Part shown: one piece after another, positions 1 to 64,000 of the stretch
How positions within the stretch are numbered: position 1 is the stretch's first letter
Layout: every line of letters starts with the position of its first letter
Source of the DNA: Candidatus Terraquivivens tengchongensis
Lineage (GTDB): Archaea > Thermoproteota > Nitrososphaeria_A > Caldarchaeales > Wolframiiraptoraceae
Direction of reading: 5' to 3'
Assembly (NCBI GenBank): GCA_023261845.1
Contig: JALNJZ010000004.1
Coordinates: 69,693-133,692 of the forward strand
Length of the DNA stretch: 64,000 nucleotides
The notes under the pieces: generated by a model
The model's database searches: none
What the model was told of the DNA's origin: nothing
What the model saw: only the letters and a program-made list of their open reading frames with translations
Translations under genes and position numbers: made by a program

Positions 1-799
1 ACTTAACCTTTGAAGGTTCAACGTAAATATTTCTAATTATATACATCGGTGGTTTCAACAATTCGTTTAATACGTAACCTAGAGCTACGGCCGGAATTAC
101 TGTAAGAAGTGTTTTTATTGCTCTTCGTCTTCCGATCCAAACAACCTTTTCTTCTTCGAACGTTTTTGGATGATGTTTTCTCAACCATTCGCTTAGCACT
201 TTGCCCGTCAGGAACATGGACTTTAATGCAGGCCACTGGTCGCGCAGGACTAAGTTCAGTATGAAATGAATTACTACAAAAACTGTAAGCAAGATGAAGA
301 ACGCTCTATGTAGAAGTCTTAAGACCTCATATTCAATGGGTAAGTAGTTCGTCCACATCATAATACCAGTTAATCCTAGGATAGGTAATGATATAGCGGC
401 GATCCAATAGAGTAGCTTTTCACCAGGCATGTGGAACCCAAGCTCAGGTTCGGGAGCCTTTAGGAACCTAAACTTGTAGTATGAGACAAGGTCCTTTAGG
501 TCCTTATAAGTAAACAGTATATTGCTCTTCTTGCTTCTGAGACCGAAGCTCAGCGTATGTACAACTATTGCAACCCCAATTAGTATAGTTACAACATATC
601 TATGGAGTAAACGACGGATAACCTCTCCGCCTATCACATCAGTAATCCAACGGAAGCTATCTCCAAGGTTATATCCAAGAATTTCGAGTTGGAGTTGCGG
701 AATACCGGACACCACTCCAATTACGACACCGAGCAATATTAGCAAATGCGTAAGCCTATCAAGAGGTGACCATCTTTCCACATATTCTGCCTCTTTCAT
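1..799 (-). CDS. b-type cytochrome membrane protein (Ni/Fe-hydrogenase / cytochrome b561-like), 3' end outside the window
   Basis: Manual minus-strand translation from ATG at 797-799 gives an uninterrupted reading frame that runs past position 1 (MKEAEYVERWSPLDRLTHLLILLGVV...HRYVVTILIGVAIVVHTLSF...HRAFFILLTVFVVIHF). It shows multiple TM helices with conserved His pairs typical of dihaem cytochrome b. It is absent from the ORF track because there is no stop codon inside the window. Confidence 0.5.
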   Translation of the reverse strand, partial: MKEAEYVERWSPLDRLTHLLILLGVVIGVVSGIPQLQLEILGYNLGDSFRWITDVIGGEVIRRLLHRYVVTILIGVAIVVHTLSFGLRSKKSNILFTYKDLKDLVSYYKFRFLKAPEPELGFHMPGEKLLYWIAAISLPILGLTGIMMWTNYLPIEYEVLRLLHRAFFILLTVFVVIHFILNLVLRDQWPALKSMFLTGKVLSEWLRKHHPKTFEEEKVVWIGRRRAIKTLLTVIPAVALGYVLNELLKPPMYIIRNIYVEPSKVK

Positions 800-921
800 T
801 TTAAATGTAAACCGACAACTTTGTTATATTAGTTTTTTATATATGTTTGCATAACATTTAAATATGAAGAGAACACGAAATTCCGAAATACATAAATAAT
901 TGTTACAAACTACATAATTTC

Positions 922-2469
922 GTGAGTGCAGAAAAGAAAGTATCTAGAAGAACTGTTGTAGGAACGATTGCTGCTGGCATTATCGGCTTAATCGTAGGAG
1001 GTGTCGCTGGAAGTCAGGCATTTCCGAGGGAGGTAACAAAAGAAGTAGAGAGAACAGTAACTATCACGAAGGTAGAGGAGGTAAAACCATGGTTGCCTGC
1101 GAAGTGGGACGAAGTTTACGAAATAGTTATTGTTGGTACAGGGTTCGCTGGCCTCTCTGCAGCTATAGAAGCATATGATGCTGGAATAAGGGACATAGTT
1201 ATCTTGGAAAAGATGCCATATGTTGGAGGAAACTCAATAATAAATGGAGGACAATTTGGGGTACTCAGTCCTGAAGAAGGGGATAGTGTCGATTTATTTG
1301 TCAAGGACATGCTAACTGCAGGACGATATCTGAACTATGTAGAGCTAGCTAGGAAAGTTGCGATAGAATCTCGTGATGTCTTTGAATGGCTAATAGGTCT
1401 CGGTGTTGAGTTCCCACCAGAACTAAAGATACAGGCTGGGGGGCATAGCGTAAGAAGGACCTATCAAACAAAGAACCTTTCTGGTAGAGACATAGTTGAG
1501 AAATTATTAGAAGCTGTGAAAAAAAGAGGTATTCCTATAAGAACAGAACATAAAGTAACTAGAATAATAAGGGAGGGGTTAAACACTGGAAAGGTTCTCG
1601 GAGTTGAGGTTGAAACTGGTAAAAATAAAATTTACATAAAATCTAGACGGGCTCTGATATTAGCAGGCGGAGGTTTTGGTCAAGATATCGAACTTAGAAA
1701 GTCTCAGTGGCCTGTACTCGATGAAACCATAAAATCCACTAATCATCCCGGAGCGACTGGAGAGTTGCTTCTTGCTGCAAAGAATATAGGTGCTACACTA
1801 ATTCAGATGGATCAGATTCAATTATATCCTTTTGCAGATCCTGAGACGGGCATACTTGATAGACAAGCAATTATTCCCTTCACTTCTCCAGCCTACGCGA
1901 TCTATGTCTGGAAGAATGGAAAAAGATTTGTTAACGAATTAGCACCCAGGGATGTTGTTGCAAATGTCCAGATTTTCGAATTAAAAGAAAAGCCCACTTG
2001 GACAATATTCGATGAAGCAATGTGGCCGAAGTTTACAACAAAAGAAGTAATTGAAGAGGGCATAGCGAGGGGTAGAATTATAGTAGGCAATACAATCGAA
2101 GAGTTAGCTGAAAAGGCGGGCATAGAGCCAGCAGGGCTTGCTGAAACCGTTAAAAGATATAACAGGTTCGTAGAAGGGGGGAAAGATGAGGACTTTGGAA
2201 AGCCAAGGTTATTAGCGAAGATTGAGAAGCCACCATTTTATGCAGTACCACAATGGCCTGCCGTACATCACACCATGGGCGGTATAAGAATCAATATTAA
2301 AGCACAAGTACTAGATAACGATGGTGTGCCCATACCGAAACTTTATGCCGCTGGAGAAATAACTGGCGGTATTCATGGAGCGAGTAGACTGGGTAGCCTC
2401 GCAATACCAGACTGTATAATATTCGGTAGGACAGCTGGAAAGGAAGCTACTAAGGAACCATTGGATTAA
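922..2469 (+). CDS. Tat-signal FAD-dependent oxidoreductase, soluble fumarate reductase / flavocytochrome c flavoprotein family
   Basis: N-terminus SRRTVVGTIAAGIIGLIVGGVAGSQA (twin-arginine motif, hydrophobic core, AxA-like cleavage site). GxGxxG dinucleotide fold (IVGTGFAGLSAA). C-terminal HHTMGGI motif characteristic of Fcc3-type fumarate reductases. GTG start. Confidence 0.7.
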   Translation: MSAEKKVSRRTVVGTIAAGIIGLIVGGVAGSQAFPREVTKEVERTVTITKVEEVKPWLPAKWDEVYEIVIVGTGFAGLSAAIEAYDAGIRDIVILEKMPYVGGNSIINGGQFGVLSPEEGDSVDLFVKDMLTAGRYLNYVELARKVAIESRDVFEWLIGLGVEFPPELKIQAGGHSVRRTYQTKNLSGRDIVEKLLEAVKKRGIPIRTEHKVTRIIREGLNTGKVLGVEVETGKNKIYIKSRRALILAGGGFGQDIELRKSQWPVLDETIKSTNHPGATGELLLAAKNIGATLIQMDQIQLYPFADPETGILDRQAIIPFTSPAYAIYVWKNGKRFVNELAPRDVVANVQIFELKEKPTWTIFDEAMWPKFTTKEVIEEGIARGRIIVGNTIEELAEKAGIEPAGLAETVKRYNRFVEGGKDEDFGKPRLLAKIEKPPFYAVPQWPAVHHTMGGIRINIKAQVLDNDGVPIPKLYAAGEITGGIHGASRLGSLAIPDCIIFGRTAGKEATKEPLD

Positions 2470-2510
2470 GAACACTATTTTTAAACCTCCCATAATTTTT
2501 TATTTTTTAA

Positions 2511-3449
2511 ATGACACCAGAAGAAAAATATCTTCTTGTAAAAAAGTCAAAAATTTTAATGGGAACCTCTGTTACGATTATGATCGTTTCTAAAAACGTA
2601 GAGCATTCTGAGGGAGTAATTGATAACGTATTCAACGAAATCAAGAGAGTTGAGGGTATAATGAGCGTATTTAACGAAGAGAGTGAGGTTAGCAGACTTA
2701 ACAGACAAGGCTATTTAGAGAATGCTTCCGAGGAACTGATATATATCATCAAAGAAGCAGAGAAGATAAGCATGTTAACGGATGGTGTCTTCGATATAAC
2801 GGTGGCTCCCTTAATAGAATATATTGATAAGAATTTTTTAAAAGATCGGACGTCATTTGAAGAGGGGCTAAGAAGCATATTTGAGCTCGTTGATTATTCG
2901 TCTGTAAAGGTAGAAGGGAGATGTATAAGGTTCTTGAAAAAAGGCATGAAGGTCGTTCTAAACGCTATAGCTAAAGGTTATGCGGCGGATTTGGCGGCAG
3001 AGACTTTAAAAAAGTACGGAATTAAGAACGCGCTGATCAATATAGGTGGAGATATCAGGGCTGTTGGTGGGAAGATAGACAAAGAACCTTGGAGAATTGG
3101 AATAAGGGATCCGTTTCATAAAGAACAGAATATAACGATCATAAAGCTTTACGACGGTGCTGTTGCGACCAGCGGGAGCTATGAACGCAGGATAGCACAA
3201 GGAATTTTAAGTCATATCATCAACCCAAAGAGGCTACTAACATCCGAGCAAGTCATCAGCTCTACTGTAATATGCGAGAGGGCACTCGTTGCTGATGCTC
3301 TTGCAACCAGCCTGTGCCTTATGGACCCAAAACAAGCCATCGGTCTCGTGGAAAAGTTAGACAATACAGAGGCTATGCTCATTCTGGCAGACAGTAAGAT
3401 TTTGAGGACGAGCAAGTTTGCGGCTTATGAGCTCAACAGGACGTTATAA
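2511..3449 (+). CDS. apbE: FAD:protein FMN transferase (ApbE family)
   Basis: LNAIAKGYAADLAAE...NIGGDIRAVG matches the ApbE family signature. 312 aa. Confidence 0.75.
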   Translation: MTPEEKYLLVKKSKILMGTSVTIMIVSKNVEHSEGVIDNVFNEIKRVEGIMSVFNEESEVSRLNRQGYLENASEELIYIIKEAEKISMLTDGVFDITVAPLIEYIDKNFLKDRTSFEEGLRSIFELVDYSSVKVEGRCIRFLKKGMKVVLNAIAKGYAADLAAETLKKYGIKNALINIGGDIRAVGGKIDKEPWRIGIRDPFHKEQNITIIKLYDGAVATSGSYERRIAQGILSHIINPKRLLTSEQVISSTVICERALVADALATSLCLMDPKQAIGLVEKLDNTEAMLILADSKILRTSKFAAYELNRTL

Positions 3450-3550
3450 CAAGAAAACGTAAAGATGCCCTTCTACGTTCATCGAAATAACGAGGCTTAC
3501 TAGAATTCATGTTTATATATTTGTGCCTTTTTCTGAACCCGTAAAGTAAT

Positions 3551-5356
3551 ATGCGGCTGGAAGCAAAGGCTTCTACATTAATCCCGAGCATTGAGGAGAT
3601 GACGATAGGGGGCTTTAAGGAGTCATTTAGGAAGATCTTAGAGCTTAAGCGGAGATGTGGGATAGAGCCAGTACTCGATAATCCGCCAGATCTACTAGAG
3701 CGCGCCAAGCTCTATGCGACAAAATACAGGAATGGATCCCTCGGTTGGGCCTCAAATATTTGGCATAGATCCGAGGCTGGCTCAGCCGTTATCATGAAAG
3801 ACGATGATCTTAGAGGAGAGCATAAGTTACTTATGCGAAGGGTTCTCGAACATATTCTCGCCCAGGGACCCCTGATCAAAGTGGACGGAATTCTAGGAAA
3901 GCCTGGTAGCAGGGTTGAGATGAGATGTAGGCTTTATTGCGATCCACAGTTTCCGGACATAGCATACAGGTGGAGCCAACTTGCGTTTCCAGGAGATCCG
4001 ACAAAGGACCCGGATGTTGAACTGATAAACATACCTCATTATCTTGGAAACCCGGTGAATCCAGAGACTGGGCGAATGCTCATGGTTCTTAGATTCCCGA
4101 ATCATGACTTCACGATAGTTACCTGCTCATCCTATCAGGGCGAGGTAAAAAAAGGGTTTCTAAGCCACTGGATAATTCATGTCTATAAAAAAGGCGGGAC
4201 AGGAGAACATGCAGCTTTCAGGGAGTTCACGGTGAAAAGAAAGGATGGTAACGAAAAAAGGATAATCTTATGCATCTGGGGGCTCACAGGCTCGGGAAAA
4301 TCGACCCACGGATTCTACGTCTGGGATAAGTCAAACATCAATACATACATTGAAAAGTTCGGGATAAATCCGCTCGACTATGTTAAGGATCAGGAAATTA
4401 AGAACGACGACATAATAGCTATCTTTGAGGATCGAGTAATCGGATCAGAGCGGGGATCGTGGACGAAGACCGAGGATGTTGATCCAAGGCAGGTGGCGAT
4501 CTGGAGAGCTGCTGTGTCGCCCAGAGCGCTTCATGAGAACACAGAATTCGATGAGAATGGTAATCCATCGCTTAGTGGGGAGCTTTACCAATATTATGGT
4601 ATGTTCAATAAAAATGCTAGATCCGTCTTCTTCCTTGAGGATACTGGTTACTTTAGGGGCGATGTTGAGTCAAGTGGGCCGATGAACACAGCAATCTTCA
4701 TTTCCCCTGGATACTTCACTGACTACGCATGGGTTAAAATCACAGATCCGGCTTTCGCTGCAAAAGTCCTAGCTGATGGAAGAACCATAGGACATCCAGC
4801 CCAATCAAGGGATGCCTATGGAGTAATCTTCTCTACGAGGTACTGCAAACCATTCACAATGGGGGTTCCATCCACAAACCACGTAGTTAGGTTTTACGAG
4901 ATGCTAAAGAAGAGAATGGAGCGAGGAGACCCGGTAGAAGTTTATCAGTTCAATACTACAGGCAGGATAATCGCAAAGTATCAGTGGACAAGGATCAAGC
5001 TTGGCGATGAGGAGCTTGAAGTACCTCAGCCAGTATTCAAGTTAGCTCCAGATGGCACGATGAAACCTGTTGGTGGGACATCCCCGACGATAGAAGAGAC
5101 AGAGCTCTTCATACTCCAAGCATCCCGCGGCGCTGTCGAGTACGAGCCCCACCCAGTTTGGGGTGAGAAAGTTCTAATACCAGTAGAGGTCGAGGGGCTA
5201 TCCGAGAAGAGGCTTAAGGAGCTTCAACCAACAACATATCTCTCTCTGAGTGAGTTCAAGAGATTGCTAGAAGCTCAAGTGAAGCTAAGCAAACATTATC
5301 TTGATAAGGACTGTCCGGACCTTCCACCGGAGATATACAACGCAATGGACTTTTAA
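3551..5356 (+). CDS. pckA: phosphoenolpyruvate carboxykinase (ATP) family protein
   Basis: Kinase-1a motif region YQGEVKKGFLSHW...ILCIWGLTGSGKSTHG aligns with E. coli PckA (YGGEMKKGMFS...VFFGLSGTGKTTLS). 601 aa. Confidence 0.55.
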   Translation: MRLEAKASTLIPSIEEMTIGGFKESFRKILELKRRCGIEPVLDNPPDLLERAKLYATKYRNGSLGWASNIWHRSEAGSAVIMKDDDLRGEHKLLMRRVLEHILAQGPLIKVDGILGKPGSRVEMRCRLYCDPQFPDIAYRWSQLAFPGDPTKDPDVELINIPHYLGNPVNPETGRMLMVLRFPNHDFTIVTCSSYQGEVKKGFLSHWIIHVYKKGGTGEHAAFREFTVKRKDGNEKRIILCIWGLTGSGKSTHGFYVWDKSNINTYIEKFGINPLDYVKDQEIKNDDIIAIFEDRVIGSERGSWTKTEDVDPRQVAIWRAAVSPRALHENTEFDENGNPSLSGELYQYYGMFNKNARSVFFLEDTGYFRGDVESSGPMNTAIFISPGYFTDYAWVKITDPAFAAKVLADGRTIGHPAQSRDAYGVIFSTRYCKPFTMGVPSTNHVVRFYEMLKKRMERGDPVEVYQFNTTGRIIAKYQWTRIKLGDEELEVPQPVFKLAPDGTMKPVGGTSPTIEETELFILQASRGAVEYEPHPVWGEKVLIPVEVEGLSEKRLKELQPTTYLSLSEFKRLLEAQVKLSKHYLDKDCPDLPPEIYNAMDF

Positions 5357-5399
5357 AACATTCCAAAAGCTTTTTATATTTTAACGCTAAAGTATAAGC

Positions 5400-6917
5400 A
5401 TGTCAAATTCCGAGAAAAAGGTTACTAGAAGACAAGTACTAGCAGCAATATCTTCCGGCATAGCTGGACTAGTGGTCGGAGGCATCGTAGGAAGTCAGGC
5501 TTTTCCGAAGGCGGAGAAGGTAACAGAGACGGTTACAACAACTACGACGACTACGCAGACTACTATCGTTAAACCTCCAGAGCCTCCGTTCGAGGAGCAT
5601 GAGATAGTCATCGTCGGCGCTGGGATGGCTGGTCTTACCGCGGCTATAGCCGCTTACGAGGCTGGTGTCAAAGATGTAGTTGTATTGGAAAAAGGCCCGA
5701 GTGTTTATAGTTGTAACAGCTCCGTCAGCGGAGGTGCATTCTACATCTCTACACCAGAATTCCCACCATCAGAGTACGTTAAGGCCGTTATGAGAATCAC
5801 ATACAATAAAGCATTTCCGGAATTAATAGAGGTTCTCGCCGAAAAATCTTACGAGACTGTCTTAGAGTGGTTACCTAAGGTAGCCGGCGTAAAATTCCTT
5901 CCAAAAGAGAAGTGGTTGGCACCGAACGCTCCAGGTGTAGAAGGAGGCGGGCCCAAGTTGATGGAATACATGGTCAACGCAGTAAAGGCTAGAAATATTC
6001 CGATAATATTAGAAACCAAAGCCGTGTCACTACTTGTCAGCATCAAGGGAGAAGTTCTGGGCGTAAGGGCTCTTACCAAAGATGGTTACAAAGACTTTAA
6101 GGCGAAGGCGACGATACTTGCATGCGGAGGGTTCCAAGCAAACCAAGAGATGGTCGTGAACTATATATCGCCTAAAGTTGCTTACAACTCAATTCTCAGA
6201 GGTCTTCCAAACAACACGGGCGATGGGCATAGAATGGTTTCTGAGGTTAGGGCGAAACAGATATTCATGGACCAATACCACGGGGCGACAGTTCAACCGG
6301 AGACATACGCCAACCCAGGAGGTTTCTTCCCGCAAGGCATAATCGTAAACAAGCACGGTAAAAGGTTTATCGATGAGGGTGTCGCAACGTATGTCGAGGC
6401 TGGAAAAGCAGCCCTCGATCAGCCCGATGGGCTGGCTTACATAATACTAGACGCCGAGGGGTTCAAGAGAGTTAGCCCATGGTGGAGAGACTACTTCTTG
6501 GTGCAGTACAAAGGGAGGCTAACGGAGGCAAACAGCATAGAAGAGTTGGCGAATATATTTGGTATAAATGTCGAAGGTCTCAAAAAGACCATCGAGGATT
6601 TCAATAATGCCGTCAGGGATGGATACACAGAGGGCATAACACCTCCGAAGAGTAAGAACGCGTACAGAATAGAGACTCCACCATTCTATGGCATAAATTA
6701 TGTCTGCGGAATAACGTTAACGTTTGGAGGGCCGTTAACGGATAAATACGCTCGTGTTCTGGACCTAGAGGGCACACCCATACCGAGGCTTTACGCGATT
6801 GGTGAGTTGACTGGAGGGTTCTTCTTCGAAAACTATCCTGGTGGTGGAAGCTTAGCTAGATGTGCCGTTTTCGGGAAGATAGCCGGAGAGCATGCTGCTT
6901 CCATTGTCAAAGGCTAA
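5400..6917 (+). CDS. Tat-signal FAD-dependent oxidoreductase, divergent paralog of 922..2469 with a poly-Thr linker
   Basis: N-terminus TRRQVLAAISSGIAGLVVGGIVGSQA. Linker TETVTTTTTTTQTTIV. GAGMAGLTAA Rossmann motif. Lacks the HxTMGG motif. Confidence 0.65.
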   Translation: MSNSEKKVTRRQVLAAISSGIAGLVVGGIVGSQAFPKAEKVTETVTTTTTTTQTTIVKPPEPPFEEHEIVIVGAGMAGLTAAIAAYEAGVKDVVVLEKGPSVYSCNSSVSGGAFYISTPEFPPSEYVKAVMRITYNKAFPELIEVLAEKSYETVLEWLPKVAGVKFLPKEKWLAPNAPGVEGGGPKLMEYMVNAVKARNIPIILETKAVSLLVSIKGEVLGVRALTKDGYKDFKAKATILACGGFQANQEMVVNYISPKVAYNSILRGLPNNTGDGHRMVSEVRAKQIFMDQYHGATVQPETYANPGGFFPQGIIVNKHGKRFIDEGVATYVEAGKAALDQPDGLAYIILDAEGFKRVSPWWRDYFLVQYKGRLTEANSIEELANIFGINVEGLKKTIEDFNNAVRDGYTEGITPPKSKNAYRIETPPFYGINYVCGITLTFGGPLTDKYARVLDLEGTPIPRLYAIGELTGGFFFENYPGGGSLARCAVFGKIAGEHAASIVKG

Positions 6918-6944
6918 AATTCCATAATTTTTTTGTGCTGGCGT

Positions 6945-8396
6945 TTAAGCACAATGCTGAGTTAGATTTTCTCCTTCCAGTATAGAGCCAACCACCTCGT
7001 TAAATTTACTGCTCAACTCTATTATTTGCGACTCATTTAGGTACTCGGTATCGTATCCCAACCTCGACGGAGGCACAGTACCTTCCGCGAAGCACTTGTA
7101 CATCTTATAGAAGTCGCTAAAGCTTCTGAACTTCAATCTTATACCATACTTCTTCGGTAGAAGGAATCTAGGTGAGCATGGTTCTAGAAAGAGCGGATTG
7201 CATGATATAGCAACAACATTATTGTACGTTCGGAGTATCCTTTCGCCGAGCTTCATAGTCTTATTAAACTCCTCAACAGTCTCGCCGCTTAATCCCGATG
7301 CGAAGTACAACTCGGCAGGAACCATCCCTTCCTCTAGCATCTCGAGCCATCTTAGGAGAGATTGGTTATCATAATAGAAGCCCTTGTTCTTAAGCCTAAC
7401 AAAGTCTGAGCCAGTCTCTGGTGAAATCGTGAGCGTCGTGTAAAGCGGATTAAATGTCTTCTTTAAATCTTGAACGAAGTTCCTATCGGTTAGAGACCAT
7501 ATGAGGAACTGGGAGCTTATATCTATCCCCTCTTTCCTCACGAGTTCAAAAAGCTTATAGTAGAACTTTCTATTAGTGTATGGGTCAAAATCCATGTAGG
7601 CACAGGAAATGCCAAGTTCCTCGAATGCCCTAAGGTCCTCGGCAACTTTCTCTGGTGACCTAAAAATCGGCTGTTGTCTTCCGAATATCTTCCTATGAGC
7701 TAAGTTTGCACCGCCGCAGTAGGAGCAATTTACGGAGCAACCGCGTCCGATCATCAACCAGCCTTGGGTCTTCAGCTTCGGCGAGAGAACATCGTTCTCG
7801 TGTATAAGCCTGACATAAAGGTCCCAGTCTTCCAAAAGTTTTAAGTCAGAGCATGTCAGCTTATCCAAGTCCTCACTGCTTGCTAAGTATGCTCTTCTAC
7901 TCCTCTTTACTGCAGAACCTTTTCTGTACACTAAGTTCGGCACATCGCTCACTTCCGTACTTTTCATTAACGCCTTTATCAATTCAATCATAGGAAGTTC
8001 CGCATCACCGACTATTACGTAATCTACACAATCAAATGAGCTTAGTATCTCATCTGCAAAAAAGGAGGCTGTCATCCCACCTAACACGACTTTGGCATTT
8101 GTACATCGCTTTACACAATCCGCCAGCTTAATTGCATCATAAGAGTGGCAGTACCAATGAAGATCTATCCCAACTAGTGTGGGCTCGAGCGCTTTTATAA
8201 GATTCTCGACTTTATAGTTTGGATCAAGCATTCGCTTAAGCCCTACGTGAACTATCCTCGTAGAGTAACCATTCCTTTCTAGCAGGTCTGCTAACGCAAA
8301 CGTTCCCATGGGCACGGCTACGTACCTTACCACTTCACCATCAGATGTTGACACATACGTGGACGGATGAAGGAAGAGCACATCAACATCGCCCAA
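6945..8396 (-). CDS. B12-binding domain radical SAM protein
   Basis: CSVNCSYCGG (CxxxCxxC) preceded by a cobalamin-binding-like N-terminal domain. 483 aa. Confidence 0.7.
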   Translation of the reverse strand: MGDVDVLFLHPSTYVSTSDGEVVRYVAVPMGTFALADLLERNGYSTRIVHVGLKRMLDPNYKVENLIKALEPTLVGIDLHWYCHSYDAIKLADCVKRCTNAKVVLGGMTASFFADEILSSFDCVDYVIVGDAELPMIELIKALMKSTEVSDVPNLVYRKGSAVKRSRRAYLASSEDLDKLTCSDLKLLEDWDLYVRLIHENDVLSPKLKTQGWLMIGRGCSVNCSYCGGANLAHRKIFGRQQPIFRSPEKVAEDLRAFEELGISCAYMDFDPYTNRKFYYKLFELVRKEGIDISSQFLIWSLTDRNFVQDLKKTFNPLYTTLTISPETGSDFVRLKNKGFYYDNQSLLRWLEMLEEGMVPAELYFASGLSGETVEEFNKTMKLGERILRTYNNVVAISCNPLFLEPCSPRFLLPKKYGIRLKFRSFSDFYKMYKCFAEGTVPPSRLGYDTEYLNESQIIELSSKFNEVVGSILEGENLTQHCA

Positions 8397-9413
8397 TTAG
8401 ACCAGCTCCTTGCTCAAGATTGTCGTATAACATGCGGGCCTGAACCCTACCCCTGATAGTGCACGCTTAACTTCTTCCAAACGGTCTTCTACACCTGCTA
8501 TCTCCGTCCTCTTGAAACCTTTTAGAGTCTCTGAATGTATAAGTTTCTTCAAGGATGCCAATAGGGTGTCTATATCTTTTGCGAGCCACATAACTACCTT
8601 CAAGTTGCTGAAAGGGTACTTTCCAAGAGTCTTTTGGTATAGTTGTGGTATAGGTGTCCTATACTTTTTAGCAAACTCAAGCAAATCTGGCCGTAGTATG
8701 AAAGCCGCCTCAGTTAGACCGTCTCTAGAGGCGAATTTAGCGATTTGAGGGGTGCCAAATGGTTTCAGACCGTGCTCAAGTGTCGGTAAAGTCCAAGATC
8801 TGTAAGAGAACAAGTTCTCATAGATGAACATTCTGCTGACACTTTCGGGGCTTACGTCTTGTAAACAAACTGTTTGTTCATCGTCATCTAAAGGAGCAAT
8901 ACCATAAGTCCAAACTTTTACATATTCTTTGTATCCCATAGACCTTAGTTGTTCGACAAATACGTCATGATTGCAGGATATGCTACTGAGGTCGTAGGAT
9001 ATGCAAGTATATGACGTAGGGTAAGAAACGTATTCATCCAACACTTGATGTAACTCTATATCAACACCATTTAAGCAAGCTTCCTTTGCAAAATCCTCGA
9101 TATTTTCTATAAAGAACTCGAATCCTTCACGGATGTCATCAACAAAGGTTATGGGTTGTGTTACGAAGAACCTCTTTCCGTTTATACTTTGATAAATGAA
9201 GCAGAAAGAAAACAAAACCTCCTCATGTTGTTCTTGCGTCTTATCCAATCGAACAAGAGTTAAAGGATAAAATCTCCAAACCCACTTACCGAGGTGCATT
9301 AAGCCACTCGGTATGAAGCCTGTATGAAAGTATCTTAATCCTATACCTGAATATACTAAGGACACCTTAGAAAAAAGTCTCGGCGGCATTCTAGCTTCTA
9401 TCTTGAATTCCAT
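8397..9413 (-). CDS. hypothetical protein, translationally coupled to the radical SAM gene
   Basis: 338-aa ORF whose stop abuts the radical SAM start (8397/8396). No recognisable motif. Confidence 0.4.
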   Translation of the reverse strand: MEFKIEARMPPRLFSKVSLVYSGIGLRYFHTGFIPSGLMHLGKWVWRFYPLTLVRLDKTQEQHEEVLFSFCFIYQSINGKRFFVTQPITFVDDIREGFEFFIENIEDFAKEACLNGVDIELHQVLDEYVSYPTSYTCISYDLSSISCNHDVFVEQLRSMGYKEYVKVWTYGIAPLDDDEQTVCLQDVSPESVSRMFIYENLFSYRSWTLPTLEHGLKPFGTPQIAKFASRDGLTEAAFILRPDLLEFAKKYRTPIPQLYQKTLGKYPFSNLKVVMWLAKDIDTLLASLKKLIHSETLKGFKRTEIAGVEDRLEEVKRALSGVGFRPACYTTILSKELV

Positions 9414-9467
9414 TCTATATAACGAAGCACTTTTTAGGATATAAAGCCAACCCGGTCCTACAACCTC

Positions 9468-9989
9468 TCAACTTATTTTTATGATATGCTTTGCGGCTAT
9501 CTCGGCGGCCTTTGCCATCACATCGGCGCACTTGTTCATCGCTCCAGATTCGGCAAAGACCTTCAAATCCTCGGAATTTCTTAGGTCATAGACTCTGCCG
9601 AAAAGCCTCAGATGTATATCTTTACACCTGACACTTCCATACGTTTGCTTAAACTCGTCGTATATCTTAATCGCCAAGTCCATGCATTTTGAGTAATCCT
9701 CCGACTCACTTGTCCTTTCTAACCTTCTCCTACCATGAAGCATGCCAACGAACATCAGGGCTCCGAGTAATGCACCACATGCTTCTCCGCTTCTTGCCAC
9801 ACCACCGGCGAGTGAGGTTGCTGCCATGAAGACGTTTTGGTCTACTACACCAAACGTTTCTTGAAGGGCCTTCAGGGTCATCTGTGAACATCCGCTAAAC
9901 TCTTCGCCAAGTATCTTGGCAAGCTTTGCGGCCCTGTTAACCAGCTTGTCAGCTTTCTGACACATGAGGACATTAACATGAACGAACAA
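9468..9989 (-). CDS. C_GCAxxG_C_C family putative redox protein
   Basis: ATSLAGGVARSGEACGALLGALMFVGM fits the family core motif. 173 aa. Confidence 0.45.
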   Translation of the reverse strand: MFVHVNVLMCQKADKLVNRAAKLAKILGEEFSGCSQMTLKALQETFGVVDQNVFMAATSLAGGVARSGEACGALLGALMFVGMLHGRRRLERTSESEDYSKCMDLAIKIYDEFKQTYGSVRCKDIHLRLFGRVYDLRNSEDLKVFAESGAMNKCADVMAKAAEIAAKHIIKIS

Positions 9990-10013
9990 TATAAGATTAA
10001 TGTCAAAAAAGGC

Positions 10014-10886
10014 TTATTGATTATTCTCCAATCCCTTGATCGTGTCGAGTATCTCCTTGTCAAGCGGTTTGTGTTTTCTCTTTCGGTGCCTGCCAGAAAA
10101 GTAAGGTCCGACGTTCATGAAGGCCCTCTCCGCCAACTCATCACCTTCTCCCGGAGAAAACCTCCTCCAAGCATTCGGGAAGTGTTGAAAGGATTCCGGA
10201 AGCGTCCAGTCGATGTGAAACTCTGATAGGTTCTCTGGCAAGACGCAGACGGCCACGCGGTCAATCTCCCTGTGAAGCGAAAGGGGCGCGGTGAAGACCC
10301 TCTGGATGTCAATTATCGCTTCAACGACAGCACCGCCTTCTGGCTCGAGCTTACCTACGATGAACTTCGCTACGGAATACGCTATGTCGAGCGGGTCTAT
10401 TCTCTTCCTCATATCCTTGCTGAAAGCCTCTTGGTGAATATGAACGTGTGCTCCCCTCCCGCTCCACTTGAAGAAGACGGAGTTAACTATTCCGTATTTC
10501 TCCAGCAGCTTGATAATTTGCATAGCCTTCTCAACGACGTTCCTCCAGTCTCCATCCTTGCAGTCTATGTCCAAAGTTGGAGAGGATGCGATGATGTTCT
10601 CCCTATCAATGACGTTATATCTTGACTCCAGGGTTCGGTAGATATGTGCCGATGCGTATATTGCCCTAGGCTTGTACTTTACATACTCCGAGAACAAACA
10701 TTGGATGTCGTCCTCGGAGAATATCCTCAGCGGTCTTCTTTTTGCATCGTATCTGAGCATGATTTTGTTTCCTTTTTGGTCAACCTCTTCGCAATGTAAT
10801 GCTACCCAGCGGTTGGCACAGTATTCTGCTATCTCATGCTTCACGTCCTTACGGGAGTAGTGCTCCAGCACATCCTCCCATTCCAT
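10014..10886 (-). CDS. priS: archaeo-eukaryotic primase (AEP) small subunit, PriS-like
   Basis: AEP motifs I (SPTLDIDCKDGD), II (SGRGAHVHI) and III (DIQRVFTAPLSLH). 290 aa. No obvious zinc knuckle. Confidence 0.6.
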   Translation of the reverse strand: MEWEDVLEHYSRKDVKHEIAEYCANRWVALHCEEVDQKGNKIMLRYDAKRRPLRIFSEDDIQCLFSEYVKYKPRAIYASAHIYRTLESRYNVIDRENIIASSPTLDIDCKDGDWRNVVEKAMQIIKLLEKYGIVNSVFFKWSGRGAHVHIHQEAFSKDMRKRIDPLDIAYSVAKFIVGKLEPEGGAVVEAIIDIQRVFTAPLSLHREIDRVAVCVLPENLSEFHIDWTLPESFQHFPNAWRRFSPGEGDELAERAFMNVGPYFSGRHRKRKHKPLDKEILDTIKGLENNQ

Positions 10887-11705
10887 TCAGAGAACTTCCT
10901 CCGACTTCCTCTTAGCATCGAGTATCCTCCTTACAACTTCGGGTGGGAGTTTATAGTCCTCTGCCCTCATCTCCACTCTCCGCAGGACCACCATACCAAC
11001 GCCGGGCTTTATGTCGATCTCATGTAGATACCTACTGTGGTTTGTCTGCCTCATCTTCTCGATTATCACGAACCTCTTCAACTCGCCCCTTCTCAAGAGT
11101 CTCCTGAACCTGATTATACCATCCGCTATATGCTCGATTCCCCAGCCGAAGCTCTCCGCGGTCGTTATCGCGTACTGGCTGACTGCCAGGATCGTGAAGT
11201 TCCACTTTGATAGCACCTTCTTCACAAAGTAGCTGTATCTTCTAGCCATCGCGGGCTTATCGAGCCAGAAGGCTGATAGACTATCTATTACAACCCTTGC
11301 CCTACCGTAACCGAGCTCCTTCTTAGCCTCGATTATCTTGCCGATGAGTCCTTCTGGCTCGAGGTTTTGGAGGCTCCATTTATCTTCCCTACCCATCAGG
11401 GCGTCTATTACGATCAGCTTTCCATCATTTACCGCATCTGCAAACCTCATGTTGAACTGCGATGCTTGCTTTATTATCGATTCTCTGCTCTCTTCAGTCG
11501 TAACGTAAATACATTTGTCACCCTCAGCTATTCCTTGGTTGATAAAATGAATAGAGAATATCGTCTTTCCGCAACCCGGTTCTCCAGTCACGGCTACGAA
11601 GAACTCTTCTGGAATACCACCTTCCAGTAATTCATCCATACCTACGACGCCCGTCTTCAGCCTCCTGCCTTCGCCTAACAACCCAAAATAAGCATTGCGT
11701 AGCAT
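10887..11705 (-). CDS. KaiC-like RecA-superfamily ATPase
   Basis: Walker A GEPGCGKT and a Walker B-like VVIDSLSAF. Single KaiC/RadA-like domain. Stop abuts the priS-like start. Confidence 0.7.
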   Translation of the reverse strand: MLRNAYFGLLGEGRRLKTGVVGMDELLEGGIPEEFFVAVTGEPGCGKTIFSIHFINQGIAEGDKCIYVTTEESRESIIKQASQFNMRFADAVNDGKLIVIDALMGREDKWSLQNLEPEGLIGKIIEAKKELGYGRARVVIDSLSAFWLDKPAMARRYSYFVKKVLSKWNFTILAVSQYAITTAESFGWGIEHIADGIIRFRRLLRRGELKRFVIIEKMRQTNHSRYLHEIDIKPGVGMVVLRRVEMRAEDYKLPPEVVRRILDAKRKSEEVL

Positions 11706-11838
11706 GAAATAAAGGTTGAAGACCTTATATCCTTCTTGCTACCCATGAAAGGAACATGTCCACTTTTGCACCATCTTTAAGTTTCAGCTATATGCTTATA
11801 TTTTTAGGCTTGAAAGTCCTCCCCAAAGGTGCAAAAGA

Positions 11839-12942
11839 TTGTCGGACGACAAAAGAGCGATAGATCCGTGGAATTCAACACTTCCAGCAGATTACGAAAC
11901 CCTGATGGCAGAGTTTGGTATAGAACCGATAACCGACGAGCTCATCTCTGCTTTTCCGTCAACCCATAGACTCCTAAGAAGAAAAGTCGAGTTTGGCCAT
12001 AGAGACCTTTTGAGAATCGTTGACAGCATAAGAAGGAATGAGGCGTATGCCGTGATGAGTGGAATAAAGCCGACGGGTGAGTTCCATCTTGGAACGATGA
12101 TGACCGCGGAGGAGATCATATTTTACCAGAGCCTCTCGGATAAATCAGTAGCCCACTACTGCATAGCGGACCTCGAGGCATTCGCGGATAACGGTATACC
12201 TCTTGAGGAGTCGCATGAGATAGCCGTGGGAAATGTCGCAGACCTGCTCGCGCTTGGGCTGGACTATAAAAGGGCTTACATATACAAGCAGTCTGAGGAA
12301 AGGCTAGTTCAGAAGTTGGCGTTCATATTTTCGACCGCCGTGACGTTCAACATGTTAGAGGCAATTTACGGTCCTAAGCAGATCAAGTACTATCTATCCG
12401 CCCTAATACAGGTCGGAGACATTATGCTGCCGCAGACCGAGGAATATGGCGGTCCGAAGCCCGTCCTCGTACCGGTAGGAATCGACCAAGACCCGCACAT
12501 CAGACTCTCCAGGGACATCGCCAAGAAGTTTAAGTTTGTACCGCCAAGCGCCGTCTTCCATAAGCTGACGAGGTCTTTGCTAGGTGAAGAAAAGATGTCG
12601 AAGAGGAATCCGATGAGTATGATGACGTTATCGGATGACCCGAAATTAGCTGAGAGAAAAATTTGGTCAGCACTTACTGGTGGTAGAGGCACAGTCGAGG
12701 AGCAGCGAAGGCTTGGTGGTGAGCCTGAAAAATGTGTTGTCTTTGAACTCATGACGAATCACTTCATCGATGACGATGATGAATTGAGAAAAATTTACTG
12801 GGAATGTAAAACGGGTGCTAGGTTGTGCGGGGATTGTAAGTCTCAGCTTGCGGACATCGTATCGAGTTTCTTGAGAAAACACCAACAAAAGAAGGAGGGG
12901 CTCATGGACCTTGCAAGGAACATAGTAGAGGGAGAACGATGA
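11839..12942 (+). CDS. trpS: class I aminoacyl-tRNA synthetase, tryptophanyl-tRNA synthetase-like
   Basis: HIGH-like GEFHLGTMM and a KMSKS motif (EKMSKRNP). 367 aa fits archaeal TrpRS better than TyrRS. Cys-rich C-terminus. Confidence 0.55.
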   Translation: MSDDKRAIDPWNSTLPADYETLMAEFGIEPITDELISAFPSTHRLLRRKVEFGHRDLLRIVDSIRRNEAYAVMSGIKPTGEFHLGTMMTAEEIIFYQSLSDKSVAHYCIADLEAFADNGIPLEESHEIAVGNVADLLALGLDYKRAYIYKQSEERLVQKLAFIFSTAVTFNMLEAIYGPKQIKYYLSALIQVGDIMLPQTEEYGGPKPVLVPVGIDQDPHIRLSRDIAKKFKFVPPSAVFHKLTRSLLGEEKMSKRNPMSMMTLSDDPKLAERKIWSALTGGRGTVEEQRRLGGEPEKCVVFELMTNHFIDDDDELRKIYWECKTGARLCGDCKSQLADIVSSFLRKHQQKKEGLMDLARNIVEGER

Positions 12943-13841
12943 ACGAAGAAGCTCTTGATCTCTTATTCCAAGCTGGAAGGATAGCAGCCCGTGTAAAGGA
13001 AAGGATATACAGTTTAGTGAAGGAAGGCGTTAAGTTGGTGGAGGTATGCGAGGCCGTCGAGATGATGATAGAATCTGAGGGCGGAAAGCCCGCTTTTCCT
13101 TGTAACGTTTGCGTGGATGAGGTTGCGGCCCACTACTCGCCGCTACCAGACGACCAATCCACAATACCTCCGAACGCACTCGTCAAAGTGGACTTAGGTG
13201 TACATATCGACGGCTATATAGTTGATACGGCCATAAGTGTCTCGCTCTCGAAGGAAAAACAACCGCTCGTAGCCGCGGCCGAAGAGGCGCTACGCGCCGC
13301 TGTGAAATTCATCAAGGCGGGCACAAGGTTGGGAGAAATAGGCGCTGTAATTCAGAGCACGATACAAAAAGCTGGGTTTAAACCCATCAAAAATCTTACG
13401 GGCCACGAGATATCCAGGTATAACCTTCACGGCGGAGCGTCCATACCGAATATTGCGATACCTGACATAAGAAGGGTAGCGAAGGGAGCAGTGTATGCTA
13501 TAGAGCCTTTTGTAAGTTTCGCGAACGCGGCTGGCGAGGTGGTAAACGCAGACGCTTCGACTATATTCAGGCTGGATGTTAAAAAGGTCCCGATGGCGAA
13601 GTTGAAGCTTGACGAAAAAGCCCTCGTCGAGTACATAGATGAGAACTTCAAAGGCCTACCATACTCGCCAAGATGGTTGCGCGCCTCAAAAGTCCCCGAC
13701 CCCTTAGGCGTCCACGAAAGGCTCGTCAAAACAGGTAGAATCCACAAGTACCCAGTGCTTGTCGAGAAAAGAAGACAGCCGGTGGCGCAAGCAGAGTGTA
13801 CGGTATATGTTGAGGAGAACGGATGCAGGGTCCTAACTTAG
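12939..13841 (+). CDS. map: methionine aminopeptidase, type 2 (archaeal)
   Basis: Pita-bread fold motifs VKVDLGVHIDGYIVDTA, TGHEISRYNLHGG and AIEPFVS. 4-bp overlap with the upstream tRNA synthetase gene. Confidence 0.75.
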   Translation: MNEEALDLLFQAGRIAARVKERIYSLVKEGVKLVEVCEAVEMMIESEGGKPAFPCNVCVDEVAAHYSPLPDDQSTIPPNALVKVDLGVHIDGYIVDTAISVSLSKEKQPLVAAAEEALRAAVKFIKAGTRLGEIGAVIQSTIQKAGFKPIKNLTGHEISRYNLHGGASIPNIAIPDIRRVAKGAVYAIEPFVSFANAAGEVVNADASTIFRLDVKKVPMAKLKLDEKALVEYIDENFKGLPYSPRWLRASKVPDPLGVHERLVKTGRIHKYPVLVEKRRQPVAQAECTVYVEENGCRVLT

Positions 13842-14092
13842 GTCTTCTTCTCCCTTTCCTTGACGTATATTCCGACTATAAGTAGCTCGTTGTTGCCGCA
13901 TTTGGGACATACCTCGTTCGTCTTCTTGAAGACGTAATCCTCCTCTTTAAACGTCCGAGAATTCTCCGTACCGCATGACGTGCACTTTAGGAATGTTAGC
14001 GGCGGCACGTACCTCAGCATCATTTTGGATGGTGGAAAGCTCTCCAATGAGCACACCTGTCTCTTGAGACTAGAATAGCTTATTATAAACAT
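13838..14092 (-). CDS. small zinc-ribbon protein
   Basis: CTSCG...x21...CPKCG forms two CxxC pairs. The true start is probably internal to the listed ORF. Confidence 0.35.
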   Translation of the reverse strand: MFIISYSSLKRQVCSLESFPPSKMMLRYVPPLTFLKCTSCGTENSRTFKEEDYVFKKTNEVCPKCGNNELLIVGIYVKEREKKT

Positions 14093-14100
14093 TTTCTTGA

Positions 14101-15240
14101 TCAGCCGATGCCTACAGTATTTCCTATGCCGGCAATTATCGCTGTTGAACCAGCCGGAACTTTCTCCAGTAGAACGCTTTTTATCTTCTCGACAACGACA
14201 TCTGCTGCTTTTGCTATCACTTCCCTCATCGGCGTTATTGCCTCGACTATCGACTCGTAGATAACGAAAGCGTATAACGGTATTTGTCTCTCCTTCGCTA
14301 TCTCTTCTATCTTATACTTGTCAATTCCAGGCCCTCCGATGGCGACACCCACTCCTTCAACCATCTTGCCCGATTCGTCACCCTCCAGTCTTAAACCGGC
14401 GTCTATCGTTATTATTAGCTTCACGTTGTCGCCCTCCCTTTCAATGAGCTTCTTCACACCCTCGCCCGGTCTGCCTACAGTTCCTCCTGGACCAGTCGCC
14501 CTTACTATCAGAACCCTCCTATTCTCGAATTCTATCTCAGATACCGTAGTATCCTTTGCTATCTCGTACCGCGCCTTTTCCTTACCATACGCCAGCTTAG
14601 CTGCCGCCAACACGCCGATACCGTCGCCTATCGGCTGACCATAAGCGAACGCATAACTTGCAAGCCTGAGCGCCTCCGTCATCTCCATAAGCTGGGGCAT
14701 CAACATCTGCAGCTGAAGTATCAAGTATATGTTGGCAGTCTTCTTTCCGAGTAGATAGTAGTGCCTGACTATACGGTATAAGTAGTTGGTCGTCCTCGCA
14801 ACTTCCATCAAGTTTGCCAAGGTCTTAACCTTGTAATCTTCAGCAGCCGGGCTTAACTTCCTAATTTCCTCTTCAAACCTTGACTCACCAGTCTCTAGTA
14901 TGTGCTCGAGCTTGTAGACTATACCGTAGGGGTCCATAGATTCAGGCTCTATTACGAAGAACTCCATGAGTTTATCAATATCCTGCGTAGGATCTTTCTC
15001 AGGTTTTCCAATCCTCTTTATAGTTTCTATGGTCCTCTCCCTGACCTCGTCCTTAACCAGCTTGAGCCTCGCTAGCTTCTTTTCGAGGTCCCTTAACATA
15101 TAGCCGAGCTGTATCCTCTGGCTCATCGTAGGGTAGAACAGGAACAGCATCATGAGACCGAGCCATATTAGCCATACTAGCATCCCCAAACCCGTCTCAT
15201 CAAACCCTCTTAACTGATTTAGGAAGAGGTCCTCCATCAT
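14101..15240 (-). CDS. membrane-anchored conserved archaeal protein (DUF1512-like)
   Basis: N-terminal TM helix (LGMLVWLIWLGLMMLFLFYP). Gly-rich GPGGTVGRPGEGV segments. 379 aa. Confidence 0.35.
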   Translation of the reverse strand: MMEDLFLNQLRGFDETGLGMLVWLIWLGLMMLFLFYPTMSQRIQLGYMLRDLEKKLARLKLVKDEVRERTIETIKRIGKPEKDPTQDIDKLMEFFVIEPESMDPYGIVYKLEHILETGESRFEEEIRKLSPAAEDYKVKTLANLMEVARTTNYLYRIVRHYYLLGKKTANIYLILQLQMLMPQLMEMTEALRLASYAFAYGQPIGDGIGVLAAAKLAYGKEKARYEIAKDTTVSEIEFENRRVLIVRATGPGGTVGRPGEGVKKLIEREGDNVKLIITIDAGLRLEGDESGKMVEGVGVAIGGPGIDKYKIEEIAKERQIPLYAFVIYESIVEAITPMREVIAKAADVVVEKIKSVLLEKVPAGSTAIIAGIGNTVGIG

Positions 15241-15380
15241 GCTTTCCGTTCGTGTTAGCCTTTATGGAGCCTCTTTTTAAATGTTTAGAAATGGGACGGA
15301 GCAAATATTCTGGTAATCCGTTCCACTTTCGGTGAGCTCTCTGGAAGTTAACCCTTTTTAAGCGTGTTTAAAGCAGTAAC

Positions 15381-15944
15381 ATGGTGATGAATATAGACCT
15401 AGAGCCTTCACCTCTCGGCGAGTTGCTAAGAGAGGTTGAATTCGAATACATGAACACTTACTGCAAAGTAGTTTTACTGAAAGATGTGCCGAGGTTAGAA
15501 GTAGCAGGCATCACTATGGAGAACCTGAAGCAGGGAAATGTTTTACAGCTCAGGAAGTGGGCTGCCGACAAGCTTGTCGAGATGGGCATGGCGAAATGGG
15601 CAGAACCCATCGTCGACTTGAACTACCTATCGCAACTTTTGTGGAAAGAGAAGAATAATGTTACAGAACTCCAAGAGGTGCCAAGGTACTTTTACATGGA
15701 GGTGAAGAGGTTGATAGATGAGGCCTCTAAGACGAGCAAAGAAAAAGCCGACGAAATCAGGCGGAGGTTAATGGATATAATCTCGCTCAGGCTGTTAAAG
15801 CTACTTTCATACGCCGCGAAGAGAATTAGACCTGCTACGATTAACAGGATGACACCGGAAGAAAGCATGCTCTTCGAGTTTGTGATGAAGCTCGTTAACG
15901 ATTGGGTCTCTCATGTCTGCCCGAAAGGAGGTACTGAGGTTTGA
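15381..15944 (+). CDS. GINS subunit (Gins23-like), co-transcribed with mcm
   Basis: 187-aa helical protein that overlaps the mcm start by 4 bp. A gins-mcm operon is typical in crenarchaea. Confidence 0.45.
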   Translation: MVMNIDLEPSPLGELLREVEFEYMNTYCKVVLLKDVPRLEVAGITMENLKQGNVLQLRKWAADKLVEMGMAKWAEPIVDLNYLSQLLWKEKNNVTELQEVPRYFYMEVKRLIDEASKTSKEKADEIRRRLMDIISLRLLKLLSYAAKRIRPATINRMTPEESMLFEFVMKLVNDWVSHVCPKGGTEV

Positions 15945-17959
15945 GCGTGCCGATTGAGGAAAGACTCGTGGAGTTGTTCAAGAGCGAAAAATACAGAGCC
16001 CTGCTCGCAAGGGCTGCGCTCACGAGTCAAAAGTCCATACCGGTTGACTTCAACGACCTAATAGCGTTCGACGAAGAACTGTCTCATAAGATAGTTGACG
16101 AACCTTTGACGTACCTACCGATACTCAGCAGAGCCGCCTATAAGCAGCTCCAAATAGAGAGTCCAGAATACGCCGCAAAGGTAACGAACTTCTATGCTAG
16201 GGTTCACAACCTACCAGTCGTCACGCCGATACGTGAGATAAGGTCCACGCATCTAAGGAAGCTGATAATGGTAGACGGCATAGTCGTGAGGGCGACCGTG
16301 GTCAAACCGATGCTTGATGTCGGCGTCTTTCAGTGTAGATACTGTGGCGAAAAGTATAGAGTACCACAGAACAACGCACCTAGATTGAGGCAACCAGAAA
16401 GATGCACGAGTCCCCAGTGCAGGGGAAAGAGGCCCGTGTTCGACCTCATCCAAGAAGAATCAGAATTCGTGGACTACCAAGTGATCGGCGTACAAGAAAA
16501 ACCCGAGGACCTCCCGCCAGGTCAGCTACCCAGAGTTATCGAAGTAAGGTTAAGAGACGACCTAGTGGACAGGGCAAGGCCAGGGGACAGAGTCCTAATA
16601 ACGAGCATACTGCTTTCATCTCAAGAAAGGACGGGCGAGGTACCTCTAAGGACGTTCAAGTCGTACTTGGATGCAGTCTGGGTCGAGACTGTCAGCAAAG
16701 AACCCGAGTCTCTCCAGATAACTCCGGAGGAGGAAGAGCTGTTCAAGCAGATGGCTCAAGACCCGCTCATCTACAACAAGATAATGGACTCGTTAGCACC
16801 GAGCATCTACGGGCTTGAGCACATAAAGGAGGCAATAATGCTGTTGCTCTTCGGCGGTAGAAACAAGGTCTTTCCTGATGGTGTGAAGGTCAGGGGCGAC
16901 ATTAACATCTTGCTGGTCGGAGACCCGGGTATGGCGAAGAGCGCCCTACTGCAGTACGTAGCCAACATAGCACCGAGAGGTCTGTATACGTCAGGAAGGG
17001 GTACAACGGCTGCTGGCTTGACCGCTGCAGTAATCAGGGAGCAGGGCGGCGGCATGGTGCTAGAGGCTGGTGCAACTGTCCTCGCGGACATGGGAGTGTG
17101 TTGCATAGACGAGATAGATAAGATGAAGCCCGAAGACAGGGTGGCTCTGCATGAGGTGATGGCGCAACAAACGGTAAGCATCGCCAAGGGCGGCATAGTG
17201 GCTACGTTGAACGCCAGAACTTCGATATTAGCAGCGGCAAACCCTGCGCTCGGTAGATACGACCCCTACATGTCTTTCACGGATAATGTCAACTTACCCG
17301 TAACTCTGCTATCTAGGTTCGACCTCATATTTGTGTTGAGGGACGAGCCAAACTTGGAGCAGGATAAAAAAGTCTCCTCGCATATACTTGCGCTCCATTC
17401 AACGGGTAGCCCGACGGTAGCGCCGCCGATAAAACCGGAGATACTGAAGAAGTACATAGCGTATGCGAAAAGGGTGAACCCTGAACTTACACCTGGAGCG
17501 TTAAAGATCTTGGAAGATTTCTACCTCCAGATGAGGTCAGTCTACGAAAAGACCTCCACGGTCACGATAACCGCGAGGCAGTTAGAATCCTTAATAAGGC
17601 TCGCTGAGGCAAGGGCCAGAGTTGCGTTGAGGGATAAGGTAACAGAAGAGGATGCTGGTGCCGTCGTCCTCTTGATGAAGAGAAGCCTGCAGGAGGTCGG
17701 CATAGACGTCAAGACAGGGAAGCCGGACATAGACGTCATCATGACAGGGAAGCCGAAGAGCGTTAGGGATAAGCTCGCCATCGTCCTGAACATGATAAAG
17801 GAATTCGAAGAGAGGAAAGGGGTCGCGGAGGAAGAGGAGCTGAAGGCTGCCTTGGTGGAGAATGGGTTGAGCGAGCCCGAGATCAACAGGATACTGAGTT
17901 GGCTAATAACCGAGGGTAAAGTTTATACACCGAAGCCAGGCTGTTATAAGGTCGCGTGA
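15941..17959 (+). CDS. mcm: minichromosome maintenance helicase MCM
   Basis: Walker A GDPGMAKS, Walker B CIDEIDKM, arginine finger SRFDLIF, Zn motif CRYCG...C..C. 672 aa. Confidence 0.95.
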   Translation: MSVPIEERLVELFKSEKYRALLARAALTSQKSIPVDFNDLIAFDEELSHKIVDEPLTYLPILSRAAYKQLQIESPEYAAKVTNFYARVHNLPVVTPIREIRSTHLRKLIMVDGIVVRATVVKPMLDVGVFQCRYCGEKYRVPQNNAPRLRQPERCTSPQCRGKRPVFDLIQEESEFVDYQVIGVQEKPEDLPPGQLPRVIEVRLRDDLVDRARPGDRVLITSILLSSQERTGEVPLRTFKSYLDAVWVETVSKEPESLQITPEEEELFKQMAQDPLIYNKIMDSLAPSIYGLEHIKEAIMLLLFGGRNKVFPDGVKVRGDINILLVGDPGMAKSALLQYVANIAPRGLYTSGRGTTAAGLTAAVIREQGGGMVLEAGATVLADMGVCCIDEIDKMKPEDRVALHEVMAQQTVSIAKGGIVATLNARTSILAAANPALGRYDPYMSFTDNVNLPVTLLSRFDLIFVLRDEPNLEQDKKVSSHILALHSTGSPTVAPPIKPEILKKYIAYAKRVNPELTPGALKILEDFYLQMRSVYEKTSTVTITARQLESLIRLAEARARVALRDKVTEEDAGAVVLLMKRSLQEVGIDVKTGKPDIDVIMTGKPKSVRDKLAIVLNMIKEFEERKGVAEEEELKAALVENGLSEPEINRILSWLITEGKVYTPKPGCYKVA

Positions 17960-17978
17960 AGTTTTTGAAAAACTACTG

Positions 17979-20147
17979 GTGCCATCTATGCTCATAACCG
18001 ACCTTCCGATACCAGACTATCTCAAGTCAAACCTCTTGAAGTTCGGGATAAGAGAGCTTTACCCTCCGCAGGTTGAGGCGATAAGGAGGAACGTCCTGAG
18101 CGGGAAGAATCTCGTCCTAGCGACGCCGACCGCCAGCGGAAAGACTCTGGTAGCCATTCTTGCTGCTTCAGTCCACCTCGCGAAAGGCGGCAAGGTGATG
18201 TACCTCACGCCGCTTAGAGCCCTGACATCAGAGAAGCTGCACGAGTTTAGGACGTTGCTGGCTTCCGGAGAGGGTGGAAGGATAAAGGTGGCGGCAACGT
18301 CTGGCGATTATGACAGCGAAGACAGATGGCTTGCCGACTACGACGTCATAATATGCACGAACGAGAAGGCCGACAGCCTCTTGAGGCATGGTGCAGAGTG
18401 GGTAAGAGATGTGTCACTATTAATCGTTGACGAGGTTCACGTCATAGGTGAACCGGAAAGGGGTCCTACACTCGAGGTCGTATTGACGAGGCTCAGAGAG
18501 ATGGCACCGAAGGCACAAGTCCTTTCGCTCAGCGCAACCATAAGGAATGCAGAAGAGCTGGCAGATTGGTTAGGCTGCGAGTGCGTGACGAGTGAGTGGA
18601 GACCTGTTCCGCTTAAGGAGGGGGTCTACTTTGACGGCAAGCTTGAGTTTAACGACAGCAACATCAAGCTAAAGAACTACGAATCAGACCCTACCTTGAA
18701 CGTGGCTATATGGACAATTATGGAGGGCGGACAAGCGCTAATATTCGCGTTATCCAGAAGGAAAGCAGAGAGCTTAGCGGAAAAGGCGGCCGCCGCTCTG
18801 AGCAGACACCCAGAGTGCATCAACTACGAAGAATCAGAGATGTTGAGAAGGTTCGCTGAGGAGATGATGAGCGAAAGCGAGCGCTCAAGCTTCACCGAAA
18901 GGCTTGTCAGGCTCATGGTTAGGGGAAGCGCATTCCATCATGCTGGCCTCGGTTACAAGCACAGGCAGATAATTGAGGAGGCATTCAGGAGCAGGTGTCT
19001 GAAGATACTTTGTGCCACTCCGACACTTGCTGCTGGCGTAAACCTTCCGGCAAGGACCGTTATAATCCCGGAGCTTTGGAGGTACGAGCCGACGTACGGC
19101 ATGCAGTACATATCAGTCATGGAGTACAAGCAGTTTTCGGGAAGGGCTGGAAGGCCGAGGTACGACGACGTGGGATACGCGGTCAGTATAGCAAGAAAAG
19201 AGGTGGAGCGCGAGATGATATTAAGCAGGTACATAATGGGCTTACCCGAAAAGATCTACTCGAGGCTCTCGAGCGAAAGGCACATCAGGATACAGACTTT
19301 GGCCTTGATAGCTACGAGAGCTACGGAAAGCACGAAGGAGCTGCTCAGCTTCTTCGAGAAGACCTTCTTCGGATACCAGTACGGTGTCATCGGCGTGAAG
19401 GACAAAATCATAAAGGCCATAGAGTTCTTGGACAAGCACGGCATGGTGGAGGTTGTTGACGGTGCGCTGAGCGCCACAAGGCTAGGCAAGAGGGTCTCAG
19501 AACTTTACATCGACCCGCTGACTGCAGTTAGGCTTATAGAGGCGATGAATGTGAAGGCAGGGGAGATAACGGACGTGACGCTCCTTCATATGCTCTGCAT
19601 GACACCTGACGTTCCATCCATACCTATGGCTAAGATTTCGCTTGATAGGCTCGCCAACTACTACGAGAAACACAAGGAAGAACTGCTCCTTAAACCACCA
19701 GATCCTGATGAAGAACCAGAGGTCTACGAAGCTTACCTTGAGACTCTGAAGAACGTGATGGTCTTGGAGGCATGGGTAAACGAAGTGAGTGAGGGTGACA
19801 TATACGAGAGGCTGGGCGTCGAGCCAGGCGACCTTGCAGCCCTTAGGGAGAAAGCTGAATGGGTCTGCTACTCGGCCCATCAGATAGCGAACGTCATAAA
19901 GGCAGTTGATTTCATAAGTCCGTTGCGCGTGATGACCGAGAGGCTGAGGCATGGGATAAAGGAGGAGCTCATACCGCTGACGAGGCTCGAGGGGATAGGC
20001 AGGGTTAGGGCAAGGGCGCTGTACAGCAAAGGTTTCAGGAGCATAGAGGACTTGAAGAGGGTGAGCATAAGCGAGCTGATGTCCGTGCCGGGCATAGGAC
20101 CGCAGATAGCGCGCAGGATAAAGGAGCAGCTCAGCGAAGTTCCTTGA
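17979..20147 (+). CDS. hel308: Ski2-type helicase Hel308/Hjm
   Basis: ATPTASGKTL Walker A, DEVH box, C-terminal HhH (SVPGIGPQIARRI). 722 aa. Confidence 0.85.
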   Translation: MPSMLITDLPIPDYLKSNLLKFGIRELYPPQVEAIRRNVLSGKNLVLATPTASGKTLVAILAASVHLAKGGKVMYLTPLRALTSEKLHEFRTLLASGEGGRIKVAATSGDYDSEDRWLADYDVIICTNEKADSLLRHGAEWVRDVSLLIVDEVHVIGEPERGPTLEVVLTRLREMAPKAQVLSLSATIRNAEELADWLGCECVTSEWRPVPLKEGVYFDGKLEFNDSNIKLKNYESDPTLNVAIWTIMEGGQALIFALSRRKAESLAEKAAAALSRHPECINYEESEMLRRFAEEMMSESERSSFTERLVRLMVRGSAFHHAGLGYKHRQIIEEAFRSRCLKILCATPTLAAGVNLPARTVIIPELWRYEPTYGMQYISVMEYKQFSGRAGRPRYDDVGYAVSIARKEVEREMILSRYIMGLPEKIYSRLSSERHIRIQTLALIATRATESTKELLSFFEKTFFGYQYGVIGVKDKIIKAIEFLDKHGMVEVVDGALSATRLGKRVSELYIDPLTAVRLIEAMNVKAGEITDVTLLHMLCMTPDVPSIPMAKISLDRLANYYEKHKEELLLKPPDPDEEPEVYEAYLETLKNVMVLEAWVNEVSEGDIYERLGVEPGDLAALREKAEWVCYSAHQIANVIKAVDFISPLRVMTERLRHGIKEELIPLTRLEGIGRVRARALYSKGFRSIEDLKRVSISELMSVPGIGPQIARRIKEQLSEVP

Positions 20148-20195
20148 AATTAGTTCAGCACCACAGAAAATTTTTTCCAGCATGCTGAACTAATT
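20148..20195. repeat. 48-bp palindromic element, copy 1 (perfect 13-bp stem, T-rich loop), immediately after the hel308 stop
   Basis: aattagttcagca-ccacagaaaattttttcc-agcatgctgaactaatt. The arms at 20148-20160 and 20183-20195 are exact reverse complements. Confidence 0.7.
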
Positions 20196-20336
20196 GGCGG
20201 TGTACGAGCGTACCATGGGCCGATGATATCAATGGTTTTTGGTGTTATATTATTCAGCTACTGCAGCCTTCATCATGCCATCAGTGTACCTCAACCTCAT
20301 CATTCATAGGGCTTAACTTTTGCACAATTATATTCT

Positions 20337-20837
20337 TCAAAGCTCGTTAAAGACTTTTTCTGCGAAAGCGTACACCGAGGCCTCCTGTAATGGTTCCACC
20401 GAACCAGGCCTTAGCTTCCTGATTTTCTCTATCGCCTCGTTCGGATAAATCTTCTCCGAGGCTACGAAGTATGCCGCTATGACCGTACCGGTCCTTCCTA
20501 AGCCTGCCGCGCAGTGAACAACCGTGGGCCTGCCCGCGCTTATGTTGGACCGTATGAATTCGACACACTTCTCGATATCTTCAACGCTCGGAGGTTCATG
20601 GTCCTTCATGGGCACATGCATGTAAACAAGGTCTGTCGATTCCAACCATTCCTTCGGGAGTGGGCTCTCGGTTAAGCTGAGCAGCGCTCTTATGCCCTGC
20701 TCGCATAACCATAGGACTTGAGATCTCGATACGGGTCTACCGCAGGCTGCGAGCATGCTATCAACCCAGCTGAAGTTGTGGGGTCTATCCAACAAAAGAC
20801 CCCTAAGCCTTCTGTAGGCCTCGCCTAAGCTGCTCAT
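20337..20837 (-). CDS. protein tyrosine / dual-specificity phosphatase
   Basis: CX5R active site VVHCAAGLGRTG. 166 aa. 4-bp overlap with tmk. Confidence 0.8.
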   Translation of the reverse strand: MSSLGEAYRRLRGLLLDRPHNFSWVDSMLAACGRPVSRSQVLWLCEQGIRALLSLTESPLPKEWLESTDLVYMHVPMKDHEPPSVEDIEKCVEFIRSNISAGRPTVVHCAAGLGRTGTVIAAYFVASEKIYPNEAIEKIRKLRPGSVEPLQEASVYAFAEKVFNEL

Positions 20838-21433
20838 GGTTCCTTGCCCTTCGGATCGGGTAGGAAAGGTCTAAGCTTGGCTAAGAGCTCTTCGGTAACC
20901 TGGCTTGGTGGCTTCGAGCCGTCCAGCAGCATCAACTCGCCAGCTGCCGCCATGTCTAGGTACACCTTTCTAACGGCCTTTAGTAGCTCGAGCCTCTCGA
21001 ACCTACTTCTCGGTTTCTTTATCCTAGATAGCGCGAGCTCCGGCTCCACGTCCAAGAGGAAGGCCACGTCAGGCTTCGGTACGAATTTGTTGATAGTCCT
21101 TACCCACTCAACATCTCCGAGCATTGCACCCTGATATGCTATAGAGGAGTGCACGTACCTATCGGAGACGATCACGTAACCCTTCTTAAGACCAGGTTCT
21201 ATCACCCTTCTCACGTGCTCTATCCTATCCGCAGCGAAGAGGAGCGCCTCCAAAGCCGGCGATGCCGTTGAGCCCAGTTTATTCAACAGCCTTCCTACAC
21301 CAAAGGACGTTGGCTCGTTCGTGTACTTCGCCACGTAACCGTTCTTCTTGAGCCATCTGACCACGGCTTTCGATTGCGTTGTCTTGCCCGCACCGTCTAT
21401 ACCCTCGATCGTTACCAAGATGCCCCTATCCAT
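20834..21433 (-). CDS. tmk: thymidylate kinase
   Basis: P-loop IEGIDGAGKTTQ and a DRY motif (VSDRYVHSS). Confidence 0.85.
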   Translation of the reverse strand: MDRGILVTIEGIDGAGKTTQSKAVVRWLKKNGYVAKYTNEPTSFGVGRLLNKLGSTASPALEALLFAADRIEHVRRVIEPGLKKGYVIVSDRYVHSSIAYQGAMLGDVEWVRTINKFVPKPDVAFLLDVEPELALSRIKKPRSRFERLELLKAVRKVYLDMAAAGELMLLDGSKPPSQVTEELLAKLRPFLPDPKGKEP

Positions 21434-21598
21434 ACGACAGCCCGATGTGTCATCTTTACTAAACTTTTTAAATTAAACGCACACGCCACGCCTTGTCTAG
21501 GTACACTACTTGTTGCCGTACAACCCTCCAAGTTGTAAAAAAAGTTATGAACATGTCAAGAGATTATAATGTAAACGTCATAAATTCGAGCCTGTAAA

Positions 21599-21610
21599 GT
21601 TTATATATTA
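21599..21610 (+). promoter_or_regulatory. TATA-box candidate for the ArsR-family gene (leaderless)
   Basis: tttatatatta lies 22-33 nt upstream of ATG 21632, preceded by A-rich BRE-like bases. Confidence 0.4.
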
Positions 21611-21631
21611 ACATCCAACTGCACTAATATA

Positions 21632-21958
21632 ATGTCAAATTTGTTTACTGAAGAGCAGATAGAGCATGTTTCGAAACTCTTCGAGACCTTGGGCAATAGG
21701 ACGAGGCTTAAAATACTCCTCATGGTGGCTGACAGTAAAAGGCCGCTCCATATAAAGGCCGTCGCCAAGAGCCTAGGGATGGACTACGCGGCCACATACA
21801 GACACGTGAAAGCGCTGGAGGAGGCGGGTATAGTGGAGATTTATGAGGTTGGAAGGTCTAGGGTTTTATCTCTTAAAAACCAGGACCGACTCATGGACCT
21901 GTTTCTTAAAACAATTGAAATTAGTCAGTTAGATAAATCTTCACAAATTGAACAATAA
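21632..21958 (+). CDS. ArsR-family winged-helix transcription regulator
   Basis: LGNRTRLKILLMV...HVKALEEAGIVE helix-turn-helix. 108 aa. Confidence 0.65.
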   Translation: MSNLFTEEQIEHVSKLFETLGNRTRLKILLMVADSKRPLHIKAVAKSLGMDYAATYRHVKALEEAGIVEIYEVGRSRVLSLKNQDRLMDLFLKTIEISQLDKSSQIEQ

Positions 21959-22043
21959 TTTGCAAAAATTGTCATATTAATTTTGTGGAAAAATTTTTAT
22001 AACTAAACACATGAGATAAGATAAGTTACGAAGGGGCGAGTTT

Positions 22044-22628
22044 GTGTTGAACCCGAGGTACTGGGCTTTTGCGATCATCATGGGAGCCTTAGGAAACGCT
22101 TTGGCGGCCCTGACGGTCATCCCGACGATGGTTCAGCAAGTCGCGCTTGACTTCTCCCTACTTCCAGCCATCATAGCGGGTATATATGGAGGCTGGGCAC
22201 TAGGCGGCCTGACGGGTTTCATAGCAGGAATACTTCCCTCGATATGGTTCGGACCTCTTGGGAATCTTGGTCCTTTGGGCATCACAGCGAGCATCGGGAA
22301 GGCCATCATGGGAATCACAGTAGGCCTGCTTTCGAGGGCCTTTAGGAGGTGGCTCGAGGCCAGGACTTGGCTCTACATCCCGGTCGTTGCTTTGGCCTTC
22401 TTACCCGAGGCTTTATGGATATATCTCGTGTTCGCAGTAATGGTACCGCTCTTTTTACCAGCAGCACCAGCCTTTCTGCCAGGTCTATGGGCTCCAATAC
22501 TTCTGAAGGGATCTTTCGAGATAGCAGTCATGGGATTCTTCACCGCAGCACTCGCAGGTCATAACGGCTTCAAGAGTCAAATACTCTCTTTCCTGAACTC
22601 TACGGCGTTGCCCATTAGAAAAACCTAG
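22044..22628 (+). CDS. integral membrane protein, ECF-transporter S-component-like
   Basis: About 5-6 TM helices. The Gly/Ala-rich helices resemble BioY/ECF S components. Confidence 0.35.
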   Translation: MLNPRYWAFAIIMGALGNALAALTVIPTMVQQVALDFSLLPAIIAGIYGGWALGGLTGFIAGILPSIWFGPLGNLGPLGITASIGKAIMGITVGLLSRAFRRWLEARTWLYIPVVALAFLPEALWIYLVFAVMVPLFLPAAPAFLPGLWAPILLKGSFEIAVMGFFTAALAGHNGFKSQILSFLNSTALPIRKT

Positions 22629-22696
22629 CAATACTACTAATTTTTTACTCAAAAATTGGTAGAAACTAAAGTTTAAGTAAATGCTTTAATGATCTA

Positions 22697-23389
22697 TTGG
22701 GTAGTATGGAGCGCAAGGAACGTTCAAAGAGCCTGTTGGTCGCAGTCGCGGCGGTGTTCGGAGGCCTCTCCTCGGTCATTGCCATGCTCAAACTCAGCTT
22801 CCCATTCCCATTATTACCGTACCTTAAGTTTGACTTGGCGGAGCTTCCTGCTATCTTTTCATTCCTAGCCTTTGGACCTTTCTTAGGCCTCGTGACGTCG
22901 CTAGTGTACTGGATAGTCTTAACGATTGCTACCATGGGAGAGTGGCTTTGGCCAATAGGTCCGTTCATGAAGTTCTTGGCAGTTATATCTACACTTGTAG
23001 GTGTCTGGCTAGGCTCTAGGATATTCGTGAAATCCGAGAGGCACCCCCTCGGCTCGCTCCTGTTACGTATGGGCGTGCTGGCCGCCATACTCAGGACAGC
23101 AGCCATGGGTGTGATGAACTACCTAATCTTAGTAATAATGGTACCTGAGTCGCTCACCTTCGTTAACTACTTGCTCTCGACGACTCTAGGCCTGAATTTA
23201 GGCTCCGAGTTAGAGCTAATTTTACTCGTCATGGCCCTTACGTCAGTCTTCAACATAATCCATACAATCCTCTCTCTGGTGCCGCCGGTTATTGTCGTTC
23301 AAAGGATAGAAAGAGCGGGCGCTTTTATGAGGATGGTCGGCAACTCTTGGATTGGCAACCTCGTGAAAAGGGTATACGATTCTAAATAA
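22697..23389 (+). CDS. integral membrane protein, paralogous to 22044..22628
   Basis: Similar length and topology (FDLAELPAIFSFLAFGP). Confidence 0.35.
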   Translation: MGSMERKERSKSLLVAVAAVFGGLSSVIAMLKLSFPFPLLPYLKFDLAELPAIFSFLAFGPFLGLVTSLVYWIVLTIATMGEWLWPIGPFMKFLAVISTLVGVWLGSRIFVKSERHPLGSLLLRMGVLAAILRTAAMGVMNYLILVIMVPESLTFVNYLLSTTLGLNLGSELELILLVMALTSVFNIIHTILSLVPPVIVVQRIERAGAFMRMVGNSWIGNLVKRVYDSK

Positions 23390-23431
23390 TAGATCATAAA
23401 TATACGTAGCGTACTCTTATGTCTATCGGAC

Positions 23432-23839
23432 ATGTCCAGAGGTGGCGTAGCCAGAGTCAGCATCTCAATACCGCCTGATCTGTTGAAAGAGCTGGATGAT
23501 ATGCTCAAGAAAATCGGCTACGATAGGTCAAAAGCCATACGGATAGCGATAAGGAACTTCCTGACAGATTATAAGTGGACGCAAGAATCTGGTGACGTTG
23601 CTGGTGCATTGATACTATTATATGATCATAAGAGCAGGGGCATAGAGGAATCTCTGACAGACATACAACACGAGCATGGTGGCATAATCACATCCACGAT
23701 GCATGTGCACCTTGACAAGGAAAACTGCCTAGAGATAATTGCAGTGAAGGGGGGCTCGAGGAGTATAAAGGAGCTTGCGGAGCGCATGATGAAGGAAAAG
23801 GGCGTAAAGCAGCTCAAGCTTGCCGTTGTCACCAAGTAA
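23432..23839 (+). CDS. nikR: nickel-responsive regulator NikR (ribbon-helix-helix plus ACT-like metal-binding domain)
   Basis: RHH N-terminus (VARVSISIPPDLLKELDDM) and His-rich C-domain (HEHGGI...HVHLD). Confidence 0.7.
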   Translation: MSRGGVARVSISIPPDLLKELDDMLKKIGYDRSKAIRIAIRNFLTDYKWTQESGDVAGALILLYDHKSRGIEESLTDIQHEHGGIITSTMHVHLDKENCLEIIAVKGGSRSIKELAERMMKEKGVKQLKLAVVTK

Positions 23840-23863
23840 CCTTCAAGCGCGTAAGATAATGGT

Positions 23864-24835
23864 TTAGGTCAACTGTTTTATGATACCCTCTGCTACGTCG
23901 AATGCCTTTTTCATGATATGTTCCGGCAACTTTCCAGCGGCGCACGCCTCCCTTGGTTCGTCTTGGTCTATAATGCTCGGCTCCTTACCGAAGGGCCTAA
24001 CAACATCTACGCCTAAGTCCACGTACCTGACGTAAGTGTCGTACATCTCTACTGGCGTGCATATATTGTAATACTCACCTTTTAGGCTACCGTTTAAGGA
24101 GTAGTATTTTGTGACCGTGTACATGCACCCCTTCTTGAGTTCCGTTATGGCGTAATCTCCCGGCGACTTCGGCACGTTAAGACCGTCGTAGACGCCACCT
24201 CCGAGGATCAGCCTTCGAACCTTAACGACGCCGTCCCCTCTCCATATGACCTTAGCCGGGCCCATGATGATGTTTCTCCCGTTCAGCTTCGAGTGGACGA
24301 TGTGTATAACACTACCCAACCTAGGCGTCAACGTTGACACGTATTCTTTGAACATCACGTAAACCTTCTCCGGTTGGAGCAAGCCCTCCTCGAGCAACTG
24401 CTCTGCGAATGAAACCATCAACGAAAGACTCTCGCTACCAGCCCTGCAAAAATGGTGCCATGGTACGGTATACGTTACCTCGCTCCTGAGGGCGTCAAGC
24501 TCCAGTTTCGCATCCAATGAGAACGCCGCGATGAGCTGAACATTCTCCTGGGAACCTTCTAATTGCCTTGCTTTGCCGACGAGTATTGTGGATGGAACAC
24601 CCTTTTTCAACATTTCGACAAAGTCCTCCACGTGTTCTCTCCTTCCCAAGATCTTAACGGCGTGCTTATCTTGTGTGTCACTCACTATCACGTCGGGCGA
24701 TTCTGTAGACCATGTCCCAAATCTTTCTTTTTGAGATGTTGTGGGTGAGGATATTTCGTGCCCATTCTTTAAAACAAGCCTTAGTAGCGCGGTAGAATAT
24801 ATTCCCCTAACCATAACTTTCAATAATCCACTCAC
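23864..24835 (-). CDS. DUF402 domain protein (FAU-1/RNase G-associated-like)
   Basis: C-terminal YVDLGVDVV...PSIIDQDE...AAG resembles the DUF402 core. Confidence 0.4.
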   Translation of the reverse strand: MSGLLKVMVRGIYSTALLRLVLKNGHEISSPTTSQKERFGTWSTESPDVIVSDTQDKHAVKILGRREHVEDFVEMLKKGVPSTILVGKARQLEGSQENVQLIAAFSLDAKLELDALRSEVTYTVPWHHFCRAGSESLSLMVSFAEQLLEEGLLQPEKVYVMFKEYVSTLTPRLGSVIHIVHSKLNGRNIIMGPAKVIWRGDGVVKVRRLILGGGVYDGLNVPKSPGDYAITELKKGCMYTVTKYYSLNGSLKGEYYNICTPVEMYDTYVRYVDLGVDVVRPFGKEPSIIDQDEPREACAAGKLPEHIMKKAFDVAEGIIKQLT

Positions 24836-24905
24836 CGTTAGAGGGTGATAGAAACAACCCTAACATATGCTGATGTTTTGGTAATTGTTGATACTTGCTG
24901 GCACA

Positions 24906-25196
24906 TCATTGTTGGGCAGCCCTTATTGTCTCCAACAAAGACATCGCCATCCAGAGCTGCGTCCTAGTGAAGGGCGGCATGTTTGGGTCTGAGATTATCT
25001 CGTCAATTATCTCGATCGCATTCGCCGCCCTTACAGCAGGTATGAACCTTTCGTCGAAAAGAGTGTCGCTTGCAGATTTTGCCGCCCTCCTTATGTTCCT
25101 AGGAGTGCTTGTGTCGTTTGCTATGGCCTCGAGTATCTGAACTATTTGCTGTCTTTTCTCTTCCCATGATTGCTTAGATTCTGACATCCGGAACAA
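24906..25196 (-). CDS. UPF0147 family protein
   Basis: IANDTSTPRNIRRAA signature. 96 aa. Confidence 0.55.
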   Translation of the reverse strand: MFRMSESKQSWEEKRQQIVQILEAIANDTSTPRNIRRAAKSASDTLFDERFIPAVRAANAIEIIDEIISDPNMPPFTRTQLWMAMSLLETIRAAQQ

Positions 25197-25276
25197 CCAC
25201 CCCTCTTCAATTTAGGTATAAGTTTTCCGCTTCCCCTTGAGTGGGGAGCGGCATTTAAGAATTTCTCAGGGCCCGC

Positions 25277-27196
25277 CTACGTTAGGCCTATCTTCTTCGC
25301 GTATTCTGTTAACCCCAACTCAGCGAGCTTCTCTAGCTTAGGTTTGCCTTCCTTTGTCCATCCCCTTATGCTGTAAAATTCATCCAACATTTGATCGAAT
25401 TTTCCCCTATCTACGACCTCACCCTTTGACGCACCGAAGGCTAGCGGATCTTTGTACATTCTCTCTGGGAGATAATCGTCCTTCCTTGTCAAACCTTCTC
25501 TGATGTTGTAGAGCCTGATAATGTTGTTAATTCTTTCTCCTATCCTCCTAAGCTCTGCCGCGTTTATACCCGCTCCGGTAGCCATGTTGTAGATGGTCGT
25601 CACACCCTCCCATAACATCGGGCCGATTGTCGGTAAGGAGTAAAACTTACACATTATCATGCTATCGATGACTGCGTAAAAGTCCTCCTGCTCTGCGACG
25701 TACTCGGCATGACCGTCGTAGGACAACCTGTCAACTGTAACATCTGGTTTGAACGGATGCTTCCCTGTCAGGTTCGGCCTGTAGGCCACGTGCCTTAGAT
25801 GGCACGCACCCCTTTGTGAGACGGCATAAGCAAGGGCGACACCCTTCAAACCTCTTGGATCGTATCCCGGGAACTCCAACCCTTTCACATGGACAGCCAG
25901 TTCAGGAACGCCTAAAATTTCTGCGGCACGTCTTACACCCTCAGCAAGTATCTTTCCAAGACCTCTCTTGAACGCTATAACCTCAACCGCCCTAACGAGC
26001 GAGTCACCGTCACCGAACTTCAAGCCTATGTCGTTCTCTTTTAGAAGACCCCGTTCAGCTAAGTACATAGCGAAACTCACAACGTTCCCGAGTGTTATCG
26101 TGTCAAGTCCATACAGGTTTGCAAGCTCGTTGGCCGCTGCAACCGCAGCTAAGTCGTCGATTCCACATAACGGGCTTAGCGCGTATAGGGTTTCGTACTC
26201 GGGCCCTTCCAAGACTATAGTTTTCCCTTTATAATCAACAACACTATGCCTACCACAAGCTACTGGGCATGCAAAGCAAGTTATGTGCTTCTTCACTATA
26301 GTACTGTTCATAGTCTCTGGTCCGACTTTTTCATAACCATCAAAACTTCCGCCTTGATAGTATCTGGTCGATAAGGAACCCGTGTTTTGTGTAAAGGCCA
26401 TTATGCCCGATGTGCCGTATTTTGCGAGCGCAGTTAATGTGTTTCTTGCTTTGTTCGATACTTCCCTCCTTAACTCTTCGTACGCCTTCTCATCAGCTGG
26501 AGCGACCTCAAGTGTACCTTTTATTACGATGGCCTTCAGCTTCTTGCTTCCCATGACAGCACCGCCTCCAGTCCTACCGAAGAAACCACCTCTCAAGCCC
26601 TTAACGCTGTGCTGGTATATGCCGTGGACTATACATGCAAACTTGACCAAATTCTCGCCTGCTTGACCTATGACGGCTGTCTGGACTTTATCGCCGTGTT
26701 CCTTCCAAAGAGCCTTCTCGGCTTCTAATGTGTTCAGACCCCAAATGCCAGATGCATCACGTATTTGGACTTCGCCGTCCTCAACATAAAGATAGACTGG
26801 CTTGCTCGACGCACCTTTTACCACGATAGCGTCAAGCCCAGCTTTAGCCATCTCGGTGCCGATGTAACCGCCACAGTAACTCTCGCCGAATAAGTTAGTG
26901 AGCGGCGACTTAAAGCACAACGTCATCCTAGCGGCGCTCGAGAGGGCAAGACCCTCTATCGGTCCAACAGAGAAGACAAGAACGTTGTCTGGTGAAAGCG
27001 GATCTATCTTAGGTTCCGTGTTGTCGAATAAGAGCTTCGCACCTAAACCCTTTCCACCTATGAAATTTCTATAGACATCCTTACCAGGGTCGAAATATTT
27101 CACGGAACCATCAGATAAATCAACAAAGCACACCCTATGCCAATATCCTGATTCTCTAATACTAGGTTTCATCACAAATACCAGCAAAACAGACAT
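25277..27196 (-). CDS. aor: tungsten-containing aldehyde:ferredoxin oxidoreductase (AOR family)
   Basis: AOR N-terminal and catalytic domains over the full length (...VDLSDGSVKY...GKGLGAKLL...). About 630 aa. Confidence 0.9.
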   Translation of the reverse strand: MSVLLVFVMKPSIRESGYWHRVCFVDLSDGSVKYFDPGKDVYRNFIGGKGLGAKLLFDNTEPKIDPLSPDNVLVFSVGPIEGLALSSAARMTLCFKSPLTNLFGESYCGGYIGTEMAKAGLDAIVVKGASSKPVYLYVEDGEVQIRDASGIWGLNTLEAEKALWKEHGDKVQTAVIGQAGENLVKFACIVHGIYQHSVKGLRGGFFGRTGGGAVMGSKKLKAIVIKGTLEVAPADEKAYEELRREVSNKARNTLTALAKYGTSGIMAFTQNTGSLSTRYYQGGSFDGYEKVGPETMNSTIVKKHITCFACPVACGRHSVVDYKGKTIVLEGPEYETLYALSPLCGIDDLAAVAAANELANLYGLDTITLGNVVSFAMYLAERGLLKENDIGLKFGDGDSLVRAVEVIAFKRGLGKILAEGVRRAAEILGVPELAVHVKGLEFPGYDPRGLKGVALAYAVSQRGACHLRHVAYRPNLTGKHPFKPDVTVDRLSYDGHAEYVAEQEDFYAVIDSMIMCKFYSLPTIGPMLWEGVTTIYNMATGAGINAAELRRIGERINNIIRLYNIREGLTRKDDYLPERMYKDPLAFGASKGEVVDRGKFDQMLDEFYSIRGWTKEGKPKLEKLAELGLTEYAKKIGLT

Positions 27197-27323
27197 TTAA
27201 AAAAGTTTAGTTTTCTTATCAATGCTTCATACAACAATCAGCAATACGCTACTTAGAGCCTCTTAGACGTAAACCGCAAGCTTATTTAATGAAGAATACT
27301 TCATAAAGAATGGTGATAGAAGA

Positions 27324-27962
27324 TTGTCACTAAAGCCTCCAAAGAGAGTGGCGCTTCGTAATCCATCCTTGAAGGGTACAATGTCTGTCGAGGAGGCAAT
27401 ATCTTGGCGTAGGTCCGAGAGAAGATACTCACCGAGTAAGCTTACGCTCGAGCATGTTTCGCAACTGATGTGGTGCGCCCAAGGTATAACGGATCATAGG
27501 AGCATGCTAAGGGCCGTACCATCCGCGGGCGCAACTTATCCGCTTGAGATTTATGCTGTCGTGAAGGATGGTGGCGTAGAAGGACTGGAGGCTGGTGTGT
27601 ACCATTACCGACCGGAAGACCATTCTCTAGAACTGATTAGAAGCGGCGACCTCAACGAGGAACTAGCATCAGCCTGCCTTGGACAAAGTTGGGTAAGAGA
27701 TGCTCCGCTCAACATCGTCATAACCGCAATATATGCTAGGACAACGAGAAGATACGGGACGAGGGGGGAGAGGTATGTGCATATGGAGGTCGGGCATGCA
27801 GGCCAGAACATATACCTCCAGGCTACGGCCATGGGCTTAGGAACTGTTGCCGTTGGAGCGTTTTACGACGACAGAGTCAAAGAAGTTTTGGGAGTGTCCG
27901 GAGAAGAGAGACCGCTGTACGTTATGCCCATTGGCATATCCGTCAGGAAAAGAGTTGTTTGA
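27324..27962 (+). CDS. nitroreductase-family (SagB-type) oxidoreductase
   Basis: RRYSPSKLTLEHVSQLMWCAQG nitroreductase fold. Confidence 0.65.
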   Translation: MSLKPPKRVALRNPSLKGTMSVEEAISWRRSERRYSPSKLTLEHVSQLMWCAQGITDHRSMLRAVPSAGATYPLEIYAVVKDGGVEGLEAGVYHYRPEDHSLELIRSGDLNEELASACLGQSWVRDAPLNIVITAIYARTTRRYGTRGERYVHMEVGHAGQNIYLQATAMGLGTVAVGAFYDDRVKEVLGVSGEERPLYVMPIGISVRKRVV

Positions 27963-28020
27963 GGTTAAGCATCCTGAATAATCCTTTATAATATCTATAG
28001 TAGTTTCTGCCATAGCAAAA

Positions 28021-30768
28021 ATGGAAGGCAACAAGCCTATGGTCGAAAATTGGCACTCGATGAGCGTCAAAGAGGTCATGGCTAGGCTTAGGACCGACCC
28101 GGAGAGGGGACTAACTAGCGACGAAGCAATCAACAGGCTCTCTACGTTCGGTCCGAACGAGATCGAAAAACCGAAGAAGGTCTCAGGTCTAAAGATATTC
28201 ATCAGACAATTTAAGAACGTCTTGATTTTGTTACTGCTTGTTGCCACGGTCATATCTGCAATCTTAGGTGAACTTGTTGAGTCCATACTAATATTCATAA
28301 TAGTGATGGCAGCAACCATCTTAGGATTCGTCCAGGAGCTAAGGGCAGAGAAGGCGCTTGAAGCTCTGAAGAAAATGCTGAGCCCGAGGATCAACGTCAT
28401 CCGGGACGGAAAAGTTGTCAACATAGCGACTAAGGAGATTGTTCCTGGCGACGTTATGCTCCTCGAGGCGGGCGACAAGATACCTGCTGATGCACGGCTC
28501 ATTTACGTCGCTAACCTGCAAGTTAACGAGGCATCCCTTACTGGTGAATCCGTACCGGTTTTGAAGCAGGTTGAGCCCTCGCCCGTGGATGCAAGCATTA
28601 GTGATAGACGCTGCATGGTGTTTGCAGGTACAACTGTTACTTACGGTAAGGGCAAGTGCGTAGTCGTTGCTACGGGAATGAATACAGAGCTCGGTAAGAT
28701 AGCCAGAACTGTGGCTACGATCGAAAAGGAGGAGACACCACTCGAGAGGAAGACGAAGGAAATAGGCAACTTCCTCGTTAGGGTCGTAATAATCGTAATA
28801 AGCTTGATAGCTATTGCAGGCATCCTCGAGGAGCTGTTTCTGTACGGCAATCTGACCGTTGATTTCGTCGTCGAGATGATGGTATTCGCTGTAGCCCTAG
28901 CGGTGGCAGCGGTTCCGGAGGCATTACCGGCGATCGTTACGGGCACGCTGGCTATAGGCATGTATGTGATGGCTAAGCACAATGCCTTAATCAGGAGGAT
29001 GTCAGCCGTGGAGACGCTCGGTTGCACACAGGTCATATGCTCCGACAAGACTGGGACGCTCACTAAGGGTGAGATGACAGTTGTGCAGCTCTTTGTTTCA
29101 GGAAGAAACATCAAGGTCTCGGGCACAGGTTACGAGCCAAAAGGAGGGTTCTTCGAGGATGGGAAGATCATAGAACCCGATGGGTCAATCCATCTGCTCC
29201 TTAAGGCAGGTTCACTTTGTAACGATGCGCAGCTCGTGAATACCAACGGAGGATGGAGCGTGATAGGAGATCCGACAGAGGGTGCACTCATAGTCGTTGC
29301 CAGAAAGGCTGGAATAGACGAGCTAGAACTCAGGAAGGCAAACCCAAGAGTCTTCGAGGTACCATTCAGCTCGGAGAGAAAGAAGATGACGACTGTCCAC
29401 AAGACGCCGGACGGGTCTTTGGTTGCATACATGAAGGGAGCTGTCGAGGTAGTTCTAGATTCTTGCGATAGGATTCTCCTGAACGGAGAGGAGGTACAGC
29501 TATCGGATGAGTTGAGGTCGGATGTACTTGCGATAAACGACGAGATGGCAGCAAACGGTCTCAGGGTGTTGGCTATAGCATATAGAAGTAGTGTTGACTG
29601 TGAGGAATATACAGATGCCGAAAAGCTCGAGAGGAATTTCATACTGATCGGCCTATTCGGCATGATGGACCCGCCAAGAGAAGATGCCATAGAGGCCATC
29701 AGGGTGTGCAAGCAGGTTCAGATAAAACCCGTGATGATTACTGGTGATCATAAGCAGACGGCCGTGGCCATCGCAAAAAGCATGAAGATCTACGAGGAAG
29801 GGGACATCGTGCTAACTGGTCAGGAGTTGGAGAAGATAGACGATGCCGAGCTTAGCAAGGTGTGCGAGAAGGTCACAGTTTATGCGAGGGTTTCTCCGCT
29901 AGACAAGCTGAAGATAGTTAAGGCATGGAAGCGAAGGGGAAAAATCGTCGCGATGACTGGTGACGGTGTGAACGACGCACCAGCGTTGAAGCAGGCCGAC
30001 ATAGGCGTCGCCATGGGAATAACGGGGACTGAAGTCTCGAAGGAAGCGGCCGACATGGTCCTGTCCGATGACAACTTCGCTACAATCGTGAAGGCTATAG
30101 AGCTGGGCAGATGGATATACGACAACATCAAGAAGTTCCTGCTCTACCTACTCGAGAGCAACATAGTTGAGGTAGCGGTCATAGCCATACTCGTGCTCTT
30201 AGGGTTTCCGCTCCCTCTGCTACCAGTCCACATACTGTACATAAACTTGGCAACCGATGGTCTCCCTGCGATCGCTCTCGGCTTAGCGCCGCCAGAGCCT
30301 GGACTCATGAATCGACCACCGAGAGATCCGAAGGAATCCGCATTCTCGCGTGAAATTAAGTTTCTGTTAGGCTTAATAACTTCCATTCATACGCCGTTCT
30401 TTGTTTGGATCTTCTTCTCGAACATAGGCAGGGGTATCGACGTTGCTAGGACTATTCTCTTCCTATCCTTCGTCATCGTTGAGCTTTCTCTTGCGTTGAA
30501 CCTTTGCTCGATAAGGTACCCAATAACTAAAGTCAAGCCACATAAGTGGTTATTGCTTGCTGTACTATGGGAAGTTTTCATGTTGTGTATGATAGTCAGC
30601 TTGGAAGGTCTAAGAAACGTCTTTCAGCTAGTGCCGCTATCGTCCCAAGATCTTATTACGTTAGCGTTTGTAGCGCTCATACCATTTGTCGAGTTTGAAT
30701 TGATAAAGCGTATAGCACCAGACCTCCTAATACCAGAATCTGAGTTGAAGTTTCAAAAAATAAGTTAA
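28021..30768 (+). CDS. P-type cation-transporting ATPase (P2, Ca2+-type)
   Basis: CSDKTGTLT phosphorylation site, TGDGVNDAPAL hinge, 10 TM segments. 915 aa. Confidence 0.9.
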   Translation: MEGNKPMVENWHSMSVKEVMARLRTDPERGLTSDEAINRLSTFGPNEIEKPKKVSGLKIFIRQFKNVLILLLLVATVISAILGELVESILIFIIVMAATILGFVQELRAEKALEALKKMLSPRINVIRDGKVVNIATKEIVPGDVMLLEAGDKIPADARLIYVANLQVNEASLTGESVPVLKQVEPSPVDASISDRRCMVFAGTTVTYGKGKCVVVATGMNTELGKIARTVATIEKEETPLERKTKEIGNFLVRVVIIVISLIAIAGILEELFLYGNLTVDFVVEMMVFAVALAVAAVPEALPAIVTGTLAIGMYVMAKHNALIRRMSAVETLGCTQVICSDKTGTLTKGEMTVVQLFVSGRNIKVSGTGYEPKGGFFEDGKIIEPDGSIHLLLKAGSLCNDAQLVNTNGGWSVIGDPTEGALIVVARKAGIDELELRKANPRVFEVPFSSERKKMTTVHKTPDGSLVAYMKGAVEVVLDSCDRILLNGEEVQLSDELRSDVLAINDEMAANGLRVLAIAYRSSVDCEEYTDAEKLERNFILIGLFGMMDPPREDAIEAIRVCKQVQIKPVMITGDHKQTAVAIAKSMKIYEEGDIVLTGQELEKIDDAELSKVCEKVTVYARVSPLDKLKIVKAWKRRGKIVAMTGDGVNDAPALKQADIGVAMGITGTEVSKEAADMVLSDDNFATIVKAIELGRWIYDNIKKFLLYLLESNIVEVAVIAILVLLGFPLPLLPVHILYINLATDGLPAIALGLAPPEPGLMNRPPRDPKESAFSREIKFLLGLITSIHTPFFVWIFFSNIGRGIDVARTILFLSFVIVELSLALNLCSIRYPITKVKPHKWLLLAVLWEVFMLCMIVSLEGLRNVFQLVPLSSQDLITLAFVALIPFVEFELIKRIAPDLLIPESELKFQKIS

Positions 30769-30795
30769 ATACGTGATAGTAGCACTCGTAACATC

Positions 30796-31398
30796 ATGGA
30801 GAAAAATGTAAAATTCATGGTCGAGGCATATAAGGATGAGTACATTGATTCGTGCCTCTACAAAAACATGGCCGCATACGTTAAGGATGAGGTTAAGAGA
30901 CAGACCTTCGATGAGTTGTCCAAGGTAGAGAGGACGCACGCAAATTTTTGGTATGATTTTTTGGAGAGTATGGGAATAACGCCAAGCATAAGTCTGAGCT
31001 CTAGGTTGAAGTTGTTCTTCATGATTCTGTTCACGAGGCTTCTTGGATACAAGCTAACCATAAGGCTCTTTGAGGCGGGCGAGCTAGCCGCGATAAAGAA
31101 GTATTCAGAGCTATATAGGTCTGCAGACCTTACCAAGGATGTTCGAGAACAACTTGGAAAAATAATCTACGATGAGATATCACATGAAGAATACTTGATG
31201 TCTGAAGTGCTAAAGATTAAAACGATGTTTGAACGTGTGAGGGATGCGTTGTACGGTATGGTGGATGCGCTTGTCGAGGTTCTTGCGGTCGTGGTTGGCT
31301 TGGCGAGCGTAATTCGAGAACCTGTAGTTGTGGCTTTGGCAGGAATAATAGCCGGTTCTGCTGGGACTTTCTCCATGGCACTTCATCCATACAACTAG
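30796..31398 (+). CDS. ferritin-like/rubrerythrin-like domain protein with a truncated VIT1-like C-terminus
   Basis: Ferritin-like four-helix region followed by a single hydrophobic segment (LVEVLAVVVGLASV) typical of the start of a VIT1 domain. The gene ends at the putative deletion junction. Confidence 0.45.
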   Translation: MEKNVKFMVEAYKDEYIDSCLYKNMAAYVKDEVKRQTFDELSKVERTHANFWYDFLESMGITPSISLSSRLKLFFMILFTRLLGYKLTIRLFEAGELAAIKKYSELYRSADLTKDVREQLGKIIYDEISHEEYLMSEVLKIKTMFERVRDALYGMVDALVEVLAVVVGLASVIREPVVVALAGIIAGSAGTFSMALHPYN

Positions 31399-31399
31399 C

Positions 31400-31579
31400 A
31401 CAACCCAAGGTCAGGGTTAGCGTACTCTTACCGTAGCCAGTCGGAAGTAAAAAAATACAAAACGTTGGTAAATTATTATGTAAAAATTCATCAACTACCT
31501 TTAGGGGCTTATGTATGAGTGTTCTTGCCCGCCAAGAAAGAGCGCCACATATGTTCAAGTACAACTCATGTAATGTCAC
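31400..31579 (-). pseudogene. cas3: cas3' (helicase) N-terminal fragment, truncated
   Basis: Minus ORF beginning at 31579 and overlapping the cas5 stop: ...HKPLKVVDEFLHNNLPTFCIFLLPTGYGKSTLTL. This carries helicase motif I. The frame then runs antisense into the ferritin-like gene. Confidence 0.55.
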
Positions 31580-32366
31580 GTGAGATCACCATAACGTTTT
31601 CACCATCGGTGTATGCCAGACCCTTACTTGACAGTCTGAGTTCAATGACATCGCTTTCGATAAAACCACGTACTTTCCCTGGAATTATATAACGGACTGG
31701 TTTTGGTTTCTTAGCGCCGAATTCATCATCCCAAAACTCTACCTCATCGTAGTTATGGTTCTCAATCGATTCTTTAGCTTCTGAAGGAAAGTAATACGAA
31801 GTTTTGACAACGTCCTGTTTAACAAGCCATGAATCGTTAAGCTTAACATCCTCGACACTTACTATGCTCTCCTTTGAACCTATCCGAGTGATGCTCCAAG
31901 CACTACGAATTAAAGATTGTTTCCAGCCATCGCCTAAAATCGACTTTACCTTGTCTTCGTCTATCAAGTAAAGCGCATGAAACGCTCTATGAGGCGCAAG
32001 CACTTTTCCAGACGGAATTGCGCCAAACCTATACTCCATCAACGCTCTTCTTGCAGGTTTTTGGAAGTGAAGCACGATGTAACGATTGATATCCAGCCAT
32101 TCGCTAGCGACTTCATTGTGTTCATATTCGAATCTACATGAAGCAGCCTTTATGAAATTCATCAAAAATGCTGAGGATGTTAGATTGAGTTTTCTCCTCT
32201 TCATGGACGTGTATATTGTTTCGGAGTTATCCATGAGTCCCTTTAAAAGAGCTCCTTTGAGTGTATTAGGAGGTGGTAGCGCAAACGCTGGTTGACCCTT
32301 GCTAGAAAACGGATGTTTAACAGAGTAGCCCCAATGAAACCTCGCTCGTATATGAAGAAGCATCAT
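31566..32366 (-). CDS. cas5: CRISPR-associated Cas5 (subtype I-A)
   Basis: N-terminus LHIRARFHWGYSVKHPFSS...ALPPPNTLKGALLKGL carries the Cas5 PPPST-type motif. Confidence 0.75.
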   Translation of the reverse strand: MMLLHIRARFHWGYSVKHPFSSKGQPAFALPPPNTLKGALLKGLMDNSETIYTSMKRRKLNLTSSAFLMNFIKAASCRFEYEHNEVASEWLDINRYIVLHFQKPARRALMEYRFGAIPSGKVLAPHRAFHALYLIDEDKVKSILGDGWKQSLIRSAWSITRIGSKESIVSVEDVKLNDSWLVKQDVVKTSYYFPSEAKESIENHNYDEVEFWDDEFGAKKPKPVRYIIPGKVRGFIESDVIELRLSSKGLAYTDGENVMVISRDIT

Positions 32367-32371
32367 CTTCT

Positions 32372-33481
32372 TCAGCCGGACATTTCTTGGTCCACTAACT
32401 TAGCTACTTCCAGTAAAGCCTCCTCTAGGCTACTTCCTAGTTTAAGTGTGACATTATCGTAGGTCTCCTCAGCTATGTCCTTGTCTTCTTTTGTTACCGC
32501 AAATATGCTGACTTTTTCCTCTATACCATGTCTCGATAAAGCTTCAGTCATCTTCTTTGCTCGTTCCACAGAATCCCTTACATGAGTCCAATAGTTTCCA
32601 GGCGAAGCTACGAAATCCGACATTCTTGACAAAGTTATGACTGCCGACCTGACGTCGATTATCGGATGGAAACGGCTTTTCTTTGCTCCAAATGACAGGT
32701 TTGTAAACAATAGCGTAAGGGCATCAATCGCAAGCTTAATTCTTGGGATTCTTTGTTTCATGAGTTCTTCCTCCCTATTTACCTTGCCTTTAGGGACGGG
32801 CATGCCCTTCTCATCAAGCAAAGGTGTGGAGGGCATGGCTATACCATCTACATCTAAGTTGAACGTTAAAGTATACAGCGCAGAACCTACTTCGACATTA
32901 TAGGGAATCATCGGACGTGCTTGACCCGCTTCTTTCTCCTTCTCGACCTGGCTCAGGGCCATTCTGACATGGAATTGACTTTCGAGACCTATAGCATGGG
33001 AAGAATCTAGAGCTGGAATCATATAACTTGCTTGGAATCTAGAAGTTCTTCTTACAGGTATTTTGCCTGCATATAAGAACCCACCTATGTCTGCTACAAC
33101 ATCGTGTAGGAGCACATCTACCTCGAACCTTCTTGCATCTCTCTGATCTTCTGGCCGCTTAATACCTTCTAAGTAACTGTCATCCGCATACTTTATGAAC
33201 TCTTTCGCTGCAGTTAGCGTACCGACTGGAAGACCATACTTTGGAGCAAGGTCTACTAATATGCTTTGGTACTCGTGGGCTATAGTTTCACCTGAAACCG
33301 CTGGGACGTACCTTATTACATACTGACCGTCATCTTGTTTGACGACTATTGGCGCGGTCCTATGTCTAGAGAGATTTCCAACACTTTCGACCATGTTAAG
33401 CGCTTCAGCGTTTACCAGAAGCCTTAAGGAAAGACTAAGAAACATACTAACCACCTTCCTCCTTAAGCAACACATCCACAA
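32372..33481 (-). CDS. cas7: CRISPR-associated Cas7 / Csa2 (subtype I-A, DevR family)
   Basis: FLSLSLRLLVNAEALNMVESVGNLSRHRTAPIVV...YVPAVSGETIAHEYQ is the classic Csa2 N-terminus. The true start is probably the internal Met at about 33445. Confidence 0.8.
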   Translation of the reverse strand: MWMCCLRRKVVSMFLSLSLRLLVNAEALNMVESVGNLSRHRTAPIVVKQDDGQYVIRYVPAVSGETIAHEYQSILVDLAPKYGLPVGTLTAAKEFIKYADDSYLEGIKRPEDQRDARRFEVDVLLHDVVADIGGFLYAGKIPVRRTSRFQASYMIPALDSSHAIGLESQFHVRMALSQVEKEKEAGQARPMIPYNVEVGSALYTLTFNLDVDGIAMPSTPLLDEKGMPVPKGKVNREEELMKQRIPRIKLAIDALTLLFTNLSFGAKKSRFHPIIDVRSAVITLSRMSDFVASPGNYWTHVRDSVERAKKMTEALSRHGIEEKVSIFAVTKEDKDIAEETYDNVTLKLGSSLEEALLEVAKLVDQEMSG

Positions 33482-33827
33482 TCTTATAGGTGGCCTTAGC
33501 GGCGACCCGTCTGGCTAAAAGCAAGTCTTTCGTAGCCTCCTCCACGAAGTTATCCAGCTCACTATAGGAGGCAAGCTTCCCGGGAATTCGAAGCAACCTA
33601 TCCTCCCTATCTTTTACTTCGGTATAAGGCCTACCTGCTTCTTCGCAGACCCTTACTCTATCCTTTATAACGGTAAGAATTCGCGCAACCTCATAAGTGG
33701 CCTTTGCCACGACCTCGCCGCTCATGGCGTTGGCTAACCTATCCACGGTAGAATAGCTTCCCGTGGCTGCAACAACTGCTGCGAATGCAACAGCAACACC
33801 ATCAAACTTAGAGCTGATTGAACTCAT
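33447..33827 (-). CDS. csa5: putative Csa5 (type I-A small subunit)
   Basis: 126-aa helical protein immediately upstream of csa2, in the canonical I-A gene order. Confidence 0.45.
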   Translation of the reverse strand: MSSISSKFDGVAVAFAAVVAATGSYSTVDRLANAMSGEVVAKATYEVARILTVIKDRVRVCEEAGRPYTEVKDREDRLLRIPGKLASYSELDNFVEEATKDLLLARRVAAKATYKIVDVLLKEEGG

Positions 33828-34078
33828 ATGTTGTCAATAGTTCGATTTCCGCATATAAGCTTAACTAAGAATTTTGCATATATATGCAAACGGAGCTAAA
33901 TCAATTAAAGATGCACAATTAGGTGACACTCACTAATAACGTTCTAAGACACCAACACTATTCTAGAATTGGTTAATTCTGCTGTTGGGAGTGAAGCCTT
34001 TTTGCAAAATTTGTGCCAAAAATATTTTTATTTTTAATTAAGTATTTTAATAAGTATTTTAATAGTTAGGGGATAGAT

Positions 34079-34606
34079 ATGGGTAGGACTAGGGCTGTTT
34101 TGAGGAGGCAGGTTCCGCTCTGGCTATTAATACTCCTCGTCCTCTTGGTTGGGGCTGGAGCTGCTGTAGCCATAACAGCATATACGCTGACATATTATGC
34201 TAAGGCTGCTACAGTAATAGTCTCCGATGACGCCCTCATCCATATTGACGGTTTCCCTGAGTATGGGATCTACATAGCAGAGACAAGCAAGTCCGCCAAT
34301 ACGAATGGTGAACTGAGCTATCCGTATAGTAAAGTTAATAATGATATAACCGCCGGACACTATGTAATATCATTTACGATTAGAGAGAATGAGAACTTAG
34401 AAGCATATGCTGGCAGCCGCTGGAAGGTATACGTCTACTTCGGCGTCACTAAGCTGGGCGAGTTCACCATAACACAAAACACAGCAGAAAGAGACATCAT
34501 TGAGGGGGTTGAGGTCCACGTTGACCTCGGGCTCGGACCTGGACAGGAAGGTCAGCTGCCAGATATCAGTAATCCGGTGCGCATAATAGCCATAAGGCAA
34601 TCATAG
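34079..34606 (+). CDS. membrane-anchored/secreted hypothetical protein
   Basis: N-terminal TM/signal LWLLILLVLLVGAGAAVAITA. 175 aa. Confidence 0.4.
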   Translation: MGRTRAVLRRQVPLWLLILLVLLVGAGAAVAITAYTLTYYAKAATVIVSDDALIHIDGFPEYGIYIAETSKSANTNGELSYPYSKVNNDITAGHYVISFTIRENENLEAYAGSRWKVYVYFGVTKLGEFTITQNTAERDIIEGVEVHVDLGLGPGQEGQLPDISNPVRIIAIRQS

Positions 34607-34685
34607 CAGCTCACAACTATAACGCAAAACAAACCTTTTTTATATTTACTTTGCATAATACCACCATAAACTATTGGGATCTCTC

Positions 34686-35590
34686 GGTTGTTGAAGGAAT
34701 TGCCTTCTTAAGCATTCGCATCTGCGGGACTGTATTTACGTATATTGGCTAGCGATAAAATTATGTTGATCCATTTTTCTTCGGCTTTTGCTGAGGTCTC
34801 CTCGCCTAGCGCAGTATTAGGTCTCAGGTAGTTGTAGTATATTCGATACCCATTTATCATCTCCTCGAACTTTCCTCTTGCCCCTCTCTTCTCCCTAACC
34901 CACTCTTTGAGTGTGCCGTGCAGTCTCTCCACTATATTATTGTTCTCATCCTTTGCTAGGCCAGCATTACTTATGTGGCTTATTGGTAGGCCTAGGATCT
35001 CAAGAGCCCTTCTATAGGAGTGAAGCCCATCCGTCACCATTGCTTTTGGGATCTTGCCGGAGTTTTTAATTGCCTCCTTTATTGCCTTAATAGCGTCACC
35101 AGCGTCCCGACCAGATGTGAGCAATGACGCTATGTATATCCTCGTCTCATAGTCCATTACATTCCACAGGTACATCGGCTCGCCATTAACCTTAACGACA
35201 GTTTCGTCTGCAAGCCACTTATCGCCGACCTCCAATTTAGTCTCCTCAGCCTCCTTAAAGACCTCTATAAGCCTTGACCCCTACCATGGGTAGTGAACCC
35301 ATACTCTACCATCCTGGTCAACCATGAAAACCCTTCTGGTCAAACCTATGACCTCAGTAGCCTTATTTAAAAGATTTAATAGAAAAGCTAGTGCAGCTTC
35401 ATAGCCGCCTCTAGAAATGATGTCAACTACCTCGAAGACTTTATCAACTCTCATCAGATCAGCCCGGTTAATGCAGTATACTGCTAGGCAGAAACCATCC
35501 TCATCCTCCTTGAAAGCTCCATGATGCCATTCATTGTTATCAGTAGCAAGTCATCACCATACTTATCATGACTAAACTTGTTATTCAACC
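34686..35590 (-). mobile_element. IS6-family insertion sequence (about 905 bp) with imperfect terminal inverted repeats (GGTTG...) and a flanking tctctc direct repeat
   Basis: Ends GGTTGTTGAAGG (34686) and CAACC (35590, reverse complement GGTTGAATAAC). The flanks tctctc at 34680-85 and 35591-96 look like a target-site duplication. Confidence 0.5.
34708..35454 (-). pseudogene. IS6-family DDE transposase interrupted by an in-frame TAG (35281-35283)
   Basis: DETVVKVNGEPMYLWNVMDYETR...AMVTDGLHSYRRAL parallels IS26 Tnp (DETYVKVNG...YLYRAVD...NTDKAPAYGRAL). The N-terminal HTH part lies in the same frame upstream of a single amber codon. Confidence 0.6.
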
Positions 35591-35918
35591 TCTCTCGAAA
35601 ACGTTCGAAATAACTGTGTTCTCTCAGCATATGTTCGAGAACGTTAGTGTTTTATCATATACCCCGTTTCAACCTGAGACCAATCCTCTTCGAAATCTGA
35701 TTTGTTTTTCAATTCCCTTGTTGGTATCAGTGCGGCCTTTTTCCGGTTTCTACACCTTCATGAGCCGCTTTTGTAAACTACTCTTGCGGCGGCAGGGGTT
35801 AATCATGATATGTATATAAACTTATTCTGCGTCTCGGTAATACTGAATTTGTTCGGCCGAAGCATATGAAAGCCGAACGCAGAAAACATAATACCAGACA
35901 TAGGCTTTTACATCCTTT

Positions 35919-37445
35919 GTGAATGCTCAGAAGACCAGCCTTCTTATCATGGCACCTATAGGGGACCTCTCAGGCTGGAGGCTAGCAAACTACTATATTC
36001 AAGGCAAACGCTACTCGACGTGCTGCTCTGCCATAGCTCTGGCCCTACACAACTCCCAGCGTTATAACCACATACATCTGCAGATTTATGTGCTCGACTC
36101 TCTAACATGCTCACCTTTGCTTGGGAAGTGGTCCGAGGATCAACCTTTACAGAGGCAAGTCATTAAGCAAGTTTTGGAGAAATCGTTTAAAGAGGAGGTG
36201 CTTAAGGTTGCCCAGAGATCAGGTATTGGGGCGCAAGTAGGGCATAACGGTGCTGTTTACATAAGAAGCCAGTGCACCCTGACAATATCGGTCCACATAT
36301 CCCAAGCTGCTGGTGAATATGCTGTTAACAGGGAAGGAGCCCCAGTAGCATCAGCCGTATTTAACGGAGACCCCACATCAATATTCACAAAGATCATCTC
36401 CTCAGTCATAACACTTCCTGAATACGGCGACATACTGTTAGACCTCACACATGGTATCAACTACATGCAGTCGATGGCGGTCTATGCAGTTGAGATACTT
36501 AAAAATCTTATACCCGTCAACGTCAGGGTGCACAACGCCTCACCTTATCCGTCTGGAGTCTACCAAACAACCTTCTGCTTTCCCACAACCGTAAAGCAAG
36601 TAAAACAAAACATAATGAGAAATCAGCCCGATTTAATGATACTCGACCTATCAGGCCTGCAGCACCTTTGGGATCTTTCGGCAAGCTTCTCCAATCTAAC
36701 CCTTACTAGAAAAGATGTGGAGACTATTCGTAAAGCCCTCAATCACGTCATCTCTCAACTTAAGCTATGTAGCACAAGCTATAATGTTTTACAGGCTCGC
36801 CACACGGTACTGGCTTGGTATTACTTAGCGGCTGGGGTGATCACGATAGGTTACATCAATGCGGTAAAGTCTTTCAAAGAGACGGTTGATCTGGACAACA
36901 TCCAGCAACTTGCAAATAAAATAGAAGAGGCTGAAATCGGCTTCGATGTTGAGGGGGATAACGATCGCATCATATTCAAATACAGGGCTCGTACTGATTG
37001 GAGGTTTGCTGTTCCGTTCATTGTGTGGTACATGCGCCAGAGGCTAGCCCAAGTCATTAGCAGAAAGGATATTAAGGAAACGGATAAGATAACTGTCAAT
37101 GGAAATGAGCTGATAACACTGCTCGACGGACTCTCTAATGTAAATCCTCTCTACATGGCCGTCGGGAATGCTCTGAGATATGAGAGGGACAGGATACTCC
37201 AGAAGAGCCGAGACCTTAAGATGTATGAGTTCTCCATGGAAAGATCTGAATATAGGAAGCTGTTTTTCGGTACAGATAGTCCTCTCAGCCAGCTAAAGTT
37301 AAGTGAAATGAAAAGACACCTACAGGCACACGTGGGTATAACATACGAACCAGTCACCCATATAAAAATAACCGATAATGAGGTTCAGTTAACGCTGAGG
37401 GTTGGGGACCTTGGAGAGGGTCCCTACAACGTATGGCCTAAGTGA
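35919..37445 (+). CDS. csx1: Csx1-family CRISPR-associated CARF-HEPN protein (DxTHG motif)
   Basis: N-terminal CARF-like GDLSGWRLANYYIQG. DLTHGINYM is a DxTHG motif. C-terminal HEPN Rx4H (KRHLQAHVG). 508 aa. Confidence 0.55.
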   Translation: MNAQKTSLLIMAPIGDLSGWRLANYYIQGKRYSTCCSAIALALHNSQRYNHIHLQIYVLDSLTCSPLLGKWSEDQPLQRQVIKQVLEKSFKEEVLKVAQRSGIGAQVGHNGAVYIRSQCTLTISVHISQAAGEYAVNREGAPVASAVFNGDPTSIFTKIISSVITLPEYGDILLDLTHGINYMQSMAVYAVEILKNLIPVNVRVHNASPYPSGVYQTTFCFPTTVKQVKQNIMRNQPDLMILDLSGLQHLWDLSASFSNLTLTRKDVETIRKALNHVISQLKLCSTSYNVLQARHTVLAWYYLAAGVITIGYINAVKSFKETVDLDNIQQLANKIEEAEIGFDVEGDNDRIIFKYRARTDWRFAVPFIVWYMRQRLAQVISRKDIKETDKITVNGNELITLLDGLSNVNPLYMAVGNALRYERDRILQKSRDLKMYEFSMERSEYRKLFFGTDSPLSQLKLSEMKRHLQAHVGITYEPVTHIKITDNEVQLTLRVGDLGEGPYNVWPK

Positions 37446-37485
37446 TGCTAGAAAAGAATATAGACATCGTAGGCAACATCCATAT

Positions 37486-37848
37486 ATGCATAGTGATGTT
37501 CTGGACCTTGCAGCAGTCCTCAATACACTTAAGAAAACCCATGTCCAGACACTATGGACCATAGCCGAGCTCGGAGGAAGAGCTCGGCTCAAAGACCTTC
37601 AGAAGAAGATTAAGGCCTCAAAGTCAACACTCAGCAGCAGGCTGGCAGCTTTAGCTGACAAGGGATTAGTGACATATGAAGCTGGCTTTGCGGAGCTTGT
37701 CTATAAAACACCCCTATGTTATCTTGCAAACATTGAGAACATACCATACGCATATGTTGGCCTCCTCGGAAAACCCTTACCAGTGGAGCATAGGGAGCCT
37801 GAGACAGAGACAGCAATTAGCCTCCTTCGCGAGGGGGCATTACAATAG
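37486..37848 (+). CDS. winged-helix DNA-binding protein
   Basis: LKDLQKKIKASKSTLSSRLAALADKGLV is a wHTH recognition helix. The listed ORF starts at 37402 and overlaps csx1, but ATG 37486 is the more likely start. Confidence 0.45.
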   Translation: MHSDVLDLAAVLNTLKKTHVQTLWTIAELGGRARLKDLQKKIKASKSTLSSRLAALADKGLVTYEAGFAELVYKTPLCYLANIENIPYAYVGLLGKPLPVEHREPETETAISLLREGALQ

Positions 37849-37901
37849 ATAAGATTCTTGTCGCCACCACCAAGGATGCTATTGAAGAATGGACTCCCAT
37901 A

Positions 37902-38198
37902 ATGAGTCCGGAATTAAGGGCGATGCTTGATTTTGCAATACTTGACATCAGGGAGATGAACAGCATTGAGGCGGTTATGGATAGGATGACCAGAAGGATA
38001 CTTGACCTAACTAGACGCTATATCACAATTCTAGATTGCACATCAGGGACAAGGCCGGCTGGCATAGCCTATTATGCCATTGCTGACAAGCTCAAAACGC
38101 CCCTGATATATGTCTACGCTGATGAAAAAAGAATTTATTGGCTCAAAAACCGCAGAACGCTTATCACAGAGCTAAATTTACAGCACATAAAATCATAA
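37902..38198 (+). CDS. small protein with a CARF-like DxTxGxR motif
   Basis: ILDCTSGTRPAGIAYY. The same frame stays open upstream to 37821 (PPSRGGITIDKILVATTKDAIEEW), so the gene may be frameshifted or fused with the wHTH gene. Confidence 0.35.
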   Translation: MSPELRAMLDFAILDIREMNSIEAVMDRMTRRILDLTRRYITILDCTSGTRPAGIAYYAIADKLKTPLIYVYADEKRIYWLKNRRTLITELNLQHIKS

Positions 38199-38425
38199 CC
38201 TCTCTAAGACGGCTGAACCTTAAGAACTGTTCTTAATTCTCTTTTTGGGATTGAGAGCATATATCAAGACTCATGATAATTTTTAATCCTAACTTTATTC
38301 ATAATAAGGAGCATTCTTTGAAATGTAATAGGCACCATTACCTATAGAAAGATTTTATTTTTAAATATGTTAAAAACTTTAGCAGAGAGGTTGTGTAGCC
38401 TCGAAATCGTGAAGGAGATTGTAAC

Positions 38426-38827
38426 ATGGAAAAAACTTTAGGACCGAAAAGGATTCCTTTATTCATCGCAAAGATTATCTTCTTCGTTTATGGCATCGTG
38501 TGGACCCTTAAACGACGTTCAGCCAAGTCGATGAAAGATGTCTACGAGCTTTTTTACTTGGATTTTCTTAGATTGAACGAAAAAGATGTAGAGGTCGTTA
38601 AGCTTGACGATGACGTACTCATCACGCGCTGCAAAAATCCGTGTCCAATTCTTAATCTATCCCTTTCGCTTAAAGTTGACACAAAAATATCCTGCAAGAT
38701 TGTATCCGAGCCCGTTTGTAAATACGTGCTACGCAAGCTAAATCCAAGGCTGGCGTTCGAAAGAAATTACGGGCACATAAGACCTTACAGCGAGAGTTGT
38801 GAGGAAACAATTTACTGGAAAAATTGA
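38426..38827 (+). CDS. hypothetical protein
   Basis: 133-aa ORF. No recognisable motif. Confidence 0.3.
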   Translation: MEKTLGPKRIPLFIAKIIFFVYGIVWTLKRRSAKSMKDVYELFYLDFLRLNEKDVEVVKLDDDVLITRCKNPCPILNLSLSLKVDTKISCKIVSEPVCKYVLRKLNPRLAFERNYGHIRPYSESCEETIYWKN

Positions 38828-38832
38828 GGCCA

Positions 38833-40299
38833 CTAAACGTCAAAGTAAAGGTAAAACTCATAGGGATGCGGTCTCAGAGAAACCTCCAAGTGTTGCCTTC
38901 TTGCCATATCCACTAGGACATCCACGAGTGAGTCGTCAAAAACCGGCTTTAAAAACTCCCTATCGCTCTCTAGACACTCCACAGCTTCAATCAAACTTCC
39001 AGGTAACTGCTTTATTCCCAATAGCGCTCTCTTCTCCGGAGACATCTTGTATATGTCCTCATCCACTGGATCGCCGCAATCTATCTTCCTCTTTATACCG
39101 TCTAAGCCTGCCATCAGTACTGCTGCAAAACACAAGTATGGGTTACAAGACGGGTCTGGTGTCCTGAACTCTATCCTCTTCTTTGATGCATTTGATTTAC
39201 CCACATGGTATACAGGTATCCTGATGTTCGCGGACCTGTTGGCCCTGCTCCACGCTATGAAGACCGGCGCCTCATAACCTGGAACGAGTCTCCTGTAAGA
39301 GTTGGTAGTGGGTGCGACTATTGCAGCCAAAGCCCTGCTGTGCTCTAGAAGACCACCGCAGAAGTATCTACCAATTTGACTCAGCTCGGCGTACGTGTCG
39401 TCTGGGTCATAGAACGCATTCTGGCCGTCCTTCCATAAACTACAATGCACATGCATTCCGGATGCGTTGTCCATGAAAACTGGCTTTGGCATCATAGTGG
39501 CCACGAGCCCCATCTGATGTGCGACGTTCTTGACGACGTACTTGAGCGTCATCGATTTGTCGGCCATCCTAGTTAAGGTGTCGTACTTCATATCTATCTC
39601 GCATTGACCTGCCGTCGCGACTTCATGATGGTGAGCCTCCACTTCTATTCCGAAGTAGTCAGTAAGTATCCTTGCGCATTCGTTCCTAAAATCCATCAAA
39701 GTATCTTGGGGCGGAGCTGGGTAGTAACCCTCCTTAAACCTTATCGGGTATCCTGTGCCAACTGACCACGGAGCCTCCTTAGATTCTATGCTGTAGCTCT
39801 GACCTCTCGACGGAGTCTGAACATCCCAGCAAACCTTGTCGAAGACAAAGAATTCTATCTCAGGCCCCCAAAATGACGTGTCAAAGCCCATCTTCTTGAG
39901 TTCTTCCTCGGCTCTTTGAGCAACGGCCCTCGGGTCCCTCTCAAACCTTCCTTTCCCGAGTCCCCAATAGACGTCGCACAACATCCTAGCGGTCTTCGTT
40001 GAATTTGCTGACCAGGGAATTATGGCGAACGTGGATGCATCAGGTTTGAGAACCATATCGGACTCTTGTATCTCGACGAAGCCCCTTATCGATGAACCGT
40101 CGAGTTTGGGAACGCCGACCTCAAATGTCTGCTCGTCAAGGTACTCGGTTGTGATGGTTACATGCTGGAGCTTTCCGGGAATGTCTGTGAATTGAAGGTC
40201 TATGAACCTTATGCCCTCCCTCTTTAAGAGTTCCATGATCTTATCGACCTGACGTGTAGACTCTTCCTTTTTTTCCGCAGGGTGCTCGAGTATTTTCAT
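38833..40299 (-). CDS. glnA: glutamine synthetase type I
   Basis: GS beta-grasp and catalytic domains over the full 488 aa (IRFIDLQFTDIPGKLQHV...). TAG stop. Confidence 0.9.
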   Translation of the reverse strand: MKILEHPAEKKEESTRQVDKIMELLKREGIRFIDLQFTDIPGKLQHVTITTEYLDEQTFEVGVPKLDGSSIRGFVEIQESDMVLKPDASTFAIIPWSANSTKTARMLCDVYWGLGKGRFERDPRAVAQRAEEELKKMGFDTSFWGPEIEFFVFDKVCWDVQTPSRGQSYSIESKEAPWSVGTGYPIRFKEGYYPAPPQDTLMDFRNECARILTDYFGIEVEAHHHEVATAGQCEIDMKYDTLTRMADKSMTLKYVVKNVAHQMGLVATMMPKPVFMDNASGMHVHCSLWKDGQNAFYDPDDTYAELSQIGRYFCGGLLEHSRALAAIVAPTTNSYRRLVPGYEAPVFIAWSRANRSANIRIPVYHVGKSNASKKRIEFRTPDPSCNPYLCFAAVLMAGLDGIKRKIDCGDPVDEDIYKMSPEKRALLGIKQLPGSLIEAVECLESDREFLKPVFDDSLVDVLVDMARRQHLEVSLRPHPYEFYLYFDV

Positions 40300-40570
40300 A
40301 AACTTTCACCTGTATATTTTTATACCCTTTTTCTAAACAAATAGAATATTTAAACTTTTTTTCTGAACGTTTGTATCGGTTTTATAAAATAAATGAACAT
40401 TTGTTTAGTTACCGTCCGATTTAGGAAGTATTCTTATCCTCGCGGATTTTTGGGTTAGAACACCATAATCAATCTCCCCTATTAGGTTTATAAAAACTTT
40501 GGAGTCGTGGCCAACGATTGAACTAGCCCCAATACTGAGCAGCTAAGGAGGACTTCTGAAGCTAGATTAA

Positions 40571-41365
40571 GTGATTCAAGGTATGAACAAAACCTTTTTG
40601 AATAAGGCATGCATAATAAAACAGGAAATGGTCGAAAGAGTCGTAACAGGCATATCAGGATTGGATGAAATACTTAATGGAGGGATTCCTAAAAGGAATG
40701 TAGTTTTGCTCTCCGGTGGACCTGGTACAGGAAAATCGATACTTGGTCAGCAATACCTTTACAACGGATTGCTTCGTGGAGAACCCGGAATACTGGTAGT
40801 TTTGGAGGAGCACCCGGTACAAGTAAGAATATCCATGTCTCAGTTTGGATGGGATGTGAGGGTATACGAAGAGAAGAACGTATTCGCGATAGTTGACGCG
40901 TTCACAGCAGGAATAGGTGAGGGGGCGAAAAGGGAAAAGTATGTCGTAAGGGACCCGGGGGATTTTCAAGTTCTACTAGATGTCGTAAGAGATGCTATAA
41001 AGGACGTGAATGCGGAAAGGGCCGTAGTAGATTCTGTCTCGACGTTATACATAACAAAACCTGCCATGGCTAGGAGCATGGTTCTACAGTTGAAGAAAGT
41101 CCTGTCCGGGATGGGTTGTACTTCGATACTAATCTCTCAAGTAAGTGTGACTGAGAGGGGATTTGGTGGTCCGGGTGTAGAGCACGCTGCTGATGGCATA
41201 ATCAGGCTCGATTTGGATGAGGTTGACGGAGAATTGAAGCGCAGCATAATCATCTGGAAGATGCGCGGCACATCGCATTCCATGAGGCGGCATCCATTCG
41301 TTATAACCAATAAGGGGATAGAGATAAGAGCGGCCGAGACTATAAAGGTTGGTGAAAGAGCATGA
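40571..41365 (+). CDS. KaiC-like RecA-superfamily ATPase
   Basis: Walker A GGPGTGKS and Walker B VVDSVSTL. 264 aa. Confidence 0.7.
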
Positions 41366-41829
41366 GCGAAGAAATCTCCCTCTCGCCCTTAGGTAAGGAA
41401 CAGATACACAAGCTCGAGTCTGCTCTCTTGATAGGTACGATACTTAGGAGCGACGTACTGGAAGAATTGAAAGACCCTTCGGAAAGGTTGACGTGGGTTG
41501 ATTCGTTAGCAGTAGCGGCTGCGGCCATCGCAAGGGAAAGGGCCAAGATGACAGTATCGCAAATAGCCGAAGACATAGGCAGGAGCGAGGCGACTATAAG
41601 AAATCATCTTGCGGGCAAGACTAGGGCAGGCCAGTTAATTCGTCAAACATTGGAGAGGTTTGCCAAAGAAGGCGTAAAGATAGAATTGCCATCAATTTCG
41701 GCAAAAGAGTTGGAAGATTTAAAGAAGCAACTGGAAGAAGAAAGAGAGAAAGTGAAAAGGTTGGAGGCATTGATCAGTGAAGTGAAGAGCTCGCTAAACA
41801 CTCTCATAGATAAGCTAGAAAAAGCGTAA
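41362..41829 (+). CDS. HTH and coiled-coil protein, translationally coupled to the KaiC-like gene
   Basis: [22 protein letters not shown] helix-turn-helix, then heptad-rich [31 protein letters not shown] overlap. Confidence 0.45.
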
Positions 41830-41937
41830 CGTATATTCTTACCTCTTTACTCATTTCAACCCGTAGAATTATAAGCGGAATGTACAAAAACGATACACTT
41901 TATGTAAGGTCGGACGAAAAATGAAGATTATAGTAGG

Positions 41938-43260
41938 TTATCCCTTTTTCTTTCTAAGAAGTTTGTAAAGAGTTCCTAGAACTACAACGGCCGTCAGATA
42001 TGGCGCAAATTGGATAAGTTTTTGCTGGACTTCCACGTTTGCTATGCTTGTTGGGTATACGATGTATCCTCCGACCATAGAAGGTGCAGCTAGTGGATTT
42101 GACCCTGCGTTGACTTCTGCTCCATCGCTTATTCCATCTCCATCGGTATCTGGATTCCGAGGATTGCTTCCTACCACGAACTCTCTGAAGTTAGATAGCC
42201 CATCACCATCCGGATCCGAATTTCTATCGTTTGGATCATTTGGGTCTAAACCGTTTTCCTTTTCCCAATAATCTGACATTCCATCTCCATCATTATCAGT
42301 GATGAAATATCGAAAGATGAATTCCCTATGCCCTACTGCCCATCCATCTTTAGAAGAGACCATATGTAGACCGCGTAACATCTCATATCTCCCAAGAGGT
42401 TCGATGGACCAAACTGGCGTTGGTGTTGACCCATCCCAATGGAAGATATGAGGTTCACCGCCTCCTACAATCCATCCATCATTACCGCTTACCATGTAAA
42501 TCTCTCGGAGGTTCACACTATAAGCTGGCCAAAGGAATGAGGATTGCTCCCACGTAGTTCCATCCCAGTGATATATGCTCACCGAGCCGACGGCCCAAAC
42601 ATCATTAGAACTTACCATAAACACTGAGTTCAGAAAACTTGCAAGTGAGATATAGTGCTTTGTCCATGTTGATCCGTCCCAATGAAGTGTTACAGCCCCT
42701 AGCATAGGGTTATCTTTCTCATGTTCTCCAACTACCCATCCATCGCTCGAGGATAACATATGTACTGATTTTAGATGTGCCGACGTGGGACTCGAAACGG
42801 AGCTCCATGACGCACCATTCCAGCGAAGGATTGTTCCATTACCTCCAACGACCCAACCATCGTTTGCAGATACCATGTAAATCAAGTATAACCAATTGCT
42901 CTGAATGGAGCGTACTAAATGCCATGCTGAGCCATCCCAATGAAGAATTATTCCTATACTTCTTGGACTGTATTCAAAACCAACTACCTACACGTCATTT
43001 TCGGAAAGGCAGAACACATCTGTTAACGTAGTGTAAACAGACACAACACTATCTGGAATTATAACGATACTCCATGAATTCCCATTCCATTTAAGAACGA
43101 TCTTACCATCCCCGACGGCATACCCAAGGTTACTGTCCGAAAGATGCACTGATTCTAACAATCCATCTGTTGGGCTAGGGAATTTGACCCAAGGATCATA
43201 TAGTCCTGCCAAGACAGTTATAGGCATGCTCAAAAGAAGACATAGAATCAAAGAAAGCAT
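41938..43260 (-). pseudogene. secreted beta-propeller (BNR/Ycf48-like repeats) plus thrombospondin-type-3 Ca-binding repeat surface protein, interrupted by an in-frame TAG at a conserved Trp codon
   Basis: Signal peptide MLSLILCLLLSMPITVLA. Repeats SxNDGWVVG / [10 protein letters not shown]3 repeats DNDGDGMSD...DPDGDGLSN...[10 protein letters not shown]-terminal TM. The two listed ORFs (42988..43260 and 41938..42885) are one frame, with TAG at 42988-42990 replacing the repeat Trp (ENDV*VVG). Confidence 0.6.
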
Positions 43261-43483
43261 TATTAAAGATGTTTTTACTTAACAAAATTTTCACCTAAGC
43301 TTTTATTAATTTTTTAATTTTTTTGAATATTTAAAATTTTTCCTGAGGTTGGATCGAAGTTTTCCGTTAATCCTATTTAAGGAGGCAATTTGCTCAATAA
43401 GTTGAAGGACTTACTGAACGTTTTCGTGAAAGGGCTATAAAAGTGCAATAAGTGCCCAAATACGGTCTAACGACAAGGATTAT

Positions 43484-44608
43484 GTGGAACTACAAGCGAT
43501 TTATAAAAATGTTTATAGTGAGTTATCTGAGCTGATAACTCGGAGGGAGATAATGGTCCAAAAAGATTTACCGCGAATTGGGAAGTTGGCACCAGACATC
43601 TTCAACGAGACAATATTTCCCAAGACGGGGACTCCAGACCGTGACTTATTGGTCGGTCCAAGGCATGGTTTTGATGCAGCTGTTTTAAAGGTCGGAGACA
43701 GAGTAATGGTTGTCGCGGAAGACCCAACGTTCGGTGTTCCATCTTGGGGTTGGAGGCAGTTCGGATGGGGCATAGTTCATATATGTGCCAGTGACGTCGC
43801 AGTTTTCGGTGTGAGACCGAAGTACATGACGATATGCCTGCTACTGCCACCAAACACGCAGCGAGGCGTTCTGGAGGAGATATGGAACTCGATACATGAG
43901 GAGTGTGTTAGGCTTGGTATAACGATCGTTGGAGGGCACACTGGTGTTTATGGAGGAATATCGTATCCATTAAACGGAGGATGTACTGTATGGGGGTTTG
44001 CCGAAGATGGTAAGTACGTTACGCCGGGAGGTGCTCGAGTCGGTGACAAGATCTTGATCACGAAGGGCGCAGCGATCGAAGCCACTGCGATTCTTGCGCT
44101 ACAATATCCTAAAACGCTCACGAGGGTTTTTGGTTCTTCATTCGTCAAGAGGGCGCAGGACATGTATTGGCAGATGTCGGTCGTTGAGGATGCTCTTACA
44201 GCCTTCGATGCCGGAGGAGTTACGGCGATGCATGATGCGACTGAAGGAGGAGTTCTTGGAGGAATTTACGAGGTTGCTGAAGCAAGCAATGTTGGGGTCA
44301 AGATATATTTGAACAGGATAAGGGTCCCTGAGGAAGCTAGGAAGATATGTGATTTCTTTAGAATAGACCCATACAAATCAATTAGCGAGGGGACGCTCGT
44401 ATTGACCGTGAGACCAAACAGTGTAGAAAACGTTATGAACGCTCTGAAGAGTAAAGGCATAGAGGCCATGGTTATCGGTGAGGTGACGGAGCTAAAACAT
44501 GGACGAAGAGTCATCTCAGAGGACGGTAAGGAGCTCGAGCTAGAATTTCCAGAGGAAGATCCATTTTGGAAGGTATTCTTTGAAACTTTAGAGAAACCTG
44601 ACATTTGA
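43484..44608 (+). CDS. AIR synthase-related (PurM-superfamily) protein, possibly a thiamine-monophosphate kinase-like enzyme
   Basis: GFDAAVLKVGDRVMVVAEDP N-domain and a PurM C-domain. 374 aa. Confidence 0.45.
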   Translation: MELQAIYKNVYSELSELITRREIMVQKDLPRIGKLAPDIFNETIFPKTGTPDRDLLVGPRHGFDAAVLKVGDRVMVVAEDPTFGVPSWGWRQFGWGIVHICASDVAVFGVRPKYMTICLLLPPNTQRGVLEEIWNSIHEECVRLGITIVGGHTGVYGGISYPLNGGCTVWGFAEDGKYVTPGGARVGDKILITKGAAIEATAILALQYPKTLTRVFGSSFVKRAQDMYWQMSVVEDALTAFDAGGVTAMHDATEGGVLGGIYEVAEASNVGVKIYLNRIRVPEEARKICDFFRIDPYKSISEGTLVLTVRPNSVENVMNALKSKGIEAMVIGEVTELKHGRRVISEDGKELELEFPEEDPFWKVFFETLEKPDI

Positions 44609-44616
44609 AATGTTAG

Positions 44617-45225
44617 GTGTTGTGGATGATCTACCAAATTGAGCAGGAAAAAGACATCATTCTAGGGAACCTAGTTAGGGCTGTGCATATACTTGAATCA
44701 TCAGAATACTTTGGGCTCCTTATACCAGAGGTTAGGGTTAACATCGTGTATTCTATGGAGAACGCATCATGCCCTGATGAAGTTGCAGGAATAGATGGAC
44801 GAATAACCTTAGTAAACGGTAAGGTCAAGGCCGCAGGGTATCCAAGGTTTGGAGCGTCCGATCACATGGCAAGGCTCATAATAGAGGTTAGAAAGTACGA
44901 CAGGAGTTATAGGGCTGGAATAAACTTTGCATGGACGCCTGAACTATCAACTTTCTTGGAAGAATATTGTAAGGGAAGAGGCTGGGATTATGCTGGAATA
45001 GATAGAAGGATGGAACCTGAAGAGTTTTCATCGGTAGAGAGAAGGAGTATGCCGTGGAAGATAAAAACACTCGTAGAAATATGTGGAGGTAAAGTGCCGA
45101 AGGTATTCTACGAGGGGCCTGGCTTGGGTAAGGAACCTCTTACTGTGCTGCTAGGAAAGGATGCTGTAGAGGTAGCTACCGAGGTAGCTGAAATATCCAA
45201 ACAGTATGCCTCAAGGTGTAAGTAA
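44617..45225 (+). CDS. ThiN-type thiamine-phosphate synthase domain protein
   Basis: LIPEVRVNIVYSMENA...GRITLVNGKVKAAGYPRFGASDHMARLI resembles the ThiN domain. Confidence 0.45.
   Translation: MLWMIYQIEQEKDIILGNLVRAVHILESSEYFGLLIPEVRVNIVYSMENASCPDEVAGIDGRITLVNGKVKAAGYPRFGASDHMARLIIEVRKYDRSYRAGINFAWTPELSTFLEEYCKGRGWDYAGIDRRMEPEEFSSVERRSMPWKIKTLVEICGGKVPKVFYEGPGLGKEPLTVLLGKDAVEVATEVAEISKQYASRCK
45169..45225 (+). repeat. 3'-terminal 57 bp of the ThiN-like gene; a diverged copy is at 48700..48757
   Basis: ggtagctaccgaggtagctgaaatatcc... encodes VATEVAEISKQYASRCK. Confidence 0.55.
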
Positions 45226-45333
45226 GCGCACGTCAATTTTGAGGGGACTGGCATGTTCATCTATGAAGGGGCTATGCCAAAGTTAGGCACCGATAATTTA
45301 ATATTACTTTAATAACGTTAATTTTTCATATGT

Positions 45334-46119
45334 ATGAGTGTGGGCGATGTGAACCACATATCTACTGGGAGCGTGGAACTTGATTCGGTTCTTGGCGGTG
45401 GTTTTCCAGCAGGCAGCCTAATTGTGGTTACTGGCCCTCCTGGTACTGGTAAGACTATTTTTGCAGTAAACTGGATTTATAACAATATCAAGAAATTTGG
45501 CGAGAAAGGTTTGTATGTGAATTTTGTTGAGGGACATAAGAGCTTTATCGAGAACATGCGTAGTTTGGGCTTAGATTTTGAGGAGCTTGAGCGCACTGGA
45601 AAGTTTAGGTTTCTGGAGAGCGTTACACTTAAGGAGAGCGGCATCCCAGCGATTTTTGAGCAGATACTAAGCGAAATTGTTAATACGAAGGCAAGCATGC
45701 TCGTCATAGATTCTTTCTCGGCGATATCACAAGTTATGGAAAAACCCTACGAGGCACGCATATTCGCCCACACAATTCTGAGTAAGATTGTTAGGGATAT
45801 GGGATGCACGACGATGCTCATAATCGAAAAAGCAGGTGTTGAAGAAAACTATGAGGTGACAGAATTCTTATCGGACTTCATAATCAACCTCTCTAAAACT
45901 GAGGTCAGCGGGGCCCTCTTAAGATACTTAAGGATACTTAAGGCTCGTGGAACGGAGATACGACAGCAACGATTGGCCTTCACGCTGAAAGATGGCTTTA
46001 ACGTCTTCAAACCGGTATCTATAAGCGGTCTTCCCGAGTCGACAAAGAAATTTAAGATTGTACCGCATGGTAATTACTATTACTCTTCCGGTATTCAAGA
46101 TCTAGACAGAACAGAATAG
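45334..46119 (+). CDS. KaiC-like RecA-superfamily ATPase
   Basis: Walker A GPPGTGKT and Walker B LVIDSFSAI. 261 aa. Confidence 0.7.
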   Translation: MSVGDVNHISTGSVELDSVLGGGFPAGSLIVVTGPPGTGKTIFAVNWIYNNIKKFGEKGLYVNFVEGHKSFIENMRSLGLDFEELERTGKFRFLESVTLKESGIPAIFEQILSEIVNTKASMLVIDSFSAISQVMEKPYEARIFAHTILSKIVRDMGCTTMLIIEKAGVEENYEVTEFLSDFIINLSKTEVSGALLRYLRILKARGTEIRQQRLAFTLKDGFNVFKPVSISGLPESTKKFKIVPHGNYYYSSGIQDLDRTE

Positions 46120-46127
46120 TTGGTATA

Positions 46128-46766
46128 ATGTTTAGTAAAGGATGTTATAACCTCCTAGAGATTGAGAGGGATGTTACGTTACCACCTGAGCGTTTATTCC
46201 GGGTAACAGTCTCGAATGTGTTGAACCAAGGCGGTTGTGTTGTCATTCTTCCACCTCAGGGCCTAAGTGCATTAACGGTTTGGAATTCGCTTGAGTCATT
46301 CGTTTACAAAGATGCCCTGAACCGTAACCTTAAGATCGTTGACTTTAAAGCTACAGTCGTTGAGAAAGTTGAACCACATGCAATCCTCTTTGAGGGGAAG
46401 TCTTTGAGGGAGGATATGTTATGCTTTTGGAATGCAATCACAGATTTTAGGATAAAACATAACAGACCAGTTTTTACTATTGTTGGTTTTGATACGCTGG
46501 AATATGTTTATGGAAAGGAGGAAGTTCTGAAGATTTTAGGTGCCGATCTATCCAGAGTGAGAAACTTTGGCGATATAAGATTGAATATTATTAGATCTGA
46601 ATGTAACATAGTCGAGTCCTTAAGATCTCTGGCAAGCGTTCATCTTATTGTTAAGGAGTTATGCGGCGCATTCTTCCTTCAAGGAATAAAGCCAAAAACA
46701 CCACTATTAAACATCGACGTTCACATAGATGAAGAGACGGAGATCAGATTAACACCAGCACTATAG
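46128..46766 (+). CDS. hypothetical protein, partner of the KaiC-like ATPase
   Basis: 212 aa. Starts 8 bp after the KaiC-like stop. Confidence 0.35.
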   Translation: MFSKGCYNLLEIERDVTLPPERLFRVTVSNVLNQGGCVVILPPQGLSALTVWNSLESFVYKDALNRNLKIVDFKATVVEKVEPHAILFEGKSLREDMLCFWNAITDFRIKHNRPVFTIVGFDTLEYVYGKEEVLKILGADLSRVRNFGDIRLNIIRSECNIVESLRSLASVHLIVKELCGAFFLQGIKPKTPLLNIDVHIDEETEIRLTPAL

Positions 46767-46940
46767 TCGTTTTTCACAACCTCGGCTAAACCTTGAAGTA
46801 TATAATGCTTAGACTACACACTCGGGCTCGAGGTGAAGTTACAAAGTGTATTTTGGAGTGCAGATAAGCATGTGTCAATTACAGTATGGGTACTGAACGT
46901 AAGATTCAAATAAATGAAATCATTTCGTATCATATCGTAA

Positions 46941-47780
46941 ATGGTAAAGAAAAAGAAAACCTCAAAGAAGGATAGACCGGTTAAAAGAGTACGTCGACGT
47001 TTATTTTTGGTTGCGCTCATCTTGTTAGGAGTAGCATCAGTTGGTGCAACGTTCTGGCTCCTATATCCCAGACCATCGTCCGAGGTACCAATATCGCTAA
47101 ACTGTCCACAAGCGAGTAATGGAGAGAAAGTTGCTGCGATCATCGACGGTCTTTCTATCGACTTTCCGAATCAAGAGCTAATTGATGAATTAAAATCTCT
47201 ATTGTCGAGTAACGGCTATGTAGTCGATGTCTTCCAGGGTTCAGATGTGACGCTGAACCTTTACAGATGTATACCTTCTATGGGCTACGATCTAATAATC
47301 TTTAGAATCCACAGCGCCATCTTTAACCCTCAACTCGTTCCGAAGGAGGAGCTCTTTCCGGCCTTCTTTACCACTGAGGAATACAGCATGGAAAAATACT
47401 TGAATGAGCAGTTCAGCGGCTTAGTCGTTCCAGCAGTTCCAATAACACCGGGACTTTCATCAACGGAGACGACCCAATACTTTGCGGTAACGCCTGGGGT
47501 TTTCGTGCAAGCAAGCGGACGGTTTAAGAACACCGTGATAATCGTCTCAAGTTGCTTCAGCGCCATAACTGATAAAGCTGCCAAAGTATTCTTAGAAAAG
47601 GGTGCCTCGGCTTACATCGGCTGGAATGATCTAGTATCTGTTGAACACATGGACAGAGCTACGCTCCTCTTAGTCCAAGAAATAGTGAAAGGTACGAGCC
47701 CGTACGATGCGGTATCAAAAGTGAATACGACTTTAGGACCAGACCCTAACTCTGGAGGGCGGCTGCTGATATTCCGATGA
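46941..47780 (+). CDS. N-terminally anchored extracytoplasmic protein
   Basis: Basic N-terminus followed by a TM helix LFLVALILLGVASVGATFWLL. 279 aa. Confidence 0.4.
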   Translation: MVKKKKTSKKDRPVKRVRRRLFLVALILLGVASVGATFWLLYPRPSSEVPISLNCPQASNGEKVAAIIDGLSIDFPNQELIDELKSLLSSNGYVVDVFQGSDVTLNLYRCIPSMGYDLIIFRIHSAIFNPQLVPKEELFPAFFTTEEYSMEKYLNEQFSGLVVPAVPITPGLSSTETTQYFAVTPGVFVQASGRFKNTVIIVSSCFSAITDKAAKVFLEKGASAYIGWNDLVSVEHMDRATLLLVQEIVKGTSPYDAVSKVNTTLGPDPNSGGRLLIFR

Positions 47781-47787
47781 ATTTATA

Positions 47788-48294
47788 ATGTTAACCAATA
47801 ACCATCGCGTTTTAATTTTGCTATTGTTCGTTTTAACGTTATCAGTAAGTGCAGCCTTTGTGCCGAGCGTTGCAAGCCAACCTATATGACCTTCTGATAC
47901 GCAATGGATCTGGATCGATTATGATAAAAACGAGGACGGGCCACAGGATGACTGGGGGGATGTCAAAAACGCATATTACTATTATGACGGAACTTATCTG
48001 TATCTAAGGCTGGAGTGTTATGCTGCACCAGGCTCAAAGTGGCCGGCAGACAATGCACGTTACAAGCGGTTCATCAACATAACGCAAGTGCTCTACATGA
48101 GCGGAGGAAACATAATCGGCGCAAAGTATCTATTATTCGTGGAGGATACAGACGATGATGGAACTGGCGAGATATACTTGCTCAAAGATATTATTCTTGA
48201 TGGAAAGTTTGATGAATATGGCCCCGGGCAGGCATACGATTCTATTGGTGTCTTTAACGGAAATGGGGACGGAAAAATTTCGCAGAGAGTTTAA
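47788..48294 (+). pseudogene. small secreted protein gene interrupted by an in-frame TGA (47887-47889)
   Basis: Signal peptide MLTNNHRVLILLLFVLTLSVSAAFVPSVASQPI, then TGA, then the same frame continues PSDTQWIWIDYDKNEDG...DTDDDGTGE... to the stop at 48294. Confidence 0.5.
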
Positions 48295-48423
48295 GTTTTA
48301 AAGTTTGATTTCCGCATCCTCATAGGCAAGGCGTATTAATATTGTTTTCAAACTCTTTCTATGTAGTTTATCGCATGCATTTGTTTGCCTATCTTCGTGA
48401 TGAACACAAGCTTCCTATTGATT

Positions 48424-48606
48424 CTAGTGGCAACAATGCCCTGAATGTTCAGAATGTCCGCCAGCATATTTTGTCGGATTCTTATCGAACGTTGTCTTAC
48501 ATATTTGGTTACAGAAGTAGTATGTTTTGCCCATATATTCTGATTTGAACTTGGCAGTTTTCTCGTCCACATCCATACCGCAAACTGGGTCTTTAGCCAT
48601 ATTCAT
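48424..48606 (-). CDS. YHS/TRASH-domain metal-binding protein
   Basis: DPVCGMDVDEKTA...GKTYYFCNQICKTTFDKNP. Confidence 0.65.
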   Translation of the reverse strand: MNMAKDPVCGMDVDEKTAKFKSEYMGKTYYFCNQICKTTFDKNPTKYAGGHSEHSGHCCH

Positions 48607-48699
48607 ATTTCACCTCCTATGTATTCGCTTACAACTTGAGGGATTTAAAATTGCCGAATTGCTGAGAGCAAATAAGTAACTGAAAACCATTGTATAGGT

Positions 48700-48757
48700 A
48701 GCTACCGAGGTTGTTGAAATATCAAAATACTACGCTTTAAGATGCAAAAAACTGAAA
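48700..48757 (+). repeat. diverged duplicate of the ThiN-like gene 3' end (about 75% nt identity, same orientation)
   Basis: ggtagctaccgaggttgttgaaatatcaaaatactacgctttaagatgcaaa translates to VATEVVEISKYYALRCK, against VATEVAEISKQYASRCK at 45169..45225. Confidence 0.55.
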
Positions 48758-48883
48758 AGCTGTCAGCGAGAGAGTGCTGTAATATCTGCTGGCTCTGGAA
48801 AACTAGGTAAGCTTTTCCTACACCAAAACATTTATTTCCGCCTGATTGAACTCTTCTTTTTAGCTAAAGGAGTCTAAAAGGAT

Positions 48884-50089
48884 ATGGCGCCAAGGATCTT
48901 ATCTCAAGAGGTTGCGCGTGAATTTTATCTGCTGAGGGTTGATGATGAGAAAGTTAATTATTTCGAGGCCCTTTGGAGCATTCCAGAGAAAGTGACTTAT
49001 AACGCGTATCTGTTAGTAGGAAATGGTGAGGTTGTTCTATTTGATTGCTGGAAGAATACCTATGCTGATGAGCTTGTTGAGACGATTAAAGGGATCGTGG
49101 ACCCACGGGATATAACGCATATAATTGTTCATCATGCCGAGCCAGATCACTCCGGTTCTCTTCCGAGGGTTCTTGAGGTAAACGGGTTCAGGGCTGAGGT
49201 TGTGACCTACTCCATGGGCAAATCCATTCTCGAAGCCTTATACAAGATATCCCCTAAGTTCAGGATAGTGAAGGATGGTGATGAGCTCGCATTGGCTGGA
49301 GAGAACATCAAGATTATCCACACACCGTGGCTACACTGGCCCGAGACCATAATGAGTTATCTTTCAGGACGTAAGATATTGCTTTCGTGTGACGCTTTTG
49401 GAGGCTACTCGATCCCAAGAACCATCTTTGATGATGAAGAGGTTGTCCGAGAGTATCTGCCGAGTGTCAGGAAATACGTCGCAACAGTAATAGGATTCTA
49501 CAGACAACACATAATCCGGAACGTAGAGAAAATTCAAAGCCTTGGACTAAGCATTGATATGATAGCTCCGGCCCACGGGCTTATATGGAAAAGGAGGCCA
49601 CAACTGATTGTAGATTACTACAGGGCGTTAGCTGAAGGGCGTCCCGACGAGTATAAGATTCTAGTCATTTCCGGCTCGATGTACGGCCTGACGGAAGCGG
49701 CTACGAGAGTCGCCGTTGAAGAAGTGGAGAGGTTAGGGGGTCGTGTGGTTTTCTACCGGTTCGATGATTCCGAGCAACCTCCGTTTTCTGATATCCTAGG
49801 CGATGCAATAGACTCAAAAGCAATTATCCTCGCTACGCCGACTTACGAGGTTGGCATCTATCCGCCGCTAGATCAACTGGTTGAGTTAATCACTAAGAAG
49901 ATTCCACAGAAGCCGGTACTCGTAGTAGGTTCTTATGGTTGGGCTGGTGTTGCGGCCAAGAAGGTCTCGGAGAAGCTTGGAGGTTCGGGCTTTAAGGTGA
50001 TCGATGTTATCGAATTTCAGGGATCTGCGAGTGAGAAGAACATTCAGAGGATTAGGGAGGGTGTGAAAAAACTTTTCGAATCACCATAA
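48884..50089 (+). CDS. fprA: A-type flavodiiron protein (FprA-like: metallo-beta-lactamase plus flavodoxin domains)
   Basis: HHAEPDHSGS (HxHxDH) with D..H diiron ligands. C-terminal flavodoxin-like ILVISGSMYGLTEAA. Confidence 0.8.
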   Translation: MAPRILSQEVAREFYLLRVDDEKVNYFEALWSIPEKVTYNAYLLVGNGEVVLFDCWKNTYADELVETIKGIVDPRDITHIIVHHAEPDHSGSLPRVLEVNGFRAEVVTYSMGKSILEALYKISPKFRIVKDGDELALAGENIKIIHTPWLHWPETIMSYLSGRKILLSCDAFGGYSIPRTIFDDEEVVREYLPSVRKYVATVIGFYRQHIIRNVEKIQSLGLSIDMIAPAHGLIWKRRPQLIVDYYRALAEGRPDEYKILVISGSMYGLTEAATRVAVEEVERLGGRVVFYRFDDSEQPPFSDILGDAIDSKAIILATPTYEVGIYPPLDQLVELITKKIPQKPVLVVGSYGWAGVAAKKVSEKLGGSGFKVIDVIEFQGSASEKNIQRIREGVKKLFESP

Positions 50090-50290
50090 AAGCGAGAATT
50101 ACGACCTGTTATCTCTCGAGGATGTGGAGGGGTCTCTGATATGATGAACAGACCGTGGAGTGGATTGTACATGCTTAACATGTGGGCGGTGAAATTGCTA
50201 CCACAATTCTCGTAACAGCCATATTCTTAGGATGTTTGAGAATATGACCGAAGGACGAGTTGCCATTTATCTATAGAGAGTTTGTTCCCG

Positions 50291-50339
50291 AATTAGTTTT
50301 ACATCTGTGGAAAAATTTTTCCAGCATGCTGAACTAATT
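50291..50339. repeat. palindromic element, copy 2 (imperfect stem)
   Basis: aattagttttaca-tctgtggaaaaatttttcc-agcatgctgaactaatt. It shares about 28 bp (aaaatttttccagcatgctgaactaatt) with copy 1. The loop segment ccacag versus ctgtgg is inverted. Confidence 0.65.
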
Positions 50340-51073
50340 ACTCTATATACTCATAGAACTTTCTTTAATGCAAAACCGCAGACAATCAATCATATAAAGA
50401 CGTATTTGTCCCATGCCATGGATAGTGACGGTGGATGGCACTATTATCTGGGAATTAATCTTTCGTCTACGTTTCTCTGGAATGATATTCACCAACGCCT
50501 ACAATTATCGCCATTAAACCCAATAGTATAAGTATCCAAGGCCAGAAGCCAACATAAAAGAGTATGGCGAGTCCTATCAAGAAGGCCCCACCGGACACAG
50601 AAAGCCAAAGCCTCCTCCTCGAACTCCCATCTCTGCTTTTCTCAGGCACAAAATTTTTTCTCTTAGGGGAACTTAAAAGGTTTATGATTTAAACGCCAGC
50701 AACTATCTCCAATTGCCATATAACTCTAATGTAATTTTCATACCCTTAGGTTACGCTAGTCGGCAGATATACGTCCTTTTATTTTTTAACAGAAAGGGGA
50801 ACGAAAAATTGAAAATATGGATATTATGTCATGAAAGATATTGATGAAGAAATTATTGGTTTCATTTTTGCTTCTTAATCAATGATGATGATTTTTATAG
50901 TAGTGATAACAATAACCGCAATAGCCGCCTACTATGTGGAAAATCAGCCCAAAGAAAAGAAATATTCAGCTTTTAAGCAACTAGGTAGGCTAACTCTCTT
51001 CATAAGCCATCGTGGAAAATAGGGTCGAAAAAATGAAAATGATTGTTACACCTGTAACAATTCTTAAAAGTAT

Positions 51074-51157
51074 GCGGGGGGTGGGATTTGAACCCACGAA
51101 CCCCTACGGGACAGGAGCCTCAGTCCTGCGCCGTTGACCAGGCTTGGCAACCCCCGC
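51074..51157 (-). tRNA. tRNA-Leu (anticodon GAG), class II, CCA not encoded
   Basis: Hand-folded: acceptor GCGGGGG/CCCCCGC, anticodon stem CAGGA/TCCTG with loop CTGAGGC, long variable arm, T-arm GTGGG-TTCAAAT-CCCAC. 84 nt. Confidence 0.8.
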
Positions 51158-51234
51158 CTTATTTTACCCAAGCTGATAGGAGGTTTTCTCCTTTTAATAA
51201 ATTTACATATCTGCATCCTATATTTTGTGCGGTT

Positions 51235-52434
51235 TTAGGTTATGCTTCGCTGAGGGGCTCTCATGATTTTTATACTCGTAAGTAAGCCGATGATTGCCAC
51301 AGATTCTGTCGCTATAGCAAACAGCACCATAAGAATCACGAGGCCGTGTTGATATAGGTATCCGTAAACCATCGAGCCAACCATCCATGCCATTCCGAAG
51401 AAAGCTCCGAACATACCGTATCCGTATGCTCTGCCTTCTATGGGCACTATGTCTGCTATTGCTGCACGCGCAGTGCTCTCGTAGATTCCCATTGCTGCTC
51501 CCCAAAACACGCTGGACAATAGAACCAAACGAAGATCACCCATAACGAGTGTTGGAACGACTAAAGCCGATAGCACGGGCGCCACTACGAGCGAGGCTAA
51601 GCCGACCCTATCGTAAATCATTCCCATAGGAAAAGCGAGAAATCCGTCGACGAGCATGGCTACAAGATACATCATAGCTATCACGTAATCTGCAAAGCCT
51701 TCAGCCCTAAGGTAATATGAGACGTTGACCCAAGGCATGAAGCCTAAGGCGATCAAAGACATAGAGGCTGTATACAACCAGAATGCCTTACCAAGTACAA
51801 CTCTGCTCTTTAGTATTGGAACAGAAGCTTCTGCCGATCTCACCTTAGGGTATTTGCTGTATGCAGTGAGGAGGAGCGCTATGGATATGGCTGCGGGTAA
51901 TGCTAACAGTGAAAACGTCACGAAGTAAGAGTTGCTAGTCACATACAACGTCACTGAAACCATCAAAGGGCCCATGACCGCCCCTGCCTGGTCCAGTGCT
52001 TCGTGGAGACCGAAGGCTTTGCCCTTACCCGCCTTTTCCGTTACCTCGGCTATTATGACGTCCCTTACTGGAGTCCTCAAGCCCTTGCCTATCCTCTCTA
52101 GGAATATGAGAAATATCGCTAACTGCCAATACCCGGATAGCGCCAGAAGCGGGCAAGCAATCAAGTTCAGTGCATATCCAGCGAAGACCAATGACCAGTA
52201 AACCTTGCTAGACCTCCAATGGCCTGCTAGCGTGCCGCTAAGCAACCTCGCAACATAACCTAAAAACTCGCCTATACTCGCTAGGCTGGCGAAGAACGCC
52301 GTCGCACCTAAGAGCCCTACGTAAGAGCCAAAAACCGACCTGGCACCCTCATACGTCATATCTGCGAACAGCGAAACTAATGAGAGTAGAATGAAGACCG
52401 TGAAAAGCTCCTTGCCTAGGACGCGGAAACCCAT
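51235..52434 (-). CDS. MFS transporter
   Basis: 12 predicted TM helices and an MFS-like loop motif. 399 aa. Confidence 0.75.
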   Translation of the reverse strand: MGFRVLGKELFTVFILLSLVSLFADMTYEGARSVFGSYVGLLGATAFFASLASIGEFLGYVARLLSGTLAGHWRSSKVYWSLVFAGYALNLIACPLLALSGYWQLAIFLIFLERIGKGLRTPVRDVIIAEVTEKAGKGKAFGLHEALDQAGAVMGPLMVSVTLYVTSNSYFVTFSLLALPAAISIALLLTAYSKYPKVRSAEASVPILKSRVVLGKAFWLYTASMSLIALGFMPWVNVSYYLRAEGFADYVIAMMYLVAMLVDGFLAFPMGMIYDRVGLASLVVAPVLSALVVPTLVMGDLRLVLLSSVFWGAAMGIYESTARAAIADIVPIEGRAYGYGMFGAFFGMAWMVGSMVYGYLYQHGLVILMVLFAIATESVAIIGLLTSIKIMRAPQRSIT

Positions 52435-52560
52435 CTTTTTATCACCAAGCGTTTTAATGTTGTCTCATGCAACGACCCGATGTTATGTGGTTTATTAAGA
52501 CCGAGGCTGATTTAAAAGTCATATTTCGTTAACCAGGCTTGGCATAATCCTTCCAAGCCG

Positions 52561-54372
52561 CTAAATCGCACATGTTTCAGGCATGGGTATTGCTTCTAGG
52601 AATTCCTTTTGGAATTCTGGCTCGGCAGCTAGCTCCACGTATTCTATCTTCTTAGCGACGTTACATGCAACATCTCTCAGGGTCTTTGAAAGAAGCATAG
52701 CTCTCGCACCGGCACCAGCAGCATTACCAACAATCCTTATCTTGCTCAAGTCTATGTTAGGATACAACCCTATAATTTTTGCCGAGATTGGATTAAGAAA
52801 GAAACCAAACGTACCGGCAACGTAAAGCCTCTCAGCTTCTGATACATCTACCTGAAGCTTCTTCATCAAAATGTTCATGCCAGTCCTGATCGCTGCCTTT
52901 GCCAGCTGTATTTCTCTTATGTCCTTCTGCGTCAACACTATGTCCTCGCCTATGGCCGTGTTCTCTTTGTATTCTACGACGAATTCTGGATAATTCCTAT
53001 CATTCATCCTTATGCGTCTTGTGCCTACATTCGTGTTCAACCTTCCCGACTTATCCATCAGACCTGTCGTAAATAAACCAGCAACTAAGTCGACAACCGC
53101 AGAACCTGTCATGCCTCTTGGCTTTACGTTACCTATAACACTATAGCTCACCTCACCATTAGCCATAACCTCTATCCCGTATATCGCACCGATGGTGGCC
53201 CGCATTCCGTAGGTTATGTGGGCGCCCTCAAACGCAGGGCCAGATGCGGTTGAGCAAGCGACAAATTTTCCATCCTTCTTGACGACTATCTCAGTATTCG
53301 TTCCTACATCAACTAAGATTGCAGCATCCGCATCTTCTTGCATGTTGGTTGCTATGATGTCGGCTACAACGTCCGAGCCCATATATCCCGCGATTAGCGG
53401 CGGCATAAAGAGTCTAGCTTCAGCATTCGCACGTATACCTACACTTTTTGCCATAACACATAATGGTTCTCTTGTCGTGGGTGTGTACGGGAAATATGCT
53501 AACCTTTTCGGCTCAAGACATAAAAGGAAATGATGCATGACTGTATTACCTACAGCCACTACCTCATAAACGTCTTCAACGTCACTTCCAGTTGTATCAC
53601 ATGCCGTGTTTATGAGTTTATTTATACAGCTGATTATTTTTTCTTGCAACGCTTTAACACCTTCCTTTAAGGCATAGTCGAGCCTAGATACGACGTCCTC
53701 ACCATAAGCTATCTGTGGGTTGATATCGGAAACTGTTGACAAAGTCTTACCACTCATTAGGTCGACTAGGTAACCAACAACTTTGGTTGTACCCACGTCT
53801 ACTGCGAAGCCAAGAGGTCTGCAGTTCTCTCGTACATCGATTATCTCATCGTTGTAAGTTATAAGCGAGAGTTTTTTCTCAATACCTACATCGGCTATAC
53901 GGGAAAGCTTCTGTAACGCATGAAGATTAAATCGTTTTGGTACACTTAACGATGATACAACTTCATCCAATGCACCCCATACTTTAGCAGGTAGTGTGAC
54001 GTTAACTTTCTGGACTACAGAATCAAACCGCTCCTCAAACACTTCGCCTTCAACTGATACGACATATTCGCCCAACCTACTCTCGCCCGGCACGAATACC
54101 GATATCGCATTCTCTCTAACTATCTTGCATCTGCAAGAAAGTCTATAACCTTCGTTCAGCTTCTTTGAGCTGAGCACTATTTTTTCATCACTAGTTAAAT
54201 CAGATATACTATCTGAGCCGACGATTATTTTGACCATACACTTTCCACATAACGCCTTTCCATTGCAAGGTCCAATGATGTCAATTCCTGCCCTGCGAGC
54301 AACTTCAAGCAAAGATTCGCCGATTTTTGCCTCAACCCTTTTCCCTTCTGGCATGAAGCTGACGATAACCAT
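52561..54372 (-). CDS. reductive activase of corrinoid proteins (RACo/COG3894: N-terminal [2Fe-2S] ferredoxin plus ASKHA ATPase)
   Basis: N-terminus GPCNGKALCGKC...YRLSCRC (plant-type ferredoxin cysteines) fused to an actin-fold ATPase region. 603 aa. Confidence 0.65.
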   Translation of the reverse strand: MVIVSFMPEGKRVEAKIGESLLEVARRAGIDIIGPCNGKALCGKCMVKIIVGSDSISDLTSDEKIVLSSKKLNEGYRLSCRCKIVRENAISVFVPGESRLGEYVVSVEGEVFEERFDSVVQKVNVTLPAKVWGALDEVVSSLSVPKRFNLHALQKLSRIADVGIEKKLSLITYNDEIIDVRENCRPLGFAVDVGTTKVVGYLVDLMSGKTLSTVSDINPQIAYGEDVVSRLDYALKEGVKALQEKIISCINKLINTACDTTGSDVEDVYEVVAVGNTVMHHFLLCLEPKRLAYFPYTPTTREPLCVMAKSVGIRANAEARLFMPPLIAGYMGSDVVADIIATNMQEDADAAILVDVGTNTEIVVKKDGKFVACSTASGPAFEGAHITYGMRATIGAIYGIEVMANGEVSYSVIGNVKPRGMTGSAVVDLVAGLFTTGLMDKSGRLNTNVGTRRIRMNDRNYPEFVVEYKENTAIGEDIVLTQKDIREIQLAKAAIRTGMNILMKKLQVDVSEAERLYVAGTFGFFLNPISAKIIGLYPNIDLSKIRIVGNAAGAGARAMLLSKTLRDVACNVAKKIEYVELAAEPEFQKEFLEAIPMPETCAI

Positions 54373-54512
54373 TCTTTCCTTGTTCCCCCAGATTCAGCTC
54401 ACATCCCCGTTAAAAGCATATATCCTTTAAAAGTCAAACTGCTATACCGATACAATATTTACACATACATGTAAAGCTATAAATAAATAGCAGATAAAAG
54501 TTTCGCGAGTAC

Positions 54513-55214
54513 GTGACGCAAGCAGAAGATGTTATAGTTAGCAAGCAACTAGCCAGACTTAAAGAGGCAATACTGAACGGTGATGCAAACACCGCAAGAG
54601 AGGCAGCTACTATCTTAAAAGAGAAAGGTCTCTTGCCCCTCGACATAGTTAATCGAGCCATTAAACCAGCGATGGATGAGATGGGTAAAAGGTATGAGAG
54701 GTTAGAGGCATTTCTTCCTGACCTAGTCTTAGCAGGTGAGGCGGCCCAAGAAGCATTGAAAGTTATACTACCAAAAGAAGGGGAAGAAGCTTTCATCAAG
54801 GGCAAGGTCGTCATCGGAACTATATACGGAGACATACATGATATAGGTAAGAACATCGTGGCAGCGATACTGAGTGCCAACGGTTACAAAATAATAGACC
54901 TAGGTAATGATGTGCCACCTGAAAGGTATATTGAAACGGCAAAGAAAGAGGGCGCGCATATTATAGGCATATCATGTCTCCTGACACCATCAATGTACTA
55001 TATGAGGGATGTTATCAGAAAGTTAGAAGAAGAAAACATTAGGGACAAGTTTTACGTGATCATTGGTGGAGCAGCAGTTTATCCAGATTGGGCTAAGGAA
55101 ATTGGTGCAGATGGATGGGCCAAAGATGCCGAAAGAGCGGTCCAGCTTTGCGATACCCTAATCGAAAGGGGCAAGGAACTTCCTAAACCCGTTATTTTAG
55201 GCGAATGGCGCTAG
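54513..55214 (+). CDS. mtaC: corrinoid (cobalamin-binding) protein, MtaC-like
   Basis: B12-binding DxHxxG motif (GDIHDIGKNIV) with an N-terminal helical cap. 233 aa. Confidence 0.75.
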   Translation: MTQAEDVIVSKQLARLKEAILNGDANTAREAATILKEKGLLPLDIVNRAIKPAMDEMGKRYERLEAFLPDLVLAGEAAQEALKVILPKEGEEAFIKGKVVIGTIYGDIHDIGKNIVAAILSANGYKIIDLGNDVPPERYIETAKKEGAHIIGISCLLTPSMYYMRDVIRKLEEENIRDKFYVIIGGAAVYPDWAKEIGADGWAKDAERAVQLCDTLIERGKELPKPVILGEWR

Positions 55215-55230
55215 TTGGAGGGGCAACTTC

Positions 55231-56613
55231 TTGGATTTACTTTTCAACATTCTAGACAAGACACTCACAGGTCCTCCTATTGAAAAACGTGATTTTGAGT
55301 TTAAGCTAGTTCCAAAGACGACACGAGATGTTCTTAAAGAATACGGCCTCGAAAAGACGTTTGACCCAGAGAACCCAATAAACACTGACCTAAAGCTCGC
55401 TGAACAATTTTACAAAGCTGGATATGAGTTAGCACTAAGGCTCGGCATGTTCTGTCCAGATACGAAAAGGAGAGTAATTTTCACAGAAGAAGAGATTAAG
55501 GAAGCTTTAAGGAACGCTCCAACAGAAGTCACGCTCGGCTATGGCAAAGATAAAGTTACGATAAGGAGTAGGAAACCTGAGGATAGAAATCCTCCAGTCG
55601 CCGAAGGGTCGGCTTTAGGCATGTCGATAAGCGAGGAGTACTTCATACCGCTCTGCATGGCAATAGCACAGTACAAAGTCATAGATATCATTCTTGCACC
55701 TACACTAGATACGATAAATAAACGTGAAATTAGGGCGAGGACACCTTACGAGACAATTATGGGAATGTATGAGGCCAAGTACGTTAAAGAGGCCCTAAGA
55801 CGTATAGGAAGACCTGGAATGCCGCTTCATGGTGTCGAGGGTGCTCCAACAGAGTACGGCTACTTCTCAGGCTTCCTCTGGGGTGGGTTCGAACCTGATA
55901 GAACAATTGGTATAGCGCTCATACCCGAGCCGATAACACTGTCCTATCAGATACTTCATAGAGTTGTCGTTAACCATCTAATAGGCTCACCCCTTGAGGC
56001 GGGACATATGCTAAACATAGGCGGCTACTTTGGTTCACCCGAAGGTGCGGTTGTCGGAGCCGTTGCTGCTCAGATTCTTCAGACTGCATCGATGTTCCCA
56101 ACAGTCGTTGAAAGCACAATACTAGATGCGAGGTATTTCGTAAACACTAACAGAGAGGCTCTTTGGGCTACGAGCACTAGCATGCAGGCGAGAACGCTCG
56201 GCAACAAGGTAATGAACCTTGGCATAACGAGCCAGGTGAGTGGTCCATGTACGGACATGTTACTGTATGAAACGACAACGATAGCTATAGCGGATTCTGT
56301 TTCAGGTGTAGCGATAGAGATCGGCACAAGACCAGCGGCATGTAGGTACAAAGATCACGGAAGCGCGCTCGAAAACAAATTCTTCGCAGAGGTTCTTAAA
56401 TCGTCGGCTAAGAACTTAAAACTTACAGACGCGAACGAGATGGTAAAGGCACTTTTGCCCAAGTATGAGCACAAGCTCAAAGATCCTCCAAAAGGAAAAA
56501 GCTTCCCAGAATGTACGGACCTAAGGACGCTCCAACCTTCGAAAGAGTGGTTGGAGATATACGAAAGAGTTTGGAAGGAACTCGAGGACCTTGGACTTCC
56601 TCGGTGGGAGTAG
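55231..56613 (+). CDS. MttB-superfamily substrate:corrinoid methyltransferase (non-pyrrolysine)
   Basis: IFTEEEIKEALRNAPTEVTL and IGGYFGSPEGAVVGAVAAQIL parallel MtgB/MttB segments (VEEAIASAPSEFVL; SIGGPEAALNCAGAQ). 460 aa. No internal TAG. Confidence 0.45.
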   Translation: MDLLFNILDKTLTGPPIEKRDFEFKLVPKTTRDVLKEYGLEKTFDPENPINTDLKLAEQFYKAGYELALRLGMFCPDTKRRVIFTEEEIKEALRNAPTEVTLGYGKDKVTIRSRKPEDRNPPVAEGSALGMSISEEYFIPLCMAIAQYKVIDIILAPTLDTINKREIRARTPYETIMGMYEAKYVKEALRRIGRPGMPLHGVEGAPTEYGYFSGFLWGGFEPDRTIGIALIPEPITLSYQILHRVVVNHLIGSPLEAGHMLNIGGYFGSPEGAVVGAVAAQILQTASMFPTVVESTILDARYFVNTNREALWATSTSMQARTLGNKVMNLGITSQVSGPCTDMLLYETTTIAIADSVSGVAIEIGTRPAACRYKDHGSALENKFFAEVLKSSAKNLKLTDANEMVKALLPKYEHKLKDPPKGKSFPECTDLRTLQPSKEWLEIYERVWKELEDLGLPRWE

Positions 56614-57973
56614 CTTGCCATTCAGAGAGTTGGCATATGAAAACGCATATGAGCTTGCCTTCGGTTTTGCTAAGAAACCTCTAAGTTATGGGTTAGGGCT
56701 TTCTGTCGGTGATGGTAAAGTTATACCCGAAGTCAAATACTTGCTAAAACCTGGCCTTGAACAGAATCTCAATGCACTTGTGGAAGAATATAAGAAGGTA
56801 ACGCTTTCAATCATGGAAAGAGCAGCAAACTTAGGGGTCACAGACGTTCAGCTAGAGACGGAGTTTGTTGAACCTATGACTATGAACCCTAGCTGGGGGG
56901 CGGCTGTGATAGAGACACAGAAAGAGGTTCTTTCAACCTATTACGAAAGGTATGGAATTAGGTCAGCACTTAGAGCTACAATAGCCGACGTAAGGAGGTT
57001 TAGTAAGGGGCTTCGTAAGGGCGAGTATTTTCAGGCGATCATGGATTCGTTTATAAACGCGGCCGAGAGTGGTGCGGACCTACTATCAATCGAATCGAGA
57101 GGAGGTCAGGAAATTTTTTCATACTCGCTCATAAGAAACGATCTAGCAGGCATGCTGTTCTCTTTTGGTATCCTCGCGCCGAGGGATGTCAGATACATTT
57201 GGAAAGAAATTGTGAAGAATGCAAAGAGGGTCATACCTGCAGGAGATACCGCTTGTGCCCTAGCTAACAGCGCCATGGTCTTAGCAAACGGGTTAGTTAA
57301 CAGGAAGATACCGCATACGCTGGCCGCAGTCATTAGGGCCATGTCGGCGGTCAGAACTCTGGCATGCTACGAAGAAGGTGCAATGGGTCCCGGAAAAGAT
57401 TGCGCATACGAGAATGTAATAATCAAAATAATCACAGGTTATCCGATGAGTATGGAAGGCAAGACTTCGGCCTTTGCCCACTCCAGCCTAGTAGGTAACA
57501 TAGTTGCCGCAGCATGCGACCTTTGGTCCAACGAGACGATAGTCGTTGAGGATACATTTGGTGGCAAGACACCTGCTATAATATTTGAGATGTTAAGTTA
57601 CGACACGGCTTTAATGAACGAGTCGATAAGGTCAAGAAATAACAAGATTCTTCAACAATTGTTCATTAACTCAGACAAGTACAGAGACCCGCAAGCTTTA
57701 ATCTTGTCACCCGATAACGCGTTCAGAATAGCGTCCGCCATTGTTTCAGCAAATTCGGATTACGAAAGAACAATTTCCGCCGCACTTGAGGCAATCCGTA
57801 TAATAGAGGATAATCTGAGTATATTGAATATGCCAGAAATAGAGAAGCGATACCTTGCGACACTGAAAAACTTTTTTGAAGCAGTTCCTGATGAGCATAA
57901 ATTAATTGAAGAATCTATTAAAAAGTATAGCGGAAAGGTTCCTGAATTTAATGCAACCAATTACGAGCTTTGA
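56591..57973 (+). CDS. mtaB: methanol:corrinoid methyltransferase MtaB
   Basis: NPSWGAA, GADLLSIESRGG, AGDTACALANSAM, GPGKDCAYENVIIKIITGYPMSMEGKTS, CDLWSNE and DKYRDPQA all match MtaB motifs. 460 aa. TTG start. Confidence 0.75.
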   Translation: MDFLGGSSLPFRELAYENAYELAFGFAKKPLSYGLGLSVGDGKVIPEVKYLLKPGLEQNLNALVEEYKKVTLSIMERAANLGVTDVQLETEFVEPMTMNPSWGAAVIETQKEVLSTYYERYGIRSALRATIADVRRFSKGLRKGEYFQAIMDSFINAAESGADLLSIESRGGQEIFSYSLIRNDLAGMLFSFGILAPRDVRYIWKEIVKNAKRVIPAGDTACALANSAMVLANGLVNRKIPHTLAAVIRAMSAVRTLACYEEGAMGPGKDCAYENVIIKIITGYPMSMEGKTSAFAHSSLVGNIVAAACDLWSNETIVVEDTFGGKTPAIIFEMLSYDTALMNESIRSRNNKILQQLFINSDKYRDPQALILSPDNAFRIASAIVSANSDYERTISAALEAIRIIEDNLSILNMPEIEKRYLATLKNFFEAVPDEHKLIEESIKKYSGKVPEFNATNYEL

Positions 57974-57976
57974 AAC

Positions 57977-58918
57977 TTACCTTAATTTTTTGAATGGTTT
58001 TGCCAAAGAGGCTGGGCCTTTTACCTTTCTACCAGCGACGAATAAAAGGACTATCGTGAATAGATAAGGTAGCATCAGAGCAAACTGATAAGGTAAAAAC
58101 GGTATGTTAAATGCTTGAATCCTCAGTTGAAGAGCATCGATAAAGCTGAAAAGGAAAGCTCCGCCAAGCAGTAGCAACGGATTCCATCTAGAGAGTATTA
58201 TTAACGCTATAGCTATGTAACCTCTACCTTGCGTCATGTTATCTAAAAACATATTGTAGTAACCTATCGAGAGTAGTGATCCAGCAATACCAGCGATGCA
58301 ACCTTCTAGAATAAGCAGGGCATAACGCGTCAGGTTTACGTTGATTCCGAGGTAGTCGGCTGTTTGCGGGTCCTCACCTATAGCTCTGATCTTCAAACCT
58401 TTTTCGGTTTTGAAAAGCAGCCACCAAGTTAAGAACACTAACACGAAAGCCGCGTAAGTATGTGGGAGATGGCTAAACAGAATCTTGCCGATTACCAGTA
58501 TCTGAGAGAGCACAGGTATCTCGATAGGTTGGAGCGTTGTTTGAATATGTGGAGGTATAGGACTGACGTACCAACCGAAGCTAGCCCTGTATAAGTAAGA
58601 AGTTATGCCTATTGTTAGTAGGTTGAGTGCCAAGCCGGTGACCATTTGGTCTAGCGCCAGAGTTATCGTCAATATGGCAAATAGAAGGCACAGGACTGCT
58701 CCAGCGATGCTCGCAAGCAACGTGGCATAGTATAGATCTCCTGTATAAAAAGCGACCATAAACGCCACGAACGCGCCCATCAACATAGTACCTTCAAGGC
58801 TAAGGTTCAGGATTCCGCTGCGTTCGACAAGTAGCTCTGCTAGCCCAGCCAGCAGAAGTGGTGTGAGCAGAGTTATGCTGGAGTAGAGTAAACCTAAAAT
58901 AACTTCGGCCGTTATCAT
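57977..58918 (-). CDS. ABC transporter permease
   Basis: Polytopic membrane protein. 4-bp overlap with the upstream permease gene. Confidence 0.7.
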   Translation of the reverse strand: MITAEVILGLLYSSITLLTPLLLAGLAELLVERSGILNLSLEGTMLMGAFVAFMVAFYTGDLYYATLLASIAGAVLCLLFAILTITLALDQMVTGLALNLLTIGITSYLYRASFGWYVSPIPPHIQTTLQPIEIPVLSQILVIGKILFSHLPHTYAAFVLVFLTWWLLFKTEKGLKIRAIGEDPQTADYLGINVNLTRYALLILEGCIAGIAGSLLSIGYYNMFLDNMTQGRGYIAIALIILSRWNPLLLLGGAFLFSFIDALQLRIQAFNIPFLPYQFALMLPYLFTIVLLFVAGRKVKGPASLAKPFKKLR

Positions 58919-59883
58919 AACTTCAACCTCTCCATTACCTTTTTGGACAGCTTATCTTCAACGAAGTAACCTGTCAAGATGAATATTATTATAAGGGCCT
59001 GAATTATGCCCGCCATGCCCACAGGTATCTGGGCCATCCTATGCATTGTCATGCTTCCGTTTATTATCCCACCTAAGAAAAAGGAGGTTAGGGCTATTAG
59101 CAACGGATTCAGATAACCGAGTAGGGCTACGGCTATTCCAGTGTAACCATAAGGCGAAGTTGTTGGAGAGAGCTCGAGCCTCATCTTGTGCTGTATTCCT
59201 AAAACCTCAAAACCTCCAGCTAGACCCGCTAAGAAGCCACTTATGAGCATGGCTTGGATTATTAGATGCGTGGTGTTTATGTTCGCGTACTCTGCAACCC
59301 TTGGACTCGAACCAAGTATATCCAGCTTGAGTCCGAACGCGCTCCTTTTCAGGAAGAAATAGGCTAGTGGAACGACAATGACAAAAGCCAATAAAACACC
59401 TACATGAATCCGAGTACCTTGTACAGCTATGGGCGCCCATAGCGCAGGGTTTATCGTTTCCGTCTCAGGAAACATCGAGACTGGGTCTCTGAACGGGCCG
59501 TGTAGAAGATAGCTGACTAGATATATGGCTACGTAGTTGAACATCAAAGTGGTGATTACCTCGTTTATACCATACGATGCCTTCAGGATAGCCGGTATGA
59601 GTGCCCAAATCGCTCCACCTAAACCTGCAATCAAAACAATGACCGGAAACGCTAAGGGCGCCGGAAGATCCTTAAACATTATGCCCATGATTGCCGTCAT
59701 CATGCCGCCAATGTAAAACTGTCCTTCCGCACCTATGTTCCATACCTTCGCCCTAAAAACCACCGCAAGCCCTATACTTATTAATAATAATGGTGTCGCC
59801 CTTACGAACGTCTCCGAGATTGCTGAAGGTGAAAAGGCGCCTTGAAAGAGCCAGTAATAAGCCTGTAGCGGGTCTTTACCCAT
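58915..59883 (-). CDS. ABC transporter permease
   Basis: Polytopic membrane protein. 322 aa. Confidence 0.7.
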   Translation of the reverse strand: MGKDPLQAYYWLFQGAFSPSAISETFVRATPLLLISIGLAVVFRAKVWNIGAEGQFYIGGMMTAIMGIMFKDLPAPLAFPVIVLIAGLGGAIWALIPAILKASYGINEVITTLMFNYVAIYLVSYLLHGPFRDPVSMFPETETINPALWAPIAVQGTRIHVGVLLAFVIVVPLAYFFLKRSAFGLKLDILGSSPRVAEYANINTTHLIIQAMLISGFLAGLAGGFEVLGIQHKMRLELSPTTSPYGYTGIAVALLGYLNPLLIALTSFFLGGIINGSMTMHRMAQIPVGMAGIIQALIIIFILTGYFVEDKLSKKVMERLKL

Positions 59884-59947
59884 GAAGAAGATTAAGACAG
59901 CACCAATAAAGAAAGCAAGACTAATGGTTAGTATGGCTAGTGCCGCT

Positions 59948-61570
59948 CTAATTAGCAGAAGTCGCTGCTCTAGCGTTATAGCCGGCTCCCTCCGCGGCCA
60001 GCATATAGGAGCCTATCAAAACGGGATCTGCCTCTTCTCTTTCAAAAATCCTCGTAAACTTACCATCGCTGATTACGGCTATCCTATCGCTAAGTTCCAG
60101 AATCTCGTTAAGGTCTGATGAGATGAGGAGTATTCCAACACCTTTCGATGCAAGTTCTGACAACGCCCTCCTTACGTAATAAGCCGATTTGGCATCTAAA
60201 CCTGCTGTCGGCTGTTCTGCTATCAGAATTTCCGATGATGTGATAATTTCACGGCCGACTATTATTTTTTGGATATTTCCGCCCGAAAGGTATTTCACTG
60301 GTGTCTTAAGGCTTGGTGTCTTCACATTCATGAAAGATACAACCTTTTTCGCGAACTCATTTATTCTACCAAAGTTTAGAGTATTGCCACGTTTTTTAAA
60401 TTCTTCCTTATCAAAGGATCTAAGGACACTATTTATCGCTACGCTAAGTGTTGGAGCTACGCCGAGCTCTACCCTTTCGGCAGGTATGTAGTTTAACCCA
60501 TCCAAGTTGTCATTTTTCCCTCTAAAAGTTATAATGCCTGAGGCTGGTTTTCTAAGGCCTACTATGGCCTCAACGAGTTCCTTTTGACCATTACCCTCGA
60601 CACCAGCTATTCCTAGAATCTCACCCATGTATAGTTCAAAGGATATGTCTTTTACTTTTGTCAGACCTTCATCATCGTTCACCACTAAATTTTTTACAAC
60701 CAACAAAGGCTCTTTATTGAATGAGGGTGCAACCTTTGTAGTTGTAGGCATAAGCCTTTCACCGACCATTAGCTCAACAAGACGTGATTCATCATCTATT
60801 TCGTCTGTTCTGAGGGTAGTTATGACACGACCCATCCTCATAACCGTTATCCTATCGCTGATGCGCATAGCTTCACGAATTTTATGCGTAATTAGAACTA
60901 TGCTGTATCCGTTAGATGAGAGGGACTTGAGCAACTGTAGAAACCTGTCAATTTCAGGACCGCAGAGCATTGACGTGGGTTCATCAAATATTAAGATTCT
61001 TGCCCTGCTCAGTAAGAGCCTAAGTATTTCTATTCTTTGTCTTTCACCTACTGATAGAGCATAGAGTGGTGAATCTAATTTTACTTTAAACCCGAGAATC
61101 TTCGAAAGCTCCTCAATCTCCGTTAGTGTATGCTTCATATTAAATTTTTGACCAATAAGTCCAAGTCTCAGGTTCTCTAATACAGTCATCGTTGGTATGA
61201 GTGTGAAGTGTTGATGGACCATACCTATGCCTTGCTTTAAGGCATCTAATGGTGAGTTGAATTTAACTTCTCTTCCTTCGACATATATAGAGCCACTAGT
61301 CGGCTTAAGACAGCCGCTCAATATTTTCATAAGCGTTGTCTTACCAGCTCCGTTCTCGCCCAACAAAGCATGAACCTCACCCTTTCTTAGATCAAAATCG
61401 ACCTCATAATTCGCCACTATACCTCCAGGGTAAACCTTCGTTATCTTTCTTAATTCGACTACGAGCATAAACCTCGCACCTACAAAAAAAGTTTGTGTGT
61501 TGTTACAGGCTAATTCACTTCCATCTTTCTGGGACCCAGTCTTCGTATATCGGGACAACAAACTTCCCAT
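59948..61570 (-). CDS. ABC transporter ATP-binding protein with duplicated ATPase domains
   Basis: Two Walker A motifs (GENGAGKTT; GVEGNGQKEL), signature LSGGNIQK/LSVGERQR. The likely true start is internal (about 61468), which avoids overlap with the binding-protein gene. Confidence 0.75.
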   Translation of the reverse strand: MGSLLSRYTKTGSQKDGSELACNNTQTFFVGARFMLVVELRKITKVYPGGIVANYEVDFDLRKGEVHALLGENGAGKTTLMKILSGCLKPTSGSIYVEGREVKFNSPLDALKQGIGMVHQHFTLIPTMTVLENLRLGLIGQKFNMKHTLTEIEELSKILGFKVKLDSPLYALSVGERQRIEILRLLLSRARILIFDEPTSMLCGPEIDRFLQLLKSLSSNGYSIVLITHKIREAMRISDRITVMRMGRVITTLRTDEIDDESRLVELMVGERLMPTTTKVAPSFNKEPLLVVKNLVVNDDEGLTKVKDISFELYMGEILGIAGVEGNGQKELVEAIVGLRKPASGIITFRGKNDNLDGLNYIPAERVELGVAPTLSVAINSVLRSFDKEEFKKRGNTLNFGRINEFAKKVVSFMNVKTPSLKTPVKYLSGGNIQKIIVGREIITSSEILIAEQPTAGLDAKSAYYVRRALSELASKGVGILLISSDLNEILELSDRIAVISDGKFTRIFEREEADPVLIGSYMLAAEGAGYNARAATSAN

Positions 61571-62639
61571 CTATTATTTGTTTTTCAAGATCTTCGACTA
61601 GTTTCAGCACATCTGGCGGAACTTTTGTCTTAAGCTCAGGGTTCCATACCAGCTTAGCCCACCCCTCTTTCATGCCCCAATTGTATATTCCACCTTCCCA
61701 TTTGCCCGCCCGCTTCATCTCTATAAGGTGCTTCACGAACGTTTTCAGATCCCACGTTACACTGGCTAAGACGACATCTGGTGCCAATCCAGATTGATCA
61801 ACGATGTTTCCGAAGCAATAGACGGTCTTACCCTCTTTCAGAGCTTCTCTGGCCGCTTCAAATGGACCGTATCTTTCAGCATATATGAAATCAGCACCAG
61901 CTTCGATTAATGCTTTTGCCGCTTCCTTTCCCTTTACAGGGTCAAACCAGCTTTCGATAAATACCGCCCTGATATTAACCCCTGGGTTTACTGATTTTGC
62001 ACCTGCTGCAAAAGCGTTGACCAGCCTATTGACGTCGGGTACGGCATACGCAGTAACTACTCCTATGACGTTTGTCTTTGTCATCTTACCAGCAGTCACA
62101 CCAGCCAAATACGCCGCATCCTGAATCCAATAGTCGTAAAGCACAACGTTGGGTGGATACTCTAAGCCTGTTGGACCCGAGCCTTGTGCAAAAGCTACAT
62201 TAGGAAATTCTTTCGCTATCTTTATGGTTACCTCATGGTATCCCCAGCTATGTGGAATTATTATATCATAACCTGCCGCTATGTATTCTCTGATAACCCT
62301 TTCAACGTCTGCTGTATCAACCTTCTCTGAATATACATACTCCACGTCTAAATTATTCACGGCCCACGTCATGGCTTCATGCATAACAGTATTCCATGGT
62401 TCTTCGATAGGCGTCACATAAATGACCGCAACCTTAATCTTCTTCACAGGGGTGGGCTGAGGCGCTACTCCTATGGACGAAAACGCATACCAGGCTACGA
62501 TACCTACGACTATTATAAGAGCCACGATCAATACCACAGCCATCTTTGATATGCCTCTCTTTACGTTGTCATGGATGGCACACATTTTTATCATGTATCC
62601 AGTAAAATTTTCCGAATATTTATCTATATTTTTACGCAT
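61515..62639 (-). CDS. BMP-family (PnrA-like) ABC substrate-binding lipoprotein
   Basis: TM/signal MAVVLIVALIIVVGIVAW, then a BMP-family periplasmic binding fold. The likely start is the internal Met near 62540. Confidence 0.65.
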   Translation of the reverse strand: MRKNIDKYSENFTGYMIKMCAIHDNVKRGISKMAVVLIVALIIVVGIVAWYAFSSIGVAPQPTPVKKIKVAVIYVTPIEEPWNTVMHEAMTWAVNNLDVEYVYSEKVDTADVERVIREYIAAGYDIIIPHSWGYHEVTIKIAKEFPNVAFAQGSGPTGLEYPPNVVLYDYWIQDAAYLAGVTAGKMTKTNVIGVVTAYAVPDVNRLVNAFAAGAKSVNPGVNIRAVFIESWFDPVKGKEAAKALIEAGADFIYAERYGPFEAAREALKEGKTVYCFGNIVDQSGLAPDVVLASVTWDLKTFVKHLIEMKRAGKWEGGIYNWGMKEGWAKLVWNPELKTKVPPDVLKLVEDLEKQIIDGKFVVPIYEDWVPERWK

Positions 62640-62856
62640 TTATGTAAATATTATACCAACATGGCAAAAAGTAAGGTCAAGCGCACTTTTATAGAGATAA
62701 AGTTAGCTAATCTAAGAATAATACAGCTTACTGTTTTGAACAATGAGTGTAAGTGGAATATCCATGAGCAACCTAACCTTTTTAATTTTTATTAAAGCTC
62801 GTGAAACATTCTCGCATTAAGATTTATAATTTCCCAAGATAAGAATAAGAAACGGA

Positions 62857-62977
62857 CCCGCGGTAGCTCAGCCTGGTAGAGCTTCCGGCTGTAGGGTCTG
62901 CCTTTGGCAGACCTCCCCAGCCTACCGGGCGCACAGAAACCGGAGTGTCGCAGGTTCAAATCCTGCCCGCGGGACCA
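62857..62977 (+). tRNA. tRNA-Tyr (anticodon GUA) with a 44-nt intron (62895..62938) and encoded CCA
   Basis: Hand-folded: C1-G72 acceptor CCCGCGG/CCGCGGG, D-arm GCTC/GAGC, anticodon stem TCCGG/CCGGA with loop CTGTAG|intron|A, T-arm GCAGG-TTCAAAT-CCTGC, then ACCA. Confidence 0.8.
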
Positions 62978-63110
62978 TCTTCAATTTTTTGCTTTCATGT
63001 AAAAAGTTCATTCGAAAGCTATCGTTTGACAGTTTTGAAGCCTATAACGAATGCAAGGTAAAGAATAGATATATAATATTAATTTTAGGATTTTTCACGA
63101 AAGACACGCC

Positions 63111-64000
63111 ATGTCCGATATCTCGCATGTAAAATTAAACGTTGAACTGCAACGGAGAAGGTCTTATGTCAAACCTATGAATGCGAGGATTGCAAAGCTT
63201 AGGGATGAGAGCGTTAATGCCGAGGTCAAGGTTTCTGCTGAGAGGGCAAAACTGGTGACAGAGTTCTATAAGAGCGGAGTTGCTAAGGGAAAATCCATTC
63301 CAGTTCAACGTGCTTTGATGTTTAAGTACTTAATGGAACATGTTAGCATCCCAGTTGAGGATGGTCAGCTTATTGTTGGTATAAGGGGAACAGGACCAAA
63401 AGAAGTTCCAACATATCCCGAAATATGTGTCCATACTATTAATGACCTGGAGACTCTAAGTTCGAGAAAAAATATGCCATACAAGGTTGATAAAGAGACC
63501 AAAGAACTTTATGAGCTTGAGATTATCCCGTTCTGGAAAGGTGCATCGATGAGAGACATCATATTCGAGCATCTCCCGAATGAGTGGAAAGATGCGTATG
63601 AGAGTGGAATATGGACTGAATTCATGGAACAAAGAGCACCAGGACATACTGCTGGGGGAGACAGAATATTCAAGATGGGGATTCTGGATATAAAGAAAGA
63701 GATCGGAAACAAGATTGAGGAGCTGAGTGTGAACGACCCAGAATATTTTGATAAATTGGAAGAGCTGAAAGCCATGGAAATTGTGGCGGACGCTATCGTG
63801 AGGTATGCGGAGCGATATGCTGAAAAGTTGGAAAAAATGGCAAAGGAGGAGGAAAACGAGCAAAGAAGAAAAGAACTGAGACAGATGGCGGAGATATGTC
63901 GCTGGGTTCCAGCCCATCCACCAAGAACGTTTTGGGAGGCCCTCCAGCACTATTGGTTCATTCATGTCGGCATAACTTATGAGACCAATCCATGGGATTC
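63111..64000 (+). CDS. glycyl radical enzyme (pyruvate formate-lyase family), N-terminal part; runs off the window
   Basis: ERAKLVTEFYKS...SIPVQRALMFKYLMEHVSIPVEDGQLIVG is the canonical PFL-family N-terminus. No stop before 64000. Alternative start at ATG 63177. Confidence 0.65.
   Translation, partial: MSDISHVKLNVELQRRRSYVKPMNARIAKLRDESVNAEVKVSAERAKLVTEFYKSGVAKGKSIPVQRALMFKYLMEHVSIPVEDGQLIVGIRGTGPKEVPTYPEICVHTINDLETLSSRKNMPYKVDKETKELYELEIIPFWKGASMRDIIFEHLPNEWKDAYESGIWTEFMEQRAPGHTAGGDRIFKMGILDIKKEIGNKIEELSVNDPEYFDKLEELKAMEIVADAIVRYAERYAEKLEKMAKEEENEQRRKELRQMAEICRWVPAHPPRTFWEALQHYWFIHVGITYETNPWD

Follow-up and report, generated by a model that had tools for sequence, protein, structure and literature searches.

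We hold with moderate confidence that the locus at the left edge of the analysed window, i.e., a 64,000-nucleotide stretch of DNA from the hot-spring archaeon Candidatus Terraquivivens tengchongensis (Caldarchaeales, formerly Aigarchaeota), codes for a module for flavin-based electron transfer at the membrane's outer face. If this is true, the flavinylated domain of one membrane-bound "socket" relays electrons to interchangeable, outward-facing flavoenzymes.

Organization and Conservation of the Locus

An ORF check of the window confirmed five genes, and the RR-containing N-termini, the HHTMGG motif and the poly-Thr stretch described earlier from the letters alone (the sequence-only reading) are all present. 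The features are as follows:

1..799, minus strand: cytochrome b-CARDB-FMN_bind fusion gene, first 266 of 482 codons in the window (Ni_hydr_CYTB, E=6e-16)
59..130, minus strand: codons of the RR224-225 motif and TM5 of the fusion, proposed internal Tat signal-anchor
800..921, unstranded: AT-rich divergent intergenic region between the fusion gene and flavoprotein 1
922..2469, plus strand: flavoprotein 1, 515 aa (FAD_binding_2, E=1.6e-64)
943-960, plus strand: RR motif SRRTVV of flavoprotein 1, residues 8-13
1168..2495, plus strand: strain-polymorphic cassette over the flavoprotein 1 catalytic domain (comparison with locus L015)
2511..3449, plus strand: ApbE-family FAD:protein FMN transferase, 312 aa (Pfam ApbE, E=1e-72)
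3551..5356, plus strand: divergent archaeal ATP-type PEP carboxykinase (PEPCK), 601 aa (Pfam PEPCK_ATP, 46 bits)
5400..6917, plus strand: flavoprotein 2, 505 aa (FAD_binding_2, E=1e-43)
5424-5441, plus strand: RR motif TRRQVL of flavoprotein 2, residues 9-14
5535-5564, plus strand: poly-Thr linker TTTTTTTQTT of flavoprotein 2, at residue 46

The proposal of an extracytoplasmic, ApbE-serviced flavoprotein module with a membrane cytochrome b, made in the sequence-only reading, is supported, and its gene set recurs in relatives. In L014-L017 the cytochrome b-FMN_bind fusion is accompanied by a leaderless ApbE and by one or two FAD_binding_2 proteins with an RR anchor, and the divergent arrangement of the fusion gene and flavoprotein 1 is also kept; the set of cytochrome b, ApbE and RR-anchored flavoproteins is present in Ca. 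Geocrenenecus dongiae, Ca. G. huangii and Aigarchaeota SKYB24. No flavoprotein was seen near the fusion locus in L096, so that the socket may serve other partners.

The Cytochrome b Fusion as Probable Target of ApbE

The left edge of the window cuts the cytochrome b gene, the remainder of which lies in the parent contig; the rest of the CARDB domain and the FMN_bind domain with its flavinylation site are found outside the window, at L009:8430-9079. In profile searches the complete 482-aa protein is matched by Ni_hydr_CYTB, CARDB and FMN_bind, while the DUF4405 match is weak and sub-threshold. The fusion starts with a four-TM dihaem cytochrome b, followed by a cytoplasmic loop, the RR224-225 motif, TM5, CARDB and FMN_bind. 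Its haem ligand pairs are His18/His178 and His66/His164; in the homologue alignment His18 is at least 90% conserved, and the other three do not vary. The best Foldseek match of the AF2 model (pLDDT 78.6) is E. coli FdnI (1kqf_C, TMt 0.74, 24% identity), that shares the four TM helices, and further matches are CARDB 3idu and RnfG 7zc6_G. The ligands of FdnI, which we take to be His155 and His169, have the same spacing of 14 as His164/His178 of the fusion. FdnI has no fifth helix, CARDB or FMN_bind, and receives its electrons from an FeS subunit rather than from a flavin.

The flavinylation site of the fusion, D457-A-I-S-G-A-T463, belongs to the family consensus DA[IV][ST]GAT, and D457, A458, G461, A462, T463, S465 and S466 are invariant among 16 aligned homologues. 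No ORF of the window contains the D-x-x-[ST]-G-A-[ST] motif. In the sequence-only reading the ApbE target was not evident. As judged from sequence, this target is the FMN_bind domain of the fusion; it seemed to be missing because the window edge hid that domain.

Bacteria are known to have flavinylated FMN_bind domains that feed fumarate-reductase-like enzymes, and also b-cytochromes linked to flavinylation (PMC8238504, PMC11334425). As in FrdA of Listeria monocytogenes and UrdA of Shewanella oneidensis, where FMN attached by ApbE to FMN_bind passes electrons to the PF00890 FAD outside the cytoplasm (PMC8238504), both cofactor domains are present here. However, in the archaeal host FMN_bind is carried by the cytochrome b and would act in trans and serve several reductases, ApbE is leaderless and the UrdA-specific Asp388 is absent. 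The fusion also resembles MsrQ-like, PepSY-like and DUF4405 cytochromes (Meheust 2021, PMC8238504; mSystems 2024, PMC11334425). These are dihaem TM proteins whose genes neighbour those for ApbE and a protein that carries FMN, and their proposed role is electron transport within or across the membrane to the flavinylated domain (PMC8238504, PMC11334425). Unlike the six-TM MsrQ and DUF4405 proteins, the fusion is of the four-TM FdnI/PF01292 type and is fused to FMN_bind through an additional, RR-preceded helix.

Flavoproteins of the Module

Profile searches found FAD_binding_2 in both flavoproteins and FMN_bind in neither, and together with motif searches they revealed neither D-x-x-[ST]-G-A-[ST] nor CxxCH in the two proteins. 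Flavoprotein 1 is composed of an RR motif, a TM anchor ending with GSQAFPRE, a T/E/K/V-rich linker and a FAD_binding_2 catalytic domain of the flavocytochrome-c/UrdA type, matched by TIGR01813 (flavocytochrome c) at 426 bits with a cutoff of 285. UrdA is its best match among solved structures (266 bits), and Mrd, the methacrylate reductase of Geobacter sulfurreducens AM-1, is 47% identical to it. HHTMGG stands at residue 449, both catalytic arginines are present and Fcc3 R402, H504 and R545 are conserved in the alignment. Flavoprotein 2 has the same layout, with the same type of anchor (GSQAFPK) and the poly-Thr linker. Its best NCBIfam match is TcuA (270 bits, below the cutoff of 369), and 3-ketosteroid dehydrogenases are among its relatives.

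The flavoprotein pair had been described as fumarate-reductase-like. HHTMGG is not specific, since it is common to urocanate reductase, and the fumarate-specific residues of Fcc3 are replaced in flavoprotein 1 (H365->Y, T377->R, E378->Q, R381->I). In flavoprotein 2 both catalytic arginines are lacking and the positions of R402, H504 and R545 hold Y, L/T and Y. On these alignments the label of fumarate reductase is not supported for either protein. The urocanate-specific residues are likewise absent from flavoprotein 1. An alpha,beta-unsaturated carboxylate is the likeliest acceptor for this protein. Flavoprotein 1 resembles periplasmic enoate reductases linked to cytochrome c, namely Mrd (whose partner cytochrome is Mcc) and Fcc3; both Mrd and flavoprotein 1 combine a signal with a FAD domain in about 500-525 aa and have no haem or FMN domain of their own. 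Nevertheless, in contrast to Shewanella Fcc3 and Mrd, there is no cytochrome c partner here and no CxxCH, and the relay would be the flavinylated domain on the cytochrome b.

The partner flavoproteins of related loci have the GSQAFP[RK]E anchor and conserved T-rich linkers in common, yet they are only 31-51% identical. In the near-identical genome of L015 the cassette slot of flavoprotein 1 is occupied by a 46%-identical paralogue, with flanks that are 96.2% and 99.8% identical. Common anchors and linkers at low identity, together with this strain-specific swap, indicate that the flavoproteins are modular.

Flavinylation and Membrane Targeting

In both flavoproteins the RR motif is followed by a hydrophobic helix, but the TIGR01409 Tat-signal scores of 13.0 and 15.9 bits do not reach the cutoff of 16.7, so that Tat targeting is no more than suggested. 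The TM5 segment of the fusion has no TIGR01409 match. R224-R225 is invariant in 16 homologues (R224-R225-[RK]-x-[ILF]-[KR]), and TM5 is the least hydrophobic helix of the fusion and is followed by K/R, the traits that Tooke et al. 2017 (PMC5449189) used as criteria. Stand-alone homologues open with SRRSFL, SRRGFL, SRRNFLKG or TRRNFI, and the one in L019 passes TIGR01409 at 22.1 bits. In L095 an RR-CARDB-FMN_bind gene follows genes for a Tat-signal FeS protein and a DmsC-like anchor. Neither tatA nor tatC was found in the window, to which that search was confined.

ApbE matches 266 of the 266 Pfam profile positions and carries no signal peptide: the stretch before the conserved MGT domain start is just 16 residues long, and no upstream ORF extension is possible. 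The six related Aigarchaeota/Thaumarchaeota loci all have a leaderless ApbE (maximal ORFs leave 10-26 residues before MGT); being phylogenetically related, these loci do not count as independent observations. Every other complete ApbE ORF among 63 surveyed loci has a hydrophobic or RR-bearing N-terminal extension, and Rnf-linked ApbEs of methanogens bear RR signals. The leaderless enzyme and the conserved RR before the FMN_bind anchor suggest that FMN is attached in the cytoplasm before Tat exports the domain by means of an internal signal-anchor. No description of such a route was found in the literature searched. The survey that defined flavinylation systems dropped genes without a predicted signal peptide (PMC8238504), which places leaderless systems outside its scope.

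A comparable architecture is known from polytopic proteins targeted by both Sec and Tat, above all from Streptomyces Sco3746, a haem b membrane domain with RR-TMD5 and a MoCo domain, and from the actinobacterial Rieske protein (Tooke 2017, PMC5449189). These have five TMDs with RR immediately before the last one, which is of low hydrophobicity and is followed by positive charges and a cofactor-bearing globular domain outside; in split versions the soluble partner carries the Tat signal at its N-terminus. They differ in the cytochrome family and in the cargo cofactor, which here would be covalent FMN installed by ApbE rather than MoCo or FeS. ApbE of Klebsiella pneumoniae, that serves a cytoplasmic fumarate reductase, is also leaderless (PMC12052999), but its flavinylated target stays in the cytoplasm, while the archaeal target would be exported. 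An ApbE-Tat link is known from NosX (PMC7660919); in NosX and in the methanogen ApbEs the transferase is exported, whereas here it would stay inside and its target would leave.

Alternatively, TM5 could be a plain Sec-inserted helix with arginines that serve as positive-inside residues, and FMN_bind could be flavinylated outside the cell, by ApbE that arrives by another route, e.g., by hitch-hiking on one of the RR flavoproteins encoded on both sides of it, or by a different, exported ApbE. The missing TIGR01409 match of TM5 and the sub-threshold flavoprotein signals favour this explanation, as do characterised ApbEs for secreted targets, which are extracytosolic, signal-bearing and membrane-anchored (PMC12052999), and the known Tat hitch-hiking by signal-less partners (10.1101/2023.11.02.564894). 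We regard it as unlikely, because the RR itself is invariant, beyond mere positive charge, free-standing homologues have consensus N-terminal Tat motifs and the fusion gene of L096 has tatA immediately upstream. Moreover, leaderless ApbE and RR-anchored FMN_bind occur together in six of six loci, whereas elsewhere signal-bearing ApbE accompanies non-RR RnfG anchors, and extracytosolic flavinylation would also need FAD export, for which no gene was seen beside the module.

Proposed Mechanism and Direction of Electron Flow

In the model that we consider probable as a whole, cytoplasmic flavinylation and Tat assembly included, the socket would be a single polypeptide consisting of the FdnI-type dihaem cytochrome b, presumably with the quinol/quinone site in its four helices, the fifth helix, a CARDB spacer and the RnfG-like FMN_bind. 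Helices 1-4 would be inserted by Sec/YidC; the C-terminal domain would be folded in the cytoplasm, receive FMN on Thr463 from ApbE and be moved across by Tat in the folded state, with helix 5 as internal signal-anchor. The same Tat route would be used by the FAD-loaded flavoproteins, the "plugs", i.e., FAD_binding_2 flavoenzymes, each tethered by its N-terminal helix with RR and its Thr-rich linker; strains and species differ in the plugs that they carry. Electrons would then pass from quinol to haem b on the cytoplasmic side, haem b on the outer side, covalent FMN, FAD and an organic acceptor. Next in the parent contig, about 250 bp past the far end of the fusion gene, stands a gene for cytochrome bd subunit I, consistent with a quinol pool.

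The same hardware might also work in reverse: as dehydrogenases, the outward-facing flavoproteins would oxidise an external organic substrate, and electrons would pass from FAD through FMN and the haems b to quinone at the cytoplasmic face. The result would be a redox loop of the FdnI kind generating proton-motive force, in which cytochrome bd is the terminal oxidase. This is conceivable, although we doubt it. FdnI, the closest structure, works in that direction, the cytochrome bd gene is adjacent and flavoprotein 2 is nearest to TcuA, a dehydrogenase, with 3-ketosteroid dehydrogenases as further relatives. PF01292 cytochromes, however, also occur in quinol-oxidising systems, e.g., PhsC. Flavoprotein 1 passes the flavocytochrome-c model, its two arginines and HHTMGG are typical of respiratory enoate reductases, and most characterised signal-peptide-bearing members of the superfamily are respiratory reductases (bioRxiv 10.1101/2022.12.26.521950), which speaks against the reverse flow.

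Against the preferred model, FdnI-type cytochromes b usually send electrons inward to quinone, and CARDB sits between TM5 and FMN_bind, which bears on the distance from FMN to the outer haem.

PEP Carboxykinase

The 601-aa protein proved to have the ATP-type PEPCK fold. Pfam PEPCK_ATP matches it above the cutoff of 26.5 bits, while it reaches 125 bits with the NCBIfam subfamily model, whose cutoff is 369; the best Foldseek matches of the AF2 model (pLDDT 85.5, pTM 0.88) are ATP-PEPCKs (TMt 0.77-0.79, 15-18% identity), and YQGExKK, GxGKST, DD and R357 are invariant in the family alignment.

The sequence-only reading had placed pckA in a branch from PEP through oxaloacetate and fumarate to succinate; in such a model both flavoproteins would be fumarate reductases. 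The adjacent position of these genes on the same strand with gaps of 41-101 nt, the intact PEPCK fold and catalytic motifs, and HHTMGG with both catalytic arginines in flavoprotein 1 speak for this idea, which we nevertheless find highly improbable. A separate TATA-like box precedes each gene, the fumarate-specific residues are replaced or missing as described above, and the C4 acids made by PEPCK are cytoplasmic, where fumarate would be out of reach of exported, outward-facing reductases. The position of PEPCK is not conserved either: the family is a widespread stand-alone archaeal gene without a conserved neighbourhood, even a 91%-identical homologue lies among different genes, and L016 and L017 have the module without PEPCK. 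It is probably an unrelated housekeeping bystander and not a part of the module.

Gene content of the cluster

All five genes named for this cluster by the sequence-only reading were recovered by ORF listing and profile searches, which confirms the observation; its interpretation is supported in part. A protein identical to flavoprotein 1 is encoded by 11 contigs assigned to 'Nitrososphaerota archaeon' MAGs.

Genes of the cluster (window coordinates, strand, assignment)
799 down to 1, off the window edge, minus strand: cytochrome b561/FdnI-like protein, 266 aa visible; Ni_hydr_CYTB, E=6e-16
922-2469, plus strand: flavoprotein 1, 515 aa; FAD_binding_2, E=1.6e-64; TIGR01813, 426 bits (cutoff 285)
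2511-3449, plus strand: ApbE (FAD:protein FMN transferase), 312 aa; Pfam ApbE, E=1e-72
3551-5356, plus strand: PEPCK-like protein (pckA), 601 aa; PEPCK_ATP, 46 bits (cutoff 26.5)
5400-6917, plus strand: flavoprotein 2, 505 aa; FAD_binding_2, E=1e-43; best NCBIfam match TcuA, 270 bits (cutoff 369)

The nearest relatives of the locus that carry a name come from Ca. Geocrenenecus dongiae and Ca. G. huangii, which belong to the Wolframiiraptoraceae, Caldarchaeales (PMC9246946). Boxes resembling TTTATATA or TTTTATAT are located approximately 25-40 nt 5' of the start codons of apbE, pckA and the flavoprotein 2 gene (in the intervals 2470-2510, 3450-3550 and 5357-5399), which suggests that these three genes may be expressed as separate leaderless transcripts and not as one operon. 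Three minus-strand genes lie directly downstream of the cluster (6945-9989) and encode a B12-binding radical SAM protein of 483 aa, a protein of 338 aa without Pfam match and a C_GCAxxG_C_C redox protein; this trio is kept in same-species contigs and is missing from the module in Aigarchaeota SKYB24 (L016) and Ca. G. huangii (L017).

A cytochrome b-CARDB-FMN_bind fusion as the predicted target of ApbE

On the parent contig, which reaches past the left edge of the window (L009), the cytochrome b gene has 482 codons and encodes a fusion of Ni_hydr_CYTB, CARDB and FMN_bind domains. The window contains only codons 1-266, so that the flavinylation site falls outside it. The FMN_bind domain (PF04205) covers residues 406-478 (36 bits, cutoff 22) and the C-terminus, ...GKVDAISGATISS..., has DAISGAT at residues 457-463, a canonical motif of ApbE targets (D-[AG]-x-[ST]-G-A-[ST]), with D457, A458, G461, A462, T463, S465 and S466 invariant among 16 homologues. 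The domain bearing Thr463 is thus the predicted target of ApbE. The sequence-only reading had described the target as not evident, since neither flavoprotein has an FMN-binding domain or a flavinylation motif. For the flavoproteins this holds, as profile searches found FAD_binding_2 in both and FMN_bind in neither; the target itself was missed because the window edge cuts the fusion gene after codon 266. It was also considered that the Thr-rich linkers of the flavoproteins are cryptic flavinylation sites, and this was rejected, as the motif search found D-x-x-[ST]-G-A-[ST] in no ORF of the 64 kb and the canonical target is present in the fusion.

The AlphaFold2 model of the fusion (pLDDT 78.6) is composed of four transmembrane helices, a fifth helix, a β-sandwich and an α/β domain, for which Foldseek returned FdnI (1kqf_C, TMt 0.74), a CARDB domain (3idu) and RnfG (7zc6_G). 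The match to PF01292 (57-59 bits, cutoff 30.1) goes together with the four helices and the FdnI-like fold, and the NCBIfam FdnI equivalog scores 70 bits, below its cutoff of 116. Of the candidate haem-ligand residues, His66, His164 and His178 do not vary in the homologue alignment and His18 is kept in at least 90% of the sequences, a pattern that, with the 14-residue spacing of His164 and His178, we take to correspond to the FdnI haem ligands His18, His57, His155 and His169. If so, the N-terminus and the loop that follows TM4 would be cytoplasmic and everything after TM5 would be outside. Electrons may run through the module in either direction: FdnI moves electrons inward to quinone, and a gene for a cytochrome bd subunit is a neighbour of the fusion gene.

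The fusion architecture is rare and lineage-restricted. The word-indexed search of 5.8 billion proteins gave about 17 full-length homologues, the named ones all archaeal, while HMMER against 1.84 billion cluster representatives gave just one other full-length representative, the remaining matches being single-domain; the fusion is carried by 4 of 185,579 species genomes. Approximately 250 bp past the 3' end of the fusion gene, left of the window and convergent with it, there is a homologue of cytochrome bd oxidase subunit I of only 370 aa (L009:7067-8179), which hints at a quinol pool and perhaps at a link to oxygen.

ApbE without a signal and the proposed site of flavinylation

The ApbE of the window is complete by profile (PF02424, 245 bits, 266/266 profile positions) and its translation contains AKG, GGD, TSG, H-I-I-N-P and DALAT, the signature motifs of the family. 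The ORF cannot be extended upstream, which leaves only 16 residues ahead of the conserved MGT at which the domain starts; in this N-terminus no hydrophobic segment, no match to Tat or signal profiles and no lipoprotein or secretion signal was found. The same holds for related loci, as only 10-26 residues precede MGT in ApbE of Ca. G. dongiae (L014), a genome near-identical to that of the window (L015), L016, L017 and two further loci with RR-anchored FMN_bind proteins (L019, L096). Among 63 fetched loci encoding both ApbE and an FMN_bind homologue, only these six, which are related to one another, have a complete ApbE ORF that lacks an N-terminal extension with a hydrophobic segment or RR, and in all six the FMN_bind anchor comes after RR. 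The remaining loci are mostly Rnf operons, in which a signal-bearing ApbE is combined with a non-RR anchor of RnfG. In Methanosarcinales and Methanocellales (L020-L026) ApbE follows rnfCDGEAB and has its own RR signal (MINRRHFIKG..., pattern NRRxFIKG; Pfam TAT_signal, 22.7 bits). Thus, in methanogen Rnf loci the transferase itself is RR-signalled, whereas the Aigarchaeota loci have the opposite arrangement.

ApbE enzymes without a leader are known only where the target is cytoplasmic (PMC12052999), and the ApbE that bears a Tat signal, NosX, is an exported transferase (PMC7660919). Neither a flavinylated target exported by Tat nor flavinylation in the cytoplasm followed by Tat export was described in the literature searched, an absence that is not a proof. 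The simplest reading of RR anchors found together with a leaderless ApbE is that flavinylation would take place in the cytoplasm and would be followed by export through Tat.

Twin-arginine anchors and proposed dual Sec/Tat targeting

In the fusion family R224-R225 are invariant and lie directly before the final transmembrane domain, in the pattern [STG]-R-R-[RK]-x-[ILF]-[KR]. A rough Hessa sum that disregards position gives 4.8 for TM5 of the query and values from -2.4 to 2.1 for TM1-4; TM5 is the least hydrophobic helix in most, not every, homologue, and a Lys or Arg is located within 10 residues after TM5 in 16 of 16 sequences. Features of this kind, i.e., twin arginines, low hydrophobicity and positive charge, pass a final helix from Sec to Tat (Tooke et al., 2017, PMC5449189), and the closest precedent for the fusion is Sco3746, in which a haem b membrane domain is followed by an RR-bearing TMD5 and a MoCo domain (PMC5449189).

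Free-standing proteins of the RR-TM-(CARDB)-FMN_bind type start with SRRSFL, SRRGFL, SRRNFLKG or TRRNFI, and their gene neighbourhoods are informative. In L019 such a gene is directly followed by a leaderless ApbE, and in L095, another RR-FMN_bind locus, the RR-CARDB-FMN_bind gene stands in one row (L095:1553-4046) behind the genes for a 4Fe-4S protein with a Tat signal and for a DmsC-like anchor. In L096 (L096:7375-10485) a canonical tatA (...LFLWGPKKLGEFAKSIG...) is located immediately upstream of the fusion gene and a leaderless ApbE downstream of it, with no flavoprotein seen near the fusion gene. The Tat profile TIGR01409 (cutoff 16.7 bits) gave 13.0 and 15.9 bits for flavoproteins 1 and 2 and 13.5-22.1 bits for the stand-alone homologues, of which only the L019 protein passes (22.1); the TM5 segment of the fusion matches neither TIGR01409 nor PF10518. 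Neither tatA nor tatC was found among the ORFs of the window. Two adjacent ORFs with 4-6 TM helices (22044-23389) encode ECF-type S-component-like membrane proteins.

Both flavoproteins start with an [ST]RR motif (SRRTVV and TRRQVL) followed by a hydrophobic helix and, since their FAD cofactor is non-covalent, we infer that they would be exported folded via the Tat route. For the module as a whole we propose tentatively, at slightly below an even chance, that ApbE stays inside and would attach FMN to the C-terminal domain of the fusion in the cytoplasm, that Tat would then carry the folded, covalently flavinylated holo-domain out through the internal twin-arginine signal-anchor of TM5, and that the exported domain would be a socket serving a strain-variable set of plug-in flavoenzymes.

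Identity of the flavoproteins

The twin-arginine N-termini, the HHTMGG motif and the poly-Thr stretch are all found in the ORF translations where the sequence-only reading had placed them; its fumarate reading is not borne out by the active-site residues. Flavoprotein 1 is a member of TIGR01813 by score and flavoprotein 2 is not (192 bits). The best alignments of flavoprotein 1 are to UrdA and Fcc3; it shows 47% identity to the Geobacter methacrylate reductase Mrd and keeps the equivalents of Fcc3 R402, H504 and R545, among them both arginines by which the classical active site for enoate reduction is defined (10.1101/2022.12.26.521950). The fumarate-specific residues are all replaced (H365 by Tyr, as in UrdA, T377 by Arg, E378 by Gln and R381 by Ile). 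UrdA combines an N-terminal FMN_bind domain with the substrate determinants Tyr373 and Asp388, whereas flavoprotein 1 keeps the Tyr373 equivalent, has Phe at the position of Asp388 and lacks FMN_bind in cis. In flavoprotein 2 R402 is replaced by Tyr, H504 by Leu/Thr and R545 by Tyr; it lacks both catalytic arginines, as do the four flavoproteins of L016 and L017, and the Tyr at R545 in all of these proteins resembles the Tyr-type clades described in a preprint (10.1101/2022.12.26.521950). Because of these replaced active-site residues, the label 'fumarate reductase' does not appear justified for either flavoprotein. None of the eight archaeal flavoproteins compared has a CxxCH motif or an N-terminal multihaem cytochrome c domain.

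Beyond its own small archaeal group, the nearest relatives of flavoprotein 1 are bacterial (52-59% identity among the full-length matches), and this, together with a G+C content of 0.40 in nt 922-3449 against 0.46-0.48, hints that flavoprotein 1 may have been acquired from bacteria. Its closest bacterial homologue (Syntrophales P0133) is encoded by a stand-alone gene.

A conserved module with exchangeable catalytic domains

In L016 and L017 two RR-anchored flavoproteins (586-596 aa) are encoded divergently from the fusion gene, ApbE is located after the fusion gene and convergent with it, and no PEPCK was found by tblastn and ORF maps. All eight archaeal flavoproteins have in common the anchor ...RR...G(L/I)xxGGxxGSQ(A/V)FP(R/K)(E/A) and a T/E/K-rich linker, and show only 31-51% identity between types. 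The two flanks of nt 1168-2495 are shared by L015 and the window at 96.2% and 99.8% identity, and inside this interval L015 carries (L015:6178-7782) a 46%-identical catalytic domain on the same anchor. The catalytic domain of flavoprotein 1 is therefore a strain-level polymorphism. Ca. G. dongiae (L014:1343-3687) has the L015-type paralogue and decayed fragments of flavoprotein 1. It is likely that a tandem flavoprotein pair was resolved by recombination between identical anchor-coding sequences, which fits a common socket with exchangeable plugs.

The PEPCK gene as a probable bystander

Since a PDB sequence search with the 601-aa protein gave no matching chain, folds were compared. The AF2 model (pLDDT 85.5) matches the ATP-PEPCK structures of T. 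thermophilus and E. coli (TMt 0.71-0.79 at 15-18% identity), and 34 homologues keep the catalytic motifs without change (YQGExKK, the P-loop GxxGxGKS/T, catalytic Asp and Arg); the NCBIfam PEPCK subfamily model scores 125 bits, below its cutoff of 369. The protein is thus a predicted PEPCK-fold enzyme, as had been proposed. Homologues listed from Bathyarchaeia, Korarchaeota, Aigarchaeota, Thermoprotei and Asgard MAGs show 64-91% identity, and in seven loci of the L001-L008 set of PEPCK loci, including that of the 91%-identical homologue, the neighbours are unrelated (Alba, Trm112, a presenilin-like peptidase etc.). That the protein serves the module as a specific kinase or chaperone was rejected in view of its highly conserved stand-alone family, its intact motifs and fold and these unrelated neighbours. 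The place of pckA in a PEP-to-succinate branch, argued for from the sequence alone, is not borne out: given the unconserved neighbourhood, the absence from the L016 and L017 modules and the gene's own upstream box, pckA is best regarded as a probable bystander that landed inside the cluster in this species group.

Electron flow and implications

In bacteria, flavinylated relays to PF00890 enzymes are established, and so are flavinylation-linked b-cytochromes of the MsrQ-like, PepSY-like and DUF4405 types (PMC8238504, PMC11334425). The survey that described most of them, mainly in bacteria, removed genes without a predicted signal peptide and found just 4% of archaeal genomes to encode extracytosolic components for flavinylation (PMC8238504); the locus described here points to an archaeal counterpart that would escape such a filter. 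If the proposal is true, the fusion would add a new family to the few membrane proteins that depend on both Sec and Tat for integration; no earlier one has a covalent flavin or comes from the Aigarchaeota/Thaumarchaeota group. Its assembly would also be an inside-out alternative to the bacterial route of FAD export and external ApbE. Loading inside followed by Tat export would remove the need for FAD export and, if confirmed, would add a new cofactor class of Tat cargo. Hot-spring archaea would gain a flexible respiration with organic acceptors (or donors), and the uncultivated Ca. Geocrenenecus (Wolframiiraptoraceae) a quinone-linked respiratory module, the exchangeable terminal enzymes of which could indicate which electron acceptors to offer when cultivation is attempted. 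For annotation, 'fumarate reductase' and the link to pckA would both be over-annotations.

Other features of the window

A methyl-corrinoid methyltransferase set is present in this non-methanogen (52561-57973), as are type I-A CRISPR-Cas genes (31566-37445).

Methyltransferase and CRISPR-Cas genes (window coordinates, strand, assignment)
52561-54372, minus strand: RACo activator
54513-55214, plus strand: B12-binding corrinoid protein
55231-56613, plus strand: MtmB-like protein, full-length, no in-frame stop, 280 bits
56591-57973, plus strand: MtaB, 553 bits
32372-33481, minus strand: Csa2/DevR
33447-33827, minus strand: Csa5
35919-37445, plus strand: Csx1 CARF protein

At 25277-27196 an aldehyde:ferredoxin oxidoreductase is encoded, a member of a tungstoenzyme family, which fits the Wolframiiraptoraceae.

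Follow-up and report, generated by a model that had tools for sequence, protein, structure and literature searches.

Organization of the locus

The window, that is, the whole stretch of 64,000 nucleotides that was analysed, belongs to a Candidatus Terraquivivens-like archaeon of the Wolframiiraptoraceae (Caldarchaeales). It carries the genes csa5, cas7 (csa2) and cas5a of a type I-A CRISPR-Cas system, the beginning of a cas3 gene and, convergent with the latter, a ferritin-like/VIT1 gene that is also truncated (Table 1). Within about 10 kb, the neighbours are an ATPase gene, the truncated VIT1 gene, a truncated IS6 transposase gene, csx1, a regulator pseudogene and glnA.

Table 1. Features of the csa5-cas7-cas5 locus and its surroundings (positions in the window)
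Feature	Positions	Strand	Remarks
Truncated ferritin-like/VIT1 gene	30796..31398	+	200 aa; 195 native codons, to 31380
Tail of the chimeric 120-aa ORF	31217..31370	-	antisense reading of VIT1 sequence
Deletion junction	31371..31380		10-bp microhomology CTCCATGGCA, found in both parental genes
Native cas3 remnant	31371..31579	-	GTG start, codons 1-70, Walker A motif PTGYGKS
cas5a	32366..31566	-	intact, 266 aa; TIGR01874
cas7/csa2, backbone subunit	33445..32372	-	intact, 357 aa from the ATG at 33445; TIGR02583, PF01905
csa5, type I-A small subunit	33827..33447	-	intact, 126 aa; PF09702, E 4e-15
Putative csa5 core promoter region, retained 63 bp	33828..33890	-	aligned with three intact contexts
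Replacement block, 1.6 kb	33891..35497		stands where the relative L105 has 13,852 bp
ORF without assigned function, 175 aa	34079..34606	+	inside the replacement block
IS6-family transposase gene, N-terminally truncated, dead	34708..35235	-	in-frame stop upstream
csx1, CARF protein, type III accessory, intact	35919..37445	+	PF22230, E 3.8e-16; TIGR02549, DxTHG motif
wHTH-CARF regulator gene (262 aa), frameshifted	37402..38198	+	alignment with L105 and L107

All three members of the trio are recognized by family profiles. Csa5 scores 56.5 bits against PF09702 (cut-off 23), and 45.5 bits against TIGR01878, which is under the cut-off of 53.35 for that profile. Cas7 reaches 240.2 bits with TIGR02583 (cut-off 212.6; E 2.6e-71) and also matches PF01905 (E 4e-69), while Cas5a is assigned by TIGR01874 (61.3 bits, cut-off 23.05; E 1.1e-16) and has no Pfam match in the profile search. 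The genes are tightly packed, with a single nucleotide between the csa5 stop and the cas7 ATG, and the GTG start of cas3 (31579) lies within the 3' end of cas5. These results bear out an earlier sequence-only reading of this DNA, which had described the three genes as intact and tightly coupled and which depended on the presence of Cas7 and Cas5 domains. The order csa5, cas7/csa2, cas5a, cas3 and the tight coupling are those of the type I-A Cascade operons of Thermoproteus tenax, Sulfolobus and Pyrococcus.

Cas7 is encoded as exactly the same protein by intact I-A loci in sister genomes, and csa5 shows either no changes or only synonymous ones with respect to most of the intact-locus haplotypes. 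The only derived amino-acid change in the deletion lineage is I55M in Cas5, as polarised with the outgroup L040. When the trio was tested for relaxed selection, the substitutions were too few, with only this derived one left after polarisation. Upstream of csa5, 63 bp are retained that may constitute its core promoter: at 33890..33873 lies the perfect 18-bp palindrome TTTGCATATATATGCAAA and, about 25 nt ahead of the ATG, a TTATAT box (33858..33853), and homology to all three intact contexts stops at 33890.

The cas3 stub and the truncated VIT1 gene

The gene that follows cas5 begins as cas3, as had been read from its helicase motif, and its residues 1-70 match the same stretch of the 845-aa Cas3 in sister genomes with 100% identity. 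The native part is thus 70 codons long, and not about 50 as first estimated. It had also been taken for the cas3' half of a split pair; in the sister genomes, the full-length protein combines a helicase core (46-411) and an HD domain (615-815) in one fused gene and not in a split cas3'/cas3'' pair. With only 70 of 845 residues left, the window contains neither the Cas3 helicase nor the HD nuclease. In some of the intact loci, cas3 appeared to be disrupted at its N-terminus (782 versus 845 aa), but these genes do not differ in DNA sequence, only in the start that was called for them.

Beyond its native codons, the cas3 frame enters the antisense strand of the VIT1 gene, as had been noticed before. 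The resulting chimeric ORF (31579..31217, minus strand) encodes 120 aa and contains LLPTGYGKST; it has no family match in profile searches, and a comparison with PDB sequences gave chance matches only. The reverse holds for the VIT1 gene, of which the C-terminus, LHPYN followed by a stop, is supplied by antisense cas3. Its VIT1 domain covers profile positions 1-50 of 214, as against 1-214 in the intact homologue of 370 aa, in agreement with the proposal that it is cut after one transmembrane segment. The truncated protein as a query returned only a partial homologue of 140 aa, and the full-length VIT1 was found by way of the neighbouring nitroreductase gene.

A deletion between two convergent genes

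Intact parents of both truncated genes exist in genomes of the same species, which have 99.6-99.9% nucleotide identity to the window. Their gene order is P-type ATPase, VIT1 (370 aa), flavin reductase, csa3, csa1, cas1, cas2, cas4, CRISPR array, cas6, csaX, fused cas3 (845 aa), cas5, cas7 and csa5. In a three-way alignment, homology on the VIT1 side extends to 31380 and homology on the cas3 side begins at 31371, so that codon 195 of VIT1 is fused to codon 70 of cas3. A single deletion has therefore truncated both cas3 and VIT1, as the sequence-only reading had supposed: the parental sequences lie about 11-12 kb apart in the intact genomes, and the switch from one to the other occurs within the 10-bp microhomology. 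The deleted stretch amounts to 12,438 bp in comparison with JAWAKX010000001.1, 11,049 bp with L095 and 10,580 bp with L096 (10.6-12.4 kb); it varies with how long the array is in the genome compared.

According to profiles, the deletion took away the Cas3 helicase and HD domains, CsaX, Cas6, Cas4, Cas2, Cas1, Csa1, Csa3 and the flavin reductase, together with a CRISPR array that has 15-43 repeats in the intact relatives. It had been foreseen that the large subunit and the rest of cas3 were gone, and they are, except that the subunit is CsaX instead of Cas8a and that cas3 is a fused gene. What had been left vague as further losses beyond these genes can now be specified as cas6, the array, cas4-cas2-cas1-csa1, csa3 and the flavin reductase gene.

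All sequences concerned are metagenome-assembled genomes, and one contig (L070) elsewhere resembles a mis-join through an exact repeat of 143 bp. It could therefore be imagined that assembly or binning has artificially joined two loci. This has a practically negligible probability, since exactly the same junction was recovered in at least three separate assemblies (GCA_038838905.1, GCA_038823985.1 and GCA_038822585.1) and in up to seven contigs; furthermore, the sequence shared at the junction is only 10 bp long, far below assembler k-mer sizes. An identical 70-nt junction occurs in L002, L009, L010, L012 and L014, and six loci share the deletion haplotype without any difference over 2,520 bp. 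Contigs with exactly the ATPase and Csx1 sequences of the window are all of the deletion type. In JGI metagenome contigs the junction was searched for and not found; three of these contigs carry the intact VIT1 allele, two of them being of a type without any I-A cassette.

Several alternative arrangements occur in this region, which is a hotspot, and one could also suppose that the short arrangement is ancestral and that the intact genomes gained their cas genes by insertion. There is next to no likelihood of this: 175 residues of a conserved domain are missing from VIT1, cas3 keeps 70 of 845 residues, each truncated ORF ends in the antisense strand of the other gene, and an outgroup species carries the full interference cassette. 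The latter, Candidatus Terraquivivens ruidianensis (L040; 83-85% identity), aligns over about 7 kb of intact cassette, from csa5 to cas6. The comparison with relatives that had been proposed as a check has thus revealed intact I-A loci, with the additional cas genes, both within the species and outside it. Every other recovered locus with the trio genes, the outgroup included, also carries cas3, csaX and cas6. Among the loci recovered, the Cas3-less architecture is limited to one haplotype and is not conserved in diverged lineages.

Missing components and the orphan array

In the window, searches revealed no CRISPR array, cas6, cas1, csa1, csa3, csaX or cas10. Searches by tblastn with Cas6, Cas6', CsaX, Cas1, Csa1, Csa3 and Cas10 yielded no match in the window or its left-hand flank of 9 kb, and the sister-genome CsaX as a query for the large subunit was likewise without match in both. 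In total, about 73 kb of the genome of the stump were examined, which revealed no cas6, intact cas3, csaX or cas10, and no complete cassette was seen. For cas4 there is no match in the window either, the sole match being a remnant of 26 residues outside it. An absence of array, cas6 and cas1 from these 64 kb had been read before, and for the window itself it holds.

An array with an identical repeat does lie just outside the window, which corrects the earlier array-free picture. A genome with 99.995% identity to the window has this orphan array of 13 repeats about 4.9 kb past the left window edge and about 36.5 kb from the trio. It has the same repeat and leader as the I-A locus, and the leader (119 nt) is intact. 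In L070, cas4-cas2 stand beside the orphan array; this is most likely a mis-join by way of the 143-bp exact duplication of leader plus repeat, even if a real recombinant is possible. In a sequence look-up, the exact Cas6 of the intact locus was seen only inside intact I-A loci, and both cas6 genes of the recovered CRISPR regions of this species fall within deleted segments.

A relic or a working complex

With a probability of roughly 0.87, the trio is the stump of a type I-A locus and a recent relic within a single clonal lineage of an uncultured archaeon from hot springs. The ancestral state was the full I-A arrangement as kept in the sister genomes. One illegitimate recombination between the two 10-bp copies, in VIT1 and in cas3, removed all DNA between them, probably by replication slippage or by microhomology-mediated end joining. 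Three pieces remained: the trio with its core promoter, the first 70 codons of cas3 running into antisense VIT1, and a VIT1 gene that ends behind the first transmembrane segment. The remaining trio is probably incapable of interference because Cas3, CsaX, Cas6, the adaptation genes and Csa3 are absent from the locus, and its genes would still be intact for lack of time to decay since the deletion. In T. tenax, a soluble complex is obtained only with all six Cascade subunits together, and Cas3' and Cas3'' are integral parts of it (PMC4005679). The undamaged state of the trio, its retained core promoter and translational coupling, and the persistence of an orphan array with its leader are features that count against a relic.

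The sequence-only reading had left a choice between a relic and a nuclease-free RNA-guided complex, and the evidence favours the former. Csa5, Cas7 and Cas5 might in principle take up RNA from the orphan array, which has the same repeat and an intact leader in the same genome, and bind DNA for regulation or another non-destructive role, and their ORFs and core promoter are intact. According to work cited in PMC4005679, the Cas7-Cas5a subcomplex of Sulfolobus solfataricus alone binds crRNA, and a side role in transcription regulation is documented for the Sulfolobus type I-A Cascade (PMC5389559). Such a function is nevertheless very unlikely for the trio. The large subunit is missing, as is any cas6 in the DNA searched; the solubility of the T. 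tenax complex depends on its complete set of subunits, and the regulatory role in Sulfolobus requires Csa3b, Cas8a, Cas6 and crRNA (PMC5389559). Furthermore, the trio-only architecture is restricted to one clonal haplotype and the adjacent CRISPR genes are decaying. In its most explicit form, the idea would be that the trio is expressed from the retained core promoter, probably at a derepressed level in the absence of Csa3, Cas6 and the other Cascade components, and that it takes up RNA of the orphan array, cut by a host RNase or by some Cas6 that escaped detection, to give a minimal nuclease-free complex that binds DNA or RNA. This is most improbable; if true, the complex would be a natural first step to a repurposed Cascade.

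CRISPR-associated transposons (I-F3 and I-B Tn7-like) and type IV systems resemble the stump in having a Cas7-Cas5 backbone without Cas3 nuclease. They have retained Cas6 and a large subunit along with a dedicated array, are tied to transposition or to DinG-type partners and show conservation in many lineages. The window, on the other hand, is without its own Cas6, large subunit and adjacent array, and neither Tn7-like transposition genes nor a DinG-type partner are among the neighbours within about 10 kb. The sister genomes are typical of type I-A in possessing CsaX, Cas6, Csa1, Csa3 and a 24-nt repeat ending in ATTGAAAG; in the window, unlike in such systems, Cas3 is reduced to 70 residues and CsaX, Cas6, array and adaptation genes are gone. 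As a system, it is most likely an ordinary broken type I-A locus and not a new kind of RNA-guided machine.

The origin of the stump can be traced to the base-pair level, and both parental sequences persist in the same population. It provides a clean natural example of archaeal CRISPR-Cas loss, in which the deleted form still occurs alongside its intact parents, at identities above 99.6%. The stump also calls for care with automated annotation, in which a csa5-cas7-cas5 match would score as a type I-A system.

Repeated losses at the locus

The relic is not the only loss in its surroundings. Where the replacement block lies upstream of csa5, the 13,852 bp of L105 comprise csa1', cas6', a whole Cmr type III-B module and a 406-aa gene. 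Terminal inverted repeats of an insertion sequence were sought around the transposase remnant in this block and none were found. In L105 and L107, csx1 adjoins the cmr genes; in the window, there is no adjacent Cmr effector module. The wHTH-CARF gene is split by a 1-nt deletion near 37834 into ORFs of 148 and 98 aa, a frameshift that is common to all deletion-type loci. The loss of type III-B and the frameshifted regulator in the same lineage form a pattern of wholesale decay.

The population as a whole loses the I-A locus repeatedly. In another variant, the whole I-A cassette is absent through recombination between direct repeats of 33-46 bp, and there have been at least three independent loss events at this one hotspot in one population. 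There is good documentation from Sulfolobus of CRISPR-Cas modules being lost under pressure from self-targeting. It is conceivable, though rather unlikely, that positive selection likewise favoured the deletion here because it relieved a cost of the I-A system, for example self-targeting after uptake of foreign DNA such as the IS-bearing block. The recurrence of cassette loss would be in line with this, as would the two separate losses that flank the stump in the same lineage, one of them with an IS remnant. Nothing in the present data tells selection and drift apart, and 735 unique spacers from the fetched arrays, which do not include the lost array of the lineage itself, have no match to the window or its flanks outside arrays. 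The deletion lineage has lost each CRISPR effector module that its relatives carry at the locus.

Remnant of a type I-A interference cassette

The csa5-cas7-cas5 trio and the cas3 remnant attached to it are most likely a relic, of recent origin, of a well-known system; losses of this kind are frequent in the population. The three genes are tightly packed on the minus strand and, as the sequence-only reading had stated, match their family profiles (see the table). No family match was obtained in profile searches with the 120-aa ORF that follows them. Array searches found no CRISPR array in the window, and tblastn with sister-genome proteins gave zero window matches to Cas6, Cas6', CsaX, Cas1, Cas4, Csa1, Csa3 and Cas10, in agreement with the earlier claim that array, cas6, cas1 and cas4 are absent; the match to sister-genome Cas3 is confined to residues 1-70. 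The convergent VIT1-like gene is indeed truncated, only profile positions 1-50 of 214 being covered.

An exact-sequence look-up found the window's Cas7 protein unchanged in numerous contigs of this species, with ~99.6-99.8% nucleotide identity. In most contigs with identical Cas7, the full locus continues beyond the trio with cas3 (845 aa; helicase core at residues 46-411, HD domain at 615-815), csaX (412 aa), cas6, a CRISPR array of 15-43 repeats (GAATCTCAAAAAGAGAATTGAAAG), and cas4, cas2, cas1, csa1 and csa3. The other flank in intact genomes, found via the nitroreductase adjoining the ATPase, consists of the ATPase, VIT1, a flavin reductase gene and csa3, with a full VIT1 of 370 aa (profile 1-214). 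Two fetched pieces of JAWAKX010000001.1 overlap on a single contig of 1.25 Mb, which thus shows the complete ancestral arrangement in one uninterrupted stretch. Alignment of related genomes, proposed earlier as a check, therefore finds an intact I-A locus at the syntenic position.

Features of the window and of related contigs (window coordinates unless a contig is named)
Feature	Location	Strand	Description
P-type ATPase gene	28021..30768	+	convergent toward 120-aa ORF
Ferritin-like/VIT1 gene	30796..31398	+	200 aa; convergent toward 120-aa ORF
ORF with LLPTGYGKST	31579..31217	-	120 aa; GTG start within cas5 end
cas5a	32366..31566	-	266 aa; TIGR01874, E 1.1e-16, exceeds cut-off
cas7/csa2	33445..32372	-	357 aa; TIGR02583, E 2.6e-71, exceeds cut-off
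csa5	33827..33447	-	126 aa; PF09702, E 4e-15
RACo-type corrinoid activase and methyltransferase genes	52561..57973
MtmB-family gene	55231..56613		full-length profile match, without in-frame stop
MtaB-family methyltransferase gene	56591..57973
Direct repeats flanking whole I-A cassette	L095 4524..4569 and 17053..17098		hybrid copy, L015 15216..15261
~48-nt boundary sequence	38344..38391; L001 1714..1769; L003 9386..9432; L005 1725..1772; L105 16559..16605

The deletion junction

Homology on the VIT1 side extends to 31380 and on the cas3 side begins at 31371, so that 10 bp, CTCCATGGCA, are common to both and occur in both parental genes. VIT1 retains 195 native codons, followed by LHPYN-stop out of antisense cas3, and cas3 retains 70, followed by ~50 codons of antisense VIT1. 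The proposal of one deletion cutting both convergent genes is thus upheld by the intact parents in sister genomes and by a switch inside the shared 10 bp. The running of cas3 into antisense VIT1 was correctly described, while the stated length of about 50 codons before it has to be replaced by 70. The lost DNA amounts to 12,438 bp against JAWAKX010000001.1, and to 11,049 and 10,580 bp against two further intact contigs (L095 and L096), the spread being due to varying array length. The non-array part of the deleted interval contains ~60 further 10-mer direct-repeat pairs; the event therefore looks like an ordinary microhomology-mediated deletion, not site-specific recombination.

The identical 70-nt junction occurs in GCA_038838905.1 (L002, L009 and L012), GCA_038823985.1 (L014) and GCA_038822585.1 (L010), and L014 is 100.000% identical to the window across 17,962 bp. 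The junction is genuine, because an overlap of 10 bp is too short to deceive an assembler and assemblies made independently contain it. The polarity is also clear: both VIT1 and cas3 lose conserved domains, and the Ca. Terraquivivens ruidianensis outgroup contig (L040; 83-85% identity) aligns over ~7 kb of the intact interference cassette. As a whole, the deletion interpretation is correct.

A second loss and a hotspot

Upstream of csa5, only 63 bp of the window are shared with every intact context. This segment holds an 18-bp perfect palindrome, TTTGCATATATATGCAAA, and a TTATAT box ~25 nt before the csa5 ATG, a layout that would fit a leaderless archaeal promoter. A larger neighbourhood is displayed by L105, a contig recovered through Cas10, in the order wHTH-CARF regulator (262 aa), csx1, csa1', three small ORFs, Cas_NE0113, a second cas6 (273 aa), Cmr type III-B genes, a 406-aa gene and csa5. 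Window 35498..38307 corresponds to L105 2876..1 and 31371..33890 to L105 19248..16729; the intervening 13,852 bp of L105 are replaced by 1,607 bp (33891..35497). This block encodes a 175-aa ORF with an N-terminal hydrophobic segment, an IS6-family transposase lacking its N-terminal third, with an in-frame stop upstream, and a 57-aa ORF; inverted repeats or IS ends were looked for around the transposase remnant and none were found. In all deletion-type loci, the wHTH-CARF regulator gene (37402..38198) has lost 1 nt near 37834, which shifts its reading frame. In this regulator (262 aa in L105 and L107), the wHTH precedes the CARF domain, the opposite of Csa3. The csx1 gene (35919..37445) is intact, with no adjoining Cmr effector module. 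The ~120 nt upstream of it (35706..35825) are 87% identical to L105 6344..6465, upstream of the second cas6/cmr genes, which suggests a shared promoter or operator.

A third arrangement, found in six contigs (L015-L020) and two JGI metagenome contigs, has no I-A cassette at all, the order being VIT1, flavin reductase, NRD1_2 regulator and GOGAT genes. Where the cassette is present, it is bounded by two direct repeats of 33-46 bp: one belongs to the 5' part of csa3, the other to a csa3-like fragment upstream of csa5. In the third arrangement, the flanks overlap in one 46-bp copy, a hybrid of the two repeats. As read from the sequence, this 12.5-kb loss arose by recombination between the repeats. 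From other genomes the III-B block or the hisD-GOGAT block is missing. Counting the window's deletion, this hotspot has undergone no fewer than three independent losses. The hisD, GOGAT and NRD1_2 block, which lies between glnA and csa5 in some sisters (L001 1770..9555), is not found between 33890 and 38344 or anywhere else in the window. Where the alternative gene blocks between glnA and csa5 begin or end, a sequence of ~48 nt recurs, its copies being 83-91% identical; it may serve as a site of recombination or as a common regulatory element.

An orphan array and the question of function

In the deletion-type genome GCA_038838905.1, L091 3284..4138 is an array of 13 repeats whose 24-nt repeat is identical to that of the lost I-A array. 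Its neighbours are genes for an MFS transporter and an AsnC regulator, and it lies ~36.5 kb from cas5 and ~4.9-5.8 kb beyond the left edge (position 1) of the window. The 119 nt upstream of the array (from L091 3165) match the leader of the I-A array with 99.3% identity and take in the last 78 nt of cas4, so that it arose through duplication of leader and array. In its five leader-proximal units (L091 3284..3682), an extra conserved 12 nt, TTTGGATGCCTT, come straight after the repeat; the oldest has a normal 44-nt spacer starting with TTTGGATGCCTT, and the four newer have the 12 nt plus 39-42 nt. Four successive integrations, each duplicating repeat and 12 nt with the second cut 12 nt out of register, would give this pattern. 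In L070 (JAWAJB010000021.1, binned as Desulfurococcaceae), the window's left flank and the trailer side of the orphan array are joined to I-A cas4-cas2. This contig is probably mis-binned, and probably a mis-join via the identical 143-bp leader and first repeat; a true recombinant is less likely.

It could be imagined that the trio works as a nuclease-free minimal Cascade supplied by the orphan array, given that its ORFs are intact and coupled, that the predicted core promoter of csa5 is kept, and that an array with identical repeat and near-identical leader persists. This is nevertheless highly improbable. Both cas6 genes of this species' recovered CRISPR regions fall in the two deleted segments, and the trio is left without large subunit and Cas3. 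In T. tenax, Cascade is soluble only with all six subunits, Cas3' and Cas3'' being integral parts (PMC4005679), and the side function in regulation that is known for the Sulfolobus type I-A Cascade requires Csa3b, Cas8a, Cas6 and crRNA (PMC5389559). Furthermore, the trio-only architecture is limited to one haplotype, identical across 2,520 bp in six loci, which differs from intact haplotypes by 4-9 substitutions; after outgroup polarising, only Cas5 I55M is derived. The deletion is thus too recent for visible decay, and intactness is uninformative on function. If the csa5 promoter behaves as in Sulfolobus, it would be derepressed once Csa3, Cas6 and arrays are lost; as high Csa5 levels were toxic in CRISPR-less cells (PMC5389559), this would predict, if anything, further loss.

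Self-targeting, as a possible cause of the deletion, was tested with 735 unique spacers from all fetched arrays, necessarily ones other than the array deleted in this lineage; outside arrays, none of them has a match in the window or in its flanking DNA. The deletion may have been fixed by selection or by drift.

Organism and other features of the window

At NCBI these MAGs are labelled 'Nitrososphaerota archaeon'. Among named contigs, those of Ca. Terraquivivens ruidianensis come nearest (80-85% nucleotide identity), which points to the genus Terraquivivens, of the family Wolframiiraptoraceae and order Caldarchaeales (PMC9246946). Methyltransferase genes of the MtmB and MtaB type, present here together with a RACo-type corrinoid activase gene, are noteworthy for a Caldarchaeales-like genome. 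Finally, a 30-nt repeat with the palindromic core CAGCATGCTG is present at 20166..20195 and 50310..50339; the two copies, 97% identical and separated by ~30 kb, both lie downstream of the end of a gene.

Follow-up and report, generated by a model that had tools for sequence, protein, structure and literature searches.

The window analysed here, the whole 64-kb stretch of DNA, encodes a member of the Csx1 family, whose proteins are signal-activated RNases of type III CRISPR immunity. Intact csa5, cas7 and cas5a genes of a type I-A system begin 2 kb upstream of csx1, which borders directly on a csa1 stub and a defective IS6 copy, and a frameshifted wHTH-CARF gene (37411-38198 as a whole) lies downstream in the same orientation (Table 1). 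A 175-aa ORF within the 1.6-kb block upstream of csx1 and a 133-aa ORF (38426-38827) gave no family match in Pfam, NCBIfam or PADLOC. No CRISPR array was found in the window with TRF, with a direct-repeat search or with the sister array repeat at up to three mismatches; the only repeat-like traces are two solitary degenerate sites, and sites with at least 17 of 24 matches are expected by chance about 0.6 times per 64 kb. Rfam returned only two tRNAs in the window, and nothing relevant.

Table 1. Genes, motifs, junctions and repeat-like sites around csx1, in window coordinates.
Feature	Position	Strand	Basis or remark
Rubrerythrin-VIT1 gene cut to 200 aa, left scar of deletion 1	30796-31398	+	370 aa in at least 6 related genomes
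cas3 stub, first 70 codons of an 845-aa cas3	31370-31579	-	tblastn; 100% identical to sister
Deletion-1 junction, 10-bp microhomology CTCCATGGCA common to VIT1 and antisense cas3	31371-31380		
cas5a (type I-A)	31566-32366	-	TIGR01874, 61.3 bits (cut-off 23)
cas7/csa2 (type I-A)	32372-33445	-	TIGR02583, 240 bits (cut-off 212.6)
csa5 (type I-A small subunit)	33447-33827	-	PF09702, 56.5 bits
1.6-kb block absent from sister loci, where the type III module is expected	33891-35497		blastn
TM-containing ORF, 175 aa, within the 1.6-kb block	34079-34606	+	
IS6-family transposase gene, one in-frame stop	34708-35454	-	NF033587, PF13610
csa1 stub, codons 2-33 (32 codons) of a 323-aa gene, right scar of deletion 2	35493-35588	-	tblastn
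csx1 upstream element: solitary degenerate CRISPR-like repeat (35706-35731), about 90 nt, TATA-like box (35813-35820)	35706-35825	+	
csx1, CARF-helical-HEPN, divergent Csx1 subfamily	35919-37445	+	uninterrupted 508-aa ORF, GTG start
CARF domain, aa 9-197	35943-36509	+	Pfam, NCBIfam, structural alignment
csx1 codon 17 (Leu), derived P17L	35967-35969	+	Pro in 26/29 aligned Csx1 sequences (one gapped)
DxTHG motif, DLTHG, D175-G179	36441-36455	+	TIGR02549
HEPN R-x4-H motif, RHLQAH, R466...H471	37314-37331	+	alignment
wHTH-CARF regulator-like gene, 5' part (wHTH), overlaps csx1 3' end	37411-37848	+	MarR/Csa3-HTH matches
wHTH-CARF gene, 3' part (CARF half)	37902-38198	+	100% identical to sister aa 143-262
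Second solitary CRISPR-repeat-like site, just past the wHTH-CARF gene	38230-38253	+	19/24 vs sister array repeat

A Pfam scan of the csx1 protein returned PF22230 (Csx1_CARF) at 60.3 bits (cut-off 24.7) over aa 9-197, NCBIfam returned the DxTHG profile TIGR02549 at 23.5 bits (cut-off 21), and the PADLOC CARF+HEPN profile PDLC01035 spanned aa 9-493 with an E-value of 2.4e-35. The Csx1 profile TIGR01897 reached only 59.5 bits, below its equivalog cut-off of 110, and aligned over only the N-terminal 178 of its 417 positions; all 29 sequences of an extended alignment match this profile, with the consensus RNxxAHAGL over R466/H471. As judged from these scores, the window protein falls inside the Csx1 superfamily but in a divergent subfamily. 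This close subfamily is very rare, with 5 clusters in a set of 5.8 billion proteins and 7 representatives that reach an E-value below 1e-30, and NCBI labels this protein type 'TM1812 family CRISPR-associated protein'. Csx1 membership was tested under COG1517, TIGR01897 and PF22230, and the PADLOC labels are those of a 'CARF9' clade. When genome contigs were searched with the family profile, the best match from another species was found in Archaeon HR02 (36% identity), where an IS110 transposase lies next to the homologue, itself broken into three ORFs, and scanning of surrounding ORFs revealed no cas genes.

The preliminary description had read the 508-aa product as a Csx1 protein with a CARF-like N-terminus (GDLSGW, at aa 15-20), the DxTHG motif and a C-terminal R-x4-H HEPN motif, and each of these assignments was borne out. 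Among 29 Csx1 relatives, D175 and H178 of the DxTHG motif are conserved in 29/29, T177 in 26/29 and G179 in 28/29. In the HEPN motif, R466 and H471 are invariant across the six-member close family, and the 29-sequence Csx1 alignment keeps the arginine in 27 and the histidine in all 29, so that by its conservation R-x4-H is judged not to be a chance match. The AF2 model of the protein (pLDDT 89.4, pTM 0.90) matched CARF-containing Csx1/Csm6 structures, with the best Foldseek hits to ToCsm6 with or without cA4 (6o6s/6o6z, E-value 8e-12, TMt 0.64) and further top matches to PfuCsx1 (4eog), 2i71 and SisCsx1 (6qzt). Moreover, the profile alignment placed H471 opposite the catalytic H381 of ToCsm6, whose H381A mutant chain reads RNVLAAAGL, and aligned RHLQAH with RNVLAHAGL of ToCsm6 and RNFIAHSGF of PfuCsx1. 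Taken together, family profiles, the high-confidence model, the fold search and the catalytic-histidine alignment all agree that the gene encodes a genuine but divergent Csx1-family CARF-HEPN protein.

We then considered what surrounds this gene. No cas10, csm, cmr or RAMP gene was detected in the 64 kb by Pfam and NCBIfam searches of the larger ORFs, with Pfam labels covering 21.6-47.4 kb, and a sister-genome Cas10 used as tblastn query found no match in the window. The type I-A module is incomplete: csa5 (99.6-99.8% identical to sister I-A loci by blastn), cas7 and cas5a are intact, cas3 is reduced to 70 codons, and CsaX, cas6 and a type I-A CRISPR array are absent from the window. This interference module is a remnant. 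An intact IS6 element is defined by a DDE transposase of about 230-250 aa together with terminal inverted repeats. The copy next to csx1 is defective, because its transposase gene has an in-frame stop and scores 88.5 bits with NF033587, below the cut-off of 125 (72.7 bits with PF13610), and no convincing pair of terminal inverted repeats was found for it. The absence of type III effector genes and the IS6 neighbour thus stand as first described, while the description of csx1 as an orphan had missed csa5, cas7/csa2, cas5a, the cas3 and csa1 stubs and the frameshifted wHTH-CARF gene.

In sister MAGs from the same Nitrososphaerota population, a 99%-identical csx1 orthologue lies at a distance of 4-8 kb from a type III-D-like module that is complete and includes a GGDD Cas10, Cas6 and a Csx14/Crn1-like CARF protein, and this module adjoins a full I-A system with an array (15-22 repeats in the sister I-A arrays). 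In GCA_038742275.1, which shares the glnA-side flank with the window at 98.8% identity, the region upstream of csx1 encodes csa1, Csx14/NE0113, cas6, RAMPs and an 891-aa Cas10. The sister Cas10 has its GGDD at aa 636, and the module includes Csx7-type and Csx10-type subunits. Three states were seen among related genomes of the population: the full I-A plus III-D supercluster, a locus lacking I-A, and a doubly deleted locus. The sister locus also holds a two-repeat mini-array upstream of csx1; its lone spacer was considered as a self-regulatory guide and dropped, as it had no meaningful match in the sequences compared.

Comparison with the sister loci exposed two deletion scars. The first junction, defined by overlapping blastn ends and a three-way junction alignment, fuses the truncated rubrerythrin-VIT1 gene to the cas3 stub. 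At the second, the 1.6-kb block runs into the csa1 stub, and synteny with the sister locus (L003) restarts at 35498. Given that the source is a MAG, and that IS copies and repeats are typical points of mis-assembly, the apparent deletions might be chimeric joins. This reading is hardly credible: an independent assembly, GCA_038823985.1, has the same deleted arrangement with its two junctions, its two truncated genes and the IS6 block, and a short contig of GCA_038822585.1 covers the left junction and extends into the insert. In addition, the microhomology at the first junction, at only 10 bp, is too short to mislead an assembler, and the frameshift and the csx1 substitutions described below co-segregate with the deleted state.

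The wHTH-CARF gene is broken in the window. Its intact sister protein is a 262-aa single ORF in which PADLOC finds CasR/Csa3 plus CARF, with CARF_m5/CARF4 matches spanning aa 139-249. On the window, this protein falls in two frames by tblastn, and nucleotide alignment with the sister identified a 1-nt deletion at about 37834/37835 (GAGGAGGGC -> GAGG-GGGC) that truncates the 5' part. The frameshift is common to the deletion lineage. Compared with the sister orthologue, csx1 carries 6 replacement and 2 silent differences (pN/pS 0.87), while the replacement to silent ratio is 1:7 for glnA and 1:4 for a kaiC-like gene. Leu17 is restricted to the csx1 variants of the deletion lineage (P0186, P0187), and in the alignment P17L appears as a replacement at a near-invariant CARF position; D501G is derived as well. 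Defence genes often have high dN/dS anyway. Since this is so, and since only 8 differences are available, the pattern is no more than suggestive of relaxed selection on csx1, which appears to be drifting in the deletion lineage.

These observations bear on whether csx1 still functions. Given that the ORF is intact, that all catalytic and ligand-motif residues except P17 are retained along with the upstream element, and that several MAGs of the deletion lineage, independent of one another, share an identical sequence, the gene could still be expressed and useful. The preliminary description had suggested a stand-alone sensor for a distant type III locus. In this reading, Csx1 would be functional in trans and respond to cyclic oligoadenylate (cOA) that a type III system, or some other cyclase, makes from another site in the genome. 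Its intact ORF, its catalytic and sensor motifs, its TATA-containing upstream element and its identity among several MAGs all fit such a role. Family members can also sit apart from effector genes, as the distant members P0005-P0007 occur with Csx3 and double-CARF proteins and lack a Cas10 on their 11-14-kb contigs. More generally, orphan CARF-type genes are common, with about 25% of csx15 genes being orphans (PMC13148439). However, the sister orthologue lies physically within a type III neighbourhood, deletion scars mark the window, the wHTH-CARF partner in the same orientation has a frameshift, and csx1 carries P17L at a near-invariant CARF residue with a pN/pS of about 0.9. A search for a Cas10 of the window's own assembly, by way of the sister Cas10 cluster and its nearest relatives, also argues against it. 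In assemblies that carry Cas10, the Cas10 and Csx1 accessions stand 11-12 apart, and the accessions of the sister Cas10 cluster include none close to those of the window-type Csx1 proteins, nor was any of its members mapped to window-type assemblies; this is a weak negative, as MAGs are incomplete and a Cas10 is likewise missing from the listings of some assemblies that have the sister-type Csx1. The nearest other Cas10s found, at 59% identity, are from other assemblies. A trans-acting Csx1 serving a distant type III locus is therefore disfavoured, and we regard it as unlikely.

It is improbable that csx1 was retained because it still serves defence after the loss of type III, through an unrecognised cOA source or a ligand specificity altered by P17L; if true, it would be a natural CARF-HEPN effector outliving and uncoupling from CRISPR. 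Conceivable sources of this kind include a divergent cyclase elsewhere in the genome and virus-derived nucleotides. The other role proposed at the outset, that of a domesticated HEPN RNase, would mean a function gained outside CRISPR, for instance as a stress-activated or toxin-like enzyme, and is very improbable. It draws only on the persistence of an intact ORF in the absence of its cognate system. The orphaning is very recent, with stubs 99.6-100% identical to the sister genes, so there has been no time for neofunctionalisation; only 6 residues differ from the CRISPR-linked orthologue, which stands at 99% identity beside the Cas10 module, and csx1 is accumulating replacements next to the deletion scars and its frameshifted partner. 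Nor has it gained new partner genes, as it is accompanied only by the IS6 fragment and the unannotated 175-aa ORF.

We favour, with a probability of roughly 70%, the reading that this divergent Csx1 was recently orphaned by the deletion of the type III genes and most I-A genes, and that it is probably an idle relic. By homology, the csx1 protein would act as a dimer, whose CARF domains would bind cOA made by Cas10 once the type III complex meets foreign RNA, and this binding would allosterically activate the HEPN site to cleave RNA non-specifically. By analogy, its ligand is most likely cA4. In the ancestral state, which the sister genomes preserve, csx1 stood at the edge of a defence supercluster. 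This contained a type III-D-like module (GGDD Cas10), cas6, a Csx14/Crn1-like CARF protein as candidate ring nuclease, csa1 and the wHTH-CARF gene, whose product is a putative regulator responsive to cOA, and it adjoined a type I-A system complete with array and adaptation genes. In the window lineage, two recent deletions eliminated the source of cOA along with nearly all of the rest. Deletion 1, of about 10.6 kb at the 10-bp microhomology, joined VIT1 to codon 70 of cas3; lost with it were csa3, csa1, cas1, cas2, cas4, the array, cas6, csaX and the greater part of cas3. Through deletion 2 the type III module was lost in full, together with cas6, csx14 and most of csa1, and the 1.6-kb block with its now-defective IS6 copy was left. 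csx1 came through intact with its promoter region, but it has no local activator and its partner regulator is frameshifted. The fold and motifs, the synteny, the junctions, the frameshift and the substitution pattern are shown by these data, and activation by cOA, RNase activity, the identity of the ligand and the present idleness of the protein are inferred.

In our reading, csx1 stands alone in the window only because the adjacent type III genes and most of those of type I-A were recently deleted in its lineage; the gene is a commonplace remnant of a defence island in decay, not a new stand-alone system. For annotation, we suggest the label Csx1-family (divergent), as a standard type III accessory RNase, and no flag for a stand-alone system. 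The wider value is modest: the locus offers a clean snapshot of CRISPR-Cas decay in one population, with junctions at nucleotide resolution and two deletion routes, one microhomology-mediated and one IS6-associated. Erosion of the stranded signalling genes can also be seen at its first stage: the CARF regulator is frameshifted, and a conserved CARF residue has been replaced. This locus illustrates how 'orphan' CARF effectors may originate, and calls for caution in inferring function when sister genomes have not been compared.

Among the closest known systems is the III-D plus I-A supercluster of GCA_038742275.1 and GCA_038881105.1, which occupies the same chromosomal position, with flanks 98.8-99.9% identical. 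Its csa5, cas7, cas5a, csx1 and wHTH-CARF genes are orthologous to those of the window. Unlike the supercluster, the window lacks cas10, the type III RAMPs, both cas6 genes, csx14, csa3, cas1/2/4, csaX and the array; it keeps only codons 1-70 of cas3 and codons 2-33 of csa1, and has the IS6 block instead. The downstream gene resembles Csa3, the CARF-wHTH regulator of type I-A loci, in combining a CARF domain with a winged HTH, in the match of its HTH part to Csa3/CasR profiles and in its CRISPR-Cas neighbourhood. However, its domain order is opposite, with the wHTH N-terminal and the CARF C-terminal, a canonical Csa3 (220 aa, Csa3_N) is present separately in the sister I-A module, and, unlike Csa3, the window gene is split by a frameshift. 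The csx1 protein itself shares the order CARF, helical region and HEPN with Thermococcus onnurineus ToCsm6 (6O6S/6O6Z, cA4 complex), Pyrococcus furiosus Csx1 (4EOG), Sso1389 (2I71) and Sulfolobus islandicus Csx1 (6QZT/6R7B), and likewise has DxTHG within the CARF domain and R-[NH]-x3-H-x-G near the C-terminus. Over its full length, the model matches these solved structures with Foldseek E-values of 8e-12 to 1e-9 and TMt of 0.52-0.65, whereas sequence identity is just 11-15%, the window protein is longer (508 aa vs 376-466 aa), and its HEPN motif has RH where the solved proteins have RN.

The csx1 gene is an uninterrupted reading frame of 508 codons with a GTG start, and all the motifs named in the preliminary description were found in it, GDLSGW (aa 15-20), DLTHG (aa 175-179) and RHLQAH (aa 466-471). 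NCBI gives the same gene as 508 or 498 aa depending on the assembly; the longer version is to be preferred, because homologues conserve LLIIAPIGD, the first beta-strand, which precedes Met11. The product matched Pfam Csx1_CARF at 60.3 bits (cut-off 24.7, aa 9-197), the DxTHG model TIGR02549 at 23.5 bits (cut-off 21) and the PADLOC 'Csx1/Csm6 CARF+HEPN' model over aa 9-493 (E 2.4e-35); the Csx1 equivalog TIGR01897 reached 59.5 bits, below its cut-off of 110, and matched the N-terminal part only. Close relatives are very few, forming five clusters among 5.8 billion proteins; when 1.84 billion representatives were searched exhaustively with a profile, seven matched below E 1e-30 and about 160 others more distantly. 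We picked 28 profile-search matches for near-full-length coverage, and residue counts are given out of the resulting 29 sequences. All 28 relatives are TIGR01897 Csx1 proteins (best E 1e-74); D175, H178 and H471 are invariant, R466 occurs in 27/29, and the C-terminal motif has the consensus RNxxAHAGL. These results support the csx1 product as a new, divergent member of the well-known Csx1 kind.

The window carries no cas10, csm or cmr gene, as had been described; this was confirmed by Pfam and NCBIfam scans of the larger ORFs, supplemented by precomputed Pfam labels for 21.6-47.4 kb, and tblastn of the sister-genome Cas10 gave no match in the window. A CRISPR array was also searched for in the window and none was found. 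However, csx1 is not the orphan it had been taken for: type I-A cas genes, cas stubs and a split wHTH-CARF gene lie around it. The I-A genes csa5, cas7/csa2 (TIGR02583, 240 bits) and cas5a lie 2 kb upstream on the opposite strand, followed by a cas3 reduced to its first 70 codons. A 1.6-kb block separates csa5 from csx1 and is directly abutted by csa1 codons 2-33, while the 3' end of csx1 is overlapped by a wHTH ORF and then followed by a 98-aa ORF, the two being halves of one gene. Otherwise these scans and labels showed archaeal housekeeping and metabolic genes (MCM, GINS, a Hel308-like helicase, glnA and methyltransferases). In the window's methyltransferase cluster, the MtmB-family protein (460 aa) has no in-frame stop and is thus presumably a non-pyrrolysine homologue; a tRNA gene of 118 nt, against a 71-position model, presumably contains an intron.

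The intact arrangement was found in a sister genome, GCA_038742275.1, where a 99%-identical csx1 orthologue holds the same position and the glnA-side flank is collinear with the window at 98.8% identity. Upstream of this orthologue lie, in order, csa1 (323 aa), two small ORFs, a Csx14/Crn1-like CARF protein, cas6 and a ten-gene type III module; downstream is one unbroken 262-aa wHTH-CARF protein. The module is III-D-like, as it encodes several Cas7 proteins of the Csx7 type, a subunit resembling Csx10 and a Cas10 of 891 aa that has both an HD domain and an intact GGDD at aa 636. According to PMC12669027, III-D is the type III subtype that prevails in Nitrososphaerota. A complete type I-A system (csa3, csa1, cas1, cas2, cas4, arrays, cas6, csaX, an 845-aa cas3, cas5a, cas7 and csa5) adjoins the type III module in GCA_038881105.1, GCA_038887235.1 and GCA_023268025.1, and the I-A arrays of the relatives have 15-22 repeats with differing spacers. 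The CRISPR locus is polymorphic in the population (comparison loci L035-L042, L009 and L012): in some genomes VIT1 and a flavin reductase are followed by the full I-A module, and in others the flavin reductase directly adjoins an NRD1/glutamate synthase/hisD block, without I-A. In GCA_038742275.1 this block separates the I-A module from the III-D module, and in GCA_038881105.1 the two modules abut.

Coordinates of the features discussed
Feature	Sequence	Position	Strand	Remark
Match to sister nitroreductase-ATPase-VIT1 region	window	27000-31380		99.6-99.9% identity
Match to sister cas3(5')-cas5a-cas7-csa5 region	window	31371-33890		99.6-99.8% identity
Block between csa5 and csx1	window	33891-35497		175-aa ORF and IS6-family transposase gene, the latter with an in-frame stop codon
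175-aa ORF	window	34079-34606	+	N-terminal hydrophobic segment; no family match in Pfam, NCBIfam or PADLOC
Collinear glnA-side flank	window	from 35498		
Upstream element of csx1	window	35706-35825	+	solitary repeat, then ~90 nt up to a TATA-like box
csx1	window	35919-37445	+	
1-nt deletion in wHTH-CARF gene	window	~37834/37835		GAGGAGGGC to GAGG-GGGC
Solitary repeat	window	38230-38253		
Methyltransferase cluster	window	52561-57973		RACo-type corrinoid activase, B12-binding corrinoid protein, MtmB-family protein, MtaB methanol:corrinoid methyltransferase (552 bits)
tRNA gene	window	62857-62974	+	
Repeat sites of sister locus	L003	5927-6047, 9724-9815		
Loci of distant family members P0005-P0007	L002	5250-9122		
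	L026	636-2591, 9825-11348		
	L027	3497-5092		
Archaeon HR02 homologue	L014 (BEHE01000001.1)	10001-11536		36% identity

Comparison with the sister genome points to two deletions. The VIT1-side and cas3-side matches overlap by 10 bp, CTCCATGGCA, which is present in both VIT1 and antisense cas3 of intact genomes, indicating a microhomology-mediated deletion of ~10.6 kb that fused VIT1 to cas3 codon 70; VIT1 is 200 aa in the window, and no fewer than six relatives have it at 370 aa. Lost in this first deletion were the flavin reductase, csa3, csa1, cas1, cas2, cas4, the array, cas6, csaX and all but the start of cas3. The other deletion begins a short way upstream of csa5, extends to codon 33 of csa1 and took out the entire type III module, cas6 and csx14; the IS6-containing block with its 175-aa ORF now occupies the site. 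The truncated genes fix the polarity, so that the window's arrangement is the derived state, and the deletions are recent, since the stubs are near-identical to their intact counterparts. Misassembly could also give apparent deletions; this is unlikely, because both junctions recur in the independently assembled GCA_038823985.1 and the left-hand part on a short contig of GCA_038822585.1.

The stranded genes show signs of decay. The wHTH-CARF gene is broken by a 1-nt deletion, and csx1 differs from its sister by 8 nucleotides, 6 replacement and 2 silent (pN/pS 0.87), compared with 1 replacement and 7 silent in glnA (0.04) and 1 and 4 in a kaiC-like gene (0.08). At least three csx1 replacements fall on the window's branch when polarised with outgroups. 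P17L falls within the WG-x-P-x-x-W stretch that opens the CARF domain, at a position where 26/29 aligned sequences have Pro, and D501G affects a residue at which all four close-family outgroup homologues agree. Only deletion-lineage variants (P0186, P0187 and P0188) carry Leu17 and Gly501, whereas Cas10-linked variants retain Pro17 and Asp501. Defence genes often evolve fast; the substitutions, small in number, are suggestive of relaxed constraint on csx1 in this lineage.

We also considered whether a Cas10 elsewhere might serve csx1. The sister Cas10 belongs to a six-member cluster, and its accession lies 11-12 from that of csx1 in the assemblies carrying it; no such neighbouring Cas10 of this cluster accompanies the five NCBI accessions of window-type Csx1, and the next-closest Cas10 proteins (59% identity) come from other assemblies. 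When the GTDB species representatives were scanned with peptide patterns exact to the window's Csx1, none showed a near-identical locus, meaning that either csx1 is missing from the representative of this species or the species has no representative there. A second type III system, less closely related, may lie elsewhere in the genome. In the ancestral supercluster, judging from domain content, the GGDD Cas10 would supply cyclic oligoadenylate (cOA), with the Csx14/Crn1-like protein as candidate ring nuclease and the wHTH-CARF protein as candidate cOA-responsive regulator. As all three partners are gone from the window in intact form, csx1 is most likely an intact but unactivated gene for a predicted RNase. 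The preliminary description was right on the Csx1 identity and the missing type III genes, but its readings of a stand-alone cOA sensor for a distant locus or a domesticated HEPN RNase are disfavoured. The gene was left behind recently when a type I-A and type III-D island was dismantled by deletions. The case is chiefly of use for correct annotation and as an illustration, at nucleotide resolution, of one way in which CARF effectors become orphans.

Solitary degenerate CRISPR-like repeats flank the csx1/wHTH-CARF pair and match the sister array repeat CTTTCAATTCTCTTTTTGAGATTC at 17/24 and 19/24, where chance predicts ~0.6 sites of this kind in 64 kb. The sister locus has two copies 66 nt apart upstream of csx1, a two-repeat, one-spacer mini-array of which a single repeat remains in the window. 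In front of the sister cas6, too, stands the same repeat followed by ~90 nt with a TATA-like box at its end, which points either to duplication of an array end with its promoter or to a regulatory element in common.

More distant family members (29-35% identity) adjoin Csx3 and 507-531-aa two-CARF proteins, indicating that the family is generally embedded in cOA-signalling neighbourhoods. P0005-P0007 occur repeatedly with Csx3 (Crn3 family), their two-CARF neighbours lack Pfam annotation, a Cdc48-type ATPase is nearby, and no Cas10 was found on their 11-14-kb contigs. The Archaeon HR02 homologue, the closest from another named genome, is split into three consecutive ORFs beside an IS110-family transposase amid metabolic genes, and the scanned neighbouring ORFs include no cas genes; it appears to be a further decayed orphan of the subfamily.

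An AlphaFold2 model built from the Csx1 alignment was confident (pLDDT 89.4, pTM 0.90), and its top Foldseek matches in the PDB were exclusively Csx1-type CARF-HEPN RNases. The proposed CARF fold is therefore present according to Pfam, the model and Foldseek alike. Of the HEPN assignment, the R-x4-H motif stands and H471 aligns with H381 of T. onnurineus Csm6; the composite site is a prediction from sequence. By homology with biochemically studied Csx1/Csm6 proteins of known structure, the protein would dimerise and bind cOA in its CARF domains, which would switch on RNA cleavage at a composite R466/H471 HEPN site. In a profile search of PDB sequences, the family motif lies opposite RNFIAHSGF of P. 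furiosus Csx1 and RNVLAHAGL of T. onnurineus Csm6, and the deposited H381A chain of the latter has Ala at that column, which makes H471 the counterpart of the HEPN histidine targeted there by experiment. The top structures include T. onnurineus Csm6 (6o6s/6o6z, apo and with cA4; E 8e-12, TM 0.56 query/0.64 target), P. furiosus Csx1 (4eog), Sso1389 (2i71), S. islandicus Csx1 (6qzt) and Marinitoga Csx1-Crn2 (8y7g). The ligand in the structures closest to the model is cA4, which by analogy is the likeliest ligand of the csx1 product.
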